The position numbers and the translations under genes are program-made. A stretch of 64,000 nucleotides of DNA from positions 832,001 to 896,000 of the forward strand of contig OY970067.1 of the NCBI GenBank assembly GCA_963705305.1, in the 5' to 3' direction. Each line of letters opens with the position of its first letter. The first letter of the stretch is position 1. The notes beneath the pieces are model-generated. The model had not been told where the DNA came from and searched no databases. It worked only from the letters and a program-made list of their open reading frames with translations. This stretch comes from an uncultured Methylomirabilota bacterium. Its GTDB lineage: Bacteria > Methylomirabilota > Methylomirabilia > Methylomirabilales > 2-02-FULL-66-22. This document shows positions 1-64,000 of this stretch, in pieces.

Positions 1-1
1 C

Positions 2-529
2 CTGGCCGCCACCCATCGGGACCTGGAGCAGGCCCTGCGGGACGGCGCCTTCCGCGAGGATCTCTACTACCGCCTCAACGTCGTGACCATCCAGATCCCG
101 CCCCTCCGCGAGCGGCGCGACGACATCCCCCCGCTCCTGGACCATTTCCTCCCGAAGTTCGCCCGGAAGAACCACCGCGAGGTGACCGGCCTCACCGCCG
201 CCGCGCGCGACGCCCTGCTCCGGTACGATTACCCCGGCAACGTGCGCGAGCTGGAGAATTTCGTGGAGCGGGCGGTGCTGCTGTGCCGGGGCCAGGTCAT
301 CGACCTGGGCGACCTCCCGGTGGCTGTCCGGCCCCGCGAGGGATCCGCGCCGGAGCCGGAGCCACGCAGCCTCCCGGAGGTCGTGGCGTCCATCGAGCGC
401 CAGGCCATCCGGGCCGCCCTGGACCGCCACGAAGGGGTGCAGACCCAGGCCGCCGAAGAGCTGGGGATCAGTGAGCGGGTCCTGCGCTACAAGATGAAGA
501 AGTACGGGCTGGAGGGCCGGTCCTTTTGA
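2..529 (+). CDS. Sigma54-dependent transcriptional regulator (NtrC family), 5'-truncated by window edge
   Basis: FREDLYYRLNV, IPPLRERRDDIP and YPGNVRELEN AAA+ motifs plus C-terminal Fis-type HTH (AAEELGISERVLRYKM). Confidence 0.93.
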   Translation: MAATHRDLEQALRDGAFREDLYYRLNVVTIQIPPLRERRDDIPPLLDHFLPKFARKNHREVTGLTAAARDALLRYDYPGNVRELENFVERAVLLCRGQVIDLGDLPVAVRPREGSAPEPEPRSLPEVVASIERQAIRAALDRHEGVQTQAAEELGISERVLRYKMKKYGLEGRSF

Positions 530-565
530 AGAAGCCGGCAGGCGGCGAGCCAGGCCCGTCCTTCG

Positions 566-1231
566 TCAGAAGGGGCTGTATTCGGCCCCCCCGTTCGGAC
601 GGCCGGTGATGTCCGCCAGGTATTCCTCTTCCTCCCGGAGATGTCGGTCCAAGCTGTCCGCGGACGGGGCTCGCTCGGCCCGCTCCAGCCAGAAGGCATT
701 CAACGCCGCGTCGATCGCCGCCGTGTGAATGCCGTCAACGTCGGCGTCCCGCCGGCAGGTCAGATACGCGACGATGGCCTTGGCCTCCTCCCGGCTGAAG
801 ACCGACAGACGGAAGCGGGCATGATCCTCGCAGGTGATCGCCCCGTAGCGCCGCGGATTCACCGGGACGGCCCCGCCGGCCCTGCGAACCACGACGCGGG
901 TTTTGGTCGGGACCCGCACCGACACCTCATGGAATCCGCCGGTCAGGTGGAAGAGCGGATCGGCCGACTTCAGCATCCCCAACAGATCCGCGACGAGGAA
1001 GGCGGGAAGGAAGAAGCGGAATCCCGCCTCGGAGAAGAAGCCGAGCGCGGAGGAATGGGCGTCCAGCAGATCCGCGCCGATCGCGCGCCAGTCCCGCTGC
1101 CCCCTGAAGGGGATGACCTCTTCGGCGGGCTCGCACCCTTCGGAGCTTCCCAGAAGAGAGGCGTCGCCCGGATACGGGGCTCCCTCGAAGGCCCGGCGGA
1201 TCTCCTCGATAACACCTTCCCTATCGGTCAT
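566..1231 (-). CDS. Hypothetical protein (DUF6714-like)
   Basis: 221-aa ORF overlapping the amidohydrolase stop; IRRAF..PYPGD and 'FFSEAGFRFFLPAFL' pattern. Confidence 0.55.
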   Translation of the reverse strand: MTDREGVIEEIRRAFEGAPYPGDASLLGSSEGCEPAEEVIPFRGQRDWRAIGADLLDAHSSALGFFSEAGFRFFLPAFLVADLLGMLKSADPLFHLTGGFHEVSVRVPTKTRVVVRRAGGAVPVNPRRYGAITCEDHARFRLSVFSREEAKAIVAYLTCRRDADVDGIHTAAIDAALNAFWLERAERAPSADSLDRHLREEEEYLADITGRPNGGAEYSPF

Positions 1232-2489
1232 AGCGGACCTCTCGCCAGGGCTCCGCCACCGCGCGGGTGTGCTCTACGCTCAATCTGCCGCGCTTCACCA
1301 CCAGCCGGGGCTGGGCCAGCGCCGTGATGATCTCCTCGACCCGCTGGGTCTCCCACACGACGAGGTCGGCCTGCGCCCCGACGCGCAGCCCGTAGTCTGC
1401 GAGGCGCAGGATCCGCGCCGGGTACTCAGTCAGCATCGCCAGAGCCTGCCGGATCTCCGCCGGCGTGCCCATGTGGGCGGCGACCGCCAGCAGGTATCCC
1501 ATCAGGGGCAGGTGGGCCGTCCCTACCGGCGTGAAGGCGTTCCGCACGTTGTTCGAGGCCGCAGCCACCGGCACCCCGGCTTCCAGCAGCCGCTTCACGG
1601 GCGCCAGGCCGCGGCGGATGTTCCGCACATCCTTTCGCCCCATCAGGTAGAGATCGGTGGCGGGCAGCACGATCACCCCGATCCCAGCCTCCCGCAGCCT
1701 GCCGGCGATGGCCTCCTGCTCCTCCGGCGGGAGGGCGGCCAGCTCCGTGACGTGCCCCACCGCCACCCGCCCCTGCCAGCCGTGTCGCAGGGTTCGCTCG
1801 GCGATCTCCCGCACGTGCAGGTGGGTGGGCTCGTCGAAGAAGTCCACGTGGAAGTCGGCGTCCACGTCGAAGCGGGCGGCCAGACGGAAGACGATGTCGA
1901 TCTGGGCGACGGGATCCGAGTCGTTGTACGGGCAGCCCCCCACCAGGTCGGCGCCCCCCTGGAGCGCCTCGACCAGGAGCGCCTCGGTGCCGGGCGCCTG
2001 GAGGATCCCCTCCTGGGCGAAGGCGCAGAGCTGGAGGTCCAGGGCCGCCGCGTATTCCCGCTTCAGGGGGAGCAGCGCCTCCAGGCCTTTGAGGCCGACG
2101 ATCGGGTCCACTTCCACGTGGCTTCGCATCGCGGTGGTCCCGCATTTCACGGCCATGTCCAGCACCGCGCGGGCCCGCGCCCGGATGTCCTCCACGGTGA
2201 AGTGACGCTTGGCCTCGCCGGTCACCCGGATGGCCTCCTGGAGCGTTCCCTCCGTCCCCGGGGCGCGCTCGGTGAGCAGCCCCTTGTCCAGGTGCAGGTG
2301 GGCCTCCACCAACCCCGGGGTCGCCGCCCGGCCGTCGCAGGCGATGAGGCGCTCGGCGGCGTGTTCGCCGGCTTCTCCAATCCAGGCGATGCGGCCCGCC
2401 CGGCAGCCGATATCGGCCAGGCTCCCGTCCGGGAGGCGGCAATCCTGCAGGAGAAGATCGAAGGGGTCGGGTTCCACCGGCTGGCTCAT
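1221..2489 (-). CDS. Metal-dependent amidohydrolase, cytosine deaminase-like
   Basis: PGLVEAHLHLDK (HxH), GTTAMRSHVEVD, DFHVD, VGHVT motifs. Confidence 0.88.
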   Translation of the reverse strand: MSQPVEPDPFDLLLQDCRLPDGSLADIGCRAGRIAWIGEAGEHAAERLIACDGRAATPGLVEAHLHLDKGLLTERAPGTEGTLQEAIRVTGEAKRHFTVEDIRARARAVLDMAVKCGTTAMRSHVEVDPIVGLKGLEALLPLKREYAAALDLQLCAFAQEGILQAPGTEALLVEALQGGADLVGGCPYNDSDPVAQIDIVFRLAARFDVDADFHVDFFDEPTHLHVREIAERTLRHGWQGRVAVGHVTELAALPPEEQEAIAGRLREAGIGVIVLPATDLYLMGRKDVRNIRRGLAPVKRLLEAGVPVAAASNNVRNAFTPVGTAHLPLMGYLLAVAAHMGTPAEIRQALAMLTEYPARILRLADYGLRVGAQADLVVWETQRVEEIITALAQPRLVVKRGRLSVEHTRAVAEPWREVRYDR

Positions 2490-2561
2490 CCGCTTCACCT
2501 TCCGTCAATTCGAAAAGACTCCTGACGCTCCCGGATCCGACGAAGGGTCCGGAGGAGACGC

Positions 2562-3794
2562 CTACCTGACCGCAAAAGCCTCCAGGGCCTGGATGAAGCA
2601 GGCGAGCGGCGCCCGGGCCACTCCCGCGCCGATCTGGCCGACGCCCGGCTGCCTGCTGGCGATGCCCGTATTGATCATGGGCGTGATTCCCGTCTCGACC
2701 ACACGCCGGATATCGATGCCCACGGGAGTGCCGCGCTCGTCCAGGGTGGGGATCTTGAAGTGGGGATGCTCCCCCAGGCAGATCTCCGCCATCTCCTCGG
2801 TGGCCTTCACCGCATCCCGGTACCCCCCCGCGCCGACGAAGCGGACGACGGCGGGGGAGGCCGCCATGGCGAATCCCCCCAGGCCGATGGTCTCCACGAT
2901 GGCCGAGTCGCCGATGTCGGGGTTGGCATCCTCCGGCCCGAAGCCCGGGAAATAGAGCCCCTTGGGCATCTCCACCGGCGCGCTGAACCACCGGTCGCCC
3001 AGGCCGGCCACGCGAATGCCGAAGTCCGTGCCGTTGCGCGCCATGGTCGCCACCAGGGTCGAGTCGGCGACGGTCAGGCAGGGATCGGTTGCGGCCTTCC
3101 CCGCCGCCATGGCCAGGTTCAGGAAGAACTGATCGTTGCCGGCCACAAAATCGAGCGCGCGCGCGACGGCCGCCGCATTCGAGCCCGCGCGGGCCACGTG
3201 GGCGGCCAGCGCGCGCAGCATGAGGCCGGACGCCGCCACGTTCCGCTGGTGCATGTCGTCGCCCATCCGGACGGCCTGCGCCATCAGGCCACGGAGATCG
3301 ATCCCGCCGCCCGCCCGGACGGCCGCCCCCAGGAGGGGGCCCGCCTCGTCCCGCAGCCAGCGGAGCCGCTCCAGCACGCTGTCGTCGTTGGCCCCGAACC
3401 GCAGCACCTTGCCCATCCCCTCGTTGATGGTCACGCAGGCGCGGTTGCCCTGGGCCCGATTTTCCACGATGAACACGGGCATGGACGGCGTGATGATTCC
3501 CGTCATCGGTCCGACCGCCCCATGGTGGTGGCACGGGCCCAGCCGTATTTTTCCCGTGCGGACGAGGTCCAGCGCCGCGGCGTCGTCCGGGGCCCAGCCC
3601 TCGTACCGGATGGCGCACAGGATCGCCGCCCGCATGGTGGCGCAGGCCTGCTCCCAATCGAGCGGCGGCCCCGCATGCAGGACCGTGCGCCCGCCGAGGT
3701 CCATCGCCTGCCCGGCGGGAAGGCAGTCCACCAGGACCGGGTGCCCCTGCACCAGACGCTCCAGCGCCGCCTGATTGGCCGCCTTGATGCTCAT
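2562..3794 (-). CDS. DUF1116 / YlbE (AllG-like oxamate carbamoyltransferase subunit) family protein
   Basis: LHAGPP, PCHHHGAVGPMTG, MGDDMHQRN, NDQFFLNL, MARNG, PDIGDSAIVE, INTGIA motifs. Confidence 0.85.
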   Translation of the reverse strand: MSIKAANQAALERLVQGHPVLVDCLPAGQAMDLGGRTVLHAGPPLDWEQACATMRAAILCAIRYEGWAPDDAAALDLVRTGKIRLGPCHHHGAVGPMTGIITPSMPVFIVENRAQGNRACVTINEGMGKVLRFGANDDSVLERLRWLRDEAGPLLGAAVRAGGGIDLRGLMAQAVRMGDDMHQRNVAASGLMLRALAAHVARAGSNAAAVARALDFVAGNDQFFLNLAMAAGKAATDPCLTVADSTLVATMARNGTDFGIRVAGLGDRWFSAPVEMPKGLYFPGFGPEDANPDIGDSAIVETIGLGGFAMAASPAVVRFVGAGGYRDAVKATEEMAEICLGEHPHFKIPTLDERGTPVGIDIRRVVETGITPMINTGIASRQPGVGQIGAGVARAPLACFIQALEAFAVR

Positions 3795-4567
3795 TCCGCT
3801 CCCTCGCGCCCGTTGGCTCTTCCTGATTCCCGTCCGGAGGGCCGCCGGGTTCGTCCCAGATAGGCCTGGATCACCGCGGGGTTCTGCCGGATGTCTGCGG
3901 ACGGCCCTTCCAGGGTGATGCGGCCGCGCTCCAGCACGTAGGCCCGGTCCGCGAGGGCCAGAGCCTGCGCGGCCATCTGCTCCACCAGCAGGATGGTGAG
4001 CCCCTCGCTCCGCAGGCGGCCGATGGCCTCGAAGATCTGCTGGATGAGCAGGGGGGAGAGGCCCAGCGAGGGCTCGTCCAGCAAGAGGACCCGCGGACGC
4101 GCCATGAGACCCCGGGCCAGCGCCAGCATCTGCTGCTGTCCCCCCGAGAGGCCGCCCGCCGGAAGCTCCAACCGCTCGCGCAAGGCCGGGAACAGGCCCA
4201 GGCCGCGCTCCAGATCCGCCGCCACGGCCGCCGGATCGCGGCCGTCCCGCCGCGCCAGCGCCCCCAGCAGCAGATTGTCCCGCACCGTCTGGTCGCCGAA
4301 GATGCCCCGGCCCTCCGGCACGAGGATCACCCCGCGTCGAGCGACCCAGTAGGACGGCCGGCCGCCGATGGGCTGGCCGTCCAGCAGGATGCGGCCGCCG
4401 GTCGGCGCGAGGACCCCGGCCAGAACTTTGAGCAGGGTCGTCTTGCCGGCGCCGTTGGCCCCGACGATGGCCACCGCCTCGCCCTCCCGCGCCTCCAGCG
4501 CCAGGTCGTGCAGGACGGGGACGGCGCCGTACCCCGCCGTGAGGCCGGTCACGCGTAGGACGCTCAC
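3791..4567 (-). CDS. Branched-chain amino acid-type ABC transporter ATPase (LivF-like)
   Basis: GANGAGKT Walker A, LSGGQQQM, LLLDEPSLGL; GTG start overlaps upstream stop. Confidence 0.92.
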   Translation of the reverse strand: MSVLRVTGLTAGYGAVPVLHDLALEAREGEAVAIVGANGAGKTTLLKVLAGVLAPTGGRILLDGQPIGGRPSYWVARRGVILVPEGRGIFGDQTVRDNLLLGALARRDGRDPAAVAADLERGLGLFPALRERLELPAGGLSGGQQQMLALARGLMARPRVLLLDEPSLGLSPLLIQQIFEAIGRLRSEGLTILLVEQMAAQALALADRAYVLERGRITLEGPSADIRQNPAVIQAYLGRTRRPSGRESGRANGREGAE

Positions 4568-6306
4568 GTGGCGGCCCCCAGGTACGCCTCGATCACGGCG
4601 GGGTCCCGCCGGACCACCTCCGGCGGCCCGCTGGCGATGACCCGCCCGTAATCCAGGACCGACACCTGATCGGAGACGGCCATGACCAGATCCATGTGGT
4701 GTTCCACCAGGACGATGGCCGGTCCACCCCGGTCGCGCAGGGCGGTCAGTTCGGCATCCAGCACCTCGATCTCGGCGGGGGACAGCCCCGCCGCCGGCTC
4801 GTCCAGGAGCAGCAGTCGGGGACGGGTGGCCAGCGCCCGGACGATTTCGAGCCGCCGCCGCAGGCCCGCAGGCAGCGACTCGGCCGGCCGATCCCCCCAC
4901 TCCGCCAGCCCCAGGCCCCGGACGAGGTCCCGGGCGCGGACCAGGAGGTCCCGCTCGCGGCGCCGGGCCGAGGGCGCCCCGACCAGGGCGGCCAGGACGC
5001 TCCCCAGGCGCCGCCCCGCCACGCCCACGGCCACGTTCTCTTGGACCGTGAGGTCGCCGAAGAGCTGGGCCGTCTGAAAGGTCCGCGCCACGCCGCGCCG
5101 GGCGATGGCGTACGGGGGGCGCCCGGCCACGGACTCTTCCCGCAGCCGGATGGCGCCGGCGTCCGGCGCATAGTATCCCGACAGCACGTTCAGCAGCGTG
5201 GTCTTCCCCGCCCCGTTGGGGCCGATGACGGCGTGAATCCCCCGGCTTGAAACCGTGAGGCTCACCCCCGCCAGCGCCGCCACCCCTCCGAAGGCGATGC
5301 TCGCCTCCTCCACGCGAAGGAGGGGCTGGTCGCCCGCCGGCAGGCCGGAGGCGCCGATCGCCTCCGCCGTCCCGGGCGCCGCCGCGGCCCCGGCAGGCGC
5401 GGGAGCGGACCGGCCGCGGAATGCCCGCGCGAACGCCCCCACCACGCCCGACGGCAGCCAATAGATCGAGACCAGGAGCAGGCTGCCGTACAGGATCAGG
5501 CGGTAGTCCTCGAGGCTCGTCAACAGCTCCGGCAGAACTGTCAGGACCAGGCTGCCGGCCACCGGGCCGCCAATCTCCCCCAGGCCGCCGAAGAGCAGCA
5601 CCAGCAGGAACACGATCGAGGTCTGGAGCGTGAAGCTGTCGGGCGAGACGTATCCGTTGAGGAAGGCGAAGAGTGCGCCGCCCGCCCCGGCGAACGCGGC
5701 CGAGACCGTGAAGGCCACGATGCGGACGTAGTAGGACGACAGCCCCAGCGACTCCGCCGCCACCTCGCTCCCCCGCACCGCCAGGAAGGCCCGCCCCCAG
5801 GCGGAGCGCCTCAGATTGGCCGTCAGCCACAGGGCCAGGGCCGCCGACCCGGCGATGATCCAGTACGAGCGCTCCAGGGAGAACTTGGGGATGTTGAAGA
5901 CGCCCCCGGGGCCGCCCGTCACCGAGACCCACTCGATCAGGACCCCTTCCACGATGATGCCGAAGGCGATCGTCACCATCGCCAGGTAGGGTCCCGAGAC
6001 GCGCAGGGCCGCCGCGGCCACGCCGGCCCCCACCAGGCTGCTGAGGAGAATGCCGAGCGCCGCCGCGGCCAGCGGGTGCCAGCCCAGTCTCGTCGCCGAC
6101 ACGGCCGCGGCGTAGGCGCCGATGGCGTAGAAGCCGGCGTGGCCGAGGGAGATCTGCCCGCTGAAGCCGACCAGGACGTTGAGGCCGGCGGTCACGATCA
6201 CCAGGAGGCCCACGCTGGCCGCGACATAGAGGTAGTACGTGTTGGCGGTGAGCAGGGGGAGGGCCACGGCGGCCAGCGCCAGGGCGCCCCAGCCGAGCTT
6301 GCCCAT
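4564..6306 (-). CDS. Fused ABC permease/ATPase (LivM-LivG-like)
   Basis: GQISLGHAGFYAIGAY permease region fused to GPNGAGKTT...LLLDEPAAGL ATPase. Confidence 0.92.
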   Translation of the reverse strand: MGKLGWGALALAAVALPLLTANTYYLYVAASVGLLVIVTAGLNVLVGFSGQISLGHAGFYAIGAYAAAVSATRLGWHPLAAAALGILLSSLVGAGVAAAALRVSGPYLAMVTIAFGIIVEGVLIEWVSVTGGPGGVFNIPKFSLERSYWIIAGSAALALWLTANLRRSAWGRAFLAVRGSEVAAESLGLSSYYVRIVAFTVSAAFAGAGGALFAFLNGYVSPDSFTLQTSIVFLLVLLFGGLGEIGGPVAGSLVLTVLPELLTSLEDYRLILYGSLLLVSIYWLPSGVVGAFARAFRGRSAPAPAGAAAAPGTAEAIGASGLPAGDQPLLRVEEASIAFGGVAALAGVSLTVSSRGIHAVIGPNGAGKTTLLNVLSGYYAPDAGAIRLREESVAGRPPYAIARRGVARTFQTAQLFGDLTVQENVAVGVAGRRLGSVLAALVGAPSARRRERDLLVRARDLVRGLGLAEWGDRPAESLPAGLRRRLEIVRALATRPRLLLLDEPAAGLSPAEIEVLDAELTALRDRGGPAIVLVEHHMDLVMAVSDQVSVLDYGRVIASGPPEVVRRDPAVIEAYLGAAT

Positions 6307-7175
6307 CAGACGCGCCTCGCCGGGCGGGCGCCCAAGAGCCCCCACGGGCGGACCACCAAAACTAGGATCACCAGGCCGAACCCCACGATCTCCCGCACCC
6401 CGGTGGAGATGTAGCCGGACACCAGGGACTCCACCAGGCCGTAGCCCAGCCCGGCCACCACGATCCCCGGCGCCGAGGTCAGGCCGCCGATGATGGCCAC
6501 GGCAAAGGCCTTGAGGCCGATGATCGTCCCCATGGTGGCGGCCACGTTCAGGATCGGCGCCAGGAGGATCCCCGCCACGCCCGCCAGCAGGGCGGACAGC
6601 GCGTAGGCGGACATCACAGCGCGGGGAATGTGGATCCCCATCAGGCCCGCCGCCTCGGGATTGAAGGCCACGGCCTTGAGCTGCTTGCCGTAGGGGGTGT
6701 GGTGGTAGAAGAACTGGACGGCTCCCATGAGCAGCAGGCCGACGACGGGGATGAGCAGCTCCTGCGGGTAGAAGCCGGCCCCGCCCAACAGGATGGGCCG
6801 CTGGGTCAGGGCCGACGGAAAGGCGCGGGCGTCCTTCCCGAAGAGCAGCATGGCCGCGTTCTCGGCGATGATGCCGCAGGCGATCGTGGAGAGCAGCCAG
6901 GCCAGGGAGGCGGTGCGGAAGAAGGGCCGCACCGCCACCCGCTCGATGAGGATCCCCAGGCCCGCCAGGACCACCAGCGTCGCCAGACAGGACGGCAGGA
7001 ACGGCCAGCCCAGCCCCACGAAGAAGGCGTACGCCACCACCGCCCCGGCCATGACCGACTGCCCCTGGGAGAAGTTCATGGTGCGGCTGGTGACCCAGGT
7101 GATCTGGTATCCCAGGGCCACCAGCCCGTACATGCTTCCCAGGGCGATGCCGGTGACGATGAGCTGGACGAGCAC
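6306..7175 (-). CDS. ABC permease (LivH-like)
   Basis: GSMYGLVALG, hydrophobic helices, KAFAVAIIGG. Confidence 0.92.
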   Translation of the reverse strand: MLVQLIVTGIALGSMYGLVALGYQITWVTSRTMNFSQGQSVMAGAVVAYAFFVGLGWPFLPSCLATLVVLAGLGILIERVAVRPFFRTASLAWLLSTIACGIIAENAAMLLFGKDARAFPSALTQRPILLGGAGFYPQELLIPVVGLLLMGAVQFFYHHTPYGKQLKAVAFNPEAAGLMGIHIPRAVMSAYALSALLAGVAGILLAPILNVAATMGTIIGLKAFAVAIIGGLTSAPGIVVAGLGYGLVESLVSGYISTGVREIVGFGLVILVLVVRPWGLLGARPARRV

Positions 7176-7176
7176 C

Positions 7177-8355
7177 CTACTGCATTCCGACGGGAACGAT
7201 CTTCCCGTGTTTCCAGACCACCATGATGTAGTCGTTGTCGGTCAGGGCGTCGTGCTGCTCGGCCGTGAAGGGCGGGTGGTAGGTCTTGACCAGCCCCACG
7301 TACTCCGCCTTGAGGCTTTCCAGGGCGTCGCGAACTTTGGGCCCCTCCGTGGAGCCCGCCTGCTGTATTGCCAGCGCCACGAGGTGCATGCCGTCGTAGG
7401 CGTCGGCCGTCCCCACGGGGGCGATGACGTCCTCCGGCCCCTTCACGCTGTACTTGTCCTTGAGGGCTTTGAGGACGGCCTGGCCGCGGGCGTTCTGCTT
7501 GCCGAAGAACGAGTAGGTCTGGAGGAACGCCACACCGTCCGAGAGGTCACCTGTCAGCTCGGCGAAGTGGCCGCCGGAGATTCCCCAGTGGGACACCATG
7601 GGGACGTTCCAGCCGATCTTGGCGCGCGACTTCACCACCTGGGCCCCCTCGGGGGCGTTGGCCACCAGGATCACCACGTCCGCCCCGGCCTCCTTCAGCC
7701 GCAGCAGCTGCGGGCTCATATCGGGATCGCCCCAGTTGAACTTCTCGATGCCCACCGGCTTCACGCCCTTCTCCCCCAGCCACTTGAGCAGGCCGACCTG
7801 GTTGGACTGTCCCCAGGCCGTGTTCTCCAGCAGCAGGCCGGGGTGCTGCTTCTTCAAGGTCTCCAGGGCGTAGCGGGTCAGAAACTTGTCCGCGTAGTCG
7901 TCGTTGGCCGAGACGCGGAAGGCGTAGTTGGGCTTCTGGCCGTTTTGCGTCACGTTGGTGGCCGCCGCCCAGGGGTCCATGTAGGGCGTCTTCAGCTCTT
8001 GCCAGACCGGGACCTCGGCCAGCGCCACGGTGGAGTGCAGGCCGCCGAAGACCACCACGGCCTTCTCCCGCTCGATCAGCTCGCGGGCGATGGTCACCCC
8101 TTTGGCCGGGTTCCCCTCATCGTCCCGGATCACCAGCTCCAGCTTGCGGCCCTGGAGCAACCCGCCCTGGGCGTTGATCTCGTCCATCGCTATCTGGATG
8201 CCCCGCTTGATCGCCTCCCCCGAGGTGGCGGAGCCGCCGGACATGGCCGCCGCCAGGCCGATCTTGATCGGCTCCTGGGCCCGGGCCGGGGCCGATGGGA
8301 GGAACGAGACCAGCGCGGCCAGCCAGACGATCAGCACTACCGAAACGCGTCGCAT
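7177..8355 (-). CDS. ABC substrate-binding protein (LivJ/K family)
   Basis: Signal peptide, PIKIG, EINAQGGLLQGRKLELVIRDD. Confidence 0.92.
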   Translation of the reverse strand: MRRVSVVLIVWLAALVSFLPSAPARAQEPIKIGLAAAMSGGSATSGEAIKRGIQIAMDEINAQGGLLQGRKLELVIRDDEGNPAKGVTIARELIEREKAVVVFGGLHSTVALAEVPVWQELKTPYMDPWAAATNVTQNGQKPNYAFRVSANDDYADKFLTRYALETLKKQHPGLLLENTAWGQSNQVGLLKWLGEKGVKPVGIEKFNWGDPDMSPQLLRLKEAGADVVILVANAPEGAQVVKSRAKIGWNVPMVSHWGISGGHFAELTGDLSDGVAFLQTYSFFGKQNARGQAVLKALKDKYSVKGPEDVIAPVGTADAYDGMHLVALAIQQAGSTEGPKVRDALESLKAEYVGLVKTYHPPFTAEQHDALTDNDYIMVVWKHGKIVPVGMQ

Positions 8356-8512
8356 CAAAGCCTCCTTGGCGGGATGGCACCCGCAACCACAACACCCCCC
8401 AGGTGAGTCACACCGGCGATTTCTCGAAGGCAGGCGCACGACCGGAGTGGCTGTCTATTTACCACGAATAGCGCAAAAAGGAAATCATCTCGGTGGCGGG
8501 TTCGCGGCCCCC

Positions 8513-10102
8513 TCAATACGCCGCCACCACCCCGTCGCCGCGCGGATCCGCGGCGCCCTCGATCACGCCTGAGGGGTGCCGGACCAGCGCGCCGGCATGC
8601 CCCATGAGATCGCTGAAGTCGGCCATCACCTCGACGTCGTGCCCCGCGTGGCGCAACGCCTCCAGCAGGCCCGGCGCGAAGCGATTCTCCACCTTGAGGG
8701 TGGTGCTGGCCTGCCCCCACGTCCGGCCCAACAGCCAGCGCGGGGCGGTCACGGCGGCCTGAAGCTCCTGACCGAAGAGGACGTGGCGGCTGAACACGGC
8801 CGCCTGCGTCTGGGGTTGGCCCTCGCCCCCCATCGTCCCATACACCATGAGGCGGCCGTCCGCCAGGCGGGCCATGGCGGGGTTGAGGGTGTGGAACGGC
8901 TTGCGGCCGGGCCGCAGGACGTTCAGCGCTCCCTCCGCCAGGGAGAAGCTCATCCCCCGGTTCTGCCAGAGCACCCCCGTATCCGCCAGGACGACCCCCG
9001 AGCCGAACTCCCAGTAGATGCTCTGGATCAGGCTGACGGCCCGCCCCTCCCCGTCGATGACCCCCAGCCACACCGTGTCTCCGCCTTGGGCGGCAGCCGG
9101 CCAGGGGGCGGCCCTGTCCGGCCGGATGCGGCCGGCCATCTCCGCCAGCGCCGGCTCCGTCAGGTAGGCGGCGGGGTCCTCCCGCATGGAGGCGGGATCC
9201 GTGATGATGCGGTCGCGCACCAGGAATGCCTGCTTGGTGGCCTCGACCAGACCGTGGAGGTGCGCGAACCCTTCCGCCTCTTGGCAGCCCAGCCGGTCGA
9301 ATATGCCGAGGATGATCAGCGAGGCCAGCCCCTGGGTGGGCGGGGGCAGGTTGAAGACCGTGCCGCGCGCGAGGGAAACCGAGAGAGGCTTCGTCGCCAC
9401 GGCCCGGTGTGCCGCCAGATCCGCTGCCGTCACCGGACTCCCGACCCGGTGGAGCTCCGCGGCCACGGCCGCACCGATCTCTCCCCGGTAAAAGTCGTCC
9501 AGCCCGGCGTGGGCCAAGCGTTCCAGGGTGTCCGCCAGCCTGGGCTGCCGGAAGACGGATCCGGAGAGCGGCGGCTGACCGGCGGCCAGGAACTGGCCGG
9601 CAAAACCGGGCATCGCCTGGAGGCCCTCCAGCTTGGCCACCGTCAACCGGTGCTGGCTCCGGGTGAGCGGCACCCCCGCTCGCGCGTATTCGATCGCATC
9701 GGCGAGGAGCCGGGTCATGGGCAGGCGCCCTCCCCAGCGGCGGCCGATCTCGAGGGCGGCCTGCCAGCCCGAGACCGCTCCCGCCACGGTATTCGCAGCC
9801 AGGGGGCCCCGGGGAGGTATCGCGTCCAGTCCGTGACTCCGAAACAGCTCAACCGTTGCCTTCGCACCGGCCCCTCCGCAGGCCAGGATGCCGACCGGGT
9901 CCCGTCCCGGCTCGGCGATCAACCAGAAGTTGTCCCCGCCGACGCCGTTCATGTGCGGGTAGGCCACGGCCACGCTGGACGCGGACGCCAGCATGGCCTC
10001 GACGGCGTTGCCGCCCTCCCGGAGCACGGCCAGTCCCGCCTGCGCCGCGAGGTGGTGCGGCGCCACCACCATGCCGCGCATGGCTCTGGGTGTCTGAAGC
10101 AT
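8513..10102 (-). CDS. Gamma-glutamyltransferase family protein, oxamate amidohydrolase (HpxW)-like
   Basis: [29 protein letters not shown] (Thr nucleophile), [37 protein letters not shown] preceded by GAGGAG. Confidence 0.9.
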
Positions 10103-10354
10103 GGAGCACTCCTCTCGATTACGAGAGAGAAACCGGTGGGGAACCGTCCGTTCGCAGGCCGCGTGTCCCGACACGCCGCTCCGAGGATCGCCGCGACGGC
10201 TGCCGGCTGTCAAGTCGGAGCCCGGCGAAGGTACGCTGCGGAAAACCTTCCTCTCCTGAAATCTTATTGCCAGAGGACGCTCCGCCGGATAGGATGCGCT
10301 CCCGGCATCGACGCTCCCGCCCCTGGAGCGAGACGGCCGAGAAGAGGAGTCGCC

Positions 10355-10972
10355 ATGACAAAGACGCTTGCCGGAATCGGAGCACTGTTCGCCTTTCTCG
10401 TCGTCCTGACGGGACCGGCCGCCACAGCCCAAAAGGAGAAGCAGACCATGCAGGGACCCCTCTACGCCACCTTCAAGACGAGCATGGGCGACATCGTGGT
10501 GCGCCTGTTCGAGGACAAGGCCCCCAAGACCGTCGAGAACTTCGTGGGCCTGGCTACGGGAACGAAGGAGTGGACCGATCCCAAGACGGGCCAGAAGGTC
10601 AAGCGGCCCCTGTACAACGGAACGATCTTCCATCGGGTCATCCCGAATTTCATGATTCAGGGCGGCGATCCCCTGGGAACGGGGCGGGGCGGACCGGGCT
10701 ATCGTTTTGCCGATGAATTCAATCCGGAGCTCCGCCACAACAAGGCGGGGATCCTGTCCATGGCCAATGCCGGCCCCAACACCAACGGCAGCCAGTTCTT
10801 TATCACCCTGGCCCCGACGCCGCACCTCGATGACCACCATTCGGTCTTCGGCGAGGTTGTCAAGGGGCAGGATGTCGTCGTCGCCATCGGCAACGTTCCC
10901 CGCGACCGGAACGACCGCCCCCTCAAAGACGTGGTCCTGAAGGAAGTCACCATCTCGCGGGGAAGCTACTAG
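10355..10972 (+). CDS. Cyclophilin-type peptidyl-prolyl cis-trans isomerase with N-terminal signal peptide
   Basis: [49 protein letters not shown]. Confidence 0.96.
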
Positions 10973-11229
10973 CGTCGCGCGCTGCCATTTCGCCGACACA
11001 CCGGCTGTCCCGAGAGCCATGGGGAACTGAGGTGCTTTTTGCTTCTCCTTACTCAACGCAATACAGCGGACCCCGCGGCCTGTCCCCGCCAATCTGGCCG
11101 TCCACACCATCCTGCGCCTACCGCATTTTCTCGAACCGGCCGCGTGCAGGATGTCGGCCGGCCGGGCCCGCAAACGCCACAGGCCCCGACCGGCGCTCGA
11201 TCGAGGCCTGCGAACTCGCCTGGCTCTGC

Positions 11230-11274
11230 GGTGGGCGAAGGTGGTTTCGAACCACCGACCCACTGCTTGTAAGG
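11230..11274 (-). tRNA. 3' half of tRNA-Val(TAC); attachment-site fragment, not a complete gene
   Basis: Minus strand reads CCTTACAAGCAGTGGGTCGGTGGTTCGAAACCACCTTCGCCCACC (anticodon loop, T-arm GTTCGA, acceptor 3' strand); no D-arm or 5' half upstream. Confidence 0.85.
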
Positions 11275-11391
11275 TAAAGCCAGAGCTTTCAGTCTCTTAC
11301 CGGATATTCCAGAATACTCAATGTTGTCAGGGAATTATGCGTTTACCCTTTCAGCCTGCTCAACCCCAATTTGGCCTGTTTTGGGCGCTCG

Positions 11392-11413
11392 TGTTTGCCA
11401 GATGTTTGCCAGA
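11392..11413 (+). repeat. Tandem 11-bp repeat TGTTTGCCAGA x2, possible integrase arm-type binding sites
   Basis: Perfect tandem copies about 120 bp inside the tRNA fragment. Confidence 0.55.
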
Positions 11414-11443
11414 AATTTCGCCTGAGATGGGCGCACGCTCCTA

Positions 11444-11504
11444 TTCGAACGCTCAGCGTGAGCCGCGCCGTTTCTCAGGCATCGGCTCCACGCGTTCGTT
11501 CGGC
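11444..11504 (-). other. attC site (distal end of array)
   Basis: + strand TTCGAAC...GCGTGAGCCG...CGGCTCCACGC...GTTCGGC, 61 bp. Confidence 0.8.
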
Positions 11505-11610
11505 CCGTGTCAGTCATTGCACCTGTCCAAACGCCCTCTGCGAATCTCTATTTTGCTCGGCCTTTTCCTGTTCTTTAGACCGACCAGATGTGAGATTAGC
11601 CAATTCGTGG

Positions 11611-12624
11611 TTACGTCTTCAAGTGTGCAAAGTGCCTCTTCATTGTGCGCCGCGACGTCATTTCGAGAAACGCGGTTACATTGCTGAACTCCGGCCCGAC
11701 AGGCTCGGTGGCTTTGCCATCCGGAGTAACCAACCAGTACCAGTAATAGGTCCCGCCTCCCCAGAAGTAGCGGTGTTGCTGAACGACCAAATACCCCTCA
11801 AACTCGCCTGAGGCGACGACGTTCAGGGTAATCCCGGGACAAGTGAAGCTGACTTGACCCGTTCGAAAATCCAACCGGTGAATGGCGCCTGATGTAGCCC
11901 ACGCCTCGCTGAGGAAGAACAGGCTCACTCCGTCTGGTGAGAATTGAGGAGTCTGTAATCCCGCCAGGACCTTTTGCGGGTCTGAGTGTGCGGTACTTTG
12001 CACGAGACAGCGAGCGTTTCGCCCATCCACATCAACAATCCAGATGTCGTTCGCAACAGCCGCTCCGGCTCCCACATCTATCTTCGGACGCGCGCTGAAT
12101 AGCAAAAAGGCGACCTTCGTTCGGTCGGGAGAAAACGTAGGATGTGCGATCCGTCCATCAACCGAGATCTCGGTGCGGGCGTTGTCGACATTGGTCACGA
12201 AGAGACGTCCGTTTACCTCCGAAACCTCGGTTGCTCTTGGCAATTCCTTCTCGATAGGACGATTAACCTGATTCTCGTCGCATCTGGCGGATACAACGGG
12301 GAACGATACGTCCGTCGCGATCAGATCGGGGAGGGGGACGAGCTTCTGCATCTGTACAACCAAGGACCGCTTCCAGTATCGTACTTCCTCCGGCGTGAAT
12401 CCCTTCGATTGGCTCGTCGTGGAGTCGTACTCATCGTGATGCCGGAGGCACAACACAACAAGGTTGTCGTATCGGCTGTCATTTCGGTCTCTCGAAATAT
12501 GGGCAATCTGTACCTTCTTCGGACCATGGTCGCCGTCAAGAGAGAAGCACAGACAACAACGGCGTCGGCTTTCCACAAGAAGCCGTGTCTCAACATCCTT
12601 GTGAATGGATACTCGCTTCCGCAT
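11611..12624 (-). CDS. Cassette protein: N-terminal HNH-like domain fused to TolB/PD40-like beta-propeller repeats
   Basis: RRRCCLC...AHI...DNLVVLCLRHHDEYD, then PTFSPDRTKVAF, IWIVDVDG, PQFSPDGVSLFF. Confidence 0.7.
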   Translation of the reverse strand: MRKRVSIHKDVETRLLVESRRRCCLCFSLDGDHGPKKVQIAHISRDRNDSRYDNLVVLCLRHHDEYDSTTSQSKGFTPEEVRYWKRSLVVQMQKLVPLPDLIATDVSFPVVSARCDENQVNRPIEKELPRATEVSEVNGRLFVTNVDNARTEISVDGRIAHPTFSPDRTKVAFLLFSARPKIDVGAGAAVANDIWIVDVDGRNARCLVQSTAHSDPQKVLAGLQTPQFSPDGVSLFFLSEAWATSGAIHRLDFRTGQVSFTCPGITLNVVASGEFEGYLVVQQHRYFWGGGTYYWYWLVTPDGKATEPVGPEFSNVTAFLEMTSRRTMKRHFAHLKT

Positions 12625-12873
12625 GCCGTTGTTCGTTCACTCAGCCGAGAGCAGCTTTAAGGACTAGCTCAAAGCTGCGGCGTCGTGAGACCGCGTATCC
12701 TCCCATTTGATTTCACCCAGAGCGCCGCGGGTTGAGGGACCCGGGAGAAACGAGACGTTGCCCATATTGAGGATGGGGGAAGCGAGCACGCCGCTTCAGC
12801 TTGCGCTTCAGCAAACTCCCAGATCCCTTGTCGCAGAAGGTCTTCAACCACAGAGGCGCCTCAAGTACTAGCA

Positions 12874-12966
12874 CCCCGCCGTGCCGCTGAGCCGCGGCGG
12901 GGAAACGGAGGCTTCAATCTAGTAAGCACGCGCATACCCGCCGACGGATCGAACGCCTTGTTGGGC
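12874..12966 (-). other. Degenerate attC (R' core lost)
   Basis: GTTGGGC at 12960-12966 and inner GCTGAGCCG..CGGATCGAACGC stem, but the expected CCCAAC at the other end reads CCCGCC. Confidence 0.55.
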
Positions 12967-12988
12967 AGCACCACCAAGTCCACGTCGC

Positions 12989-13510
12989 TCACTTCAAGAA
13001 CCTGACGAGATTGCCGAGCTGCCTGGTCCATTGTGCGAACGGGCTCTTTGGGTTCCTATCCGCAAACTCCCGGAACAAAGCAGCCGCTTCGTCGCGCATG
13101 AAACCGGGAGTCGTTTCAGGCGCCTTGTAGAAGGAAAGCTGCTCGCTCTTCTTCTCCCATTTCTGCACGATTTCCATGACCCCATCACCAGGCGACTCCA
13201 AACCATAGACGAGCCTTCCCAGATTCAGGTTCATGATCAAGCCGAAGCACATCATGCACGGCTCAAGAGTGACGTACACGCAGTGTTCCTGCCGCGCGGC
13301 GCGCTTGAGGTTGCAGATGGATGGGGCCGCAGCGCTTAAAACCCGGAACTCAGCGTGCGCGAGTAGGTTGCGGTCGCCGGCAACGCGATTGTGTGCTTCC
13401 TCTACCACGCGGTCGCCGGAGACCAGTACGGCGGCAATCGGAAGCTCCCCAAGTTCCAGCGCAGTTCGAGCGAGTTCAAGGGCTCGTCGCATGTGACGCT
13501 CGTCACTCAT
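12989..13510 (-). CDS. Cassette: zinc-dependent nucleoside/tRNA deaminase (TadA/CDA superfamily)
   Basis: AHAE and TLEPCMMC motifs. Confidence 0.9.
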   Translation of the reverse strand: MSDERHMRRALELARTALELGELPIAAVLVSGDRVVEEAHNRVAGDRNLLAHAEFRVLSAAAPSICNLKRAARQEHCVYVTLEPCMMCFGLIMNLNLGRLVYGLESPGDGVMEIVQKWEKKSEQLSFYKAPETTPGFMRDEAAALFREFADRNPKSPFAQWTRQLGNLVRFLK

Positions 13511-13539
13511 ATTCCCTCCGAGCTACATTTTGCTGTGCT

Positions 13540-13611
13540 GCCCAACGGGGCGGTGAGCAGCCGCGAGCGAGCGAATGCGAGCCCGCGGGCTGCTCGACTG
13601 CGAAGTTGGGA
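13540..13611 (-). other. attC site
   Basis: GCCCAAC...GAGCAGCCGCG...CGCGGGCTGCTC...GTTGGGA, 72 bp. Confidence 0.88.
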
Positions 13612-13617
13612 CGCGTT

Positions 13618-14220
13618 CTAGATGACAAATTCATACCTGACAGGTGCTGCGAGCTGCTGAGCGGCGCGATTCCAGGCCGCCACGCGGTCGGATTTCGGCC
13701 CCGCTGCAGCGAACTGATCGATCGACGCCTCGAGATCGTCGATGAGGCATACCGTCGAGACCGGCAACCAGAACCTACCGGCCTGGATCGAAGCGGCTGG
13801 TTCAAGGTGGGTCACAGGAATCTCACGACCCTCAACTTGGGTCAGAGCAACTCGCGGTCCCCTGTAACAGAGCCAGCCCAGGGACTCGCCCTTGCTGTTC
13901 GTGATGACCTTCGGATCGAACTCGTGCACGGAACCGCAGCGGTACATTTCGTAGATCTCTCCCGCCCGTTTGGCGTAGCGCCGGTCGATGCGCGACATCA
14001 CGTCGGTGAGGTAGTCGCGCGATCGCTGACCAACCTGTGCCTTGCCGGTGTAGAGGTGTCCCAGATGATCGACGTAGCTCAAGACCTCACGGCTGATCGC
14101 GAAGGGCGCGGCGCCAGTGGTCGCAAGAAGCGGCCGGATGTCGCCGTCCACGGTGCCCTTCAGACCCTGGAGGTATGGGCGTGCGTCCGCCCAAGCGGCG
14201 ATTATCGGAACGTCAGCCAC
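13618..14220 (-). CDS. Cassette: hypothetical protein with RxxxxH (HEPN-like) motif
   Basis: GTG start after GGAGGAGG; YEMYRCGSVHEF. Confidence 0.65.
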   Translation of the reverse strand: MADVPIIAAWADARPYLQGLKGTVDGDIRPLLATTGAAPFAISREVLSYVDHLGHLYTGKAQVGQRSRDYLTDVMSRIDRRYAKRAGEIYEMYRCGSVHEFDPKVITNSKGESLGWLCYRGPRVALTQVEGREIPVTHLEPAASIQAGRFWLPVSTVCLIDDLEASIDQFAAAGPKSDRVAAWNRAAQQLAAPVRYEFVI

Positions 14221-14253
14221 GGCCTCCTCCCAGCCTCTTGAGCCTTGTTGTTG

Positions 14254-14315
14254 GCCCAACTTCCGGTTCAGCCGCCCCCGCTGTTTGCGGGACGGCTGGA
14301 ACCGGTGGGTTAGAC
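14254..14315 (-). other. attC site
   Basis: GCCCAAC...GGTTCAGCCG...CGGCTGGAACC...GTTAGAC, 62 bp. Confidence 0.9.
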
Positions 14316-15038
14316 GCCTCCGTTCGAGCGGATCGCTTTGAGCGCAGAGATCAGTTCTGGTGCTACCTGTCGGACGAAAGCGACCTTGGCGTCGCTCACC
14401 GGCTCACCATGGACAGCAGGGGAAGCCACGGCATTTACCTCCCGCACTACATTGGCGAGGCGAGGATCGAGGAGACCTTCGTTTGCCAGCATACGGGTGA
14501 CGTGAAGGACAGGAATGGGCCGCCTTACCTCCTCTGCTTGGACGCGATCGGCCATGATGCGCCTGAGTTCCTTCTCAATATGATACCTGGCGCTGAAGAG
14601 AAAGGCGACGTCGTCTGAGACTGGAGGAATATCTGCTCTGGGCTGAGGGCGTTCGATGCCGTATTCTCGTAGCACCTCGGTCATCACACCGCGGAGCTGC
14701 CCTTCCAGTGCCGGGAGTTGTGAGTCGGGAGGTGGTGCAGGGGCATGGAATACTGGGTTAATCTGGGTGCGGACATCGACTGAACTGCGGATGTCGCTGC
14801 GGAGGCCAGATACCTCGTCTTTCAACTCCTTTATCTGCTGGTTCAACTTGAGACCGAAGAGATTCACTTCCTTGAACACCGGAGCGAGAAAGAGCGCGAC
14901 GAAAAGAAGGAGGACAACCAGGTCCATAGGAGCTGCCGTCCCGGAAGTAATGGCCGGCAATCTGAGGTAGAGAACCGACCCCGCGCTGGCGAGTAAGACC
15001 GCCCACCAAATCACCTTAAACCAGTTCGGGAAAACCAT
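14310..15038 (-). CDS. Cassette: membrane protein (2 TM, coiled coil, helical C-terminal domain)
   Basis: Two N-terminal hydrophobic helices; stop lies in the attC R'' box; C-terminal SPAVHGEPVS. Confidence 0.75.
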   Translation of the reverse strand: MVFPNWFKVIWWAVLLASAGSVLYLRLPAITSGTAAPMDLVVLLLFVALFLAPVFKEVNLFGLKLNQQIKELKDEVSGLRSDIRSSVDVRTQINPVFHAPAPPPDSQLPALEGQLRGVMTEVLREYGIERPQPRADIPPVSDDVAFLFSARYHIEKELRRIMADRVQAEEVRRPIPVLHVTRMLANEGLLDPRLANVVREVNAVASPAVHGEPVSDAKVAFVRQVAPELISALKAIRSNGGV

Positions 15039-15063
15039 CAGACCAGTCCTTTTGCGTGCAGGC

Positions 15064-15153
15064 GCCTAACGCCACGTTGAGCCGCGCGGGGCACGAATAC
15101 AACAGGAAACCGCGCGCTGCTTCACCGCGTCGGCCTCGAACGCGAAGTTAGGC
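15064..15153 (-). other. attC site
   Basis: GCCTAAC...GTTAGGC, 90 bp imperfect palindrome. Confidence 0.88.
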
Positions 15154-15162
15154 ATTTGCCTC

Positions 15163-15624
15163 TTAGTCGCCACGCTTTACGCGCTCCCATTCTGCCTTAA
15201 GTATCTTCTGGGTTTGTTGGATAACTGGCTCAGTCGCTTCATCCAGAATATTGGACAGGCCACGCTTTGTGTTTATGGCATTTAGTGCCTTTTTGCTCGC
15301 AGTAGACATTAGTGCAAGTAACTCTTGATGGTCCTTCTCGTTTGGATTAAGGAGTAGCTTTACTACTTGCTCCTTTAAAGTGATTTCCCCATGCTTCTCA
15401 ATTGCCTGTTCAACGGTGATTGCATCTGCTGAATACGCAGAGGGAACATGTTTGACCTCCTGTACAAAGCTTGCGATCTCGTTTCGTAAACGATTTATCC
15501 ACTCTTGCCGGTTTGCAGAGACAACCGACGATTTAATCTGTTTTCTTGCTACGTAAAGCGTAACAATTGGGCCAACTAATACTGCTACCAAAACAGTGAC
15601 TGCGCTGATAAGTGCTGTATTCAT
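15163..15624 (-). CDS. Cassette: single-pass membrane hypothetical protein
   Basis: AT-rich ORF between two attC; N-terminal TM; NRQEWINRLR...LLLNP...EWERVK. Confidence 0.75.
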   Translation of the reverse strand: MNTALISAVTVLVAVLVGPIVTLYVARKQIKSSVVSANRQEWINRLRNEIASFVQEVKHVPSAYSADAITVEQAIEKHGEITLKEQVVKLLLNPNEKDHQELLALMSTASKKALNAINTKRGLSNILDEATEPVIQQTQKILKAEWERVKRGD

Positions 15625-15632
15625 ATTCAAAT

Positions 15633-15710
15633 GCCTAACGTTGTGGCTAACCGGCGCGCGAAAGGGGGCGAAGCCGACTGAAGCGCGTCCGGTTGAGCCG
15701 CGTGTCAGGC
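15633..15710 (-). other. attC site (R'' AAC->GAC variant)
   Basis: GCCTAAC...GGCTAACCGG...CCGGTTGAGCC...GTCAGGC, 78 bp. Confidence 0.82.
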
Positions 15711-15738
15711 CCGACCGTGGTAGATGTCGGGCCTGAGC

Positions 15739-16083
15739 TTACTCTTGCCTGACTATATCGACCGAGATCTCCACCGCCGGAATCGTTCCTCTGTTCTCAA
15801 GCCAGTGTGTGGTGTTCCTATCCTCGGGCCAGCCCACTCCCGGCCCATAGTCCGTAGCGACTCCATTTCGATGGTCAGTGATTGTTCCTTGCAGTATGTA
15901 GACGGTGCCTGGTCTGTCTTTATGGTCGTGAATCGGGCCGAAGACGCCTCCAGGCTCGATAGTCACCATACGCATTCGAAGTTGGCGCCCTGCCATGCCC
16001 TCGATCTCAGGGCCAAGGTCAACTGTTGCAAGTAACTTCACCGTAACACCTTTCGTCTCAGGTGCCACCTGTTCGCTGCTCAT
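15739..16083 (-). CDS. Cassette: cupin-domain protein
   Basis: IHDHKDRPGTVYILQG...THWLEN cupin motifs. Confidence 0.85.
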   Translation of the reverse strand: MSSEQVAPETKGVTVKLLATVDLGPEIEGMAGRQLRMRMVTIEPGGVFGPIHDHKDRPGTVYILQGTITDHRNGVATDYGPGVGWPEDRNTTHWLENRGTIPAVEISVDIVRQE

Positions 16084-16109
16084 CGTGCTCTTTTCTCTGT
16101 ACTTCCAGG

Positions 16110-16170
16110 GCCTAACGTTTGAGCTCAGTGGCGGCCCGTCAGGGCCGTCCACTGCAACGAATTGTAAGGC
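16110..16170 (-). other. attC site (R'' AAC->TAC variant)
   Basis: GCCTAAC...CAGTGG.CGGCCC..GGGCCG.CCACTG...GTAAGGC, 61 bp. Confidence 0.8.
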
Positions 16171-16229
16171 AAACCGTTAAGAAGCATGACATATAAATGA
16201 CCACACGCGGGGCCGACAGCGGCGCCCAC

Positions 16230-16787
16230 CTAACCCACCAAAGAGTACACACCACCTGGAAGCTTCGACTGCATCATTTTCCTTCGATTCAACTTGCGCC
16301 CATCCACCACGAAGGTGCCATCACCAATTGCGTGTATGGTTCGCTTCTCTTTTCGTGAACTATCGAAGTACGCAGCGACGCCTTCGAGCACAACGATATT
16401 GTGCTTTTTGACGATATCGATAACTCTGCATTCGATATTTGCCAGGCATTCCTTAATCAGGGGCGACCTGACATGCTTTCCCTTCACAGGAGTTAGTCCA
16501 AACGTTTCACATTTGTCTGTGTCGGCGCCGGAACATGTTCCCACACCAACGACTTGATCAATTAGATCCACCGTGGGAATTGCAATTACGCATTCTTTAG
16601 ATTTCCTGAGTGCGGTGTAGGAATAGTTCCAGGGGCCTGTAGTTATGGCAAATATCGGCGTAAAGTCCACCACCATGGTCCATGATATAGTCATTATGTT
16701 GTTCTTCTCTCCATCATTTGTCGTAATGAAGACAACTGGGCCTGATTCCATCAAAGTGAATGCTTTGCTGATCTGCATCCTTTTCAT
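16230..16787 (-). CDS. Cassette: flavin reductase-like (flavoredoxin family) protein
   Basis: GPVVFITT, NIMTISW, ECVIAIP, CSG..TDK, PLIKECLANIEC, TIHAIGDG. Confidence 0.88.
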   Translation of the reverse strand: MKRMQISKAFTLMESGPVVFITTNDGEKNNIMTISWTMVVDFTPIFAITTGPWNYSYTALRKSKECVIAIPTVDLIDQVVGVGTCSGADTDKCETFGLTPVKGKHVRSPLIKECLANIECRVIDIVKKHNIVVLEGVAAYFDSSRKEKRTIHAIGDGTFVVDGRKLNRRKMMQSKLPGGVYSLVG

Positions 16788-16809
16788 CGCCGCAGCCCTC
16801 ATACTGTTT

Positions 16810-16872
16810 GCCTAACGCCCCGCCTAACCCTTCGGCGCGATAGCGACGAGAGGGTTCAGGCGGTTGTTCGCA
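16810..16872 (-). other. attC site
   Basis: GCCTAAC...GCCTAACCCT...AGGGTTCAGGC...GTTCGCA, 63 bp. Confidence 0.85.
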
Positions 16873-16978
16873 TCCCGCTCGCCATGCGTCCAGCCAAAAG
16901 ATCGAAGGTCCAGCCCGGCTCCCTCTTGCCACAGAAGCCGGCGGCCGCGGACGGCGGGGAACCCTCACGCGCGTCCCG

Positions 16979-17419
16979 CTATTTCCGGCCCGCCGCCGCC
17001 AGGGTCTTGCCCAGCGCCTTGAGTTGCGCCGCCGCGGCCTTGTCGGGCCGGTTCTGCACCAGCACGGGCGCCGCCACCACCTTGAACCTGAATGTGGCGC
17101 AAATGCTCTTCACACTCTCCACCGCCTTCCCGCCGCCCCCGTGCGTGACGAAAATGCCGCATGGCTTGTCCGCCACCTGCCCCTGCGTTGGGTAGAACGA
17201 GCGGTCAAAGAAATCCTTCACGCCGCCCGCCATGTACGAGAAGTAGTCCGGGGTGCCTATCGCAATCGCATCGCAGGCGCGGAGGTCCTTCGGACCCGCT
17301 TGCAGACCTTCCTTGAGAATGGGCTCAGCGCCGCCCGCTTTCGCCCCCTCGGCCACGGCTTCCGCCGCCGCCTTCGTGTTCCCGCTCAAGGAGTGATACA
17401 CAATCAGCACTCTGGCCAC
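16979..17419 (-). CDS. Cassette: flavodoxin / NADPH-dependent FMN reductase family protein
   Basis: IVYHSLSGNT FMN loop, GTPDYFSYMAGGVKDFFDR; GTG start after AGGAGG. Confidence 0.88.
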   Translation of the reverse strand: MARVLIVYHSLSGNTKAAAEAVAEGAKAGGAEPILKEGLQAGPKDLRACDAIAIGTPDYFSYMAGGVKDFFDRSFYPTQGQVADKPCGIFVTHGGGGKAVESVKSICATFRFKVVAAPVLVQNRPDKAAAAQLKALGKTLAAAGRK

Positions 17420-17511
17420 ACTCGCACCCTCCTCTCGGTTTGCCGACACACCGCCCCTCTCCGCTTCGCCCCTCCTCCCTCCGCGTGTCCGCATTCTTCC
17501 TGCGCCTTCTC

Positions 17512-17569
17512 TGCCAACGTTTAGGGTGAGAGGCGCGTCCGCGCGTCCTTCTCAACCCGATGGTTAGAC
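17512..17569 (-). other. attC site
   Basis: TGCCAAC...GGGTGAGAGG...CCTTCTCAACCC...GTTAGAC, 58 bp. Confidence 0.82.
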
Positions 17570-17575
17570 CGTCAC

Positions 17576-18412
17576 TCAAGAAGCAACTGATTCAATCCAC
17601 CTGATCGCCTGATACACAGCGTCGTGCGCCCGTTCCGCGGCCCCCCGATCGACCGCTATTCTTTCCCCGTGCGCTAGGCGATTGCGTATCTCGCGTACAT
17701 ACCTGTCCCATGGCTGGTACACGTCATCGCGCTCGGTCAACCGACGACCAACTGCGAGCTGCAGAAGCTCCTTGCAACGGTCTTCGATTCGCCATATGCG
17801 CCGCAGTAGGTACTCGGACAGTTCGCTGTCGTACCGCTGCCCCAAGCGCTCGGCGAGAAAGCTTTCAATAAAAGTCTCGAAGGATACCGCGTAGTCAAAC
17901 AAGCCGGTTTTGTACAATCCGTTGCTCACTTGCGTGATAGCGCTATAGAAGTGAATATACCAGGTGGGCAGAGCTTCGATGTCGATGAGACCATAGATGA
18001 GCCAATTAACCCTTACGGGTTCAGACGTAAGCGATCGCCCAGGCCACATCGAGGACACCACTGTCATCTGATTGCCTTGCAGGAATACCTCCTTAGCCAC
18101 AATAGGCGAACCCACGGGCGTAAAGTACACTTTGCACGGAAAGTCGATCCGCCGGCTGAACTTCACCTCGGCCGCCGTCCCGGGGAGTAGCGCCAAACTC
18201 CCCCCTTCCGAATAGTTCGAGGCAGCGCCAAGGCGAACAAACTCGTTGCCCGAAAGGATCTGTTGATCGCGGGGCGACTCGACCGCGAACTTATGTTTGC
18301 ACTCGCAGTGCACGAAGACCTCTCCACCCTCCATTGATGACTGGAATCCCTCCTCTCCTGGGCGGCCCCTTCGACCACAAGAGCTACATTGTAGCGGCTC
18401 AATAAACATCAT
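17576..18412 (-). CDS. Cassette: N-terminal Cys-rich (zinc ribbon-like) protein with C-terminal HEPN-like domain
   Basis: CSSC...CECKH at N-terminus; REIRNRLAHG at C-terminus. Confidence 0.72.
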   Translation of the reverse strand: MMFIEPLQCSSCGRRGRPGEEGFQSSMEGGEVFVHCECKHKFAVESPRDQQILSGNEFVRLGAASNYSEGGSLALLPGTAAEVKFSRRIDFPCKVYFTPVGSPIVAKEVFLQGNQMTVVSSMWPGRSLTSEPVRVNWLIYGLIDIEALPTWYIHFYSAITQVSNGLYKTGLFDYAVSFETFIESFLAERLGQRYDSELSEYLLRRIWRIEDRCKELLQLAVGRRLTERDDVYQPWDRYVREIRNRLAHGERIAVDRGAAERAHDAVYQAIRWIESVAS

Positions 18413-18428
18413 GTCTCCGCCTGTTGGC

Positions 18429-18527
18429 GTCTAATGCTGCGCTTCACCCGCGGCCCGCCCGATTGAAACCGCAACCCGACGGAGTCGCGCGTCAGCGCGG
18501 GCCGTCGGGTGCAAGCGTGAGTTAGGT
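18429..18527 (-). other. attC site with mutated R' core (ATTAGAC instead of GTTAGAC)
   Basis: GTCTAAT...GCTTCACCCG...CGGGTGCAAGC...GTTAGGT, 99 bp. Confidence 0.8.
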
Positions 18528-19244
18528 TGCCGTGTGGGCCTCTCGCTCGATCAAAGCCCGAGGGCCCACGAGGGCGAAGACGAATAGCGGCACTATCTTC
18601 CTTCCGCGCGGGGCGGCCAGCTGAGGCCCATCGTAGAAGGCGAGCTCCCACATCGATAGGGCTGGGCTGTCCTTGTTACGCGCGGCCGTGTAGACGAACC
18701 CACCATCCGCGTATCGTCGAATCACGGTGTACTCTAGCCCGCAACTCAGGAGGATGGGCCGAAGACCATCCCTCCCCTCCGGCGGAACCATCCCCACGCG
18801 GACGTCATAGTCTTTGGGGATGAAGGCCCGCCATTCGTGCCAGCTGAGCCCGCGCACAATGAGATCGAAGAGCTCCTCGAACTCCTCGCCGTGACCTGGA
18901 AACATCCCGCTAGGCAGGAGCAAACCGCTCGGCATCTCCCGCCAGATTGGTCGCATGCTATCGAACACGCTTCGGCGAAGGGCCGCATTCTTCGCAAGGC
19001 GGTTGGTCAGGGCCCGGGAGCTGATCTCCACCGCTACTGGATGGTCTGATGCCAGCGGGAGCAGCGCTGTGAACACCGTCTCGAGCCGACCCTTGCGGGA
19101 GTTGCAGGCATCGCACGCCGGGACCTGCGGGAGGTTTGCCCGCCGGCGCTCGGCGAAGAACTCACGGGCGATCACGTGATCCCGTCCAGTCGCGAGCGCC
19201 TCGACGCAGTACACGCAGATTTTACCCTTGTACTTCTTACTCAC
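18522..19244 (-). CDS. Cassette: HNH endonuclease-domain protein
   Basis: CVYC...DHVI...VPACDACNSRKG. Confidence 0.82.
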   Translation of the reverse strand: MSKKYKGKICVYCVEALATGRDHVIAREFFAERRRANLPQVPACDACNSRKGRLETVFTALLPLASDHPVAVEISSRALTNRLAKNAALRRSVFDSMRPIWREMPSGLLLPSGMFPGHGEEFEELFDLIVRGLSWHEWRAFIPKDYDVRVGMVPPEGRDGLRPILLSCGLEYTVIRRYADGGFVYTAARNKDSPALSMWELAFYDGPQLAAPRGRKIVPLFVFALVGPRALIEREAHTAT

Positions 19245-19268
19245 ATGGTGCCCTCGGTGCGATGTACA

Positions 19269-19379
19269 ACCTAACGTCGCGGCGCTCTGCTGCGGCGTTC
19301 GCTAATAACGGCGGCAGGCGGCCGCAGGCCGCCAGCCGCTTCCGCACCCAACGCCATCAGCAGCAGCGCCTCGTTAGAC
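19269..19379 (-). other. attC site
   Basis: ACCTAAC...GCGCTCTGCTG...CAGCAGCAGCGC...GTTAGAC, 111 bp. Confidence 0.85.
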
Positions 19380-19886
19380 ACCCTGCGGGCGAAGCTCAAG
19401 CTGCGAACGCTCACGGCCGGCACGTACCGCATCGGAATCTGCACGGGTCTGCTGGCCTTCAAGCAATTGCACGTAGGAGCTCGGCAAGCGATGCCACCGC
19501 GCCCCCGCGATTACCAGGTCCCGATACCAATCGTACGGTAGAATGTCGGCGCTGATCGACGTGGCCTTGTAGGTCGTGGCCTCAACCTCGGTGCCGTCAA
19601 TCTCGACAGTGACGGCGGAGCGTTCGTAACCCATCCCCGCGCCTTCAATCCTATCGAGAATTGGGAGCTTCGAGGCATCGAGTTCATATAAGATGCCAAA
19701 GACCTCGCTTCCATCTTTGCGAACGATGTCGCATTTGCCCGAGCCGTCCTCCGACCGCTTGTGCCAACGCAGTACGTACCCGCCCAGTCGGGCGACGCCG
19801 ATCGGGCGAACGCGGCCAACCCGGCATTCCAGGCGCGGCTGCCATAGATTCGAACCGTACGCGAAATAGTGCACCGAAAGGTCCAT
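19374..19886 (-). CDS. Cassette: gamma-glutamylcyclotransferase (AIG2-like) family protein
   Basis: YFAYGSNL, LDRIEG..GY, PYDWYRDLVIAGA. Confidence 0.88.
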   Translation of the reverse strand: MDLSVHYFAYGSNLWQPRLECRVGRVRPIGVARLGGYVLRWHKRSEDGSGKCDIVRKDGSEVFGILYELDASKLPILDRIEGAGMGYERSAVTVEIDGTEVEATTYKATSISADILPYDWYRDLVIAGARWHRLPSSYVQLLEGQQTRADSDAVRAGRERSQLELRPQGV

Positions 19887-19891
19887 GGTGT

Positions 19892-19954
19892 GTCTAACGT
19901 GCTTAATCAGCCGCCGGCCGCTCTTGGCCGGTCGGCTGCATTAAGGGGTTAGAT
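19892..19954 (-). other. attC site
   Basis: GTCTAAC...TTAATCAGCCG...CGGCTGCATTAA...GTTAGAT, 63 bp. Confidence 0.9.
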
Positions 19955-20841
19955 GGCTGTTGCGCGTTCATCCGCGAGGCCAAGAATTCCTCGTGTAGGT
20001 GTACGAGTCGTTGGACGCGCTCATGCAGGTCTGGAAGCTTTTCTGCAACGGCGTTTCCCGCGGGCCCGATAATCTCGGAGAAGAATTCACCAAGGGTGAC
20101 GATCGTTAGATGGGCTACGGTCGTTAGTAACTGGGGACGGGGCGGGTGCCACTCGAAATCCGGTAAGAACCCGTCATCCTCAGCCTCAAGGTGGTACTCA
20201 AGCAAGTCTCGCCAGTTCCCATGAACGGAATGAGACGGACCCGCGAACGCACCTAAGTACGCCTCCTCAAAGCCCACATCCTGCGCCTTCTCAAACAGGT
20301 TTTTTCCTGCCCAGTTCTTCGGCGGATCGATACGATCAAGATCCACGCCGGAATCTTTCGCTGATCTGTCGATAGAGGCCAGCATCCTTTTCTCGATCGG
20401 CCATACTTCACCGCCTCGCGCAGCGATATTCGCGCGAATCCTGTCGCGGAGCCGTTTCTCGTGCCCCATTGAATGTTCAATATAGGACTGTACGATCTCA
20501 GGCCGATCGTTCTTGATGAGGAACATCGTGTTCACGATGCATTCAAAAGCGAGCCGCGCAAAAATGAACGAAGTCTCTCGTCTGTGCTGACACGTTTGGT
20601 CCAGTAAAGCCGAAATAAGCTTGTATAAGCGGACCAGATGCCCTACCAGAACGGCCTCGTGTCGATTCCAAACCTTCCGTGCCGGCGGGACGATATTCGC
20701 GGCGATGCACACATATGAGCCTGCCTCAATCAAGAGCTCGACACTTAGGCCGATGTACTCGTGCTCGCTCTTGAAGGTGCGAACGACAGACGGGTCCACT
20801 TCGACCTTTTTGACCGCCGGTACGTTGCTAGAAACGGTCAT
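19903..20841 (-). CDS. Cassette: helical hypothetical protein (DUF5677-like)
   Basis: ARLAFE and SHSVHG motifs; ORF reads into its own attC. Confidence 0.65.
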   Translation of the reverse strand: MTVSSNVPAVKKVEVDPSVVRTFKSEHEYIGLSVELLIEAGSYVCIAANIVPPARKVWNRHEAVLVGHLVRLYKLISALLDQTCQHRRETSFIFARLAFECIVNTMFLIKNDRPEIVQSYIEHSMGHEKRLRDRIRANIAARGGEVWPIEKRMLASIDRSAKDSGVDLDRIDPPKNWAGKNLFEKAQDVGFEEAYLGAFAGPSHSVHGNWRDLLEYHLEAEDDGFLPDFEWHPPRPQLLTTVAHLTIVTLGEFFSEIIGPAGNAVAEKLPDLHERVQRLVHLHEEFLASRMNAQQPSNPLMQPTGQERPAAD

Positions 20842-20864
20842 GTTGCAGAGCCTGAATCACAGCC

Positions 20865-20927
20865 ATCTAACGGGAAGTTGAGCGGGAGCCCGCAGTATGG
20901 GCGATCCGCTCCAACACCTAGTTCGGC
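20865..20927 (-). other. attC site (first cassette)
   Basis: ATCTAAC...GTTGAGCGG...CCGCTCCAAC...GTTCGGC, 63 bp; extra unpaired base in the L'' arm fixes the orientation to the minus strand. Confidence 0.9.
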
Positions 20928-20929
20928 AA

Positions 20930-21241
20930 TCATCTTTTCTTGATCTCTTCCGAGGACGGAAAATCCTGGTATCCGGCGTACATCGCGTAGCCGACATAAT
21001 CCACGTATGGGACGAAGCCAACCCGATTGGCGTACGAGGAGAATCGACCTTTCCGCCATGACTTCTTGCTTAAGCACGTGATCAGCCGATTGTCACTCTT
21101 GATCTCGCCCAAGTACCATCCATCAGGTCCATAGACCTCGTCATCATGAAAATGGCCGACATGCTGACCGTCGTGGGTCCAGAGTTCGTCCCCGTCACGA
21201 TGGCCAAAGAAGGTGCCACCCCATGTCCACAGATGTTTCAT
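20930..21241 (-). CDS. First cassette: small beta-hairpin repeat protein (beta-flower-like)
   Basis: Repeats LWTWGGTFFG / LWTHDGQHVG / VYGPDGWYLG; RBS GAGGAG. Confidence 0.7.
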   Translation of the reverse strand: MKHLWTWGGTFFGHRDGDELWTHDGQHVGHFHDDEVYGPDGWYLGEIKSDNRLITCLSKKSWRKGRFSSYANRVGFVPYVDYVGYAMYAGYQDFPSSEEIKKR

Positions 21242-21259
21242 GTCGTCTCATCTCCTCTT

Positions 21260-21411
21260 GCCGAACAATGAGTAGGCTGTTTCAGCCTAGCACCCCAAAT
21301 GTGACTGCCTGTCAGCCTAGCGCCCCCAGGCCACATTGCCGCGACACCTGCCGTAGCGGACAGTTAGCATACGGGACTGGGGCGGGGATAATTATAGGCT
21401 GTTTCAGCCTA
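21260..21411 (-). other. Putative attI region
   Basis: Core GTTCGGC (21266-21260) is complementary to the first cassette's R'' GCCGAAC and has no attC hairpin; two copies of the 17-bp palindrome TAGGCTGTTTCAGCCTA (21273-21289, 21395-21411). Confidence 0.75.
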
Positions 21412-22590
21412 AACTGCCGGCTCAACCCCTGCAGGGCATCCATAAGGCTCCGGACCCCCAGCCCGCCCCGGTTGAGCACATGGGTGTAGATCATGGTCGT
21501 CTTGACATCCTTGTGGCCGAGGAGTTCCTGCACGGTCCGGAGGCCGGATCCCGCTTCCAGCAGGTGCGTGGCAAAGCAGTGCCGGAACGTGTGGCAGGTG
21601 GCACGCGCTGGACTCCCGGTCTTGCGCACCGCGGTCTGCACGGCCCGCTGGACGAGGGATTCATCGACATGATGGCGGCCCTGCTGGCCGGTGGCCGGAT
21701 TCCTCCAGTGCTGCTCCTGGGGAAAGACCCACTGCCAGCCCCACGTGGCAGTCGCATTCGGGTACTTCCGCGCCAAGGCGTAGGGCATGGCCACGCGCCC
21801 ATATCCCTCGGCGAGATCTCGCTGATGGATCTGGCGCACACGAGCGAGATGTTCCTGGAGCGGAGCCTTCAGGGCCTCGGGCAGCACCGTGCGCCGGTCC
21901 TGGAGCTCCTTTCCATCGCGGACCGTGATCTGACCGGCGGCGAGGTCGACCTCCTGCACCCGCAGGCGGAGTCACTCCAGCAGGCGGAGCCCCGCGCCGT
22001 AGGTGAGGCTGGCCATGAGCCACTTGTCGCCGGTCAGGTTCCCAAGGATGGCTTTCACTTCCGCGCGGGTGAGCACCACGGGGAGGGCGCTTCGGGCTCC
22101 GCGCCCGAACGACGTCCCCCAGGTTCCCGATCGGTCGGCCGAGAACATGGCGGTAGAGGAAGAGCAGCGCGCTGAGGGCCTGGTTCTGCGTCGAGGCGCT
22201 CACCTGCTCCTGTACGGCCAGATGCGTCAGGAAGGCGTTGATCTCGGGTTTGGCCATCTCGGCCGGGTGGCGGACATGGTGGAAGAAGATGAACCGCTTC
22301 ACCCAGTGGCAGTCGCTCTGCTCGGTCCGCGGGCTGTAGTGGCGGGCGCGCAGGGCCTCGCGCAGGCGGTCGAGGAGCTTGGGCTGACGACTGGGCGGGG
22401 GGGCACCGACAGGGGCGAGAACGAGCGGCGAGACGGTTACACCGGACGTCGAGAACACCCCTGAGGCTCGGGACGGCACTGCGGGCACGAGGCCAGAGGG
22501 GGGAGGGGGCTGCATGTGGGCTGGTGAGGGCGGGCGAACCGCGCCAGTGGCTCGATTCCGGTCCAGAACGCTGTCCTTGACCGCCGCCAT
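21312..22590 (-). pseudogene. intI: Integron integrase, inactivated
   Basis: [36 protein letters not shown], integron-specific [17 protein letters not shown]...RHH insert, [33 protein letters not shown]; +1 frameshift at 22085-22087 and in-frame TGA at 21972-21974. Confidence 0.93.
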
Positions 22591-22634
22591 CTGGCCTCCT
22601 CCATCGGGCGTCCCGGGGAGGTGTACTGGCCAGG

Positions 22635-22664
22635 AGCGTACCTCCAACGCGGGCCAGCTGTCAA
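22635..22664 (-). promoter_or_regulatory. Putative sigma70 promoter of intI
   Basis: TTGACA-18 bp-TACGCT upstream of GGAGGAGG RBS and ATG at 22590. Confidence 0.5.
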
Positions 22665-22704
22665 GGTACAGAGCGACAAAGGATTGATCGAAGTATTGAT
22701 CTCG

Positions 22705-23004
22705 TCAGGTGGCGCTTTCAGGGTCGACGTTCTCGGTGGGCTTGGGTTCGGAGTCGGTGGCGGTCCTCGCACCGGAATTCGTCTTCCGCTCGACCGGGAC
22801 AGGCGCAGGGAGTGCCCGGGCTGCCAGTGCCTCAAACCGCGCCTCCTGCTCCTGGGCCAACGCCATCGTCCCGGCGATCTTCGCGTACACATCCACCGTC
22901 AACCCGATGGTGCTGTGGCCCGCCCGTTCCTGGGTGAGCTTGGGGTGGGTGCCCGCTTCGACATGGATACTGAAGCTCCGGTTAAAATCATGCTGCCGGA
23001 CCCC
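22705..23004 (-). pseudogene. C-terminal remnant of a tyrosine integrase, paralog of 25173-26702
   Basis: Translates GVRQHDFNRSFSIHVEAGTHPKLTQERAGHSTIGLTVDVYAKIAGTMALAQEQEARF, closely matching the C-terminus of the intact integrase. Confidence 0.9.
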
Positions 23005-23255
23005 CTATAACTGGCCTGCCCTCCGAACATTGGTCCAGTGGTAAAGTGGTGCTGTCAGAGCCTAAGCAAGGCGCAACGCGACTGCCTGTCTAGTGGCAGG
23101 ATCGAGAATATTATGCAGCATGTCCCTGAATTGGGTTCGCGTTAACCCAATTTTCAGATTCCCGTTGAGGCCCTCTACGTCATGAACGCGATTTTTGGCG
23201 CCAACCAAATATGCTCTGTCGGCTCTGCAACGAGCTATTCTTGATCAATCAAGAT

Positions 23256-24305
23256 CTAGCCCAACCACCCTTTCTCGTTGAGCGTTCGCCAGGCGAGCCG
23301 AATATGTTCGGGTCTCATCATGCGCCGTTTCCGCTCGTTCCAGGACTGTACTGCATGCACAGTATCTTCGGCATTTCTCGCCGCCTTATCGTGCCTTACG
23401 ATCCAGTGGACTGTTGCGAGAAGCTCCATTCCATAGGGTGACTCGAAACCTTCGATGAGATCTGTAACCCGCTGCATTCGGCCTTGGCTCTCCTTATAGC
23501 CTCCTTCACGCTTTTCAAGGAAAGCTTTGGCCTCTTCTGCGGTTTGCGGCAGCAATTGAATTCGAGTGTCTGGTTTATTCCTTCCATCACCGAAGCCCGA
23601 CGTGTAGTGCCCCTCAAAAAGATTCAACACATGGCGCAGGTTATCGGCATACGGGCCGTAAGTTCCCTTCTTAAATTCAAGTTTGAGCGGCTCACCTGCC
23701 TCCTGAAGAAAGTACAACAGCTTATGCACTTCTAGCAGCGTAAGTTCATAGCCCAGCACGCAATACTGAGCAAGGACAGTCAAGACACTTGCACGGCTTG
23801 GAGTCATATGTGGCCGTTCCGTCCGGTTCAACATTCGTGCAGCTTCAGGAGGAGACTGAGGCGGGTAGACGAACGCCTGAATTCCAGGAAGAGCCATGAG
23901 CGCCTTGTCAATTAGCGGGAACACATTCTCCCATTGCAGACCCCCATGCCCACAGCCCAATGGTGGTAGTGCAAGGGATCGAATATTACGGCGGCGAACT
24001 TCTTCAACCAAAGCATTCAACCCAATTTGAATATCAACTAAGCGCGAACGGCCTTTCCAATGCTTTTTGGTTGGAAAATTAATAATGTATCGAGGATTAG
24101 TAAGGGTGCGGCGCTCGAAGACATGCATCTGCCCTAACTTAACGTCACCGGCCTTACAAGCCGCCTTATACGCAGCAAACATGTCCGGGAATGCCTTCTT
24201 GAACTGAAGTGCTACGCCTTTCCCCATCACACCTTCAGTGTTGACGGTATTCACGAGAGCCTCGGCGTCTGCCTCCAGCAAATTGCCTTTCTTTAGTTCA
24301 ATCAT
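23256..24305 (-). CDS. darG: DarG macrodomain antitoxin (DNA ADP-ribosyl hydrolase)
   Basis: [79 protein letters not shown]. Confidence 0.93.
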   Translation of the reverse strand: MIELKKGNLLEADAEALVNTVNTEGVMGKGVALQFKKAFPDMFAAYKAACKAGDVKLGQMHVFERRTLTNPRYIINFPTKKHWKGRSRLVDIQIGLNALVEEVRRRNIRSLALPPLGCGHGGLQWENVFPLIDKALMALPGIQAFVYPPQSPPEAARMLNRTERPHMTPSRASVLTVLAQYCVLGYELTLLEVHKLLYFLQEAGEPLKLEFKKGTYGPYADNLRHVLNLFEGHYTSGFGDGRNKPDTRIQLLPQTAEEAKAFLEKREGGYKESQGRMQRVTDLIEGFESPYGMELLATVHWIVRHDKAARNAEDTVHAVQSWNERKRRMMRPEHIRLAWRTLNEKGWLG

Positions 24306-24317
24306 CGAAATCCCCCA

Positions 24318-24941
24318 TCAGTAGTACCAATCTGCCTTGACCGCCACAGGGGGGCAATACTGCTTTGTTTGCAGCATGCTGAGGACTTTTGCTTTCGCAT
24401 TGGTATTTAGCACGCCAATCCCTTGTACCCATTGCCAAGGGAAAAACTTATATACCAAGAATTCGGCTTGCTTTCGACGTTTGCGATCAATGTCGCCAGG
24501 ACGATCATGCCAGCTATTACTCTTGATTACATTCCAGTCCACATGGTTCAAATCCTCTACTTTCTCAAAAAAGTCTGTCATAGCTTGAACGGCGTGACCG
24601 TCAGTAAAGCACCACGCATCGGTTTGCTTGGCCACAGTCTCGACAGAAGAGGTCAGATGAATGACCTGTTCCTGCCCGCCAATGTATCCTTCTACGTAGC
24701 CAGTGTGAATTGCATAGAGCATGGGGCAGCGATTGGTGAAGTAGAAGGGAACGTAATCTGCCACCACCCCTCCCGGCGCGACCGGCACTTGCTTCTTCGC
24801 TCTCCTCTCTTTGATATGCGAATGGGCAATGCAGACGGGAGAGTTCCCTGCCGCCGCCATGATAGAATCGCATGCCAAGCCACCTGCTTTCAAGATGCTC
24901 GGCAGATTCTCTACATGAGTGATGTGGTAGATGGGCGGCAT
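24318..24941 (-). CDS. darT: DarT ssDNA ADP-ribosyltransferase toxin (DUF4433)
   Basis: IYHITHVENLPSIL, YVPFYF..PMLY, FTDGHA, RRKQAEFLV (catalytic Glu). Confidence 0.93.
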   Translation of the reverse strand: MPPIYHITHVENLPSILKAGGLACDSIMAAAGNSPVCIAHSHIKERRAKKQVPVAPGGVVADYVPFYFTNRCPMLYAIHTGYVEGYIGGQEQVIHLTSSVETVAKQTDAWCFTDGHAVQAMTDFFEKVEDLNHVDWNVIKSNSWHDRPGDIDRKRRKQAEFLVYKFFPWQWVQGIGVLNTNAKAKVLSMLQTKQYCPPVAVKADWYY

Positions 24942-25086
24942 AGCCGACCGCAGAGCTGAAAAACATCAGACATCGGAATGAGACTCGTCGGCAGCAAGTC
25001 GCTGCCATACAACCGGAACGATCGGGGGAGCCCCGTGCATTCATAGAGGCAGAGCGTCTCCTGTTTGGGGCAGTTCCGTATCTGTG

Positions 25087-25116
25087 ATGTTACCCCAGAC
25101 AGGTTAGATGTGTCAA
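25087..25116 (-). promoter_or_regulatory. Putative sigma70 promoter of darTG
   Basis: TTGACA-18 bp-TAACAT. Confidence 0.5.
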
Positions 25117-25128
25117 GCATCCTTTGAG

Positions 25129-25141
25129 AATCAATGTCTTA
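25129..25141 (+). promoter_or_regulatory. IHF consensus-like site
   Basis: AATCAATGTCTTA matches WATCARNNNNTTR, about 30 bp beyond the integrase stop. Confidence 0.4.
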
Positions 25142-25172
25142 CCTCTGTTCTTGTCTCTCGTTACAGCACTTT

Positions 25173-26702
25173 TTAACGATCGGCATCCTTGGTGAGTTCG
25201 GCGTCGGGCCCTGCGGCGGTGTTCGTGCGGGAATTCGTCCCCGGCTTGGCCGGGACAAACGCTGGGAGCGCCCTGGCTGCCAGCGCGTCTAATCGCGCCT
25301 CCTGCTCTTGCGCCAACGCCATCGTCCCGGCGATCTTCGCGTATACATCCATCGTCAGCCTGATGCTGCTATGGCCCACACGCTCCTGCACGAGCTTGGG
25401 GTGGGTGCCTGCTTCCACATGGAAGGCGATGAAGCTTCGCCGAAAGTCATGCTGGCGGATCCCAGTGATCCCCAGCGCCCGCAACGCCGGGGCGAAGTGC
25501 CGGCGGCGGATGTTCTTTGGGTACAATGGAGTGCCTGTCTGGCTGGGGAACACCAGGTCAAGCGGGTTGGGTCCACGCAGATCTTCGAGGTGCGCGACCA
25601 GGAACGGGACCAAGGGGCCCCGGATCTCCACCACGCGTCTGCCGGCCCGCGACTTGGGCTCCGCGAGCTTCCAGCGCGGCTCCCCCGGCGGGCAGTCCTT
25701 CTTCGAACGCCAGATGACCTGCCGTTGGATGAAGACGCGGCATCGCTCGAGGTCGAGGTCTGCCCGCTGCAGTCCCGTGACCTCCCCGATCCGCAACCCG
25801 CAGAATGCCATCACGAGGAAGAGCACGCCGTAAAATGACCCGACCGCCTCGCAGCACTGCTTCAGCTGGTCGACACCGAGGTAGTGCAACTCTCGCTCGG
25901 GGACGTCAAAACGTCGGACCCGTTCCAGCGGGTTCACGAAGAGGTACCCCTTGGCCCGGGCATCCTCTAGGATCGTGTGCAGCACCCCCCGGACGATCTG
26001 CACGCTTCGGCGTCCCGGCTTGCCCCGGGACAGGAGGTCCGCCTGCCACCGCTCGATGCGGTCCGGCTTGAGGCTCTGGATGGGCGTCCGATTGAACGCG
26101 GGGATCAGGTAGCCGTTCACGGCCCACTCGTGCAAGGCGTGCGTGCTCGGGCTGACGGTCGGCTGGGTGCGCGCCAGCCAATCCGTCGCGTAGGGCTTGA
26201 ACGGCTTCGGGCGCGGGTCCACGTAGGTCCCCTGCCGGAGCTCCGTGCTCACGGTATCGCGGAACGCCTTCGCCTCCCGCTTGGTGGCGAAGTATTTCCA
26301 GCGCTGCTTCTTGGATTCTGGCTCGCGCCAAGCGACCCCGAACGGCTTGCGCCGGCCGGGGAACTTCCGGATGCTGGCGATGGTCGCTCTCCTTCCCGCG
26401 GCCGGCTGGATGGTCGGCCAGCGGGTGGGATGGTGGGGCCTCGGGGTGTTTGCTGGCGTTTGCCGGGCCCCGTGAAGCTGTTGGTATTGCGCCCCGATCG
26501 GGGTGTCCCCCTGCTGCGGGGGCAAGGGGTCCGCGGGCCGCCCATTCCCGCTGGCCCAGGATTGCAGCTCCGACAGTCGGAAGCGCCTGAACGGGCCAAT
26601 CTTGTACGAAGGCACCTTGTTCAGACGAACCATCTCGTACAACCAACTCCCCTTCACGCCCAGGTGGGCAGCCGCCTCTCGGATCGCAACGAATGGTTCC
26701 AC
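25173..26702 (-). CDS. Phage-type tyrosine integrase with in-frame N-terminal excisionase-like HTH
   Basis: IREAAAHLGV..WLYEMVR..VPSYKIG..RFRLSEL; arm-binding and SAM-like regions; GLRIGE, EPKSRAG, HDFRRS, ERVGHSS..TMDVY catalytic motifs. Confidence 0.9.
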   Translation of the reverse strand: MEPFVAIREAAAHLGVKGSWLYEMVRLNKVPSYKIGPFRRFRLSELQSWASGNGRPADPLPPQQGDTPIGAQYQQLHGARQTPANTPRPHHPTRWPTIQPAAGRRATIASIRKFPGRRKPFGVAWREPESKKQRWKYFATKREAKAFRDTVSTELRQGTYVDPRPKPFKPYATDWLARTQPTVSPSTHALHEWAVNGYLIPAFNRTPIQSLKPDRIERWQADLLSRGKPGRRSVQIVRGVLHTILEDARAKGYLFVNPLERVRRFDVPERELHYLGVDQLKQCCEAVGSFYGVLFLVMAFCGLRIGEVTGLQRADLDLERCRVFIQRQVIWRSKKDCPPGEPRWKLAEPKSRAGRRVVEIRGPLVPFLVAHLEDLRGPNPLDLVFPSQTGTPLYPKNIRRRHFAPALRALGITGIRQHDFRRSFIAFHVEAGTHPKLVQERVGHSSIRLTMDVYAKIAGTMALAQEQEARLDALAARALPAFVPAKPGTNSRTNTAAGPDAELTKDADR

Positions 26703-26884
26703 GTCCGTTAACCTCCTCGTACAGCCCCGTCCCCATGCCCGCGTACGGGAGTGAGTGTCCCGTGTGCGTTCCCTGGAGCTATGTTCGTGTTATGCCTAAA
26801 GTCTGTCCGGTCCCGTTGGTGGGAATCCCAACGGTTGTGCTCGAAAAGAACAGCTTCCCTGTCGGTTCACCGCCAGGCGACTGT

Positions 26885-27205
26885 TCACGCTGATAGCCGC
26901 ATCGGCTTCGGAAAGGTCCCGCGGCGACCGCCCGCCCACCCGGTGCTTTTGGAGACCGGGATGACCGCGAGGACCTGCCGGAGTCGCAGAAGCGCGTTTT
27001 GGATCCCCACACCTTGCGAAGGTGGACCAAGATCCTGCGAGCACCCGTGACCCCCTTCCACCCCCGGGCGTCGCGCATCGGAACACGGCGGGATCGGGCG
27101 GGCGTTGTCCACCGCCATGAACTCATTGGCCAGGCTTCGCACGGCCGCGAGGCAGGTCTCGCGGGTCCGCTCGACCATCCCCCGGACGAGCATGTCGTTG
27201 TCCAT
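26885..27205 (-). CDS. Hypothetical protein
   Basis: ORF MDNDMLVRGMVERTRE... upstream of xis-int; no recognised motif. Confidence 0.3.
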   Translation of the reverse strand: MDNDMLVRGMVERTRETCLAAVRSLANEFMAVDNARPIPPCSDARRPGVEGGHGCSQDLGPPSQGVGIQNALLRLRQVLAVIPVSKSTGWAGGRRGTFPKPMRLSA

Positions 27206-27381
27206 ACGTCCTAGGGGACGTAGTATCTTTAATTGCTTTATTTGGTCCGGGCGCTCCAACACACTTCATGGGCGCGACCAATGACGTTTCCGAGCGATCA
27301 ACGAATGTTGGGCTCCGGGTGTCAAACCGCGGAGGCGGGAGGACAGGCACGAGCCCGCCTGAAACATCAGGCGAGGGACGG

Positions 27382-29505
27382 TCAGCGGGCGCGGGCCAGC
27401 TCTTGCAGCAGGGCGGCGACCCGCCGCTCTTCGGCGGCCGTGAGGCGCTCGCCGCCGAATCGTACCCGCTCGTACAAGGCGGTCAGCTCTTCCACCGGCG
27501 CTTTGAGCTCGCGCCGGTCGGGGAGGCCGGTCGCGAACTCCCTGGCGGTGGCGGCGGGCGGCTTGGAGTGGCCGCGGCGGCGGAGCAGCCGCAGAGTCCG
27601 CTCATAGAAGGGAACACCGCTTTGCCGCAGCCGGGTGCGAAGGAACCAGGCCCCGGCAACTCCCCGGTCGCCGGCCCGCCGCAGCAGGATCGTTCCCGCC
27701 GCCGCGACGAGCGCCAGCAGGAATGCCAGGCCGCTGCCGTACTCCCGCCACAGCCGGCGCAGCCGGAGGCTCATCCGGAAAGACCAGGCGTCCCAGGTCG
27801 CACCGAGGCCCCGGCGGAAGGCTGCGGACCGCCGGCCAAGATTCATGGCGAAGACGGCCTGGTCGCTCAGGCTGTAGTCGATCACGTAGCGGTTCCAGCG
27901 CATCCGGAGGGCATCGAAGTATTTTCCCGCCCAACTGCTTTCCCCGAATAATCGGGCCTCAAACGCCGCCCGCGGCGACGGGTCGAAGGTGACCCATCCC
28001 GCCCCTGGGAAATACACCTCCACCCAGGAGTGGGCATCCCGCTGCCGGATGGCGAAGTACTGCCCCACCTCGTTCCATTCCCCGCGCTGGAATCCGTTGA
28101 CCACACGTACCGGAATGCCCACGGCCCTCAGCAGGATCGCCATGCTGGCGGCGAAGTATTCGCAGTTGCCTGCCCGCCGGACGAACAGGAAGTCGTCCAG
28201 CGGATCCTCACCCGACCCCGGTCGCAGGTCCAGGGTATACCGCAGGTTCTCGGACAGGTATGCCTCCACCCGACGGGCCACCCGGTAGGGAGTCTCCGCG
28301 CCGGCCGCCAGCTGGCGGGCCAGATCGCGCAGGCGCGGGGAGAGCGGAGGAACCTCCAGATATGTCTCCCGAATTTCCGGGGGGTAGTCGTCGCGCGCAA
28401 ACACGCGGTCGAGCATGGCTGTCCTGAAGGATTCCGGCTGGGAGACGGCCAGGTAGTGTAGGCGCGTCGACGGAGGGCCGGGAAGCGTGATCCCATCACC
28501 GGCATCCACCCCGAGACCGGCCAGCCGGCCCTGGATCGATACAATCCGCGGGAGCCCGAACAGGACGGAAGTGCCGATGGGCTCCAGGAAGACCTCGTAC
28601 GGCACGATCGGGAGGCCCGCCCGATACGGGGACACGACAAAGGAGTTCTCTCGGACCTGGCGGGCCGGCAGGGTTCTGGGGTCGGACAGGGACCAGGTGC
28701 GACCGTCGAAGCGATCGAAGGCCAGCCCGCGCCAGCGCAGGTTGGGGAGCTGGTCGGGATGACTGGGGCCCTCGAGAAAGCTCACCCGCATCACGATGGT
28801 GGGATCCTGCTGGATGGTCCCGTAGGCGCCCAGGTCGACCTGATCGGTGAAGCCGGTGGAGAGGGTGCCGATCTGGGCCCGGAGCGGCAGATAACTTAAC
28901 CCCACGCGGGGGATCACCAGAAAGATAGCCAGCGTGAGGACCAGCGAGCCGAGGGCCACGATCACGCTATTCAAGAGATAGGCGGGGGCCACCATCCGCG
29001 ATCTGGCCAAGAGCTCCCGGCTTCGCTCCGGGTACGCGGCCTCGGTCTCACGCTTCAGGTGCAGACAAAGGAGCGCCCAGATCCCGAGGATCATGTAGAG
29101 GCAGAAGACCAGCAGAAAGCCGAAGCTCACCGTCAAGGTGGCAGCGGCCACCAGCAGCAGAAACGTGAGGACGACGATCTCCATAAGGTCGCGATGGTGC
29201 CGGGCATTGTACAGCTTGTACGCCAGGAGGAAGAGCAGCAAGTGAATGAGGGCGGCGATGAGGGACTCGGCCAGGAAGAAAAGGTCCAACACCGCGTAGA
29301 CCAGGAAGATTCCGGTGAGGACGTCCCACAGGCGGCGGTAGTTGGGAATGCGGGGACGGAGGTCGTCGGCCCACCAGCTTCCCAGGACGGCGGCCAGGGT
29401 CAGCGCCAGGACCGGTCCGGCGAGGATGTGGGTAAGGTACAGGGCGTCGAAGACGTCCAGCACCAGGAGGTAGATGATCAGCTTGAAGAACAGTCCGAAG
29501 AGCAC
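27382..29505 (-). CDS. Transglutaminase-like membrane protein (TgpA / DUF3488 family)
   Basis: Multi-TM N-terminus; GNCEYFA, DAHSWVEVYF, WVTFDPSP Cys-His-Asp triad. Confidence 0.92.
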   Translation of the reverse strand: MLFGLFFKLIIYLLVLDVFDALYLTHILAGPVLALTLAAVLGSWWADDLRPRIPNYRRLWDVLTGIFLVYAVLDLFFLAESLIAALIHLLLFLLAYKLYNARHHRDLMEIVVLTFLLLVAAATLTVSFGFLLVFCLYMILGIWALLCLHLKRETEAAYPERSRELLARSRMVAPAYLLNSVIVALGSLVLTLAIFLVIPRVGLSYLPLRAQIGTLSTGFTDQVDLGAYGTIQQDPTIVMRVSFLEGPSHPDQLPNLRWRGLAFDRFDGRTWSLSDPRTLPARQVRENSFVVSPYRAGLPIVPYEVFLEPIGTSVLFGLPRIVSIQGRLAGLGVDAGDGITLPGPPSTRLHYLAVSQPESFRTAMLDRVFARDDYPPEIRETYLEVPPLSPRLRDLARQLAAGAETPYRVARRVEAYLSENLRYTLDLRPGSGEDPLDDFLFVRRAGNCEYFAASMAILLRAVGIPVRVVNGFQRGEWNEVGQYFAIRQRDAHSWVEVYFPGAGWVTFDPSPRAAFEARLFGESSWAGKYFDALRMRWNRYVIDYSLSDQAVFAMNLGRRSAAFRRGLGATWDAWSFRMSLRLRRLWREYGSGLAFLLALVAAAGTILLRRAGDRGVAGAWFLRTRLRQSGVPFYERTLRLLRRRGHSKPPAATAREFATGLPDRRELKAPVEELTALYERVRFGGERLTAAEERRVAALLQELARAR

Positions 29506-30592
29506 GCTTGGCCCTCCGCCGGGGCAGGGGGCGGCGCCCCCAGCAATACCCGCACCGTCCGCCCCACGTCCGCGGGCAGTTCGAGGGCGCGCGGGCCGGA
29601 GGCAGTCTCGTACAGGGCCAGCCGCTCCAGGACGCGGTCCAGATGGGCCTCGCCCTGCCCATACTCGACCGTGCCCTCGGCGGTGATCAGGCGGAGCGAG
29701 ATCTCCCGCCGGATGGCATGGGCGGCCAGCGAGGCCGCGTAGCTCAGGTTTGCCTCCACCAGGGCCTCGGTGGCGCCCGGCGGCGGATCCTCCAGCAGCA
29801 GGCTGATCCGCGGGCGATCCTCGTCCTCCAGCTCCTTCACCATGAGATCGCCGGTCTTGGCCGAGGTCTTCCAGTGGATCAGGCGGGGATCGTCCCCCGC
29901 CCGGTACGGGCGCAGGTTATGAAGGCCGGCTCCCTGGCCGCGCCGGTCCCGCGCGCGCCAGCCGGGATCCAGGGCCGCCGGGACCTCGGCCGCCGTCAGG
30001 GGCCGAATGGCAGGGTACACCAGCACGGGATCGCGGAGAATCGGGCGACTGATCTTGGTGAACAGGCCGAAGGGAAATCGCGTGAGGATCTGCAGCCCGG
30101 GCAGCCAGTGCCGTCCGCGGCGGGGAAACGTCAGGGAATACTGCCAGGCCTCGCGCGCCTGGGGACCCAGGTGGAGGAAGAAGTGGCTCTGCGGGGAGCC
30201 ATCGCAGGGATCCGCCTCCGTCACATGGAGCGCATAGGAGGGCAGCCGGCGTTTGGCGTTGAACAGCCAGACGCCGAAGGTGGCCGGCACGCCCCGAAAC
30301 AGCCGGCGCGGGACCTCCCGCCGCACGATCACCCGTCGCATGGTCTGCTCGGACAGCATGCCCGAGATGGCCAGGAACGACAGCAGCATTGCTAGGATCA
30401 TGTAGAGCAGGTTATTGCCGGTATTGGTCGCGGCCAGTCCGATGGCAAAGGTGGTGCCGATGAACCACCAGCCTTCCCGTGTGAGACGGATCGTGCGAGG
30501 CAGCCAGTAGCGGGTTCGGGGCGGTGGGGCGGTGGGCGGGGTCCCGGAGAAAGGCTTGGGCGTCTCGGATCTGGGCTGTCGGCTGTCGGCGT

Positions 30593-30596
<4 letters not shown>
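29478..30596 (-). CDS. DUF58 family protein
   Basis: NTGNNLLY, FPFGLF, LRPYRAGDDPRLIHWKTSAK. Confidence 0.9.
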
Positions 30597-31531
<935 letters not shown>

Positions 31532-31750
31532 CGGTACGAACCAACCTCCCGCCCCGGCCGCCGACGGCGCCTCGCCGGCATCCCCGGCGAATCCGCGGGC
31601 GGCGGCACAACCACGCGCCGTGATGCTAGCGCCCCATTTTTGGACTGGCAAGGGTTTTCGGTCCGTGCGGACCCCCTTGAAAGGGCCGTCGTTCAGAAGG
31701 TTCGGGCCACGGGGGGGACAGGAGGGGAGGCCCTGCCGAGGGACCGGAGA

Positions 31751-32677
31751 CTACGGCTCCCGCAGGACGGCTGCCAGGTGGGCTCGGACGGCCCCGGCCG
31801 TCTCCGGGCGGCGCAGGGCGAAATCGATGAAGCACTTGGCGTACTCGACCCGGTTGCCGATGTCGTACCGCCTGGCCTGCCATGCCAGGGCGTACATGGG
31901 CTCTCGCTGGGCCAAGAGATTCATGGCGTCGGTGAGCTGGATCTCCCCGCCGACGCCCCGCCCTGTCGCGTCGATGCACTCGAAGATCGCCGGCGTGAAG
32001 ACGTAGCGGCCGGCGATGGCCAGGTTGCTTGGTGCCCGATCCACGGGAGGCTTCTCCACCAGCTCGCGCAGGCGCAGCACGTTCGGGTTCGCCGGCTCCG
32101 GGTCGCCGCCCACCACGCCGTACCGCGTCACCCGGTCGCGCGGAACCCGCTCCACCGCCACCACCGCGGACTGCGTGGCCTCGTAGACGTCCAGCAGTTG
32201 GCGCAGCCCCGGCCGCTCGCCCGCCGGCGGGTCGATGATCGTGTCCCCCAGGAGCACCGCGAACGGCTGGTCGCCCATGTGGTCCCGTCCCAGTCGGATG
32301 GCATCCCCCAGCCCCAGCTGCTGCTTCTGGCGGATGTAGTGGATTTGGGCCTGCTCGCCGATGTCCCGCACCGCCTCGATGAGGTCGTGCTTGCCCGTCG
32401 TCGCCAGGAAGGCCTCCAGCTCCGGGTTGAAGTCGAAGTGGTTCTCGATGGCCCGCTTGCCCCGGCCCGTGATGATGAGGATGTCGTCGATGCCGCTGGC
32501 CACCGCCTCCTCGATCACGAACTGGAGGACCGGCTTGTCGATGATGGGCAGCATCTCCTTGGGCATGGACTTGGTTGCCGGCAGGAATCGCGTGCCCATG
32601 CCCGCGGCGGGGATGACCGCCTTGCGCACGGTCCGGGGGGCGGGGGAGGCTGGGAAGTGGGGGCGGGGGGTGGTCAT
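31751..32677 (-). CDS. galU: UTP--glucose-1-phosphate uridylyltransferase family
   Basis: KAVIPAAGMGTRFLPATKSMPKEMLP, LGLGDAI, VEKP, GEIQLTDA. Confidence 0.93.
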   Translation of the reverse strand: MTTPRPHFPASPAPRTVRKAVIPAAGMGTRFLPATKSMPKEMLPIIDKPVLQFVIEEAVASGIDDILIITGRGKRAIENHFDFNPELEAFLATTGKHDLIEAVRDIGEQAQIHYIRQKQQLGLGDAIRLGRDHMGDQPFAVLLGDTIIDPPAGERPGLRQLLDVYEATQSAVVAVERVPRDRVTRYGVVGGDPEPANPNVLRLRELVEKPPVDRAPSNLAIAGRYVFTPAIFECIDATGRGVGGEIQLTDAMNLLAQREPMYALAWQARRYDIGNRVEYAKCFIDFALRRPETAGAVRAHLAAVLREP

Positions 32678-32761
32678 GGGTTCACCATCCCGGAGGCGTC
32701 GCGGAACGATTCCATGGCGAAAGGCGGACCGTTCCGCCCGCGCCCGACCAACGGCTCCGGC

Positions 32762-33754
32762 TCACAGGATCTCCGGCACGATGAGCTTGGCCCCCATGGC
32801 GGCATAGGCGGCGGTGAGGCGCTCCAGCCGCTTCGGGTCCCCATCGTAGCATCCGACCACGGCCCCGCCGGAGCCGGCGAACTTGACCGAGGCGCCGAGC
32901 GCTCGCCCGGTCTCCACCAGGCTGCGGTTCCCGGGGCTGATGTTGAGGAGTCTGGCGCGCAGGTCGAAGTTTGCGTCCATGAGAGGGCCGATCTCCGCCC
33001 CCCGGCCCGCGGCGAGCAGATCCCGCGCCTGCTGGGCCAAATCCGCCCATCGCTTGATGCCGTCGAGCACCTCCGGCTCGCCGCGCCGATACCGGCTGCG
33101 GAGATCGTTGTGCGTGAGCTCCGTTCCCTCGGCCAGGCAGTCATGGTAGGCCACGAACAGCGGGGGCAGCAGTCGGGGGTCCATCTGCTCGTACCGGCCG
33201 TACCCGTCGCGCGCCATCCGCTCCTGGTCGAAATCCATGAACACCGCGCCCTCGTAAATTTGGATCACGCGGTCCTGCAGACCGGCGCCGATTTTCAGCT
33301 CGTCCAGCTCCACGCTGAGGATGAGCCCCGGCAGGACGGGCTGGGGGATGTCCACGCCGAAGAATTGCATCAGGGCCCGCACCGTGGCCGTGATGATGGC
33401 GCTGGATCCGGCCAGACCCACGCGGACGGGGATGTCGGTTTCATACTCGATGCTGAAGTTCCGGGCGAGGGGCACTCCCGACGCGTTGCAGTAGTCGCCG
33501 AAGCGTTTGATGGCGGCCTTGATGAGGCGGACGCCGCCGTAGTACCCGTGCAGGCGCACGTCCGCAGACAGGTCCTCGAAATCCCGGAACTCCAGCCGGT
33601 CGCTCCGCTGCGGCAGGACGGTCAGCCGGGGAGATTCGTACAGGGTCACCCGGGCGCTGAAATTCCGGATGATGAAGGAGATGGTCTTGCCGAAGTAGCC
33701 GTCCGACGGATTGCCGATCAGCCCCGCCCGGGCGTAGGCTCTGGTCTGAATCAT
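32762..33754 (-). CDS. GHMP sugar kinase, glucuronokinase-like
   Basis: ARAGLIGNPSDGYFGKTIS, GYYGGVRL, IPVRVGLAGSSA, GLQDRV, KFAGSGGAVV. Confidence 0.85.
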   Translation of the reverse strand: MIQTRAYARAGLIGNPSDGYFGKTISFIIRNFSARVTLYESPRLTVLPQRSDRLEFRDFEDLSADVRLHGYYGGVRLIKAAIKRFGDYCNASGVPLARNFSIEYETDIPVRVGLAGSSAIITATVRALMQFFGVDIPQPVLPGLILSVELDELKIGAGLQDRVIQIYEGAVFMDFDQERMARDGYGRYEQMDPRLLPPLFVAYHDCLAEGTELTHNDLRSRYRRGEPEVLDGIKRWADLAQQARDLLAAGRGAEIGPLMDANFDLRARLLNISPGNRSLVETGRALGASVKFAGSGGAVVGCYDGDPKRLERLTAAYAAMGAKLIVPEIL

Positions 33755-34202
33755 GCTGCGAACCCCTTGCAGGTCCCGGCGCCCGGCCGCGAAGCTCGGA
33801 AGGCCCGGGACGACGGATCCCGCTGCACAGCTCGAAGCCGGAGCAGCATGCCGCGCACGCCCCGGCGCTGTCAAGGGAAAACGGGGCGGGCGGAGCCGGC
33901 GCGCCGGGCGCGATCCCGACCGACCGCGACCCTCGCGAGACGGTCGGCCGCCATTCGGGCTACGGGTTCAAGATTCATGGACGCATCCAAGACATGTCCG
34001 GGGCACCCTTGGAAATTTCCAGCTGCGGCGGAATGGGTGTCCGGAGCGGCGGAACACCCCCATCTTCGGCTTGACTTCGGGGGGCGGGCAAGTGTAGCTT
34101 TCGCCGGGTTCTACCAGGTGCCGGCGGCGGAGAGATCACCGCGGCGGCTGGAGAAATCGCAGGGCGGGAGGCGGAACCCGACCGAAAGCCGAGGCGCAGG
34201 TC

Positions 34203-35225
34203 ATGCCCGATACCCATGGAATCTCCTATCCCCAGCCCGAGCCGCCGGCAATGGGACAGGCGGTGACCGTCGCCCCCGGCATTGTCTGGCTCCGGATGCC
34301 CCTGCCCTTCCAGCTCGACCACATCAATGTCTGGCTCCTTGAGGACGGGAACGGCTGGACGGTCGTCGACGCGGGAATCGGACTGGACGAGACGCAGAGG
34401 CTGTGGCGGGGCGTCCTCGGGGCGGAGCTCCACGGCCGGCCGGTAACGCGCGTCGTGGTCGGCCACTTCCACCCGGACCACATGGGCTGCGCCCACTGGC
34501 TGGCCGCCCGCTTCGGCGTCGCTCTCTGGTGTCCCCAGGCCGAATGGCTTGCGGCTCAGCTCGCCTGGCAGGTGGACGACCTGGATCAGCGCCTGGCACA
34601 CTACCGGCGCACCGGCGTCGGCCCGGAGATGCTGGCGGCGCTCCGCCGCCGCGGCCATCCCTACCGGCAGGTCGTCCCCTCGATCGCTCCGGAATTCTGC
34701 TGCCTCCGCGAGGGGGACACCCTCGCCATCGGGGGACGCGAATGGCGCGTCCTGACGCTCCCCGGCCATTCCCCCGAGCAGCTCTGCCTCTACGCCCCCG
34801 GGGACGACGTTCTCATCTCCGGGGATCAAGTTCTGCCCGTCATTACCACCAACATCAGCGTCGTGCCCGCTCAGCCGCTCGAGAACCCGCTGCGGCTCTA
34901 CCTGGAATCGCTGGAGCGGTTTCGGTCCATGCTCGGAGACACCCTCGTGCTCCCGTCGCACGGCCTCCCCTTCCGCGGGCTGCATGCCAGGCTCGATTCT
35001 CTTCGCCTCCACCACACCGAGCGTCTGGCCCGGACGGCGGATGCGCTGGCCGAGCCGAGAACCGGTGCTGACCTCCTCCCCATCCTCTTCGAGCGCCAGC
35101 TGGACATCCACCAGTTCGGCTTCGCCATCGGTGAGGCGCTGGCCCACCTCCATTACCTCGAGTGGCAAGGCCGAGCCGTACGGATGGTGGGCGCGGACGG
35201 CATCCACCGCTTCCAGCGCCGGTGA
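34203..35225 (+). CDS. MBL-fold metallo-hydrolase
   Basis: LDHINVWL, HFHPDHMG, PGHSPE, SGDQVLP, LPSHG. Confidence 0.92.
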   Translation: MPDTHGISYPQPEPPAMGQAVTVAPGIVWLRMPLPFQLDHINVWLLEDGNGWTVVDAGIGLDETQRLWRGVLGAELHGRPVTRVVVGHFHPDHMGCAHWLAARFGVALWCPQAEWLAAQLAWQVDDLDQRLAHYRRTGVGPEMLAALRRRGHPYRQVVPSIAPEFCCLREGDTLAIGGREWRVLTLPGHSPEQLCLYAPGDDVLISGDQVLPVITTNISVVPAQPLENPLRLYLESLERFRSMLGDTLVLPSHGLPFRGLHARLDSLRLHHTERLARTADALAEPRTGADLLPILFERQLDIHQFGFAIGEALAHLHYLEWQGRAVRMVGADGIHRFQRR

Positions 35226-35322
35226 GCCGCATCGCTCCACCGGCCGAGGGGGCTCCCCCGTCGCCTCACCCGCCCGGCCGGCGCCTCTGCCGGCAGCATC
35301 CCGGCGGGATGGTCCAGGCGAC

Positions 35323-35351
35323 TTGACCCCCTCCCGCCTCCCGGCTATCCT
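35323..35351 (+). promoter_or_regulatory. Putative sigma70 promoter of mscS
   Basis: TTGACC-17 bp-TATCCT. Confidence 0.5.
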
Positions 35352-35397
35352 CCGCGCAGCATCCGGCCGGCCATCGCCGCTTCCAAAGGAGGACGCC

Positions 35398-36210
35398 ATG
35401 GACCCATCCGTAATCCTGAACCTCATCACCGACCTCCTGGTCCGCTACAGCTTCCAGGTCCTCGCCGCCCTGGCCATCCTCGCCGCGGGATTCCTGTGTG
35501 CCCGCTGGACCGGCCAGTTCATCGAGCGCTCGCTCCGCCGGACGCCGATCGAGGCGCATCTCCAGCGCCTGGTGGTGCGGGCCGGAAAGCTCTTGGTCCT
35601 CGCCTTCACGGTCATCGTGGCCCTCGACAAGTTCGGCGTTCAGGTGACCGCCCTGGTGGCCGGCATCAGCGTGGCGGGCCTCGCCGGCGGCCTCGCCCTC
35701 CAGGGCGTCCTGGCGAACCTCGCGGCGGGGGTCAGCATCATGTTCTCCCGCTACTTCCGCATCGGGGATTACATCGAGATCGGAGCCGTCAGGGGGCAGG
35801 TGACCTCCATCGACCTGAGCATGACGGTGCTCCGCACGCTGGAGGACGCCCAGGTGATCGTGCCCAACCGGCGGATCCTCGGCGAGGTCATCTACAACTA
35901 CACGGCGGAGCGGCGGGTCACCCTCTATGTGGAGGTGGGGTACGGCGAGGACCTCGACAAGGCGCTCGGCGCCGTGCAGGCGGTCCTGGCAGAGAACCCC
36001 CGCGTCCTCAAGAACCCCCCGCCCGACGTGGGCATCGTGCACCTGTCGGAGTCGGGGATCCAGATCGCCCTCCGACCCTGGTGCAAGGCGGAGGATTATT
36101 GGCGGGTGCAGTACGAGGTCTACCGCGCGATCCTGGAGCGCTTCCGCCAGGAGAAGATCCCGATCCCGTTCCCGACGCGGGAGGTGCGCCTGGTGCAATC
36201 CCCGGCCTGA
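35398..36210 (+). CDS. mscS: Small-conductance mechanosensitive channel
   Basis: GLALQGVLANLAAG, FRIGDYIE, VPN, IPIPFP; RBS AAGGAGG. Confidence 0.92.
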   Translation: MDPSVILNLITDLLVRYSFQVLAALAILAAGFLCARWTGQFIERSLRRTPIEAHLQRLVVRAGKLLVLAFTVIVALDKFGVQVTALVAGISVAGLAGGLALQGVLANLAAGVSIMFSRYFRIGDYIEIGAVRGQVTSIDLSMTVLRTLEDAQVIVPNRRILGEVIYNYTAERRVTLYVEVGYGEDLDKALGAVQAVLAENPRVLKNPPPDVGIVHLSESGIQIALRPWCKAEDYWRVQYEVYRAILERFRQEKIPIPFPTREVRLVQSPA

Positions 36211-36839
36211 CCGCCCGGACAGGCCCCGCAGGCGCGAGCGTGCGGGCCGGGGCTCCTCGGTGTCCGGACTGCCGGGGATGCCTCCGCGCGGATCCGTCGT
36301 TCCGGCCCGGGGACGGCACGACAGGGGACGACAAGCCGCCTCTCCCTCGGCGGCCCAGAATCAAACAACGGAATTCATATTGCAGCGTCCCCTGCTTTAC
36401 CGTTGCGCTTTGCGCGTCCGTCCAGACGAAATGCGGCTGGATCACCCCCGCTTCTTTCACATCGCAGACAAATGCGCTTCATAAGTGACCTGCGTCCCCT
36501 GGATTGCTGCTGGGCCCGGGCCAGGTCCTGATCGCGTCCGGCGCCAGTCTTCGGGCCAAGGCCCGGGGCTTCCTCCTCCCGGAATCGGCGATGGGTTGCG
36601 CATCTAACAGGACTCCAGCAGTCCGGAAACACCTTGACGGCCACACGCTATGCTGGGAGTATTCGCCTCGCGTGGCGGCCGGCTCTCTTCTTGCCTCCGC
36701 CCGTTTCGATGGCGAGGAAGCCCATGATCCATCAATTGATTTGCAGGCGCTCCTGCCGACGGTCCTCGCAAGAGTGTCTGGACGCTCTGCCGGCGTGCAT
36801 ACTGCTGTCTCGAAGGAGGCTGGAGGTGTCATCGTGCGA

Positions 36840-37754
36840 ATGAGCCGTCGCGAGCTGCTCGGAGCCGGCATCGCTGCGGGGGCCTCGATCCTCCTGTCCT
36901 CCGCGAGCGCGCGCGCCCAGGAGGCTTCCCTGATCCAGCGGAGGATTCCATCCACCGGCGAGCGCCTGCCGGTCATCGGAATCGGGACGGCCCGTCGCTA
37001 CGAGGCGGTCGCCACGGAGGCGGAGCGGGCCCCCCTCCGGGAGGCGCTGCGCCGATTCAAGGAGCTGGGGGGGAAAGTCATCGATACCGCGCCGTCGTAC
37101 GGAACCGCGGAATCGGTGGTGGGCGATCTGACGGCGGAGCTCGAGATTCGAGCGTCGCTGTTCATCGCGACAAAGCTCGGGGCTTACGGCCGCGAGGCCG
37201 GGATCGAGCAGCTGGAGCAGTCCTTCAAGCGCCTGCGCACACCCACCATCGACCTGATCGCGGTGCACAACCTGCAGGACACCCTGACGCAGCTCGCCAC
37301 CCTTCGCCAGTGGAAGCGGGCCGGTCGGATTCGATACGTCGGGATCACGACATCCTTCGAGCGGCAGTTTCCGGAATTTGAGCAGACGATGAAGGCCGAG
37401 GCGCTCGACTTCATCCAGGTGGACTATGCGCTCGACAATCGGAAGGCGGACGAACGGATCCTGCCGCTGGCGGCCGACCGGGGAATGGGCGCGATGATCA
37501 ACCTGCCGTTTGGGCGGGGGCGGCTCTTCCGGGCGGTGCAGGGCCAGCGCCTGCCGACATGGGCGTCGGAGTTCGATTGCGCGAGCTGGGCCCAGTTCTT
37601 CCTGAAGTATATCGTCTCCCACCCGGCGGTGACCTGCGCCGTGCCGGGGACCGCGAAGGTCGAGTACGTCGTCGATAACCTTGGGGCTGCGCGCGGGCGG
37701 CTGCCCGACGCGGCCATGCGCCGCCGCATGGAGCGCTTCATCGATGGGCTGTGA
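36840..37754 (+). CDS. Aldo/keto reductase with twin-arginine signal peptide
   Basis: SRRELL...ARA signal; IGIGT, IDTAPSYG, ATKL, VHNL, RYVGIT. Confidence 0.9.
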   Translation: MSRRELLGAGIAAGASILLSSASARAQEASLIQRRIPSTGERLPVIGIGTARRYEAVATEAERAPLREALRRFKELGGKVIDTAPSYGTAESVVGDLTAELEIRASLFIATKLGAYGREAGIEQLEQSFKRLRTPTIDLIAVHNLQDTLTQLATLRQWKRAGRIRYVGITTSFERQFPEFEQTMKAEALDFIQVDYALDNRKADERILPLAADRGMGAMINLPFGRGRLFRAVQGQRLPTWASEFDCASWAQFFLKYIVSHPAVTCAVPGTAKVEYVVDNLGAARGRLPDAAMRRRMERFIDGL

Positions 37755-38028
37755 GGCCCGAGAGTGACCGTATGCCGGGCCGGGAGTGTTACCGGCCGAT
37801 CTGAGGGCGGGAGGCCGGGATGACCCGCGAGCCTGTCGGCGGCAACCCGGTCGCCGGAAGCACGCCTGCCCGCCTAATCCGCTGGTCGGCCTTCCGAACT
37901 GAATCCGCAGACGATCGACCGAGTCGGCGAGCCCCGCGGGCGTGCCTGGAGCCTGGACAGGTGGCGCTGAAGTCGGTCGGGGCGTGCAGGCAGAGGGTGA
38001 GGGAGGCGACCCGCACCCGGGCGCTGCG

Positions 38029-38862
38029 TCACTGCAAGAGCGTCTGGGGATCTCCGGCCAGCTCGACGTCGCCTTTGGCAGAGGCGAAGGCGTAGTGACT
38101 CAGGCTGGATCGGCGGAAGTCGCAGATCAGCTGCTCGAGCCGCCCAAGGTCATAGTGGGTGATGAATTCCTTGTACTTCCGATGGCGGAGGTAGGCCACT
38201 GCGAGGCGCAGCATCTCGTATCGCTCATACCGCAGCGTTGCCGTCAGCTGCGTCTTCCGATCACGGACGTAAGCCGACAGGCGGTCAAGGTCAATCCGAA
38301 TGCTGCTGAAGCCGAAGTCGATCCGTTTCCACAGCGAGCACATCTCCCCCGACTGGAGACTCTCCGGATACTGATGCACGACATTCTGGGAGACGCGCGC
38401 GTCGTCGGCGTCGGTCGTGTCGTACCCCAGGTCGACCCCGGCACTCGCGAAGTGCTCGACGAACGGGTTCCAGTCGCGGAGGATGACGGGGTCGTTCCCG
38501 CCGGGTTGCAGCCAGGAGAAACCGTCGCGTCCGAAGGCCCACTCGTACAGGTATGCCTCGCGCGGTTCCCGCTCGCCGCCACTGAATGAGCCCAGGACGC
38601 GGGGCACGTGGGCAAACACGTAGACCCCCGACCGGTAGAAAAAATCGTCCAGTTTCTTGGCGACGAGGTGGCGGATGAACATCTCGTGGCCGACGAACGG
38701 GGCTTGGTTGTACTCGATCCGGAGGGCGGAGGCCACGCCTTCCTGGGTCACGATGGTCCCCCCCAGTCCCGGAAACCGCGTCCGCAGCTCCATGATGATC
38801 CGCGCTTCGCTGCCGGCACCCGCCTCGCGAATGGGCTCGACGACTCCGTCTTGGAGGGTCAT
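38029..38862 (-). CDS. Hypothetical protein, possible divergent protein-kinase-like fold
   Basis: 277-aa ORF; HVPRVLG, YLYEW, QNVV, RIDFG segments. Confidence 0.55.
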   Translation of the reverse strand: MTLQDGVVEPIREAGAGSEARIIMELRTRFPGLGGTIVTQEGVASALRIEYNQAPFVGHEMFIRHLVAKKLDDFFYRSGVYVFAHVPRVLGSFSGGEREPREAYLYEWAFGRDGFSWLQPGGNDPVILRDWNPFVEHFASAGVDLGYDTTDADDARVSQNVVHQYPESLQSGEMCSLWKRIDFGFSSIRIDLDRLSAYVRDRKTQLTATLRYERYEMLRLAVAYLRHRKYKEFITHYDLGRLEQLICDFRRSSLSHYAFASAKGDVELAGDPQTLLQ

Positions 38863-38952
38863 CTGACGATCTCCTCTGCACCAGAGGGGACGTTGCCAAC
38901 TTCAGCACATTGCCCGTACCGACCGCACTGCACTTCCGCCGGCCCCCCCCTG

Positions 38953-39435
38953 TCAACCGCGCTTCCGGTGGGCCTCTCGGTGCGCCAGGCTTACCTTGAC
39001 CACGACCTTGTGCAAGTCGTGCGGGCCCTGATAATGGCACATGGGCAGGTGGGCTTCCTCGGGGAAGAACACCGCAAAATGGGCCGGATGAATGACCAGC
39101 CGCCGGTAATTCTCGGGCGCGGCGTAGAACACGATGTCCTTGGCCGCATCGTACGACGTCACGACCTGGAGGCCTTCGACCGGGGCCAGGCCGATGATCT
39201 CTTCCCCCGACACCAGGTACTGGATGTCGATGTAATCCCGGTGGGACTCGAACTGTCCCTCCTCGGGGGCGCGGGAGGGAGATCGCATGACCATGGCGTA
39301 CACGGCGTCGCCTAGGATCTGATGCTTGCCCGGCGGCAGACTGCCGAGAACGCTCTTCTCCAGAAACTCGAACCCGGCCTCCAGCCCCTCGATCCCCTGG
39401 AGGCCCCGCCACGCGTATATCGACCCCTGAATCAT
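38953..39435 (-). CDS. YhcH/YjgK/YiaL (NanQ-like) family protein
   Basis: FESHRDYIDIQY, FAVFFPEEAH.P, KVVVKV. Confidence 0.92.
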   Translation of the reverse strand: MIQGSIYAWRGLQGIEGLEAGFEFLEKSVLGSLPPGKHQILGDAVYAMVMRSPSRAPEEGQFESHRDYIDIQYLVSGEEIIGLAPVEGLQVVTSYDAAKDIVFYAAPENYRRLVIHPAHFAVFFPEEAHLPMCHYQGPHDLHKVVVKVSLAHREAHRKRG

Positions 39436-39470
39436 TCTCATCCTCCCGCGTCTGCAGACCCCCTGCACCC

Positions 39471-40616
39471 CTACACGTTAATCGGATATCCGCCGAGGTC
39501 CCGTGCCGCGTCGAACATGGCCACAATGTTCTCCGGCGGGACGTTGGCCTGGATGTTGTGCACCGAGCCGAAGACGAACCCGCCGCCGGGCGCCAGGTCG
39601 TGGATGCGGCGCTTGACGTCCTCCACCACCTGGGCAACCGTCCCCGTCCCCATGACGACCGGGTCGCAGCCGCCGCCCCAGAAGGTCAGGTCTTTGCCGA
39701 ACTCCCGCTTGAGCCGCGCCGAGTCCATCTCGGCCGCGTTGACCTGCACGGGGTTCAGGATGTCCAGCCCGACCTCGATGAGATCCGGAATCAGGCGGTA
39801 GATGGAGCCGCAGGAGTGGAGATACACGCGGGCCTTGGTCCGCTGCTTGATGGCCGCGACGAGCTGCCGGAGCCGGGGCTTGTAGATCTTCCGGAAGGTG
39901 GCGGGGGCCATCATCGGCCCGTGCTGGCTCCCCAGGTCCTCGTTGAGCTGGACCACGTCCACATAGGGCCCCACCCGGGCCAGGACCATGTCCCAGTAGG
40001 CGATCTGCCATTCCATGATCCGCTGGGTGAAGGCCTCCATGAGCGGCTGGCTGCCGGCCAGGTTCATGAACGCCTGCTCCAGCCCGAACATGTACCAGGA
40101 ATGCTCCCACAGTCCGGGCATGGCCCCGCACATCATGATGACCTTCTCGCCCGCCTCGAAGGCCGCCTTCACCTGTTCGGGGACGCCCGCGATGCGGGCC
40201 GGGTCGGTCGGATTCGGCCAGCGGTACTTCTCGAGGTCCGCCTCCGACTCGGCCTCGGGCAGCGGCACGGCCGCCATGTCGTAGTAGTAGCCGCCGGGAG
40301 GCATATGGTAGGTGGTGCCCCACTCGTCCACGTAGGAGTTGGTGGCGGGATCGATCCTGAAGACGTAGCCGCTGGGAGGCTTCGGGAAGAACGCCGCGCT
40401 GACCCGCTCGAAGCGCTGCAGGAGCTGCGGGTCGGGATCCACCAGGTAGGTGTGGTAGCTCCGGATGGCGGGCTCCGGCCCGCGGAGGCCGAGATGCTTC
40501 ATCAGCGCCTGGTGGGCGGCGAAATGGAGCGTCGTCTGACGGCCGCCGAAATCCAGGGGCACCCGGTCCGGCTCGTGATGGTCGAGGGCGGCCAGCGCCC
40601 GCTGCCGACAGTTCAT
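39471..40616 (-). CDS. Uroporphyrinogen decarboxylase / methylcobamide methyltransferase family protein
   Basis: HEPDRVPLD, EDLGSQ, HSCG, LNPVQ, GGGFVF..VHNIQ..VPPEN. Confidence 0.88.
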   Translation of the reverse strand: MNCRQRALAALDHHEPDRVPLDFGGRQTTLHFAAHQALMKHLGLRGPEPAIRSYHTYLVDPDPQLLQRFERVSAAFFPKPPSGYVFRIDPATNSYVDEWGTTYHMPPGGYYYDMAAVPLPEAESEADLEKYRWPNPTDPARIAGVPEQVKAAFEAGEKVIMMCGAMPGLWEHSWYMFGLEQAFMNLAGSQPLMEAFTQRIMEWQIAYWDMVLARVGPYVDVVQLNEDLGSQHGPMMAPATFRKIYKPRLRQLVAAIKQRTKARVYLHSCGSIYRLIPDLIEVGLDILNPVQVNAAEMDSARLKREFGKDLTFWGGGCDPVVMGTGTVAQVVEDVKRRIHDLAPGGGFVFGSVHNIQANVPPENIVAMFDAARDLGGYPINV

Positions 40617-40663
40617 CGTGGGTCCCCTCCCGGACGCGGCGGCGAGGGCCGGCACGCCGCCCG

Positions 40664-41410
40664 TCATCGCGTGAAGATCGCGCCCCGCACGTAGTCGGCG
40701 TCGGGCGAGGCCAGGAAGGCCAGGATGCGGGCCACGCCCATGGGATCGCCCGCCTCCCTGACGGCCTCGGCCCGGGCCTGCTCGAGGTCGCGGCCGGCGG
40801 CCCGCGCCCGGTCCACCAGGTTCTCGATGCGCATGGGGGTGGCGATGCTGCTCGGACAGACCTCGTTGACCCGGATGCCGTGGGGGGCGAGCTGCGCCTC
40901 CAGCGTCATGGCGAACCCATGCACGCCCCCCTTGCTGGCGCCATAGGCCAGAGACGAGCTGGGGATCTTGGTGCCGGCCTCCGAGGCAAAGAGCAGGACC
41001 ACGCCCTTTTTGGCCTTGCGGAGGTGCGGCAGCGCCGCCTTCACGGTCAAGAAGGCGCCCTTCAAATTCACGTCCAGGACGCTCTCGAAGGTGGCCTCCT
41101 CCAGCGCATCGGCCTGGAGCATGGCGCCCTTGAGGATCCCGGCGCAGCAGATCAGCACGTCCAGCCGGCCGCACCGCTCTACGGCCGCCGACGCCAGCCC
41201 TACGCAGTCCTCCTCGCGACGGACGTCGGTCCGCACAAAGGTCGCCTCGCCGCCGGCCGACCGGATCTCGGCCGCGACGGCCCGGCCCTCCGCCTCTAGC
41301 ATGTCGCCGAGGACGACCTTCCCTCCCTCGGCGACGACGGCTTTGGCGGTGGCCGCCCCGATCCCCCGCCCGCCGCCCGTGATGACCACCACGCGGCCTT
41401 CCAGGCGCAT
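40664..41410 (-). CDS. Short-chain dehydrogenase/reductase
   Basis: TGGGRGIG, YGASKG, IRVNEVCP. Confidence 0.92.
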   Translation of the reverse strand: MRLEGRVVVITGGGRGIGAATAKAVVAEGGKVVLGDMLEAEGRAVAAEIRSAGGEATFVRTDVRREEDCVGLASAAVERCGRLDVLICCAGILKGAMLQADALEEATFESVLDVNLKGAFLTVKAALPHLRKAKKGVVLLFASEAGTKIPSSSLAYGASKGGVHGFAMTLEAQLAPHGIRVNEVCPSSIATPMRIENLVDRARAAGRDLEQARAEAVREAGDPMGVARILAFLASPDADYVRGAIFTR

Positions 41411-41482
41411 GCGCGTCCTCCGATCTCCCTTCATTCCCTCGGCCGCGGGTTTCACAAGGTGCTGGGAAACTACCGTTCGACG

Positions 41483-41627
41483 AGGCCGCTCAAAAAGGCT
41501 CAGATGCAAGGCGCCGCGCCGGGTACCCATCCGTGAGGATGGGTGCAGGCGCGAGGCGTACTCCGCGCGTACGGCGCAGCGCCGCGGGAGCGCGGCAACG
41601 AAGCAGATGGGCCTTTTTCAGCAGCCT
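41483..41627. repeat. MITE-like element with imperfect terminal inverted repeats
   Basis: AGGCCGCTCAAAAAGGCTCAGATGC ... GCAGATGGGCCTTTTTCAGCAGCCT, 145 bp, internal hairpins, no ORF. Confidence 0.7.
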
Positions 41628-41628
41628 G

Positions 41629-42267
41629 TCAGGCGTCCACGGTCACCAGCGGCAGCATCCGCTGGAGGAGCGCTTCGGCCCGCACCGGGTTGTAGATCCC
41701 GCAGTGACAGGGCCGGGTCAGCTCCAGGCCCGCCTCTCGCACCGTCTTCTTCCCCCGCCTGATCTCGGCCAGCATCCGCTCGACCAGATTGGCCGGAACC
41801 ATGCCGTGCCCGCACATGGTGGTCAGCTGGAGGACCTCGTCCGCCGGCAGCTTCCTGTACTGGCCGAAGATGCCCAGGGAATTCTCCACCGTGTGCTTGG
41901 CGAGGCCGCTCTCGCGGCAGCCCTTCTCGGTCTCCTCGTGGATCCCCGTGACCACCACCGACATCCCCAGATCGGCCTCCTTCAGCTCCGCGAGGATCTT
42001 GACCACCTCCGCCTCGTCGGTGAAGACCCCATGGACGATGGAGGTGCTCTGGATGTTCCCGAGGATCTCTTCCCGGGACTTGACGTGACAGTTCCCCGTC
42101 ACCATGTCTCCGTAGTTGACCGGCCGGTGGCGCAACAGGATGCCCAGGAACTGCTTCATCCGCTCGGCCGAGCCCTCCTCATTGAGTCCCTTGGCCGACA
42201 TGGTGAAGACGATGTAGTCCTGGCTCAGGCTCTCCCGATCCCCCCGGCGGTGCAGTGTATGCGTCAC
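41629..42267 (-). CDS. Cys/His-rich hypothetical protein
   Basis: THTLHR, TMCGHGM, CHCGIYNP motifs; RBS AGGAG. Confidence 0.8.
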   Translation of the reverse strand: MTHTLHRRGDRESLSQDYIVFTMSAKGLNEEGSAERMKQFLGILLRHRPVNYGDMVTGNCHVKSREEILGNIQSTSIVHGVFTDEAEVVKILAELKEADLGMSVVVTGIHEETEKGCRESGLAKHTVENSLGIFGQYRKLPADEVLQLTTMCGHGMVPANLVERMLAEIRRGKKTVREAGLELTRPCHCGIYNPVRAEALLQRMLPLVTVDA

Positions 42268-42289
42268 CCCACTCCTCCTCGACCAGTCG

Positions 42290-43033
42290 TCAGACGGCGG
42301 CCAGCGGTCTCCCCAGGCCGACGTTGCTCTTCCCGTTAATGGAGAGGAAGCGGCCGCGCCCCTGGATTTCCCGCACGTAGGGAACGGAGCCGTCCTCGCC
42401 GACCCGGCTGATGATGTCCCCGGAGAACACGGTGTCGATCTCCTGCGAAACGCGGTCCAGGACTTCCAGGACCTCTGGCAGCCGCTCGATCGGGATCATG
42501 AACTCCACGATGGCGGACAGCACCTTCTCGTCGAGGACCTCGGGGTTGATCCGCCCCTGTGCCCGGTCCACCATGAGCTTCGTGACCGGATTGTTCTCCT
42601 CGAAACTGATCCCCAGCCTGGCCAGCGCCATGGCCACCTTCTCCACATCGCGGAACCGGGTCCCCACGCCGGGCCGGCCCAGCTCGCAGGCCATGCCGTA
42701 CTTCCCCCACCGGTACCGGCCGGTGACCTCGTTGGTCTTCATCTCTTCCGTGCCCCGGCCCGGGATACGGGTCTCGGGGTGAATCTTCAGCGGGTCGCTG
42801 AAGTTCTTCCGCACCGTCCTCGGCCAGACCAGCTCGGGCTGGTACAATGCCTCGGTGGGACAGCAGCCGCTCCGCAGGCAGACGCTGCACTCCACGCACT
42901 CGTCCTCGTCGATCACGTAGGTGATCCGGGTCGGGTTCTTGGGGTCCCGCTCGAAGTGCATGATCCCGCCCAGCATGGTGCAGTACGAGCGGCAGCTGCC
43001 GCACCCGATACACTTCTCAGGATCGATTCTCAC
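42290..43033 (-). CDS. 2x[4Fe-4S] ferredoxin-domain protein with uncharacterised C-terminal domain
   Basis: CIGCGSC...C and CVECSVC....CCP; PGRGTEEMKTNEVTGR; GTGA overlap with upstream stop. Confidence 0.85.
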   Translation of the reverse strand: MRIDPEKCIGCGSCRSYCTMLGGIMHFERDPKNPTRITYVIDEDECVECSVCLRSGCCPTEALYQPELVWPRTVRKNFSDPLKIHPETRIPGRGTEEMKTNEVTGRYRWGKYGMACELGRPGVGTRFRDVEKVAMALARLGISFEENNPVTKLMVDRAQGRINPEVLDEKVLSAIVEFMIPIERLPEVLEVLDRVSQEIDTVFSGDIISRVGEDGSVPYVREIQGRGRFLSINGKSNVGLGRPLAAV

Positions 43034-44328
43034 TGCCGCATCCCTCCCAGCTCCCTCGCCCGGCACGCGCCGCCCATCGCGTACAGTCGCGGCCGGAACG
43101 AGATCCCCCGCTCCACGTCCCGCGCCAGCACCCCGGCCGAGACCTCGGTGCGGTTCTTCACCAGGGCGGTCAGGACCCCCGCGCAGCGCACGTCGCCCAA
43201 CAGCAGGAAGCCGTCCAGGCGCCCGCCCGCGCAGATCAGCTTCCGGTAGAGCGGCCTGTCCTTGTCCATGGTCGTGAGCGCCTCTCCCCCCTCCCAGAGG
43301 CCGGCGGAGATCACCCGCACCCCCAGGATCTCCACCGAGTTCATGCGCAGCGCACCCGAGAACGTCGCCGGCACGCCGGCCATGTTCAGGCCTGCAATCC
43401 GGCCCCCCTCGGTGGCCGAGGGCCAGATGGCGCTGGGGAGATTCTTCCGCTGGAGGACTTCCAGCGGCTCGGCCACGTCCCCGGCGGCGAAGATCCCCGG
43501 GACGCTCGTGCTCATGTGGTCATCCACGATCACGCCCTGGCTCAGGATCACACCCGTGTCCCGCAGGCAGCCGACGTTTGGGTCCACCCCCTTGCCGATG
43601 ATGGCCAGCTCGCACGGAAGCTGGCTCCCGTCCGACAGCGAGACTCCCTCCAGTCGCTCCCGCCCATGAAACGCGGTGACGTCGCTGTGAAAGTGGACCC
43701 GGACCCCGTTCCGCTCGAACGCCCGCAGGAAGAAATCGGAAGCCGTCCGGTCCAGCATCTGGGACAGGATCCGGTCGGAGGAGATCACCAGATGGACCGC
43801 CTTCTTCCTGCCGACCATGGCCTCCAGGCTTTTCACCCCCACCAACCCGCCGCCCACGATCACCACCGGCCCGCGCGTTGTGCGCGCCGCCTTCTTGATC
43901 GCTTCGGCGTCCACGATCTTGCGGAGCGGGAAGACGCCCGCGAGCTCCTTGCCCGGCACCGCCAGCAGCCGGGAGGACGAGCCGGTGGCCACCAAGAGCC
44001 GATCGAAGGGCAGGCTCTTGCCGCGGCCCAGATGGACCTGCCGCCCGCGGGGATCCACCCCCTCGGCCGCGATACCCTGGAGCAGCCGGATGCGCTGCGC
44101 GGCGTAGAACCCTCGGGGAGCGAAGACGAGATCCTGCTTGGTCTTCTTCCCAGCGATGTAGAGGGGCAGCATAGCCCGGGAATAGCCGAAGAGCTTTTCG
44201 TCCGAGACGATGGCGATCTGCCCGTCGGGATCGTGCCGCCGGATCTCCTGGGCGGCCGCGGTCCCGGCCACGCTGTTCCCCAGGATGACGTATCGAACCG
44301 GCTGCCTCTGCCGTGTCGTCGGCTTCAT
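43030..44328 (-). CDS. FAD-dependent NAD(P) oxidoreductase (NirB/rubredoxin reductase-like, FNOR)
   Basis: ILGNSVAG, LLVATGS, VGGGLVG, TSVPGIFAAGD. Confidence 0.9.
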   Translation of the reverse strand: MKPTTRQRQPVRYVILGNSVAGTAAAQEIRRHDPDGQIAIVSDEKLFGYSRAMLPLYIAGKKTKQDLVFAPRGFYAAQRIRLLQGIAAEGVDPRGRQVHLGRGKSLPFDRLLVATGSSSRLLAVPGKELAGVFPLRKIVDAEAIKKAARTTRGPVVIVGGGLVGVKSLEAMVGRKKAVHLVISSDRILSQMLDRTASDFFLRAFERNGVRVHFHSDVTAFHGRERLEGVSLSDGSQLPCELAIIGKGVDPNVGCLRDTGVILSQGVIVDDHMSTSVPGIFAAGDVAEPLEVLQRKNLPSAIWPSATEGGRIAGLNMAGVPATFSGALRMNSVEILGVRVISAGLWEGGEALTTMDKDRPLYRKLICAGGRLDGFLLLGDVRCAGVLTALVKNRTEVSAGVLARDVERGISFRPRLYAMGGACRARELGGMRQ

Positions 44329-44376
44329 CTGGCTATCCATGCCTCGTCTCGTGCGCCGGAAATCTCTTGACGTTTC

Positions 44377-44482
44377 GTCACCCCGGCGAACGCCGGGGTC
44401 CAGGAATACGGTCTGACTGGATTCCGGCTTTCGCCGGAATGACGGAACGGCAGCTCTGGATGCCGGCGTTCGCCGGCATGAC
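44377..44482. repeat. Cluster of three 27-bp REP-like palindromes
   Basis: GTCAYYCCGGCGAAMGCCGGNRTCCAG-type units at 44377-44403 (+), 44417-44443 (-), 44456-44482 (-). Confidence 0.85.
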
Positions 44483-44519
44483 GCCCCCGCGCAACTGCGG
44501 AAGCGTTGGAGGCATCTGC

Positions 44520-46073
44520 CTAGCGGGCGCCTCCGGCCGCCAGCATGGCGGCCAGCTCCTCGGCCTGTTCCCGCGGCTCGGGCAGCACCGGCCCCGCCAA
44601 AAGCCTGCCCCCCGTGATCCGCTGCCATTCGGCCGGCAGGACCTCGGCGAGCCACGGGCTTCCCCAGAAGGGCAGCCGGACCCCGATCTGCACCGTGAGT
44701 CCCAGCGCGAACAGGCCGACCGCGCTGGCCCAGGTGGCGGCCCGCGAGAATTCCGGGAAGGCCGCGACCGCCGGGGTGCCGCCATTCCTCCGGGGCAGAC
44801 CGAGCAGCAATGTGACCACCTGGGGAAGCTGGAAGGCGGAGCCGAAGGCGACGATCGGCTGGAGCCCGTCCTTCCCGAGTTCTGCGGCAAAGGCGGCCAG
44901 CCGGCCGCCCGTCCGCTTGTCCAGCTCGGCGGCCAGCGCCTCGGCGTGGGCCCCCAGGTCTCCGCCCAGCAGGATCGGGGCCTTCGCCCCCACCGCCGCC
45001 TCCATCAGGGCCAGCGTGCGCTCGAAGAATGTTTGCTTGGCGTTGCTCTCTCCCATCAGGACCGCCACCCCGCGGATCCGGCCCGCCTCCAGCGCGCCCG
45101 CGAGTGCGTGCGCCGGCGGCAGGGCCAGGCTGCCGGCGCCGGCCTGGAGCCGACGCGACGTGGTCCCGTAGAAGGCGTTCTGGGCGTGATGGGCCGCCTG
45201 GTCGATCACCTGGGCGGCCGTCCGGTCGAAGGGCGCTCTCCCGTCCACCAGGAAGGCGGGCACCCCGTACTTCGCCGCCAGCATCTCCAGCCCAGGCCAG
45301 CCAGCGTTGGGGGCGAGGATCAGCGCGTCCACGTTCATCCCTAGCGCCAGCTCCGGCGAACCGTAGTCGGCAGCCGCCAGGGTGAATGGCAGCCGGCCGC
45401 CCCCCTGCATGAACAGGTTGACCTTCCGCCCCTCCGCCCGCAGTCCCGCCTGATCGAAGGCCCGGACGAGTCCCTCGGGGGCCTGCCCGACGATCAAAAG
45501 GTTGATCCCGCCCGGATCGAACGGCAGACCTGCCTCGCTGCGGGCGAGCCCCGCGGCCGCCTGGCACAGCAGGCCGTACTGGATCAGGCCCAGCCGGGCC
45601 AGGTCCTGGAGGGTCTGGACCAGGTAGCCCTTGTGCGAGAAAAAGCCGTTCTGCACCGAGAACAGGTCCGCCTTCCGGACCGGGAGGAGTCCCGCTTTGG
45701 TCAGGCCCTCCGCGGTCGCCGCGGGCAGGGCGGCGGCCAGATCCGGAAGCTCCTGGCCGGCCCCGGCGATTCCCAAAAGCTGCACGGCCCGGGCCGACTC
45801 CAGCACGCCTTCCAGGGTTGCCTGGAAGAGGGTCTCCATGACGATCTGGTCCCGGTCGGCCCCGCAGGTCCCCTGGCTCGGCTCGTCCCCGAAGGGATTG
45901 ATCCGGCACGGCCCCTGGAAGCACTTCCGGCAGCTCAGGCCGTTGCTGGTGAAGGCGCAGAGCGGCAATTGCCGCTCGTAGCGCTCCCAGGAGAGCTGCG
46001 CCCCGAGGTCGTGTGCCGCCAGCAAGAGGGGAGACGTGTCCGCCAGTGCGCTCTTCTTGTGAATTCGATCCAT
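44520..46073 (-). CDS. CooS/Ni-CODH-fold protein lacking C-cluster ligands
   Basis: QLPLCAF..GLSCRKCFQGPCRINPFG...GTCGAD N-terminus and GRIRGVAVLMG..N C-terminal pattern typical of CooS; metal-ligand positions substituted. Confidence 0.82.
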   Translation of the reverse strand: MDRIHKKSALADTSPLLLAAHDLGAQLSWERYERQLPLCAFTSNGLSCRKCFQGPCRINPFGDEPSQGTCGADRDQIVMETLFQATLEGVLESARAVQLLGIAGAGQELPDLAAALPAATAEGLTKAGLLPVRKADLFSVQNGFFSHKGYLVQTLQDLARLGLIQYGLLCQAAAGLARSEAGLPFDPGGINLLIVGQAPEGLVRAFDQAGLRAEGRKVNLFMQGGGRLPFTLAAADYGSPELALGMNVDALILAPNAGWPGLEMLAAKYGVPAFLVDGRAPFDRTAAQVIDQAAHHAQNAFYGTTSRRLQAGAGSLALPPAHALAGALEAGRIRGVAVLMGESNAKQTFFERTLALMEAAVGAKAPILLGGDLGAHAEALAAELDKRTGGRLAAFAAELGKDGLQPIVAFGSAFQLPQVVTLLLGLPRRNGGTPAVAAFPEFSRAATWASAVGLFALGLTVQIGVRLPFWGSPWLAEVLPAEWQRITGGRLLAGPVLPEPREQAEELAAMLAAGGAR

Positions 46074-46168
46074 CGCTCTCCAGCCCTTTCCCGAAAGGAT
46101 GTCCGGATCGTTACCCGTGGAGGAATACCGCGCGGTCGAGCCACCCATTCGCACTCCCTCGCGGGAGT

Positions 46169-46696
46169 CTATGATTTCGTCAGCCCCTTCGCCGCCGTGA
46201 AGTCCAGCCCTGTCAGCCTGGCCCCCTTGCGGACCGGCACCGCTCCCCGGGCGACCTCCTCCGGATCCAGGAACACCAGGGCGCCGGTGGGGCAGCTCTC
46301 GACGCAGAACGGCGCGCTCATCCCGGTGCACTGGTCGCACTTGAACATCTTCCGGAAGCTGCGAAAGGGCTGGGGTGCCCCGAATGGGCACACCATCACG
46401 CACATCCAGCAGCCGATGCACCGCTCGTCGTTGACCAGGACCAGCCCACCGTCCTCTCGGTACAGTGCCTTGGCAGGGCAGGCGTCCAGGCAGGGCGCGT
46501 CCTGACAATGGCGGCACTGCACGGGGAAGCCGTTCTCGGTGCCCGTATCCTCCACCCGCACCCTGGCCAGAGGGGCGGGGTTCTCGTAGATCGCTTCCGG
46601 CAGGCTCTTGCTCAACGAGCCCCGGTTCAGCGCGCAGGCGATTTCACAACTCTTGCACGCCACACACCGCTCTGCGTTCACGAAGATGGATTTCAT
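46169..46696 (-). CDS. 4x[4Fe-4S] electron-transfer protein (CooF/DmsB-like)
   Basis: CVACKSCEIAC, CRHCQDAPCLDACP, CIGCWMCVMVCP, KCDQC..PFCVESCP. Confidence 0.92.
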   Translation of the reverse strand: MKSIFVNAERCVACKSCEIACALNRGSLSKSLPEAIYENPAPLARVRVEDTGTENGFPVQCRHCQDAPCLDACPAKALYREDGGLVLVNDERCIGCWMCVMVCPFGAPQPFRSFRKMFKCDQCTGMSAPFCVESCPTGALVFLDPEEVARGAVPVRKGARLTGLDFTAAKGLTKS

Positions 46697-46788
46697 GGTC
46701 CTCCTCGAACCCGATTCCTCCGAAGGCATCCCCCGCCTCTTCCCGCCGCCGGACGGGGGGAAAGTTCTCGCCGCCGACCGCCGTCCCG

Positions 46789-47976
46789 TCAGAACCGCGA
46801 CTCTTGCACGTAGATGTCGATGGGCTCGGAATAGGTCAACGTCTCGCTGCGGGACAGGGTGCCCGAGGCGACGTCCAGGGCCGTCCGGTAGAGGCGTTCG
46901 CCGGCCGCCTCCGGGCTCTCGGAACCCTCGATCACCGTGCCCGAGTAGAAATCGATGCTGTCGCGGGCGGCCGCGTAGGTATGCGGGTTGGCCGTGGTCC
47001 AAAGGAAGGGCGCCACCACCGACGGGGAGCCTTCCAAGAGCGTCCGCCCGGCCACGCCGCCGCCGCCGAGCTGAAACAGGACCAGGTTGGCTCCCGCCGC
47101 GGCGTACCCGGCAAAGATGGAGAGATGGCCCATCCAGTTGTCCACGAAGTAGAGGCCCTTTCCACCCGGCCGCTCGGCGTACTTCAGCACGCCCCGGATC
47201 GGCGCCGTCCCCGCCTTGTGGATCGCCCCCAGGCTCTTCTCTTCCAAGGAGCTGAGCCCCCCTTTAATGTTGGAGGGCACCGGGTTCACGGTGCGGATGT
47301 CCAGGCCCGTGGCCTTGGCCAGCGCCTCCCGGCGGGCCGCCGCATCCAGGATGGCCTGGGCCACCTGCGGCGTGGCGGCGCGCCGCGCCAGCGCCTGCTC
47401 GGCCCCGATGATCTCGGTCGTCTCGCCGAACAGCGCCGTGCCGCCCGCGGCCACGACCTTGTCGTAGAGATAGCCCACGGCCGGGTTTCCGGCGATGCCC
47501 GAGGTGGTGTCGGAGTACCCGCACTTGACCCCCAGGCACAGATGCTCGTCCCCGACCGGCTCGCGCCGCAGCCTGGAGGCCTCGTACACCAGCGTCCGGG
47601 CCAACTGGATGCCCTTGACGATAGCCCCGTAGGTGCCCCCGTCCCTGGCTGGATCCACCACCTCCACCCGCTTCTTGGCGTCGGCGATCTCGTCGGCCAG
47701 CCGCTCCACCGCGAGCTCCGGGTAGCCCACGCCGGGGCTGGCGGCGTGCAGGATCACGGCGGCCACGTTGGGGTTCCTCCCCAAACCGATCAGCACGCGG
47801 GCGATCGTCTCCCGGTCACTGGCGGTGCGGCCGGAGCCGTGGTCGGCGGTGACGATCGTCTTGGTTCCGGCCACGAAATCGCAGATGGACTTGGAGATGA
47901 CCCCCTGCGGCAACACCAGGACGTAATTCCGGGTGCCGACGGATCCGTCGGACCGGACGTAACCCAGAAAGCTCAT
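46789..47976 (-). CDS. UxaA/GarD/SuyB family dehydratase, large subunit
   Basis: GYVRSDGSVGTRNY, NPNV, KCGYSD..SG..GNPAVG, ETTEIIGAE, GGLSSLEEKSLGA. Confidence 0.88.
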   Translation of the reverse strand: MSFLGYVRSDGSVGTRNYVLVLPQGVISKSICDFVAGTKTIVTADHGSGRTASDRETIARVLIGLGRNPNVAAVILHAASPGVGYPELAVERLADEIADAKKRVEVVDPARDGGTYGAIVKGIQLARTLVYEASRLRREPVGDEHLCLGVKCGYSDTTSGIAGNPAVGYLYDKVVAAGGTALFGETTEIIGAEQALARRAATPQVAQAILDAAARREALAKATGLDIRTVNPVPSNIKGGLSSLEEKSLGAIHKAGTAPIRGVLKYAERPGGKGLYFVDNWMGHLSIFAGYAAAGANLVLFQLGGGGVAGRTLLEGSPSVVAPFLWTTANPHTYAAARDSIDFYSGTVIEGSESPEAAGERLYRTALDVASGTLSRSETLTYSEPIDIYVQESRF

Positions 47977-48281
47977 CCCCTGCCGCTCCTTTCCAGGTCG
48001 CCGCGGGCGCGCATCCCTTCCAGGTTGTGGATGTGGACCAGCGCCCCCTGCGGGATGTGGACCCCTGCCCTGCCGATGGGCTCCCCGTACTTCCGGATGA
48101 CCGCGCCCCGGGCGATCTCCTCCAATGCGATCTTGAATCCGAACGGGATCAGCTCGCAGGCCTGGACCGTGAGTGAGCCCGGTCCTGCCGGCACCGCAAC
48201 CTCGTCTCCCGCCCGGATCTCCTCCATAGCCGTGGCCACGTTGTCGGAAGGATGCATGATCAGCGCGCGTTTCGCCGCCAT
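47973..48281 (-). CDS. SAF-domain small subunit (UxaA/SuyA-like)
   Basis: HPSDNVATA, IPFGFKIAL, KYGEPIG, VHIHNL. Confidence 0.9.
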   Translation of the reverse strand: MAAKRALIMHPSDNVATAMEEIRAGDEVAVPAGPGSLTVQACELIPFGFKIALEEIARGAVIRKYGEPIGRAGVHIPQGALVHIHNLEGMRARGDLERSGRG

Positions 48282-48529
48282 GGCTCCCCGTCCTCCTTCA
48301 CGAAGGCTGTCACAACAATCCGTCCGCCGCCAACCCGCAGAGAGTCTATCCGTCGCGGCGGCCCTCTCCTCCACCCCGAGCGCCGGGTCGCCGGCGAGAA
48401 TGGGCATGCCCTCTGACACGGCCGAGGCCGCGGCGTCCGCACACCGCTCCAGCATGCCTCGTGGCGCGGAGGCTTGTCAACGAGAAGGCCGGGAAGGTGT
48501 GGAAAAGAGGTCGAAATCGAGCCAACCGC

Positions 48530-49174
48530 TCACTTGGCGCGGTAGCCGACCAGGCCCGCCTCCAGGGCGCGCCGGTCCACCCGGCTGAGGCTCTTTTCCA
48601 TGGCGGCGGTCAAGATGCGCGTGTGCGGGATATCCACCAGATAATCCGGGATGAACCAGAGATCGTCCTCGCTGGTCATCCAGCCCGGATGTATCCCGTC
48701 GAAGCGGCCGAGATTGACCGGGCGGGAATAGGCGCGCAGGGTCCGGTCGCCCCGCAGGTTGATGTAGTCCTCGAAGTAGCTCATCGCCAGCTCGCGCAGG
48801 CTCCGGTAGACCGGGGCGCGGAAACGCAGGCCCGAGAAGTTCGACTTGGCAATGGCGCCCCAGTGGCCGTTCCGGCGGTAGACGGCGATGACGTGATCCG
48901 TGTCCTGCACCGCCTCCAGATCCAGCAAGAGCGGCGGGTAGCCCAGGGCGCGCAGCGCGGCGGCGGCAAAGATGGCCCCCTCCAGGCAGTGGGCCGTCCC
49001 CGCGCGAAGCACCCGCCGCGGCGACCATGCCGTCTTGGCCAGGTGGTAGGGCATGGCGTCCAGCATCCGCTGGATCCCCACCGGCGAGCGCAGGGCCTGC
49101 AGCCGCCGGAGCTCCCGCCGGGTAAACCCACCCGCTTGCACCAGCCTGGGGGACGTTGCGACTTTATTGACCAT
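48530..49174 (-). CDS. Hypothetical protein with transglutaminase/papain-like Cys-His motifs
   Basis: AHCLEGA, DTDHVIA, WGAIAKSN. Confidence 0.7.
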   Translation of the reverse strand: MVNKVATSPRLVQAGGFTRRELRRLQALRSPVGIQRMLDAMPYHLAKTAWSPRRVLRAGTAHCLEGAIFAAAALRALGYPPLLLDLEAVQDTDHVIAVYRRNGHWGAIAKSNFSGLRFRAPVYRSLRELAMSYFEDYINLRGDRTLRAYSRPVNLGRFDGIHPGWMTSEDDLWFIPDYLVDIPHTRILTAAMEKSLSRVDRRALEAGLVGYRAK

Positions 49175-50144
49175 ATTCCTTCCCAGGTCCGCACCCCTCA
49201 CGATCATTTACTCCCCCTGGGGGGATCGAGGCCGGGGCTGTCTTGGACGGCAGCAGCACGGTGGAAAGAGAGGCCACCACCAGGAGCAGCGCCACGAAGT
49301 CGGACCAGTGGGGCGTCTCGCCCAGGAGCAGCATGCCGCTGAACACCCCCACCACGGGGACCATCATGACCGCGAGGCTGGAGACGCCCACGGGGGCCAC
49401 CAGAGCGATCTTCATCCAGGCCCAATAACAGAAGATGAAGGCCACGAAGACGTTGTAGAGGATGCCCAGCAGCGGCCAGACCGACAGCGCAAAGGGGCTG
49501 AAGCTGCCCGGCTCCAGAAAGAGGGCGGCGGCGAGGATGGGGACGACGGCGACGGCCATCTGCCAGGCCGTGAAGGAGGTCACCGGCAGATGGACGGGCC
49601 AGCGCTTCATGATGACGGTCCCCAGGGCCCAGGAGACTGCACCCCCGATGACGAAGAGCGCCCCCAGCGGCGCCTCGCCGAAGGCGGCGAGCTCGTTCGC
49701 CAGGAGGAGCAGCATGCCCGAGAAGCCGAGGACGACCCCGACCACTCGCCGCCGGGTGAAGGGCTCGCCGAGAAGCCAGGCGGAGAGCATGACGCCCCAC
49801 ACCGGCATGGTGTAGCCCAAGATCGCGGCCCGTCCGGACGCCATCAGGCGGACGCCGTAGATCACTAGCACGTTCCAGCCCATCATGTTGACCAGCCCGA
49901 TGAGGATCATCCGCGGCCACTGGCCCTCCGGCACCTGGAGGCGGTGGCCGTCGATCCGGGCGATGGCGAACAGGCCCAGGGCGCCGAAGAGGAGGCACGC
50001 CGTCCGGAAGTGCATGGGCCCCATCTCCGACAGGACCACCTTCATCACCGGCCAGTTGAACCCCCAGCCGAGAGTCAGACCCACCAGCAAGCCGAGAAGG
50101 TGGCCGGGAAACGTGTGGGCGGAGGCCTGATCGTTCTTTTCCAA
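49164..50144 (-). CDS. DMT/EamA family transporter
   Basis: WGFNWPVMK, about 10 hydrophobic helices, LLGEP/LLGET. Confidence 0.88.
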   Translation of the reverse strand: MEKNDQASAHTFPGHLLGLLVGLTLGWGFNWPVMKVVLSEMGPMHFRTACLLFGALGLFAIARIDGHRLQVPEGQWPRMILIGLVNMMGWNVLVIYGVRLMASGRAAILGYTMPVWGVMLSAWLLGEPFTRRRVVGVVLGFSGMLLLLANELAAFGEAPLGALFVIGGAVSWALGTVIMKRWPVHLPVTSFTAWQMAVAVVPILAAALFLEPGSFSPFALSVWPLLGILYNVFVAFIFCYWAWMKIALVAPVGVSSLAVMMVPVVGVFSGMLLLGETPHWSDFVALLLVVASLSTVLLPSKTAPASIPPGGVNDREGCGPGKEYGQ

Positions 50145-50361
50145 GGAATCTCTCCAAAGCTCCTGGTCGTCCGGCGGCTGCCCGCCAGCCGCCGTCCGGG
50201 CGGCAGCATGCGCGGGGATCTCCCAATTGTCAAGCCAGAAGCGCGCCGGCGGCGGGTTGACCGCCGGCCCGCGGCAGGGAACGCCCCGCCACGCCCGGCA
50301 GCGCTCCCCCGACTTGTGGGGGACGGCCTGCCCCGCGAAGGGGCGTCCTCCCCCCTGCCCC

Positions 50362-50390
50362 TTGACACCATGCGGCCCATGGGATATAGA
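50362..50390 (+). promoter_or_regulatory. Putative sigma70 promoter of ABC operon
   Basis: TTGACA-17 bp-TATAGA. Confidence 0.5.
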
Positions 50391-50435
50391 GCTAGCCCGG
50401 GCCGGCGGGCCGCCGTCCGGGCATAAGGATTGCTC

Positions 50436-51275
50436 ATGAGTTTCCGCTCCGCCCCCACCATCAATGCAGGCGCCCCCGCGGCATCGAAGCGCCTGCGCCG
50501 GCTCCTTCGCAGCCAACGCGTCCTGGTGAGCTTTGTCCTGTTGTTCTTTCTGTGGGAGGGTGCGGTCCGACTGTTCCGCGTCCCCTCCTATTTGCTGCCC
50601 CCTCCGTCCGTCATCGCGCTGGATCTCCTGGCCCGCTGGAGCCGCGTGATGCAAAACACGCTCATTACGACGCAGGAGATCGTGGCGGGATATCTCGCGG
50701 CGGTGCTGATCAGCATCCCGCTCGCGCTGCTGATCGCCCATTCCCGCTTCATGGAAGAAACGGTCTATCCCATCATCGTCTTTTTCCAGATCGTGCCGAA
50801 GATTGCCATTGCGCCCCTGTTCATCATCTGGTTTGGATTCGGCTTCACTCCCAAGCTGCTGCTGGTATTCCTCCTGTCGTTCTTCCCGATCGTGGTCAGT
50901 AGCATTGCCGGTTTCAAGTCGGTGGACGCGGAAATATTAGACCTGGCTCGCTCCACGGGGGCGAGCCCGTGGATGATGTTCCGCAAGATCCGGCTGCCGT
51001 ACGCGCTGCCAAGCATCTTCACAGGGCTCAAGGTTGCCGCCGCGCTCTCGCCGACGGCGGCCGTGGTGGCCGAGTTCGTGGCGTCGGACAAGGGGCTAGG
51101 CTACCTGCTGCTGGAATTCAATGGAAACCTCAATACCTCCATGGTGTTTGCCACAATCGTCGTGCTGAGCATCGTGGGCCTGCTTGTCTACTACGCGGTG
51201 GAACTGATCGAGCGGATCCTCATCCCCTGGCATGTCACGACGCAAAAGGAGACTCGGAACGCGGACTATCTGTGA
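50436..51275 (+). CDS. ABC permease (nitrate/sulfonate/pyrimidine family)
   Basis: LLPPPS, VPKIAIAPLFIIWFG, VVAEFV..KGLG. Confidence 0.92.
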   Translation: MSFRSAPTINAGAPAASKRLRRLLRSQRVLVSFVLLFFLWEGAVRLFRVPSYLLPPPSVIALDLLARWSRVMQNTLITTQEIVAGYLAAVLISIPLALLIAHSRFMEETVYPIIVFFQIVPKIAIAPLFIIWFGFGFTPKLLLVFLLSFFPIVVSSIAGFKSVDAEILDLARSTGASPWMMFRKIRLPYALPSIFTGLKVAAALSPTAAVVAEFVASDKGLGYLLLEFNGNLNTSMVFATIVVLSIVGLLVYYAVELIERILIPWHVTTQKETRNADYL

Positions 51276-51453
51276 GCCGCCAGCCGGAGTGCGAGGGTAT
51301 TGCCGGCCCCTCCCGCGGGCGGCCCCTGCGCGGTGAGGCCGCCCCCTTGCGGACACGCACGGCAGCGGGTACATCGCGTCCGGCGCCGCCGCGCCTGCCG
51401 GCGGACGGCGGGGAAACCGGCTGTTCTGGCGCCACGAGAGAGGAGGAGCACCG

Positions 51454-52437
51454 ATGCGACGCCTCGTCCTGTTCGCAACAAGCGCACTGACCTTGGCTGC
51501 GCTCCTGGGAGCCGGCGGCCCCGCCGCCGCGGCCGATGCGGTCTCGCTGCGGCTGAACTGGTATCTGGGCGGCCTGCACGCGCCGTTCTACCTCGGCGTG
51601 GAGCGCGGGTACTACCGGGACGAGGGCATCGACCTCTCCATCAATGAGGGGCGGGGATCCCCGGCCTCGGTCCAGATCGTCGGCGCCAAGGGGGACACGT
51701 TCGGCATGTCCGATGCCGGCAGCCTGATGCTGGGGGTGACCAAGGGCGTGCCGATTCGATCGGTGTTCTCGCTGCTCAGCAGCTCGGACTTTGCCATCAT
51801 CTCCCTGGAGGAGCGGGGGATCAGGTCCGTCAAGGACCTGGAGGGAAAGAGCATCGCCGGCTCGGCCGGGGACGGGCCCACGCAGCTCTTTCCGGCCGTC
51901 TGCGAGACCAACGGGGCGAACAAGGACAAGATCAAAGTGGTGTTCATGGATCCGCCCGCCAAGCCGGCGGCCGTAATGGAAAAGAAGGTCGACGCGCTGC
52001 TGGGGGGCGCCAGCGACCAATATTGGCTCATCAAGTACAAGGGGTTCAGGCCGACGGCATTGAAGTATGCGGACCTCGGCGTGGACACGATCGGCATGAC
52101 CATCGCTGCCCACCTGGACACCCTCCGGGAGAAGCCCGACATGGTGCGGCGATTCGTCAAGGCGACGATTCGCTCCTGGGAGGCCGCGCAGAAAGAGCCG
52201 GCGGCGGCCGTGAAGGCGGCGCTCAAGGTCAAGCCGGATCTGAACGCCGCCTCCACCGAGGACCAGCTGCAGACGAACCTGCGCGAGCTGTTCTCAAAGA
52301 ACTCGCAGGGCAAGGCCATCGGCTATTCCGCACCGCTGGACTGGGAAAACACCATGGAGCTGCTCAAGAAGTACCGCGGGCTGCAGACGGACAAGCCGGC
52401 GACTTTCTTCTACACGAACGACTTCATGCCCAGATGA
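51454..52437 (+). CDS. ABC substrate-binding protein (NMT1/THI5-like)
   Basis: Signal peptide; LRLNW..GLHAPFY..ERGYY; DLEGK. Confidence 0.9.
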   Translation: MRRLVLFATSALTLAALLGAGGPAAAADAVSLRLNWYLGGLHAPFYLGVERGYYRDEGIDLSINEGRGSPASVQIVGAKGDTFGMSDAGSLMLGVTKGVPIRSVFSLLSSSDFAIISLEERGIRSVKDLEGKSIAGSAGDGPTQLFPAVCETNGANKDKIKVVFMDPPAKPAAVMEKKVDALLGGASDQYWLIKYKGFRPTALKYADLGVDTIGMTIAAHLDTLREKPDMVRRFVKATIRSWEAAQKEPAAAVKAALKVKPDLNAASTEDQLQTNLRELFSKNSQGKAIGYSAPLDWENTMELLKKYRGLQTDKPATFFYTNDFMPR

Positions 52438-52520
52438 TGAGGCCAGGCTCGCCGGATCGTTCAGGGCCGTTAGCTCCGAGGGAGCGCCGCGCGCCCCTCC
52501 GTTCCGCGCAGAGGTGACGC

Positions 52521-53372
52521 ATGACCCTCGGCACATCGGCCCAGGCCGGCCCACGATCGGGCTCCCCGCTGACCAGTATCCAGGTGAGCGGGACGCGGAT
52601 GGTGTTCCGAAAGGGCAGCGCGGAGATCCATGCGCTCGGCGAGATCGATCTCTCCTTCGGTGCTGGAGAGTTCGTCGCCATCGTGGGTCCATCGGGCTGC
52701 GGCAAGAGCACACTCATGCGCATCATCGCCGGGCTGCTGCCGGCCACGGCCGGTCAGGTCGTCTTCGGCGGCCGGCCGGTGACCGGGCCGGTGACGCAGT
52801 TGGGGATCGTCTTCCAGAATCCCGTGCTGCTCAATTGGCGGACGGTCTTGGACAACGTCATGCTCCAGATCGAGATGCGCGGCCTCGACCCACGACGCTA
52901 CCGGGATCAGGCCCGCGCCCTCTTGGAGCTGGTGGGTCTGGGGGATTTCCTGTTCAGCTACCCCCGCGAGCTTTCGGGCGGGATGATGCAGCGCACAGCC
53001 ATCATTCGGGCTCTGATCCATGACCCCCCCGTGCTGTTCATGGACGAGCCCTTCGGCGCCCTGGACGCTCTCACGCGGGAGCAGATGAGAACAGACCTCG
53101 AATCCCTGCTGGCGGATCGCCCCAAGACCGTGCTCTTCATCACCCACAGCATCGACGAAGCGGTGCTGTTGGCCGATCGCGTGGTGGTGATGTCGCCGCG
53201 CCCGGGGCGCATCGAGCGGATCCTGCCCATCGACCTGCCCCGCCCCCGCGGCCTGGAGGGGCGCCTGCTGCCCGGGTTCGCCGCCGCGCACGAGACCATC
53301 ACCGAGATCTTCCTGGCGAGGGGCGTGCTGCGCCGGAAAACATTCTCGCTCTCGCCCTCAGGGGAGGAGTAA
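52521..53372 (+). CDS. ABC ATPase (SsuB/TauB-like)
   Basis: GPSGCGKST, LSGGMMQR, MDEPFGALD, ITHSIDEA. Confidence 0.93.
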   Translation: MTLGTSAQAGPRSGSPLTSIQVSGTRMVFRKGSAEIHALGEIDLSFGAGEFVAIVGPSGCGKSTLMRIIAGLLPATAGQVVFGGRPVTGPVTQLGIVFQNPVLLNWRTVLDNVMLQIEMRGLDPRRYRDQARALLELVGLGDFLFSYPRELSGGMMQRTAIIRALIHDPPVLFMDEPFGALDALTREQMRTDLESLLADRPKTVLFITHSIDEAVLLADRVVVMSPRPGRIERILPIDLPRPRGLEGRLLPGFAAAHETITEIFLARGVLRRKTFSLSPSGEE

Positions 53373-53376
53373 CGTC

Positions 53377-54324
53377 ATGAAGAACTTCGCGCTGAAGGGT
53401 ATTGTTGCCGCCCCGGCTCTGCCCATGCGTCCGGATGCCTCCATCGACTGGGAGTCGTTGCGCTCCTACCTCGGCTGGATCGCCAAGCAGAAGCCCACGG
53501 CCATCGCCATGAATATGGACGCCAGCGAGGGGCCGTCCCTCACCCGGGATGAGATGCTCGAAGTCATCGGGGTGTCACGCGAGGTGATCAACGGCGCCTG
53601 TCCCCTCGTCTCCGGGTTGATCGTCGGCTCGACCGCCGACGCCGTGGCGTTCGGCAAGGAGCTCAAGGGAGCCGGCGCCCAGGGGCTGGCCATTTTCCCG
53701 CCCTTCCCGACCTTCCTCGGCAACCCCGTGCCCAGCCGGATGATCTACGACTACCACAAGGCCATTGCCGACGGCGTGGACCTGCCGCTCATCGCCTTTC
53801 AGTTCCCGAAGGCGTGGGGCCCGGACTTCCCCCCGGAGACGCTGCGCGAGCTCGTGAAGATCCCTCAGCTGATCGGGCTGAAGGAAGCCTCCTTCGATAC
53901 CACCAAGACGCTGGAGACCATCGACGCGGCCCGGGCGCTCCCCCGCAAGATCGGGATCATGACCGGCAGCGATACCTTCATTCTCGAGGCGATGATTTTC
54001 GGGTGCGACGGGGCCCTGATCGGCTTCGCCGGGACGGCCACCGACCGGCTCATCCGCATGTACGAGGCCGTCTTGACAAAGGATTTTGATGCCGCCTTCG
54101 AGATCTGGAGGCGTCTGGGCCCGCTTGCACGCTACTGCTGGCGAGCCCCCATCCGCGACTACCGGCCACGGATGAAAGAGGTTCTGGTGATGCAGGGGCT
54201 GATCGCCCACGCCACCGTCCGGCCCCCGCAGCTCCCGGTGGACGATGCCGAGCGCGCCGAGCTGCGCCGCCTGGCAGAACATGCAGGGCTGATCAGCCGG
54301 AGGAGGGCGCGCAGGGCCTCGTAG
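53377..54324 (+). CDS. Dihydrodipicolinate synthase/N-acetylneuraminate lyase family aldolase
   Basis: LKGIVAA, IGLKEAS Schiff-base Lys, TGSD, GCDGALIG. Confidence 0.85.
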   Translation: MKNFALKGIVAAPALPMRPDASIDWESLRSYLGWIAKQKPTAIAMNMDASEGPSLTRDEMLEVIGVSREVINGACPLVSGLIVGSTADAVAFGKELKGAGAQGLAIFPPFPTFLGNPVPSRMIYDYHKAIADGVDLPLIAFQFPKAWGPDFPPETLRELVKIPQLIGLKEASFDTTKTLETIDAARALPRKIGIMTGSDTFILEAMIFGCDGALIGFAGTATDRLIRMYEAVLTKDFDAAFEIWRRLGPLARYCWRAPIRDYRPRMKEVLVMQGLIAHATVRPPQLPVDDAERAELRRLAEHAGLISRRRARRAS

Positions 54325-54352
54325 CAGCACACCTTCACCGGGGGTCTTTTCG

Positions 54353-55820
54353 ATGTCGAAGCGCGTGTCGTTCCCCGCCATCGGGTCCCTGAAGGACGTG
54401 GCCGCCTTCAAGGCCCACCTCGCCACCCTCCCGATCCATCTCGACTGCGACGATGAGCTTGCGCCTCGCCAGCGGAGCGTCCTGGCGCAGCCGATCAGGG
54501 CGGAGGGGACGTCAAATCGGCAATCGATTCTGCATCCACGCCATGGGAGGAATGGACGGCACCCCCGATGGCCGGGTGACCGACCTCGTCACCCGGCGGT
54601 GGGTGAATTTCGGGCGCTCGGGCGCCAAGCTCATCTGGGGAGGCGAGGCGGCGGCGGTGAGGGCCGACGCCCGCGATAACCCTTACCAGCTCTACTACCA
54701 CCCGGACAACCGGGCGTCGCAAGAGAAGCTGCTCCGCGACACCCGGCAGGCCCATCGCGAGCGCTTCGGCACAACCGAGGATCTGCTGGTGGGGCTACAG
54801 ATCTCGCATTCCGGCCGGTACTGCCGGCCGGACCTGGATTTCCGGGCGAAGCCGCGGGTCACCTATCGCCATCCATTGTTGGACGCACGCTCCGGGGTCG
54901 AGGACGATCGTGCCGTGTTGTCGGACATGGAGCTGGACGATCTCGTCGGCGATTTCGTGGCCTATGCGAAGTTCGCGCACGAAGCCGGATTCGACTTCGT
55001 CGATGTCAAGCAATGCCACGGGTATCTGCTGCACGAGATGCTTTCGGCCCACACGCGACCGGGCCCGTACGGCGGGAGCTTCGAGAATCGCACCCGGCTG
55101 TTTCGGGAGATCGTGGCCGCCATCAGGCGCGATGTCCCCGGCCTCATCCTGGGCACGCGCATCTCGATATTCGACACGGTTCCCTTTCAGAAGCCCCCGG
55201 CGGATCCTGCCGGACCCGGCGAACCCGTGGATTACCAGCATCTCCTGCCCTACCGCTATGGCTTCGGGGTCGATCCGCTGCGCCCCACACAGCCCGACCT
55301 GGCCGAGCCGTTCGATCTCTTGAGGCTCTGTGGCCAGCTGGGCATCACGCTGGTCAATCTTTCCGCCGGATCCCCGTATTACAACCCTCACATCCAGCGT
55401 CCGGCCCGATTCCCCCCCTGTGACGGGTATCAGCCCCCTGAGGATCCGCTCATCGGATGTTCCAGGCAGATCGAGATCGTGGCCCGCTGCAAGCAGGAAT
55501 TCTCCCAGCTCGTCCTCGTGGGCAGCGGGTATTCCTACCTGCAGGAATACCTGAGCCACGTGGCCCAAGCCCAGGTGCGCTTGGGTCACGTGGACTTCGT
55601 GGGCATCGGTCGGCTTTCCCTGGCCTATCCGGAGTACCCCCATGATCTGCTTTGCGGGGGGGCGGTCCAGCGAAAGCGGCTCTGCCGGACGGACAGCGAT
55701 TGCACAACGTCGATGCGCAATCGTCTGGTGTCAGGTTGCTACCCCTTCGATCCGTTCTACAAGGGCCGACCCGAGGCGGAAAAACTGAAGCGGATCAAGA
55801 AAGGCTTACCCCCCGAATAG
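54353..55820 (+). pseudogene. Old Yellow Enzyme-family NADH:flavin oxidoreductase with an early frameshift (or sequencing error)
   Basis: N-terminus MSKRVSFPA...LAQPI is in one frame and IGNRFCIH...CHGYLLHE...YGGSFENRTR in another; junction at GGGG 54505-54508. Confidence 0.75.
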
Positions 55821-55865
55821 GGGAATGGGACGGGAGACGGCGTCGGCGGGCCAGGGAGAAATCCG

Positions 55866-55895
55866 TTGACTCCCCGCGAGGGGAAGCGGTAGCAT
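55866..55895 (+). promoter_or_regulatory. Putative sigma70 promoter
   Basis: TTGACT-18 bp-TAGCAT, 8 bp before GTG at 55904. Confidence 0.45.
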
Positions 55896-55903
55896 CAGGC
55901 CAC

Positions 55904-56209
55904 GTGGAGCTCTGGTCGCCCCCGACGCCCCTGGTGACGGAGGAAGCCTTGACGGGTTCCCTGGCGGCCCCGCGATCCGATGCCCGGCCCGGCCGACGCT
56001 TCCCGCTCCAGCTCCCCCTGTTCGATCTTCTGGTGGTCTGCTGTTCCTGCTTTCGTCTGAAGGTCGCCCGCGGCTGGACTAGGCATCCCGTGCATCCCGG
56101 GGATTACCCCGAAACGCCATTCTCCCACGGTATCTGCCCGACCTGCTTCAAGCGGCTCTACCCCGATCTCAACGTCCCCCCGTCTCTCCAGGGCCGCCAA
56201 AGCAATTGA
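55904..56209 (+). CDS. Small CxxC...SHGICxxC protein (start uncertain)
   Basis: VCCSCFRLK...FSHGICPTCFKRLYP. Confidence 0.6.
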   Translation: MELWSPPTPLVTEEALTGSLAAPRSDARPGRRFPLQLPLFDLLVVCCSCFRLKVARGWTRHPVHPGDYPETPFSHGICPTCFKRLYPDLNVPPSLQGRQSN

Positions 56210-56299
56210 CGCCCCCGCCATCAGGCAGCCGTTGATCGCCTCAGGTCCCCAGAGCCTCACGGATGGGACCGGGAACACTCCCGCCTGCATGGACGTCGC

Positions 56300-56328
56300 T
56301 TGACGTTTTTCTAGTGCAATGATACTTT
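56300..56328 (+). promoter_or_regulatory. Putative sigma70 promoter of MFS gene
   Basis: TTGACG-17 bp-TACTTT. Confidence 0.45.
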
Positions 56329-56548
56329 CCGCCCAAAAATCGAGACGGAATCGCGGCTTCGATCTGGATCATGCTTTCGGGGGGGCGCCTCTCCAGGAGA
56401 GCCCCTTGAAAAGCTGGCGGGCCATCTTGGCGATTCAAGGGGTCGAGGGGGCTTCGGAACGGACGGGGGTAGCCTCCGGCGCGGCCTCCCGCATGGGCCG
56501 GTGGGTCAAGTACCGATAGCACACCAGAGCAGGATCAGGAGGAGAGAG

Positions 56549-57847
56549 ATGGAGGCGAAGGGACCATCCACCAAGGGCGTAATCGCCATAATCATCGGGA
56601 ACATGCTCGAATGGTTTGACTTCGGCATCTTCGCGTTCATGACGCCGATAATCAGCAGCGTCTTTTTCCCGGTCAATCCCAGCATTCCCGGCAGCGAAAT
56701 CAACTCCATCCTCGCCACCACGGCCGTATTTGGCGCCGGGTTCCTCATGCGCCCCATCGGCGCCATCGTGCTCGGCGTCTACGGCGACAAGAAGGGGAGG
56801 AAGAGTGCCCTCCTGCTCGTGATGACACTCATGGGGGTGTCGGTTGCCCTGATGACGTTTGCTCCCACATACATGGCGGTAGGCGTCCTGGCCCCCCTGA
56901 TTCTTCTGGTTGCCCGGTTGTTGCAGGGCTTTTCTGTGGGCGGAGAATTCGGCCCGTCGACGGCGATGCTGGTCGAGGTTGCGCCCGGCAACCGCAAAGG
57001 GATCTACGGCTCGTGGCAAATGACCGGGCAGGTTGCCTCGTTCTTGTTGAGTGCCGCCCTGGGCGCGGTTTTGACGGCGATGTTCACAAAAGAGCAGTTG
57101 ATGGCGGGTGCCTGGCGCATTGCCTTTGGGTTTGGCCTGATCATCGTGCCCATTGCATTCTATATCCGGAGAAGCTTGGTCGAAACCGAAGAGTTCCAGC
57201 AGATTGTTCGGGCCAGGACGGCATCTGCGACCAAAGGCCTCGGCATCGCCAGCGATCTGCAACACGGTATTCCCCGTCTGCTGCTCGCCTGTGGTTTGGT
57301 GACGGCCAGCACCGTTTCTTTCTGGGTCGCCTTTGCCTACCTGCAGACGTTCGCCAGCAAGACACTCAATCTGCCGATTCACGATGCGTTCGTGGTTCAA
57401 ACGATCAGCGCGGTGATGATGCTGGGTCTTGTCCCGCTTTCAGGTTTTCTGTCCGACCGGTTCAACCGCAAGACCATCCTCCTGCTTTCGCTGCTGGGGT
57501 ACTTGATCACGATCTACCCGCTGTACGCATGGCTGACCGGCGCCCCGAGCATTGCAAAGCTCTGGGTAGTCGAGTTGACGGTGTGCTTCTTCATGGCGAT
57601 ATTCATCGGGACGTACTGCACCGTTTTCGCCTTGCTGTTCCCGACGCGAAGCCGATCCACCAGCCTGTCGATCGTGAACAACCTCACCGTGCTGATCACG
57701 GGGGGATTTGCCCAATTCATTGTGACATGGCTGATAAAGGTTACCGGATCCCCGATGGCGCCCGCCTACTACATGCTGGCCGGCGTAGCGCTGGGATTCA
57801 TTGCCGCTCTCTTCCTGCGCAGAGAAGAGATGGCCCCTGTCCTCTGA
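56549..57847 (+). CDS. MFS transporter, metabolite:H+ symporter (MHS) family
   Basis: GNMLEWFDF, FLMRPIGA..GDKKGRK, RLLQGFSVGGE, WRIAF. Confidence 0.93.
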   Translation: MEAKGPSTKGVIAIIIGNMLEWFDFGIFAFMTPIISSVFFPVNPSIPGSEINSILATTAVFGAGFLMRPIGAIVLGVYGDKKGRKSALLLVMTLMGVSVALMTFAPTYMAVGVLAPLILLVARLLQGFSVGGEFGPSTAMLVEVAPGNRKGIYGSWQMTGQVASFLLSAALGAVLTAMFTKEQLMAGAWRIAFGFGLIIVPIAFYIRRSLVETEEFQQIVRARTASATKGLGIASDLQHGIPRLLLACGLVTASTVSFWVAFAYLQTFASKTLNLPIHDAFVVQTISAVMMLGLVPLSGFLSDRFNRKTILLLSLLGYLITIYPLYAWLTGAPSIAKLWVVELTVCFFMAIFIGTYCTVFALLFPTRSRSTSLSIVNNLTVLITGGFAQFIVTWLIKVTGSPMAPAYYMLAGVALGFIAALFLRREEMAPVL

Positions 57848-58039
57848 ATAGACGCACGGGTCGACGGAGATGATCCGAGCCGCGGGTCGCTCCGTCAGTC
57901 TGATCTCCGACACCGGGTCCGGTTTATCCGCCGGCGTGGGCACGCTCGATCTTGCGTCAACGGGGAGTGATCCTCCTTGCCCGCGGGAAGGCTGCTCCGC
58001 TCTGGATGCGTAGGTCGGGCCCTGAAGAGGAAAGCGCTG

Positions 58040-59008
58040 ATGACCAAGCGCGAGCGAATGCAGGCTGTCATCCACGGGAAACCCGTGGATCGAATTCCAG
58101 TCAGCTTCTGGTGGCATTATCCGGAGATCGACGATCGTCCCGATCTCCTCGCTGAGGCCATCGTCCGGGACCATCGCGCCTACGATCTCGATTTTGTCAA
58201 GATGATGCCCAGCGGCATGTTCGGCGTGGAGGACTGGGGGTGCCGGGTGGGGGATCCGGACCCGGAACTCGGGTTCAAGCGACTGCTGTCTGGCCCCATC
58301 CGAGTCCTCGAGGACTGGCGAAAGGTCACCCCGCGGCCTCCCGATCAAGGCGCGCGGGGACGCGAGCTCCGCTGTCTCGAACTGGTGCGGAAGGCTTTGC
58401 CAGATGCGGTGATCCTCCAGACCGTATTCGGCCCCCTCACCAACGCCGCCAAGCTGGCCGGCAAGTCCCTGCTCTTGGAGCATCTCCGGGAGAGCGAGCC
58501 ATCGGTCCTGGCGGCGCTGGAGGCCATCACCCGCACGGAAGAAGCCTACGTCACCGCCTGCCTGGAGCGGGGGGCCACCGGAATTTTCCTCGCCACCCAG
58601 TTCGCCGGAGATAACCTGCTGACCGCGGCAGAACACCAGCGCTGGTGCGCTCCGTTCGAGTCGAGGCTGCTCGCTCTTCTGCGCGGACGCTCCGAGTTCT
58701 CTCTCCTGCACCTTCATGGCCAGGCCATATTCTTCGACCGCTTCGCACAATACCCGATTCCCGCCCTGAGCTGGGAGGACACCTCCCTGTCTATGGCCGA
58801 GGGGCGCCGTCGGTTTCCAGGCGTCGTCGTCGGCGGCTTGGATCGGACCGGCTGGATCGTCTCAGCGTCACCAGAGGTCGTCCGGACAAAGACCGGGACC
58901 TTATTGCGGGAACTGGGAACGGAGCGGGCCGTTCTCGCGCCAGGTTGTGTCATGGCGCTTCGGACCCCCCCGGAAAATCTCCACGCGGCGCGCAATACGG
59001 TCAGTTGA
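58040..59008 (+). CDS. Uroporphyrinogen decarboxylase family protein
   Basis: VDRIPVSFWWH, DFVKMMP, QTVFGP, LLHLHG, LAPGC. Confidence 0.85.
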   Translation: MTKRERMQAVIHGKPVDRIPVSFWWHYPEIDDRPDLLAEAIVRDHRAYDLDFVKMMPSGMFGVEDWGCRVGDPDPELGFKRLLSGPIRVLEDWRKVTPRPPDQGARGRELRCLELVRKALPDAVILQTVFGPLTNAAKLAGKSLLLEHLRESEPSVLAALEAITRTEEAYVTACLERGATGIFLATQFAGDNLLTAAEHQRWCAPFESRLLALLRGRSEFSLLHLHGQAIFFDRFAQYPIPALSWEDTSLSMAEGRRRFPGVVVGGLDRTGWIVSASPEVVRTKTGTLLRELGTERAVLAPGCVMALRTPPENLHAARNTVS

Positions 59009-59269
59009 TCGGGCAGCTCGGCGTCCCCGAGACCGGGGATGCGTCGGCCCCGGCCACCCAATCGTCGGGGGCGACATCCCGCCGTCATCGGCGATGGAGA
59101 AGCGACAGGGACCGCGGCATCTCCTGATTTGATCCTGAGGCAACATTTGCTCCCTCGCACGCCCTCTCCGCGTCTCCGCTCCCCCCTGTCCCTTTCTCTC
59201 CCCTTCACCCCTGTTGCTCTCGGGCCCCTGACGCCTGTCGGTGAAACGGCTCTTCTTCGAATTTGGCGC

Positions 59270-59525
59270 GGGCGGTCTGCCGGCCGCGCTTCGGGCCTAC
59301 GGCCACCTGCTTGCCGACGGCCGGTCCCTGGGCTTCGCCGCGGCCAGCGGCCTCACCTCCGGGACGCTGTTCGCCTACATCGCCGGCTCGCCGTTCGCCT
59401 TCATCGAGCTGCATGGCGTCCGTCCGGAACGCTGCGGTCTGCTCTTCGGATGCATCGCGGGCACCGGCTTGGTGCAGCCCAACGCCCTCGCGCTGGCGCT
59501 CGCCCCCCATGGACGGCAGGCCAGC
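59270..59525 (+). pseudogene. Internal fragment of a Bcr/CflA-family MFS efflux gene
   Basis: LFAYIAGSPFAFIELHGV...GLLFG followed directly by GLVQPNALALAL...A; both ends missing. Confidence 0.65.
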
Positions 59526-59712
59526 AGGAAATCTTTGGACAGTCGGACGGCCGCCTTGCTACCATCAGGGCTGCTCGGTCGGCCGGGGGCCGATCGCGGC
59601 CAGCGGAAAGACGACCCCGCGGGGTTGCCGCCCCCGTTAAGAGAACCGCCCACGGCGTCGCGGCGGGATGGCATCCCGACGCGGCCGCCCGGACACACCC
59701 AAGGAGATCCGC

Positions 59713-60756
59713 ATGTCCCAGCTTTTTTCGCCGCTCTCTCTGCGCTCTGTCGCCGTCAGGAACCGCATCGTCATGTCGCCCATGTGCATGTACTCGGCGG
59801 GCCAGGACGGGAGGGCCACCGACTTCCATCTGGCCCACCTGGCCTCCCGCGCCGTCGGGGGAGCCGGCTTGATCCTCACCGAGGCCGCGGCGGTGGAGGC
59901 CCGGGCCCGGATCAGCGTGAACGACCTCGGCCTCTGGGACGACGCCCAGGTCGAGCCCCTGGCGCGCATCGTGCGCCTCTGCAAGGCTCAGGGCGCGGCA
60001 GTGGGCGTCCAGCTCGCGCATGCCGGCCGCAAGGCCTGGACCCCCACCAAGGGGAAGGGCCCGTTCCCCTCCGTCGCCCCCAGCGCGATCCCCTTTGACG
60101 CCGACTGGGTCGCGCCGCGAGAGCTGACCGAGCCGGACATGGACGCCATCCTCCCGGCCTACGAGGCCGCCACCCGGCGGGCGGTGGCCGCCGGTTTCGA
60201 TGTGATCGAGATCCACGCCGCCCACGGGTATTTTCTCCACCAGTTCCTGTCCCCGATCTCGAACCGCCGCACGGACGCGTATGGGGGATCGCTGGAGAAC
60301 CGGGCCCGCATGCTCCTCCGGGTGGTGGACGCCGTGCGCAAGGTCCTGCCCGAGTCGCAGCCCCTGTTCGTCCGGCTGTCCTGCACCGACTGGGTCGAGG
60401 GCGGGGTGACCATCGACGACCAGGTCCTGGTGGCCCGGTGGCTGCGGACCCGCGGGGCGGATGTGGTGGATTGCTCCTCCGGGGGCAGCACACCCCAGCT
60501 TCCCCCGGTCGGGCCGGGCTACCAGGTGCCCTTCGCCGAGCGGATCCGGCGCGAGGCGGGGATCGCCACCATGGCGGTGGGGTTGATCACGACGCCGGAG
60601 CTGGCCGAGGAGATCGTGCGCAACGGGCGCGCCGACCTGGTGGCGATGGGCCGCGAGCTGCTCCGGAATCCGTACTGGCCCCTGCACGCGGCGCGGGCGC
60701 TGGGGCACGACCTCGCCTGGCCCACCCAGTACCAGCGGGCCAAGCCGGTGAATTGA
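59713..60756 (+). CDS. namA: NADPH dehydrogenase, YqjM/NamA-type Old Yellow Enzyme
   Basis: NRIVMSPMCMYS, QLAHAGRK, EIHAAHGY, NRRTDAYGGS, GRELLRNPYW, QYQRA. Confidence 0.9.
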   Translation: MSQLFSPLSLRSVAVRNRIVMSPMCMYSAGQDGRATDFHLAHLASRAVGGAGLILTEAAAVEARARISVNDLGLWDDAQVEPLARIVRLCKAQGAAVGVQLAHAGRKAWTPTKGKGPFPSVAPSAIPFDADWVAPRELTEPDMDAILPAYEAATRRAVAAGFDVIEIHAAHGYFLHQFLSPISNRRTDAYGGSLENRARMLLRVVDAVRKVLPESQPLFVRLSCTDWVEGGVTIDDQVLVARWLRTRGADVVDCSSGGSTPQLPPVGPGYQVPFAERIRREAGIATMAVGLITTPELAEEIVRNGRADLVAMGRELLRNPYWPLHAARALGHDLAWPTQYQRAKPVN

Positions 60757-61004
60757 ATCCCAAGTTCGTAAATTATTCATCAGCCGCATAACCCCTGGTC
60801 CCCCGGGTCGGCCCGAGACGCCGCGCCCGCGGGCGAGCCCGGCCCCGGCCCGGAGGCCGCCGCTCTGGGGCGGGCCGACCCGGGGTGAGGGCGAAGCCGG
60901 CATCGACGAGGCGCCAGGCGTCCGAGGGGTGGCCCGGGGGACCGGGACACGCTACAGTAGTTGCGAAGAACAAGAGTGAGCACCTGCCCTGCGCGGAGGA
61001 CGGC

Positions 61005-61790
61005 ATGCCTTTCCAATTCTTCGGAACATCCGGCGCGATTCCCTCGCCCAACCGGGACAACACGGCGCTGGCCTTCTATTCGGAGGATGAGGTCGTCCTG
61101 GTGGACTGCTCCGGCAGCCCGTACCAGAAGATCCTCCAGGCGGGGCTGGACCCCAAGCGCGTCTCCTCCCTGATCGTGACCCACCGCCACGTGGATCACG
61201 TCTATGGCATCCCGTCGCTGGCCCACAACCTGGGGCTGGCCGGGCGGCGGGCGACGCTCCACGTCCACGCCCTGCCCGAGACGATGACGATCCTGCGCGG
61301 CTTCCTGGACCTGTTCCCGCTGGAGGCGAAGATGCCCTACCGCATCCAGCTTCACGAGGTGCCGCCCAAGGAGAACTTCCGGCTGTTGCGGGCCAAGGGC
61401 TTTTCCATCGAGTCCACGCCGGTCAAGCACGGGGCTCCCAACATCGGCTTGCGCGTGGAGTTTCGCTCGGCGCACGAACACGGCAGCGTCGTCTACAGCA
61501 GCGACACCAGTCCCTGCGCGACCCTCATCGCCCTCGCGCGCGGCGCCGACGTCCTGATCCACGAAGCGACCTTCCTGCATGCCGACGCCCAGCGGGCGGC
61601 CGCGGACGGCCATACCACCGGCTACCAGGCCGGCGAGGTGGCGCGCCAGGCCGAGGTCGGGCGCCTGCTCCTCTGCCACTTCCAGGCCGCCCTGCACGGG
61701 CGGGAGGGCGAGCTGTGCCAGGAGGCCGCCCAGGCGTACGACGGCCCGGTGGAGATCCCGGAAGAGCTGCGGGAATACCGGGTCGGATGA
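61005..61790 (+). CDS. RNase Z-like MBL-fold hydrolase
   Basis: FGTSGAIP, THRHVDHVYG, YSSDT, LIHEATF, GHTT. Confidence 0.85.
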   Translation: MPFQFFGTSGAIPSPNRDNTALAFYSEDEVVLVDCSGSPYQKILQAGLDPKRVSSLIVTHRHVDHVYGIPSLAHNLGLAGRRATLHVHALPETMTILRGFLDLFPLEAKMPYRIQLHEVPPKENFRLLRAKGFSIESTPVKHGAPNIGLRVEFRSAHEHGSVVYSSDTSPCATLIALARGADVLIHEATFLHADAQRAAADGHTTGYQAGEVARQAEVGRLLLCHFQAALHGREGELCQEAAQAYDGPVEIPEELREYRVG

Positions 61791-61896
61791 CTCCCCGCCG
61801 CGTGTCGGCTCGACGGCCCGTCCACCAGAAAGCCCTTGCTGCCCTTGGATCCGGAGGGTAAACTGATTCACTTGATGCTTTTCGCGAGGGTACCTC

Positions 61897-62787
61897 ATGC
61901 CGTTTCGTGCCGATCCGACCAAGGAATATTACAGCATCTTGGGACTCAAGGACGACGCGTCCCTTGACGAGATCCGGAAGGCCTATCGCAAGCTGGCGCT
62001 GCATTATCACCCCGACCGGAACCGGGGCGATGCCGGGGCCGAAGAGCGCTTCAAGGCTATCAGCGAGGCGTACGGCGTTCTGACCGATCCCGAGAAGCGC
62101 CGCCTGTACGACCTCTCCCGCTCCGCCGGGGCGTCGAGCGCCGGCGCCGGATGGGCCGGTTCGGGCACCTACTCCAGCCAGGAGGACATCCTGCGGGATC
62201 TGCTGCGCAACCAGGATGCCGCCGCGATCTTCCAGGAGCTGACGCGGGAGTTCCAGCGGATGGGGTTCCGCTTCGATGACGGCTTCGTCCGGCACGTCTT
62301 CTTCGGAGGACGCGGCGTCGCGTTCGGCGGGGTCTTCTTCGGAGGCCCCTTCACGTGGGGACGCGCGCGCGACCTCCAGGGATTCGGCGGCCGCGGGCGG
62401 CACATCGGGGGTTGGGGCCCGCAGCGGGAGCGCCGTCGCGAGGCCGAGGTCTCGACCCCCCGCCAGGCGCCGCGCCTGTTCTCCGGCCTGGGGGGCGCCC
62501 TGCGGGGGGTCGTCCGCGGCCTCGGGCGGGTGGCCCGCCTGGCCCTGGGGACCGGCCAGCCGGAAAGGGAGGACCTCGTCCAGGACTTCGACATCACCCC
62601 GGAAGAGGCCCGCCTGGGCGCCAAGCGGCACGTCCGGCTGTCCCGGGGCGTGGAGACGGAGGAGATCGTCGTGACGATCCCCCCAGGGGTGAAGCCGGGC
62701 ACCCGCCTGCGCCTGCGGGGCAAGGGTCGTGTCGGCAAGGACGGTGTCCCGGGGGACCTGTATCTGCGCGTGCACTACCCGCAGTGA
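61897..62787 (+). CDS. J-domain co-chaperone (CbpA/DnaJ class B-like)
   Basis: [40 protein letters not shown]. Confidence 0.92.
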
Positions 62788-62930
62788 CGTTGGGTCATTC
62801 GACCTCCCCGCTTTGTTCTGCCCGTCGGGATTTGCCCGCGTCACCCGAAGATTGTCGACGCTTTCATCTCATCGCGGGATGCGCTGCCTGCTGAACAGAC
62901 CTTACCGAGCCTCCTGGGCGGGGGATTCGG

Positions 62931-64000
62931 ATGCCTCCTGAGGCCCTCAGAACAGTCTGCCCTCACGACTGCCCGGACACCTGCAGCATCCTGGTCACGG
63001 TCGAGGACGGCCGGGTCGCCAGCTGCGAGGGCGACCCGCAGCACCCCTTCACGCAGGGGTTTCTCTGCCACAAGGTTCACCGCTATCCCGAGCGGCTCTA
63101 CGCCCCCCTCCGGGTCCTCCATCCCATGCGGCGGGTGGGCCGGAAGGGCGAGGGGCGCTTCCAGCCCATCTCGTGGGAGGAGGCCCTGGGCGAGGTCGCC
63201 GATCGCCTGCAGGCGATCGCGGGCGACTGCGGTGCCGAGGCCATCCTCCCCTTCTCGTACGGGGGAACCTTGGGGCTGGTCCAGCGCAAGGCCGGACACG
63301 CCTTCTTCCACCGGCTGGGTGCCACGCGCCTGAAGCGCAACATCTGCGACACCGCGGCCGAGGAGGCGTGGCTGGCCACCTACGGCGCGTGCGTGGGAAC
63401 CGACATGGAGGGAATCCGGAACTCGGATCTCCTGGTCCTGTGGGGCATCAACGCCGTCCACACCAACATCCACGGCATGCGGTTTGTCACCCAGGCGCGC
63501 CGGGAGGGCGCGCGGCTGGTGGTCATCGACCCGTACCGCACCCGGACCGCCAAGCTGGCGGATGTCCACCTCATGCCGCGGCCGGGGACGGACGCGGCCC
63601 TAGCCCTCTCCGTGGGCCACGTCCTGATCCGGGAGGGCTTGCTGGACTGGGCCTACATCGAGCGGCACACGTCCGGCTTCGAGGCCTACCGGGCGGAGGC
63701 CGAGAAGTTCCCGCCGCAGCGCGCCGCCGCCATCACCGGCATTCCCGCCGAGGCCATCGAGGCCTTCGCCCGGGCCTACGGCCGGGCGCGGGCGCCCTTC
63801 ATCCGCCTGGGCAACAGCCTCCAGCGCCACAGCAACGGCGGTCAGGCCGTCCGGGCCATCGCCTGCCTTCCCGGCCTGGTGGGCGCCTTCGCCCGGCCGG
63901 GGGGCGGGGCCCTCTGGGAGACCTTCGGCGCCTTCCACACCAACTTCGCCGCCATCGAAGGGCAGGAGTTGCAACCCCACCGTACGCGCGAGGTCAACAT
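62931..64000 (+). CDS. Molybdopterin oxidoreductase family protein, 3'-truncated by window edge
   Basis: CPHDCPDTC, GFLCHK, PISWEEAL, LWGIN, VIDPYRT, RPGTDAAL. Confidence 0.92.
   Translation, partial: MPPEALRTVCPHDCPDTCSILVTVEDGRVASCEGDPQHPFTQGFLCHKVHRYPERLYAPLRVLHPMRRVGRKGEGRFQPISWEEALGEVADRLQAIAGDCGAEAILPFSYGGTLGLVQRKAGHAFFHRLGATRLKRNICDTAAEEAWLATYGACVGTDMEGIRNSDLLVLWGINAVHTNIHGMRFVTQARREGARLVVIDPYRTRTAKLADVHLMPRPGTDAALALSVGHVLIREGLLDWAYIERHTSGFEAYRAEAEKFPPQRAAAITGIPAEAIEAFARAYGRARAPFIRLGNSLQRHSNGGQAVRAIACLPGLVGAFARPGGGALWETFGAFHTNFAAIEGQELQPHRTREVN

Follow-up and report, generated by a model that had tools for sequence, protein, structure and literature searches.

A CooS-like protein lacking every C-cluster ligand in a conserved five-gene cassette of an uncultured Methylomirabilota bacterium

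In the window, i.e., the whole 64,000-nucleotide stretch of the uncultured Methylomirabilota genome analysed here, a gene at 44520..46073 (minus strand) encodes a 517-aa protein with the CooS fold, in which the B-cluster residues Cys48/51/56/70 and Cys39 are kept and the C-cluster ligands are absent. It is proposed, with a probability of about 0.5, that the CooS scaffold was repurposed in this protein and now serves an NAD(P)H-linked oxidoreductase without being catalytic, either as an Fe-S relay or as a structural subunit. Such a relay or scaffold had been put forward in an earlier note on this DNA, and it stays the best reading. What is new is that the CooS-like gene belongs to a five-gene cassette, including two uncharacterised genes.

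Reading frame, fold, and metal sites

The frame at 44520-46073 was claimed to be intact, and it does translate on the minus strand without a stop. The start MDRIHKKS (ATG 46073) corresponds to the N-terminus of 22 out of 23 aligned homologues and is preceded by a Shine-Dalgarno-like site, GGAGAG. Two alternative starts were rejected in favour of ATG 46073 on the basis of homologue N-termini: GTG 46517, giving a 665-aa ORF that overlaps cooF, and ATG 46147, despite its good Shine-Dalgarno site.

The CooS fold extends over the full length of the protein, as demonstrated by profile–profile alignment with 11 canonical CooS sequences (hhalign probability 100, E 6.9e-51, 519 columns). The AF2 model (pLDDT 77, pTM 0.81; pLDDT below 50 in the N-terminal 69 residues, which contain the cluster motif) was used in a Foldseek search, and the hits listed were all Ni-CODH, CODH/ACS, or CooS-V (best E 2e-17, TM 0.67). 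Profile alignment and predicted structure agree with the CooS fold named in the earlier note. The protein also matches Pfam Prismane. The only NCBIfam match is the CooS model TIGR01702, which is restricted to residues 20-89 and reaches 83.3 bits where the cut-off is 478; at E <= 0.01, NCBIfam gave no match to an HCP model.

The numbering of ligands follows the Carboxydothermus CODH-II orthologue, for which the ligands were verified, in the profile–profile alignment with the 11 canonical proteins. All four B-cluster cysteines that had been read in CRKCFQGPC...CGAD are present in the alignments at Cys48/51/56/70. The D-cluster pair is incomplete: Cys39 is retained, and Cys47 is replaced by Ser47 in hhalign, as had also been noticed before. 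At the C-cluster, His261 is replaced by Gln197 (GHNP to GQAP), Cys294/Cys295 by Gly224/Gly225 (GICCTG to MQGGG), Cys333 by Ala257 (DYQC to APNA), Cys446 by Glu342 (GCNN to GESN), Cys476 by Asp372 (TGCG to GGDL), and Cys526 by Ala413 (GSC to GSA). None of the six ligands (His261, Cys295, Cys333, Cys446, Cys476, and Cys526) is left. Both acid–base residues are missing as well, since Lys563 is replaced by Ala446 (HEK to RAA) and His93, together with His96, falls in a 7-residue deletion in hhalign. The substitutions listed earlier, with HEK to RAAT among them, proved correct, the register of DxQC being within one residue.

The ligand loss is consistent in three independent alignments (phmmer, MAFFT, and hhalign), and the C-terminal pairings obtained by phmmer against PDB CODH-II are those of hhalign. 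The possibility that ligands are present at shifted positions was addressed by scanning +-4 columns around each lost site in an alignment of 121 family members, on which all family-wide residue counts given here are based, and no shifted ligands emerged. Cysteine occurs within these columns in 0 to 5 of 121 members, with higher counts of 19/121 (Cys or His) at the His261 site and 20/121 at the Cys526 site. In CODH, the residues substituted here bind the NiFe4S4 active site. Because every C-cluster ligand and both acid–base residues are missing, Ni,Fe-dependent CO oxidation by the CooS-like protein is, judged from its sequence, very unlikely, which supports the earlier proposal that the protein cannot oxidise CO while its fold is kept.

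The five-gene cassette

The genome (5.65 Mb in a single contig, 98.9% complete) has one Prismane-family gene, which is the CooS-like gene. No second cooS or hcp gene was found in it, and twelve CooS-type queries matched the CooS-like locus only. The suggestion that the protein might be the inactive partner of a heterodimer is therefore unsupported, and pairing with an active CooS is rejected in a near-complete genome having no other cooS. Three putative CooC queries, picked by a Walker-A motif from the canonical loci L054, L066, and L068, gave no match in the genome by tblastn at E <= 1e-5.

The order cooF-cooS-FNOR, all on the minus strand, is confirmed by Pfam and NCBIfam. The earlier view of a three-gene unit was right in this order and wrong in size, as the conserved cassette comprises five genes, CooF - CooS-like - FNOR - 247-aa - 212-aa. 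Upstream of the CooS-like gene lies that of a CooF-like poly-[4Fe-4S] ferredoxin of about 175 aa, which starts with MKSIFVN (46169..46696, minus strand; Pfam Fer4_11, 1.4e-17). A spacer of 179 nt (44341..44519), which contains REP-like hairpin repeats, separates the CooS-like gene from that of FNOR, a 436-aa FAD/NAD(P)-dependent oxidoreductase of the pyridine-nucleotide-disulfide type (43030..44340, minus strand; start ATG 44340; Pfam Pyr_redox_2, 2.4e-50). The best NCBIfam match of FNOR is PadH, with 247 bits, under the cut-off of 475. The FNOR stop codon overlaps the GTG start of the next gene (GTGA), which encodes a 247-aa di-[4Fe-4S] protein with an N-terminal 2x[4Fe-4S] ferredoxin domain and a C-terminal domain (42290..43033, minus strand). 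The last gene (41629..42267, minus strand) encodes a 212-aa His/Cys protein, ferredoxin-like in its N-terminal domain and helical in its C-terminal part.

Directly upstream of the cassette is a UxaA-type dehydratase (46789..48260, minus strand), which is encoded in two pieces, one gene for the SAF domain (47973-48260) and one for the catalytic part (46789-47976); its position beside the cassette is conserved only in the related loci L005 and L006. Downstream, outside the conserved cassette, lie the variable neighbours SDR (40664-41416, minus strand) and a URO-D/MtaA-like protein (39471-40580, minus strand). A scan for terminators and promoters in 38000-49500 gave counts no higher than shuffles give. 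A search of sequencing runs listed no RNA run that contains this DNA; one DNA run contained 0.24 of the words sampled.

Both extra genes are present in 18 of 80 related loci (L002-L010, L012-L017, L030, L044, and L067), all of which have short CooS forms, and 16 of these 18 share the five-gene order of the window. FNOR stands last in L030 and L044; in L002, there is a divergent pair upstream, and the contig breaks off ahead of FNOR. The contig of L011 ends inside the gene. Neither extra gene was found in any of the 61 loci whose CooS did not group with the short forms of the query, its similarity to the query lying mainly in the conserved N-terminal region. CooF, with an identity of 40-78%, adjoins CooS in most related loci. 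Hosts named in record titles include Methylomirabilota, Syntrophaceae, Thermodesulfobacteriota, Acidobacteriota, Chloroflexota, Clostridia, and Acetobacteraceae, and synteny is conserved across phyla. Elsewhere, the cassette is flanked by TRAP DctP/Q, GntP permease with glycerate kinase, AFOR, SDR, UxaA, or RACo; the loci in which a DctP gene adjoins it include L009 and L013.

Conservation within the cassette is highest in the 247-aa and 212-aa proteins. Across loci with the gene order of the window their identity is 57-87%, above that of the CooS-like protein (26-67%); it is 38-57% in L002, L030, L044, and L067. Eight cysteines are invariant in the ferredoxin domain of the 247-aa protein, and its C-terminal domain of ~170 aa carries the conserved motifs PGRGTEExKTNxVTGR, ELGRPG, and NVGLGRP. 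This domain gave nothing below E 0.7 in PDB and only unnamed or Fer4 clusters in the ESM Atlas. In the 212-aa protein, His6, Arg7, His125, Cys152, His154, Cys187, and Cys189 are invariant. No match to it was found in Pfam, NCBIfam, or PDB by sequence or profile, the best Foldseek E was only 0.1, and the ESM Atlas returned unnamed clusters only; the best Z in VIA-align wide, 6.0, concerned only the generic ferredoxin-like N-terminal domain. Homologues of the 212-aa protein number 1490 at E <= 0.001, and 6185 matches were obtained for the 247-aa protein, generic ferredoxins possibly among them. The genome has three 247-aa/212-aa pairs and one CooS-like gene. The two additional pairs adjoin TRAP or ABC transporters, a cyclase, and a xylose-isomerase-like gene, and because they stand without a CooS-like gene, the pair does not need one. 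Complex prediction for the 247-aa and 212-aa proteins with the CooS-like protein as the scored partner gave 0.69, 0.66, and 0.70; as the control with chain 1 replaced gave 0.52, the result weighs on neither side of the question of binding. It is likely that the two proteins act as low-potential electron-transfer partners in uncultured anaerobes and Methylomirabilota-like bacteria.

Comparison with known CooS-type systems

Canonical CooS proteins (CODH-II, PDB 1su6; Rhodospirillum rubrum, 1jqk; Desulfovibrio vulgaris, 6b6v) share with the protein described here the full-length fold and the B-cluster motif Cx2Cx4Cx13C. However, it is shorter by ~120 residues, retains one D-cluster Cys, and has neither the six C-cluster ligands nor His93 and Lys563. 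The gene order cooF-cooS-FNOR, as in the window, is that described for FNOR-type CODH clusters in PMC8776680.

Similar in length is mini-CooS (clade G; Thermosinus carboxydivorans; Techtmann 2012; Inoue 2022), a short CooS which is likewise encoded beside cooF. According to PMC3328121, mini-CooS retains all 11 Cys and the His, whereas in the 517-aa protein 5 Cys and no C-cluster ligand are kept. The short CooS forms with Cys ligands constitute one group of 16 in the tree (SH-like support 0.87), from which the ligand-less cassette clade, with 31 tips, is separate (SH-like support 0.98). Three members of the ligand-keeping group, L030, L044, and L067, have both extra genes of the window cassette. 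In L067, the same cassette carries a ligand-complete form, which is called mini-CooS-like from its length and ligand pattern alone; L030 and L044 carry a 4-5-Cys form that lacks His261 and Lys563.

CooS-V (clade D, Carboxydothermus hydrogenoformans) is among the structural hits (7b7q) and is described, in PMC13240472 and in the preprint (bioRxiv 10.1101/2025.09.14.676152), as not interconverting CO and CO2. In CooS-V one ligand is changed (Cys295 to Glu) and an Fe-S-O hybrid cluster is still bound, whereas in the present family all ligands are lost; by its sequences, it can therefore hardly hold any cluster at the C-site. The D-site of the 517-aa protein resembles the single-Cys “type IV” site named in PMC13240472.

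HCP belongs to the same Pfam family (Prismane, PF03063) and has a distantly common fold. Nevertheless, the best sequence and structure matches of the protein are CooS, and its N-terminal cysteines are spaced as in CooS. In JGI records, the name “hydroxylamine reductase (hybrid-cluster protein)” is given to some of the homologues, and “anaerobic carbon-monoxide dehydrogenase catalytic subunit” to one.

Possible role of the CooS-like protein

In this proposal, the protein would be a CooS-derived pseudo-enzyme in which the Ni,Fe C-cluster is gone, little of the D-cluster site is left, and a B-type [4Fe-4S] cluster would still be bound. The five proteins, encoded in one operon, would form a complex. 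Its proposed electron path connects NAD(P)(H) at FNOR, the CooF clusters, and the B-cluster of the CooS-like subunit and leads on to the 247-aa/212-aa pair. We infer that this pair would carry the chemistry, the substrate probably being an imported organic acid. Two considerations bear on the relay part of this proposal. As only one D-cluster Cys is left, the usual exit from the B-cluster to CooF at the protein surface may be missing, which speaks against a relay. Moreover, in CODH-II geometry the two B-clusters of the dimer are too far apart to wire alone.

The debatable issue is whether the former C-cluster pocket has a function of its own. Cysteine was found in 0/121 family members at the positions of Cys295, Cys333, Cys446, and Cys476 and in 5/121 at that of Cys526, and Lys at that of Lys563 in 0/121. 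At the same time, Glu342 (Cys446 position) is present in 121/121 members, Gln197 (His261 position) in 106/121, and an acidic residue at the Cys476 position (Asp/Glu372) in 99/121. Such conservation of former ligand positions is above what a relay needs; invariant Glu342 and near-invariant Gln197 hint at a specific role of the old pocket that a pure relay does not explain. The pocket might thus have been rebuilt into a Cys-free site with Glu342, Gln197, and Asp/Glu372, which might bind either a substrate or, through carboxylate/amide ligands, one or two metal ions; in that case, the CooS-like protein would be a catalytic subunit, fed by the B-cluster, for a reaction other than CO oxidation. CooS-V offers a precedent for a CODH scaffold that hosts a different cluster (title of PDB 7b7q; PMC13240472). 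However, the remaining ligand positions are small or variable (225 is Gly/Ala/Ser/Thr, 257 is Ala, and 413 is any residue), and bulky residues replace small ones near the site: Phe442 takes the place of Ala559 in 109/121 members, and Trp448 that of Val565 in 119/121. PDB titles describe CODH variants at Ala559 as tunnel-redesigned, and the two bulky residues suggest a filled pocket. The sister clades L014-L017, which have the same cassette, carry Gly or Asp instead of Glu at the former ligand positions, and the neighbouring genes evolve more slowly than the supposed catalytic one. A rebuilt pocket is the strongest of the alternatives, and we still regard it as rather unlikely.

Close behind it, and also improbable, is a subunit with a structural or regulatory role alone, serving for example as an assembly platform or B-cluster redox sensor outside steady-state electron transfer. 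In its favour, the D-cluster site is incomplete, the 247-aa/212-aa pair is found without a CooS-like gene elsewhere in the genome, and the CooS-like gene occurs patchily, in 5/20 genomes of the same genus and in 0/40 that belong to the other families in the order. Within the cassette, the CooS-like gene also evolves fastest, at two to three times the rate of the genes beside it; this fits a scaffold, and it fits a weakening role as well. On the other hand, the B-cluster cysteines and Cys39 are present in every full-length member (118/121, the remaining 3 being N-terminally cut), and the gene always lies between those of the electron-transfer proteins CooF and FNOR. At position 47, Asn (86), Ser (30), and Val (2) occur in the family, and never Cys.

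It is highly improbable that the protein is still a CO/CO2-converting enzyme or a hybrid-cluster protein with ligands misplaced by the alignment. The names in JGI records and the Pfam Prismane match point that way, but phmmer, MAFFT, and hhalign are concordant, most members have 5-8 Cys in all, five of them N-terminal, the score of TIGR01702 is far below its cut-off and limited to the N-terminal region, HCP models are unmatched, and the cysteines follow the CooS B-cluster pattern Cx2Cx4Cx13C. Least probable of all is a functionless cooS relic in decay: the loss of all catalytic residues and a dN/dS above that of the neighbours might suggest it, but the reading frames are intact in the family members examined, 72 positions are >=97% conserved over 121 sequences, synteny crosses phyla, and dN/dS is 0.085 in the one unsaturated pair (L009/L010), so that decay is refuted to the limit of sequence analysis.

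Overall dN/dS values of 0.09-0.40 show that selection is purifying. A value of 0.19 was obtained for L014/L016, and values of 0.19-0.40 come from five more distant pairs in which dS is near-saturated. Together with the lack of Cys in all 121 members at each former Cys-ligand position but that of Cys526, and with the invariant Glu342, these values exclude decay.

The reading of a repurposed relay or structural subunit can be extended, tentatively, to the history of the cassette. Since L067 has a ligand-complete mini-CooS in the cassette, the ancestral cassette may have needed C-cluster chemistry. It is possible, though doubtful, that the cassette is an undescribed NAD(P)H-linked metalloenzyme complex with the 247-aa and 212-aa proteins as its heart, in which CooS was turned stepwise into a wire or scaffold. 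Ligand-complete L067, the 4-5-Cys forms of L030 and L044, and the ligand-less clade would then be living intermediates.

Implications

In the CODH survey of Inoue 2019, proteins below 550 aa are excluded, and the cluster and catalytic residues are required without deletions; Inoue 2022 and the 2026 marine survey leave out proteins in which cluster residues are mutated. These three CODH surveys discard such sequences by design, and the family, which comprises at least hundreds of sequences in several phyla, is therefore undescribed in the literature searched. Homologues are called hydroxylamine reductase or CO dehydrogenase in annotation even though they have no catalytic ligand, and carboxydotrophy inferred from such matches would therefore be wrong. 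If the stepwise conversion of CooS within the cassette is true, part of the metagenomic “cooS” or “hcp” calls is unrelated to CO. The 247-aa and 212-aa proteins are abundant, highly conserved new targets that lack functional annotation. As one cassette is found with CooS forms whose ligands are complete, partly depleted, or absent, it is a testable case of the transition from a catalytic to a non-catalytic metallo-subunit, and it would, if this holds, provide a natural series in which a Ni,Fe cluster site is lost and the protein is retained.

The CooS-like protein and its cluster ligands

The CooS-like gene occupies 44520-46073 on the minus strand and, as the earlier note had read it, translates openly into 517 aa. 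Of 23 homologues in an alignment, 22 have N-termini that agree with its start (MDRIHKKS), which a GGAGAG site precedes; a 665-aa reading from a GTG at 46517, which crosses cooF in another frame, is unsupported. The Pfam Prismane/CO dehydrogenase match is limited to the N-terminal part (residues 47-93, 46.5 bits), the NCBIfam CooS equivalog reaches 83 bits where its cut-off is 478, and the top PDB match is Carboxydothermus hydrogenoformans CODH-II (phmmer, E 3e-25), aligned over residues 14-89 and 320-507. The AlphaFold2 model built from 24 family sequences has a mean pLDDT of 77.2 and a pTM of 0.81 (residues 1-69 below 50), and its listed Foldseek matches in the PDB are all Ni-CODH, CODH/ACS or CooS-V (best E 2e-17, TM 0.67), which bears out the CooS fold claimed before.

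Ligands were numbered as in C. hydrogenoformans CODH-II, using as reference its Carboxydothermus islandicus orthologue, in which the numbering was verified for Cys39, 47, 48, 51, 56 and 70, His93, His261, Cys295, 333, 446, 476 and 526, and Lys563. The profile-profile alignment of the query family with 11 canonical CooS is full-length (prob 100, E 6.9e-51, 519 columns, 23% identity). Cys39 and the B-cluster Cys48, 51, 56 and 70 are kept, Cys47 is replaced by Ser47, and His93 and His96 lie within a 7-residue deletion. His261 corresponds to Gln197, Cys294 and Cys295 to Gly224 and Gly225, Cys333 to Ala257, Cys446 to Glu342, Cys476 to Asp372, Cys526 to Ala413, and Lys563 to Ala446. Two alignments made with MAFFT, one with 83 and one with 93 sequences, pair the residues identically. 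Every substitution listed earlier by eye holds.

Conservation and selection

Of 8000 candidates scored in a word-indexed search, 206 are homologues at E <= 0.001; the top 120 of these are 46-68% identical to the query and mostly 490-530 aa long. An exhaustive representative search gave 420 clusters at E <= 0.001, of which 161 reach 1e-10 and 15 reach 1e-30. Residues were counted in the query and the top 120 homologues (n = 121); at 72 positions, at least 97% of these sequences agree. The four B-cluster cysteines and Cys39 are present in 118 members, the remaining three being without the N-terminus, and position 47 is Asn in 86, Ser in 30 and Val in 2. Glu occupies the Cys446 position in 121/121, and Gln that of His261 in 106/121; a rebuilt, cysteine-free site around the invariant Glu342 and Gln197 is the main rival explanation, although an improbable one. 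The Cys333 position holds Ala (103), Gly (10), Ser (7) or Thr (1), and that of Cys476 Asp (53), Glu (46), Gly (15) or others (7). Phe442 (109/121) stands in place of Ala559 and Trp448 (119/121) in place of Val565. In the titles of PDB entries, Ala559 variants figure as tunnel redesigns, so these bulky residues suggest, from alignment, that the cavity may be filled. A purely structural or sensing role is slightly less probable than a rebuilt site. Residual CODH or HCP activity is very improbable. Cys is found at the Cys295 position in no member and at the variable Cys526 position in 5/121, and the Lys563 position is Ser in 97, Ala in 19 and Lys in none.

Decay of the gene, the least probable explanation, is contradicted by purifying selection, for which the Nei-Gojobori dN/dS is 0.085 in L009/L010, the only unsaturated pair of loci. 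It is 0.19 for L014/L016 and 0.19-0.40 in five more distant pairs with dS near saturation. The four neighbour genes range over 0.03-0.40, with most values at 0.05-0.2, in the six pairs whose neighbours are orthologous; the 247-aa and 212-aa genes show higher values (0.52 and 0.61) between the window and L002, because the L002 copy of the pair is divergent. The CooS-like gene is under purifying selection, yet it is the fastest-evolving member of the cluster.

Absence of a second CODH

The genome that holds the window is assembled as one contig of 5.65 Mb (98.9% complete, 6.5% contamination). A PF03063 search of this genome in all six frames found one place, the CooS-like gene; 12 proteins of CooS type, both canonical and short forms, matched nothing beyond that locus in tblastn. 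Three candidate CooC-like ORFs, picked from canonical loci by a Walker-A motif, had no match at E <= 1e-5, which is weak evidence. The earlier proposal of an inactive partner in a heterodimer with an active CooS fails, because the CooS-like locus is the sole CooS-type gene these searches found.

Place among CooS forms

In a FastTree LG+gamma tree of 93 sequences and 506 columns, midpoint-rooted without an HCP outgroup and not resolving the deep branching order, the query family falls into a clade of 31 tips (SH-like support 0.98) together with proteins P0123 and P0124, L015/P0128 and L014/L016/L017/P0130. The C-cluster cysteines are missing in all its members, and all four members taken from loci have the cassette. 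A second group consists of 16 short forms (support 0.87) that keep Cys333, 446, 476 and 526 except in P0227 and P0256, which have altered patterns; in it, L067 and its kin retain Lys563, His261 and one Cys at 294/295 as well, His261 and Lys563 are lost in L030 and L044, and the same two extra genes occur in L030, L044 and L067. As ligands are the rule in canonical forms, the direction would be loss and not gain. At least two further clades of ligand-less short CooS-like proteins (among P0142-P0262, about 410-550 aa; 16 and 11 tips, support 1.0 and 0.97) keep the four B-cluster cysteines with Asp at 39 and Ser or Thr at 47, have no C-cluster Cys, and show the patterns S-D and G-N-E at 446/476/526.

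The short mini-CooS, which adjoins cooF, is described as keeping all 11 Cys and the His (Techtmann 2012, PMC3328121), whereas the query family keeps the B-cluster cysteines and Cys39 and no C-cluster ligand. Mini-CooS is given as clade G by Inoue 2022 (PMC8776680), where sequences with deleted or mutated cluster residues are stated to have been filtered out; clades G and H are reported as left out in bioRxiv 10.1101/2025.09.14.676152. A 2026 marine survey (PMC13240472) states that only sequences with all five C-cluster cysteines were kept, describes the B-cluster cysteines as strictly conserved, and names single-Cys D-sites type IV and Cys-free ones type V. A full-text literature search, with subscription journals and supplements outside its scope, gave no description of a C-cluster-less CooS family or of the cassette.

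The five-gene cassette

The cassette, on the minus strand, comprises CooF (46169-46696), the CooS-like gene, FNOR (43030-44340), a 247-aa protein with two [4Fe-4S] motifs (42290-43033) and a 212-aa protein (41629-42267). One genome per species was scanned, which gave 80 loci, and these were searched by tblastn with the window's neighbour genes. Both extra genes occur in 18 of the 80, all from MAGs, and synteny is conserved: the window's order recurs in L003-L010, L012-L017 and L067, and FNOR comes last in L030 and L044. In L002 a divergent 247/212 pair lies upstream and the contig ends at the CooS-like gene, and L011 ends inside that gene. Tblastn found the two extra genes in none of the remaining 61 loci, whose CooS resembles the query chiefly in its conserved N-terminal region; the few sampled are canonical. 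Hosts of the 18, as named in the records, are Methylomirabilota, Syntrophaceae/Syntrophus, Thermodesulfobacteriota, 'delta proteobacterium', Acidobacteriota, Baltobacteraceae, Proteobacteria, Chloroflexota, Clostridia and Acetobacteraceae. Among loci in the window's order the two extra proteins share 57-87% identity, against 38-57% in L002, L030, L044 and L067; across the same loci the CooS-like protein shares 26-67%. The cassette is accessory, its CooS-like gene being found in 5/20 same-genus genomes and in 0/40 from six other families of the order.

Within the window, the 247-aa gene begins at a GTG that overlaps the stop codon of FNOR (GTGA), and the 212-aa gene starts 22 nt after the 247-aa gene, with a GAGGAGGAG site ahead of it. 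REP-like hairpins fill the 179 nt that separate the CooS-like gene from FNOR (44341-44519): two copies of a unit of ~27 nt (44417-44443, 44456-44482) and a third related arm (44376-44403), the outer two arms forming a 28-nt inverted repeat, 86% complementary in an inverted-repeat scan. The unit has ~24 copies genome-wide at <= 4 mismatches.

The 247-aa protein, named 'ferredoxin' in source records, has two ferredoxin motifs, with eight invariant Cys between them, and a C-terminal domain of ~170 aa with invariant GRGTxExKTN, ExGRPG, NP, LSAIxE and KxNxGLG motifs, for which PDB and Atlas searches gave no lead. The 212-aa protein has 1490 homologues; the 120 listed are 'hypothetical' wherever named and have no Pfam domains. 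Its model (pLDDT 84.7) shows a ferredoxin-like domain at the N-terminus, is helical in the C-terminal part, and matched no specific relative in the PDB. Across 19 sequences, down to 42% identity, the residues Thr2, Leu5, His6, Arg7, Gly9, His125, Cys152, Gly153, His154, Cys187, Cys189, Gly190, Asn193 and Arg196 never vary; of these, the three Cys and three His look like a putative metal site.

Genomic context and proposed role

The window's genome has three 247/212 pairs and one CooS-like gene. The two extra pairs, at C1:5316231-5317765 and C1:4944514-4946012, are 38-51% identical to the window's pair and adjoin no CooS-like, CooF or FNOR gene; the CooS-like/CooF/FNOR part is therefore optional to the pair. 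Their settings are TRAP DctPQM with a cyclase, or ABC transporter genes with a xylose-isomerase-like TIM-barrel gene. L017 (Acidobacteriota) has a second, divergent pair (13218-14720) on the opposite strand, 2 kb off the cassette and beside a GntR/FCD regulator.

The cassette is flanked by TRAP DctP/Q in L009 and L013, a GntP permease with glycerate kinase and LrgAB in L044, AFOR with PCC-domain genes in L003, an SDR in L006 and the window, and UxaA in L005, L006 and the window. Because these flanks, although varied, are dominated by genes of organic-acid uptake and conversion, the substrate might be an imported organic acid. The window's UxaA-type dehydratase (46789-48260) is two genes, SAF-domain and catalytic, overlapping by 4 nt, and its genome has three more such split pairs. 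RACo lies directly 3' of the 212-aa gene in L004, L007 and L012, a URO-D-like gene adjoins cooF-cooS in L019, and the URO-D/MtaA-like gene downstream of the window's cassette (39471-40580) has 11 further paralogues in the genome (12 places; one of them, C1:5099518-5100621, is 86% identical); these genes hint at a link to corrinoid-dependent methyl transfer. Elsewhere in the window, 11300-26700 is low in GC (0.56-0.62 against 0.66-0.74 around). Its genes include two of integrase type (25173-26702, 21661-22647), one for a Macro-domain protein (23256-24305) and one for a DUF5677 protein (19903-20841), besides several ORFs without Pfam match, and the stretch is probably an integrated mobile island.

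Of the roles suggested in the earlier note, the heterodimer partner falls with the lack of a second cooS, and the relay or scaffold subunit, with the B-cluster cysteines kept, stands as the best-supported account, at a probability of about one half: the CooS scaffold may have been kept for its B-cluster or its shape. The module, whose cluster content, complex formation, electron path and catalytic subunit we infer, would consist of FNOR, CooF and the CooS-like protein, and would serve the 247/212 pair by NAD(P)H-linked electron transfer.
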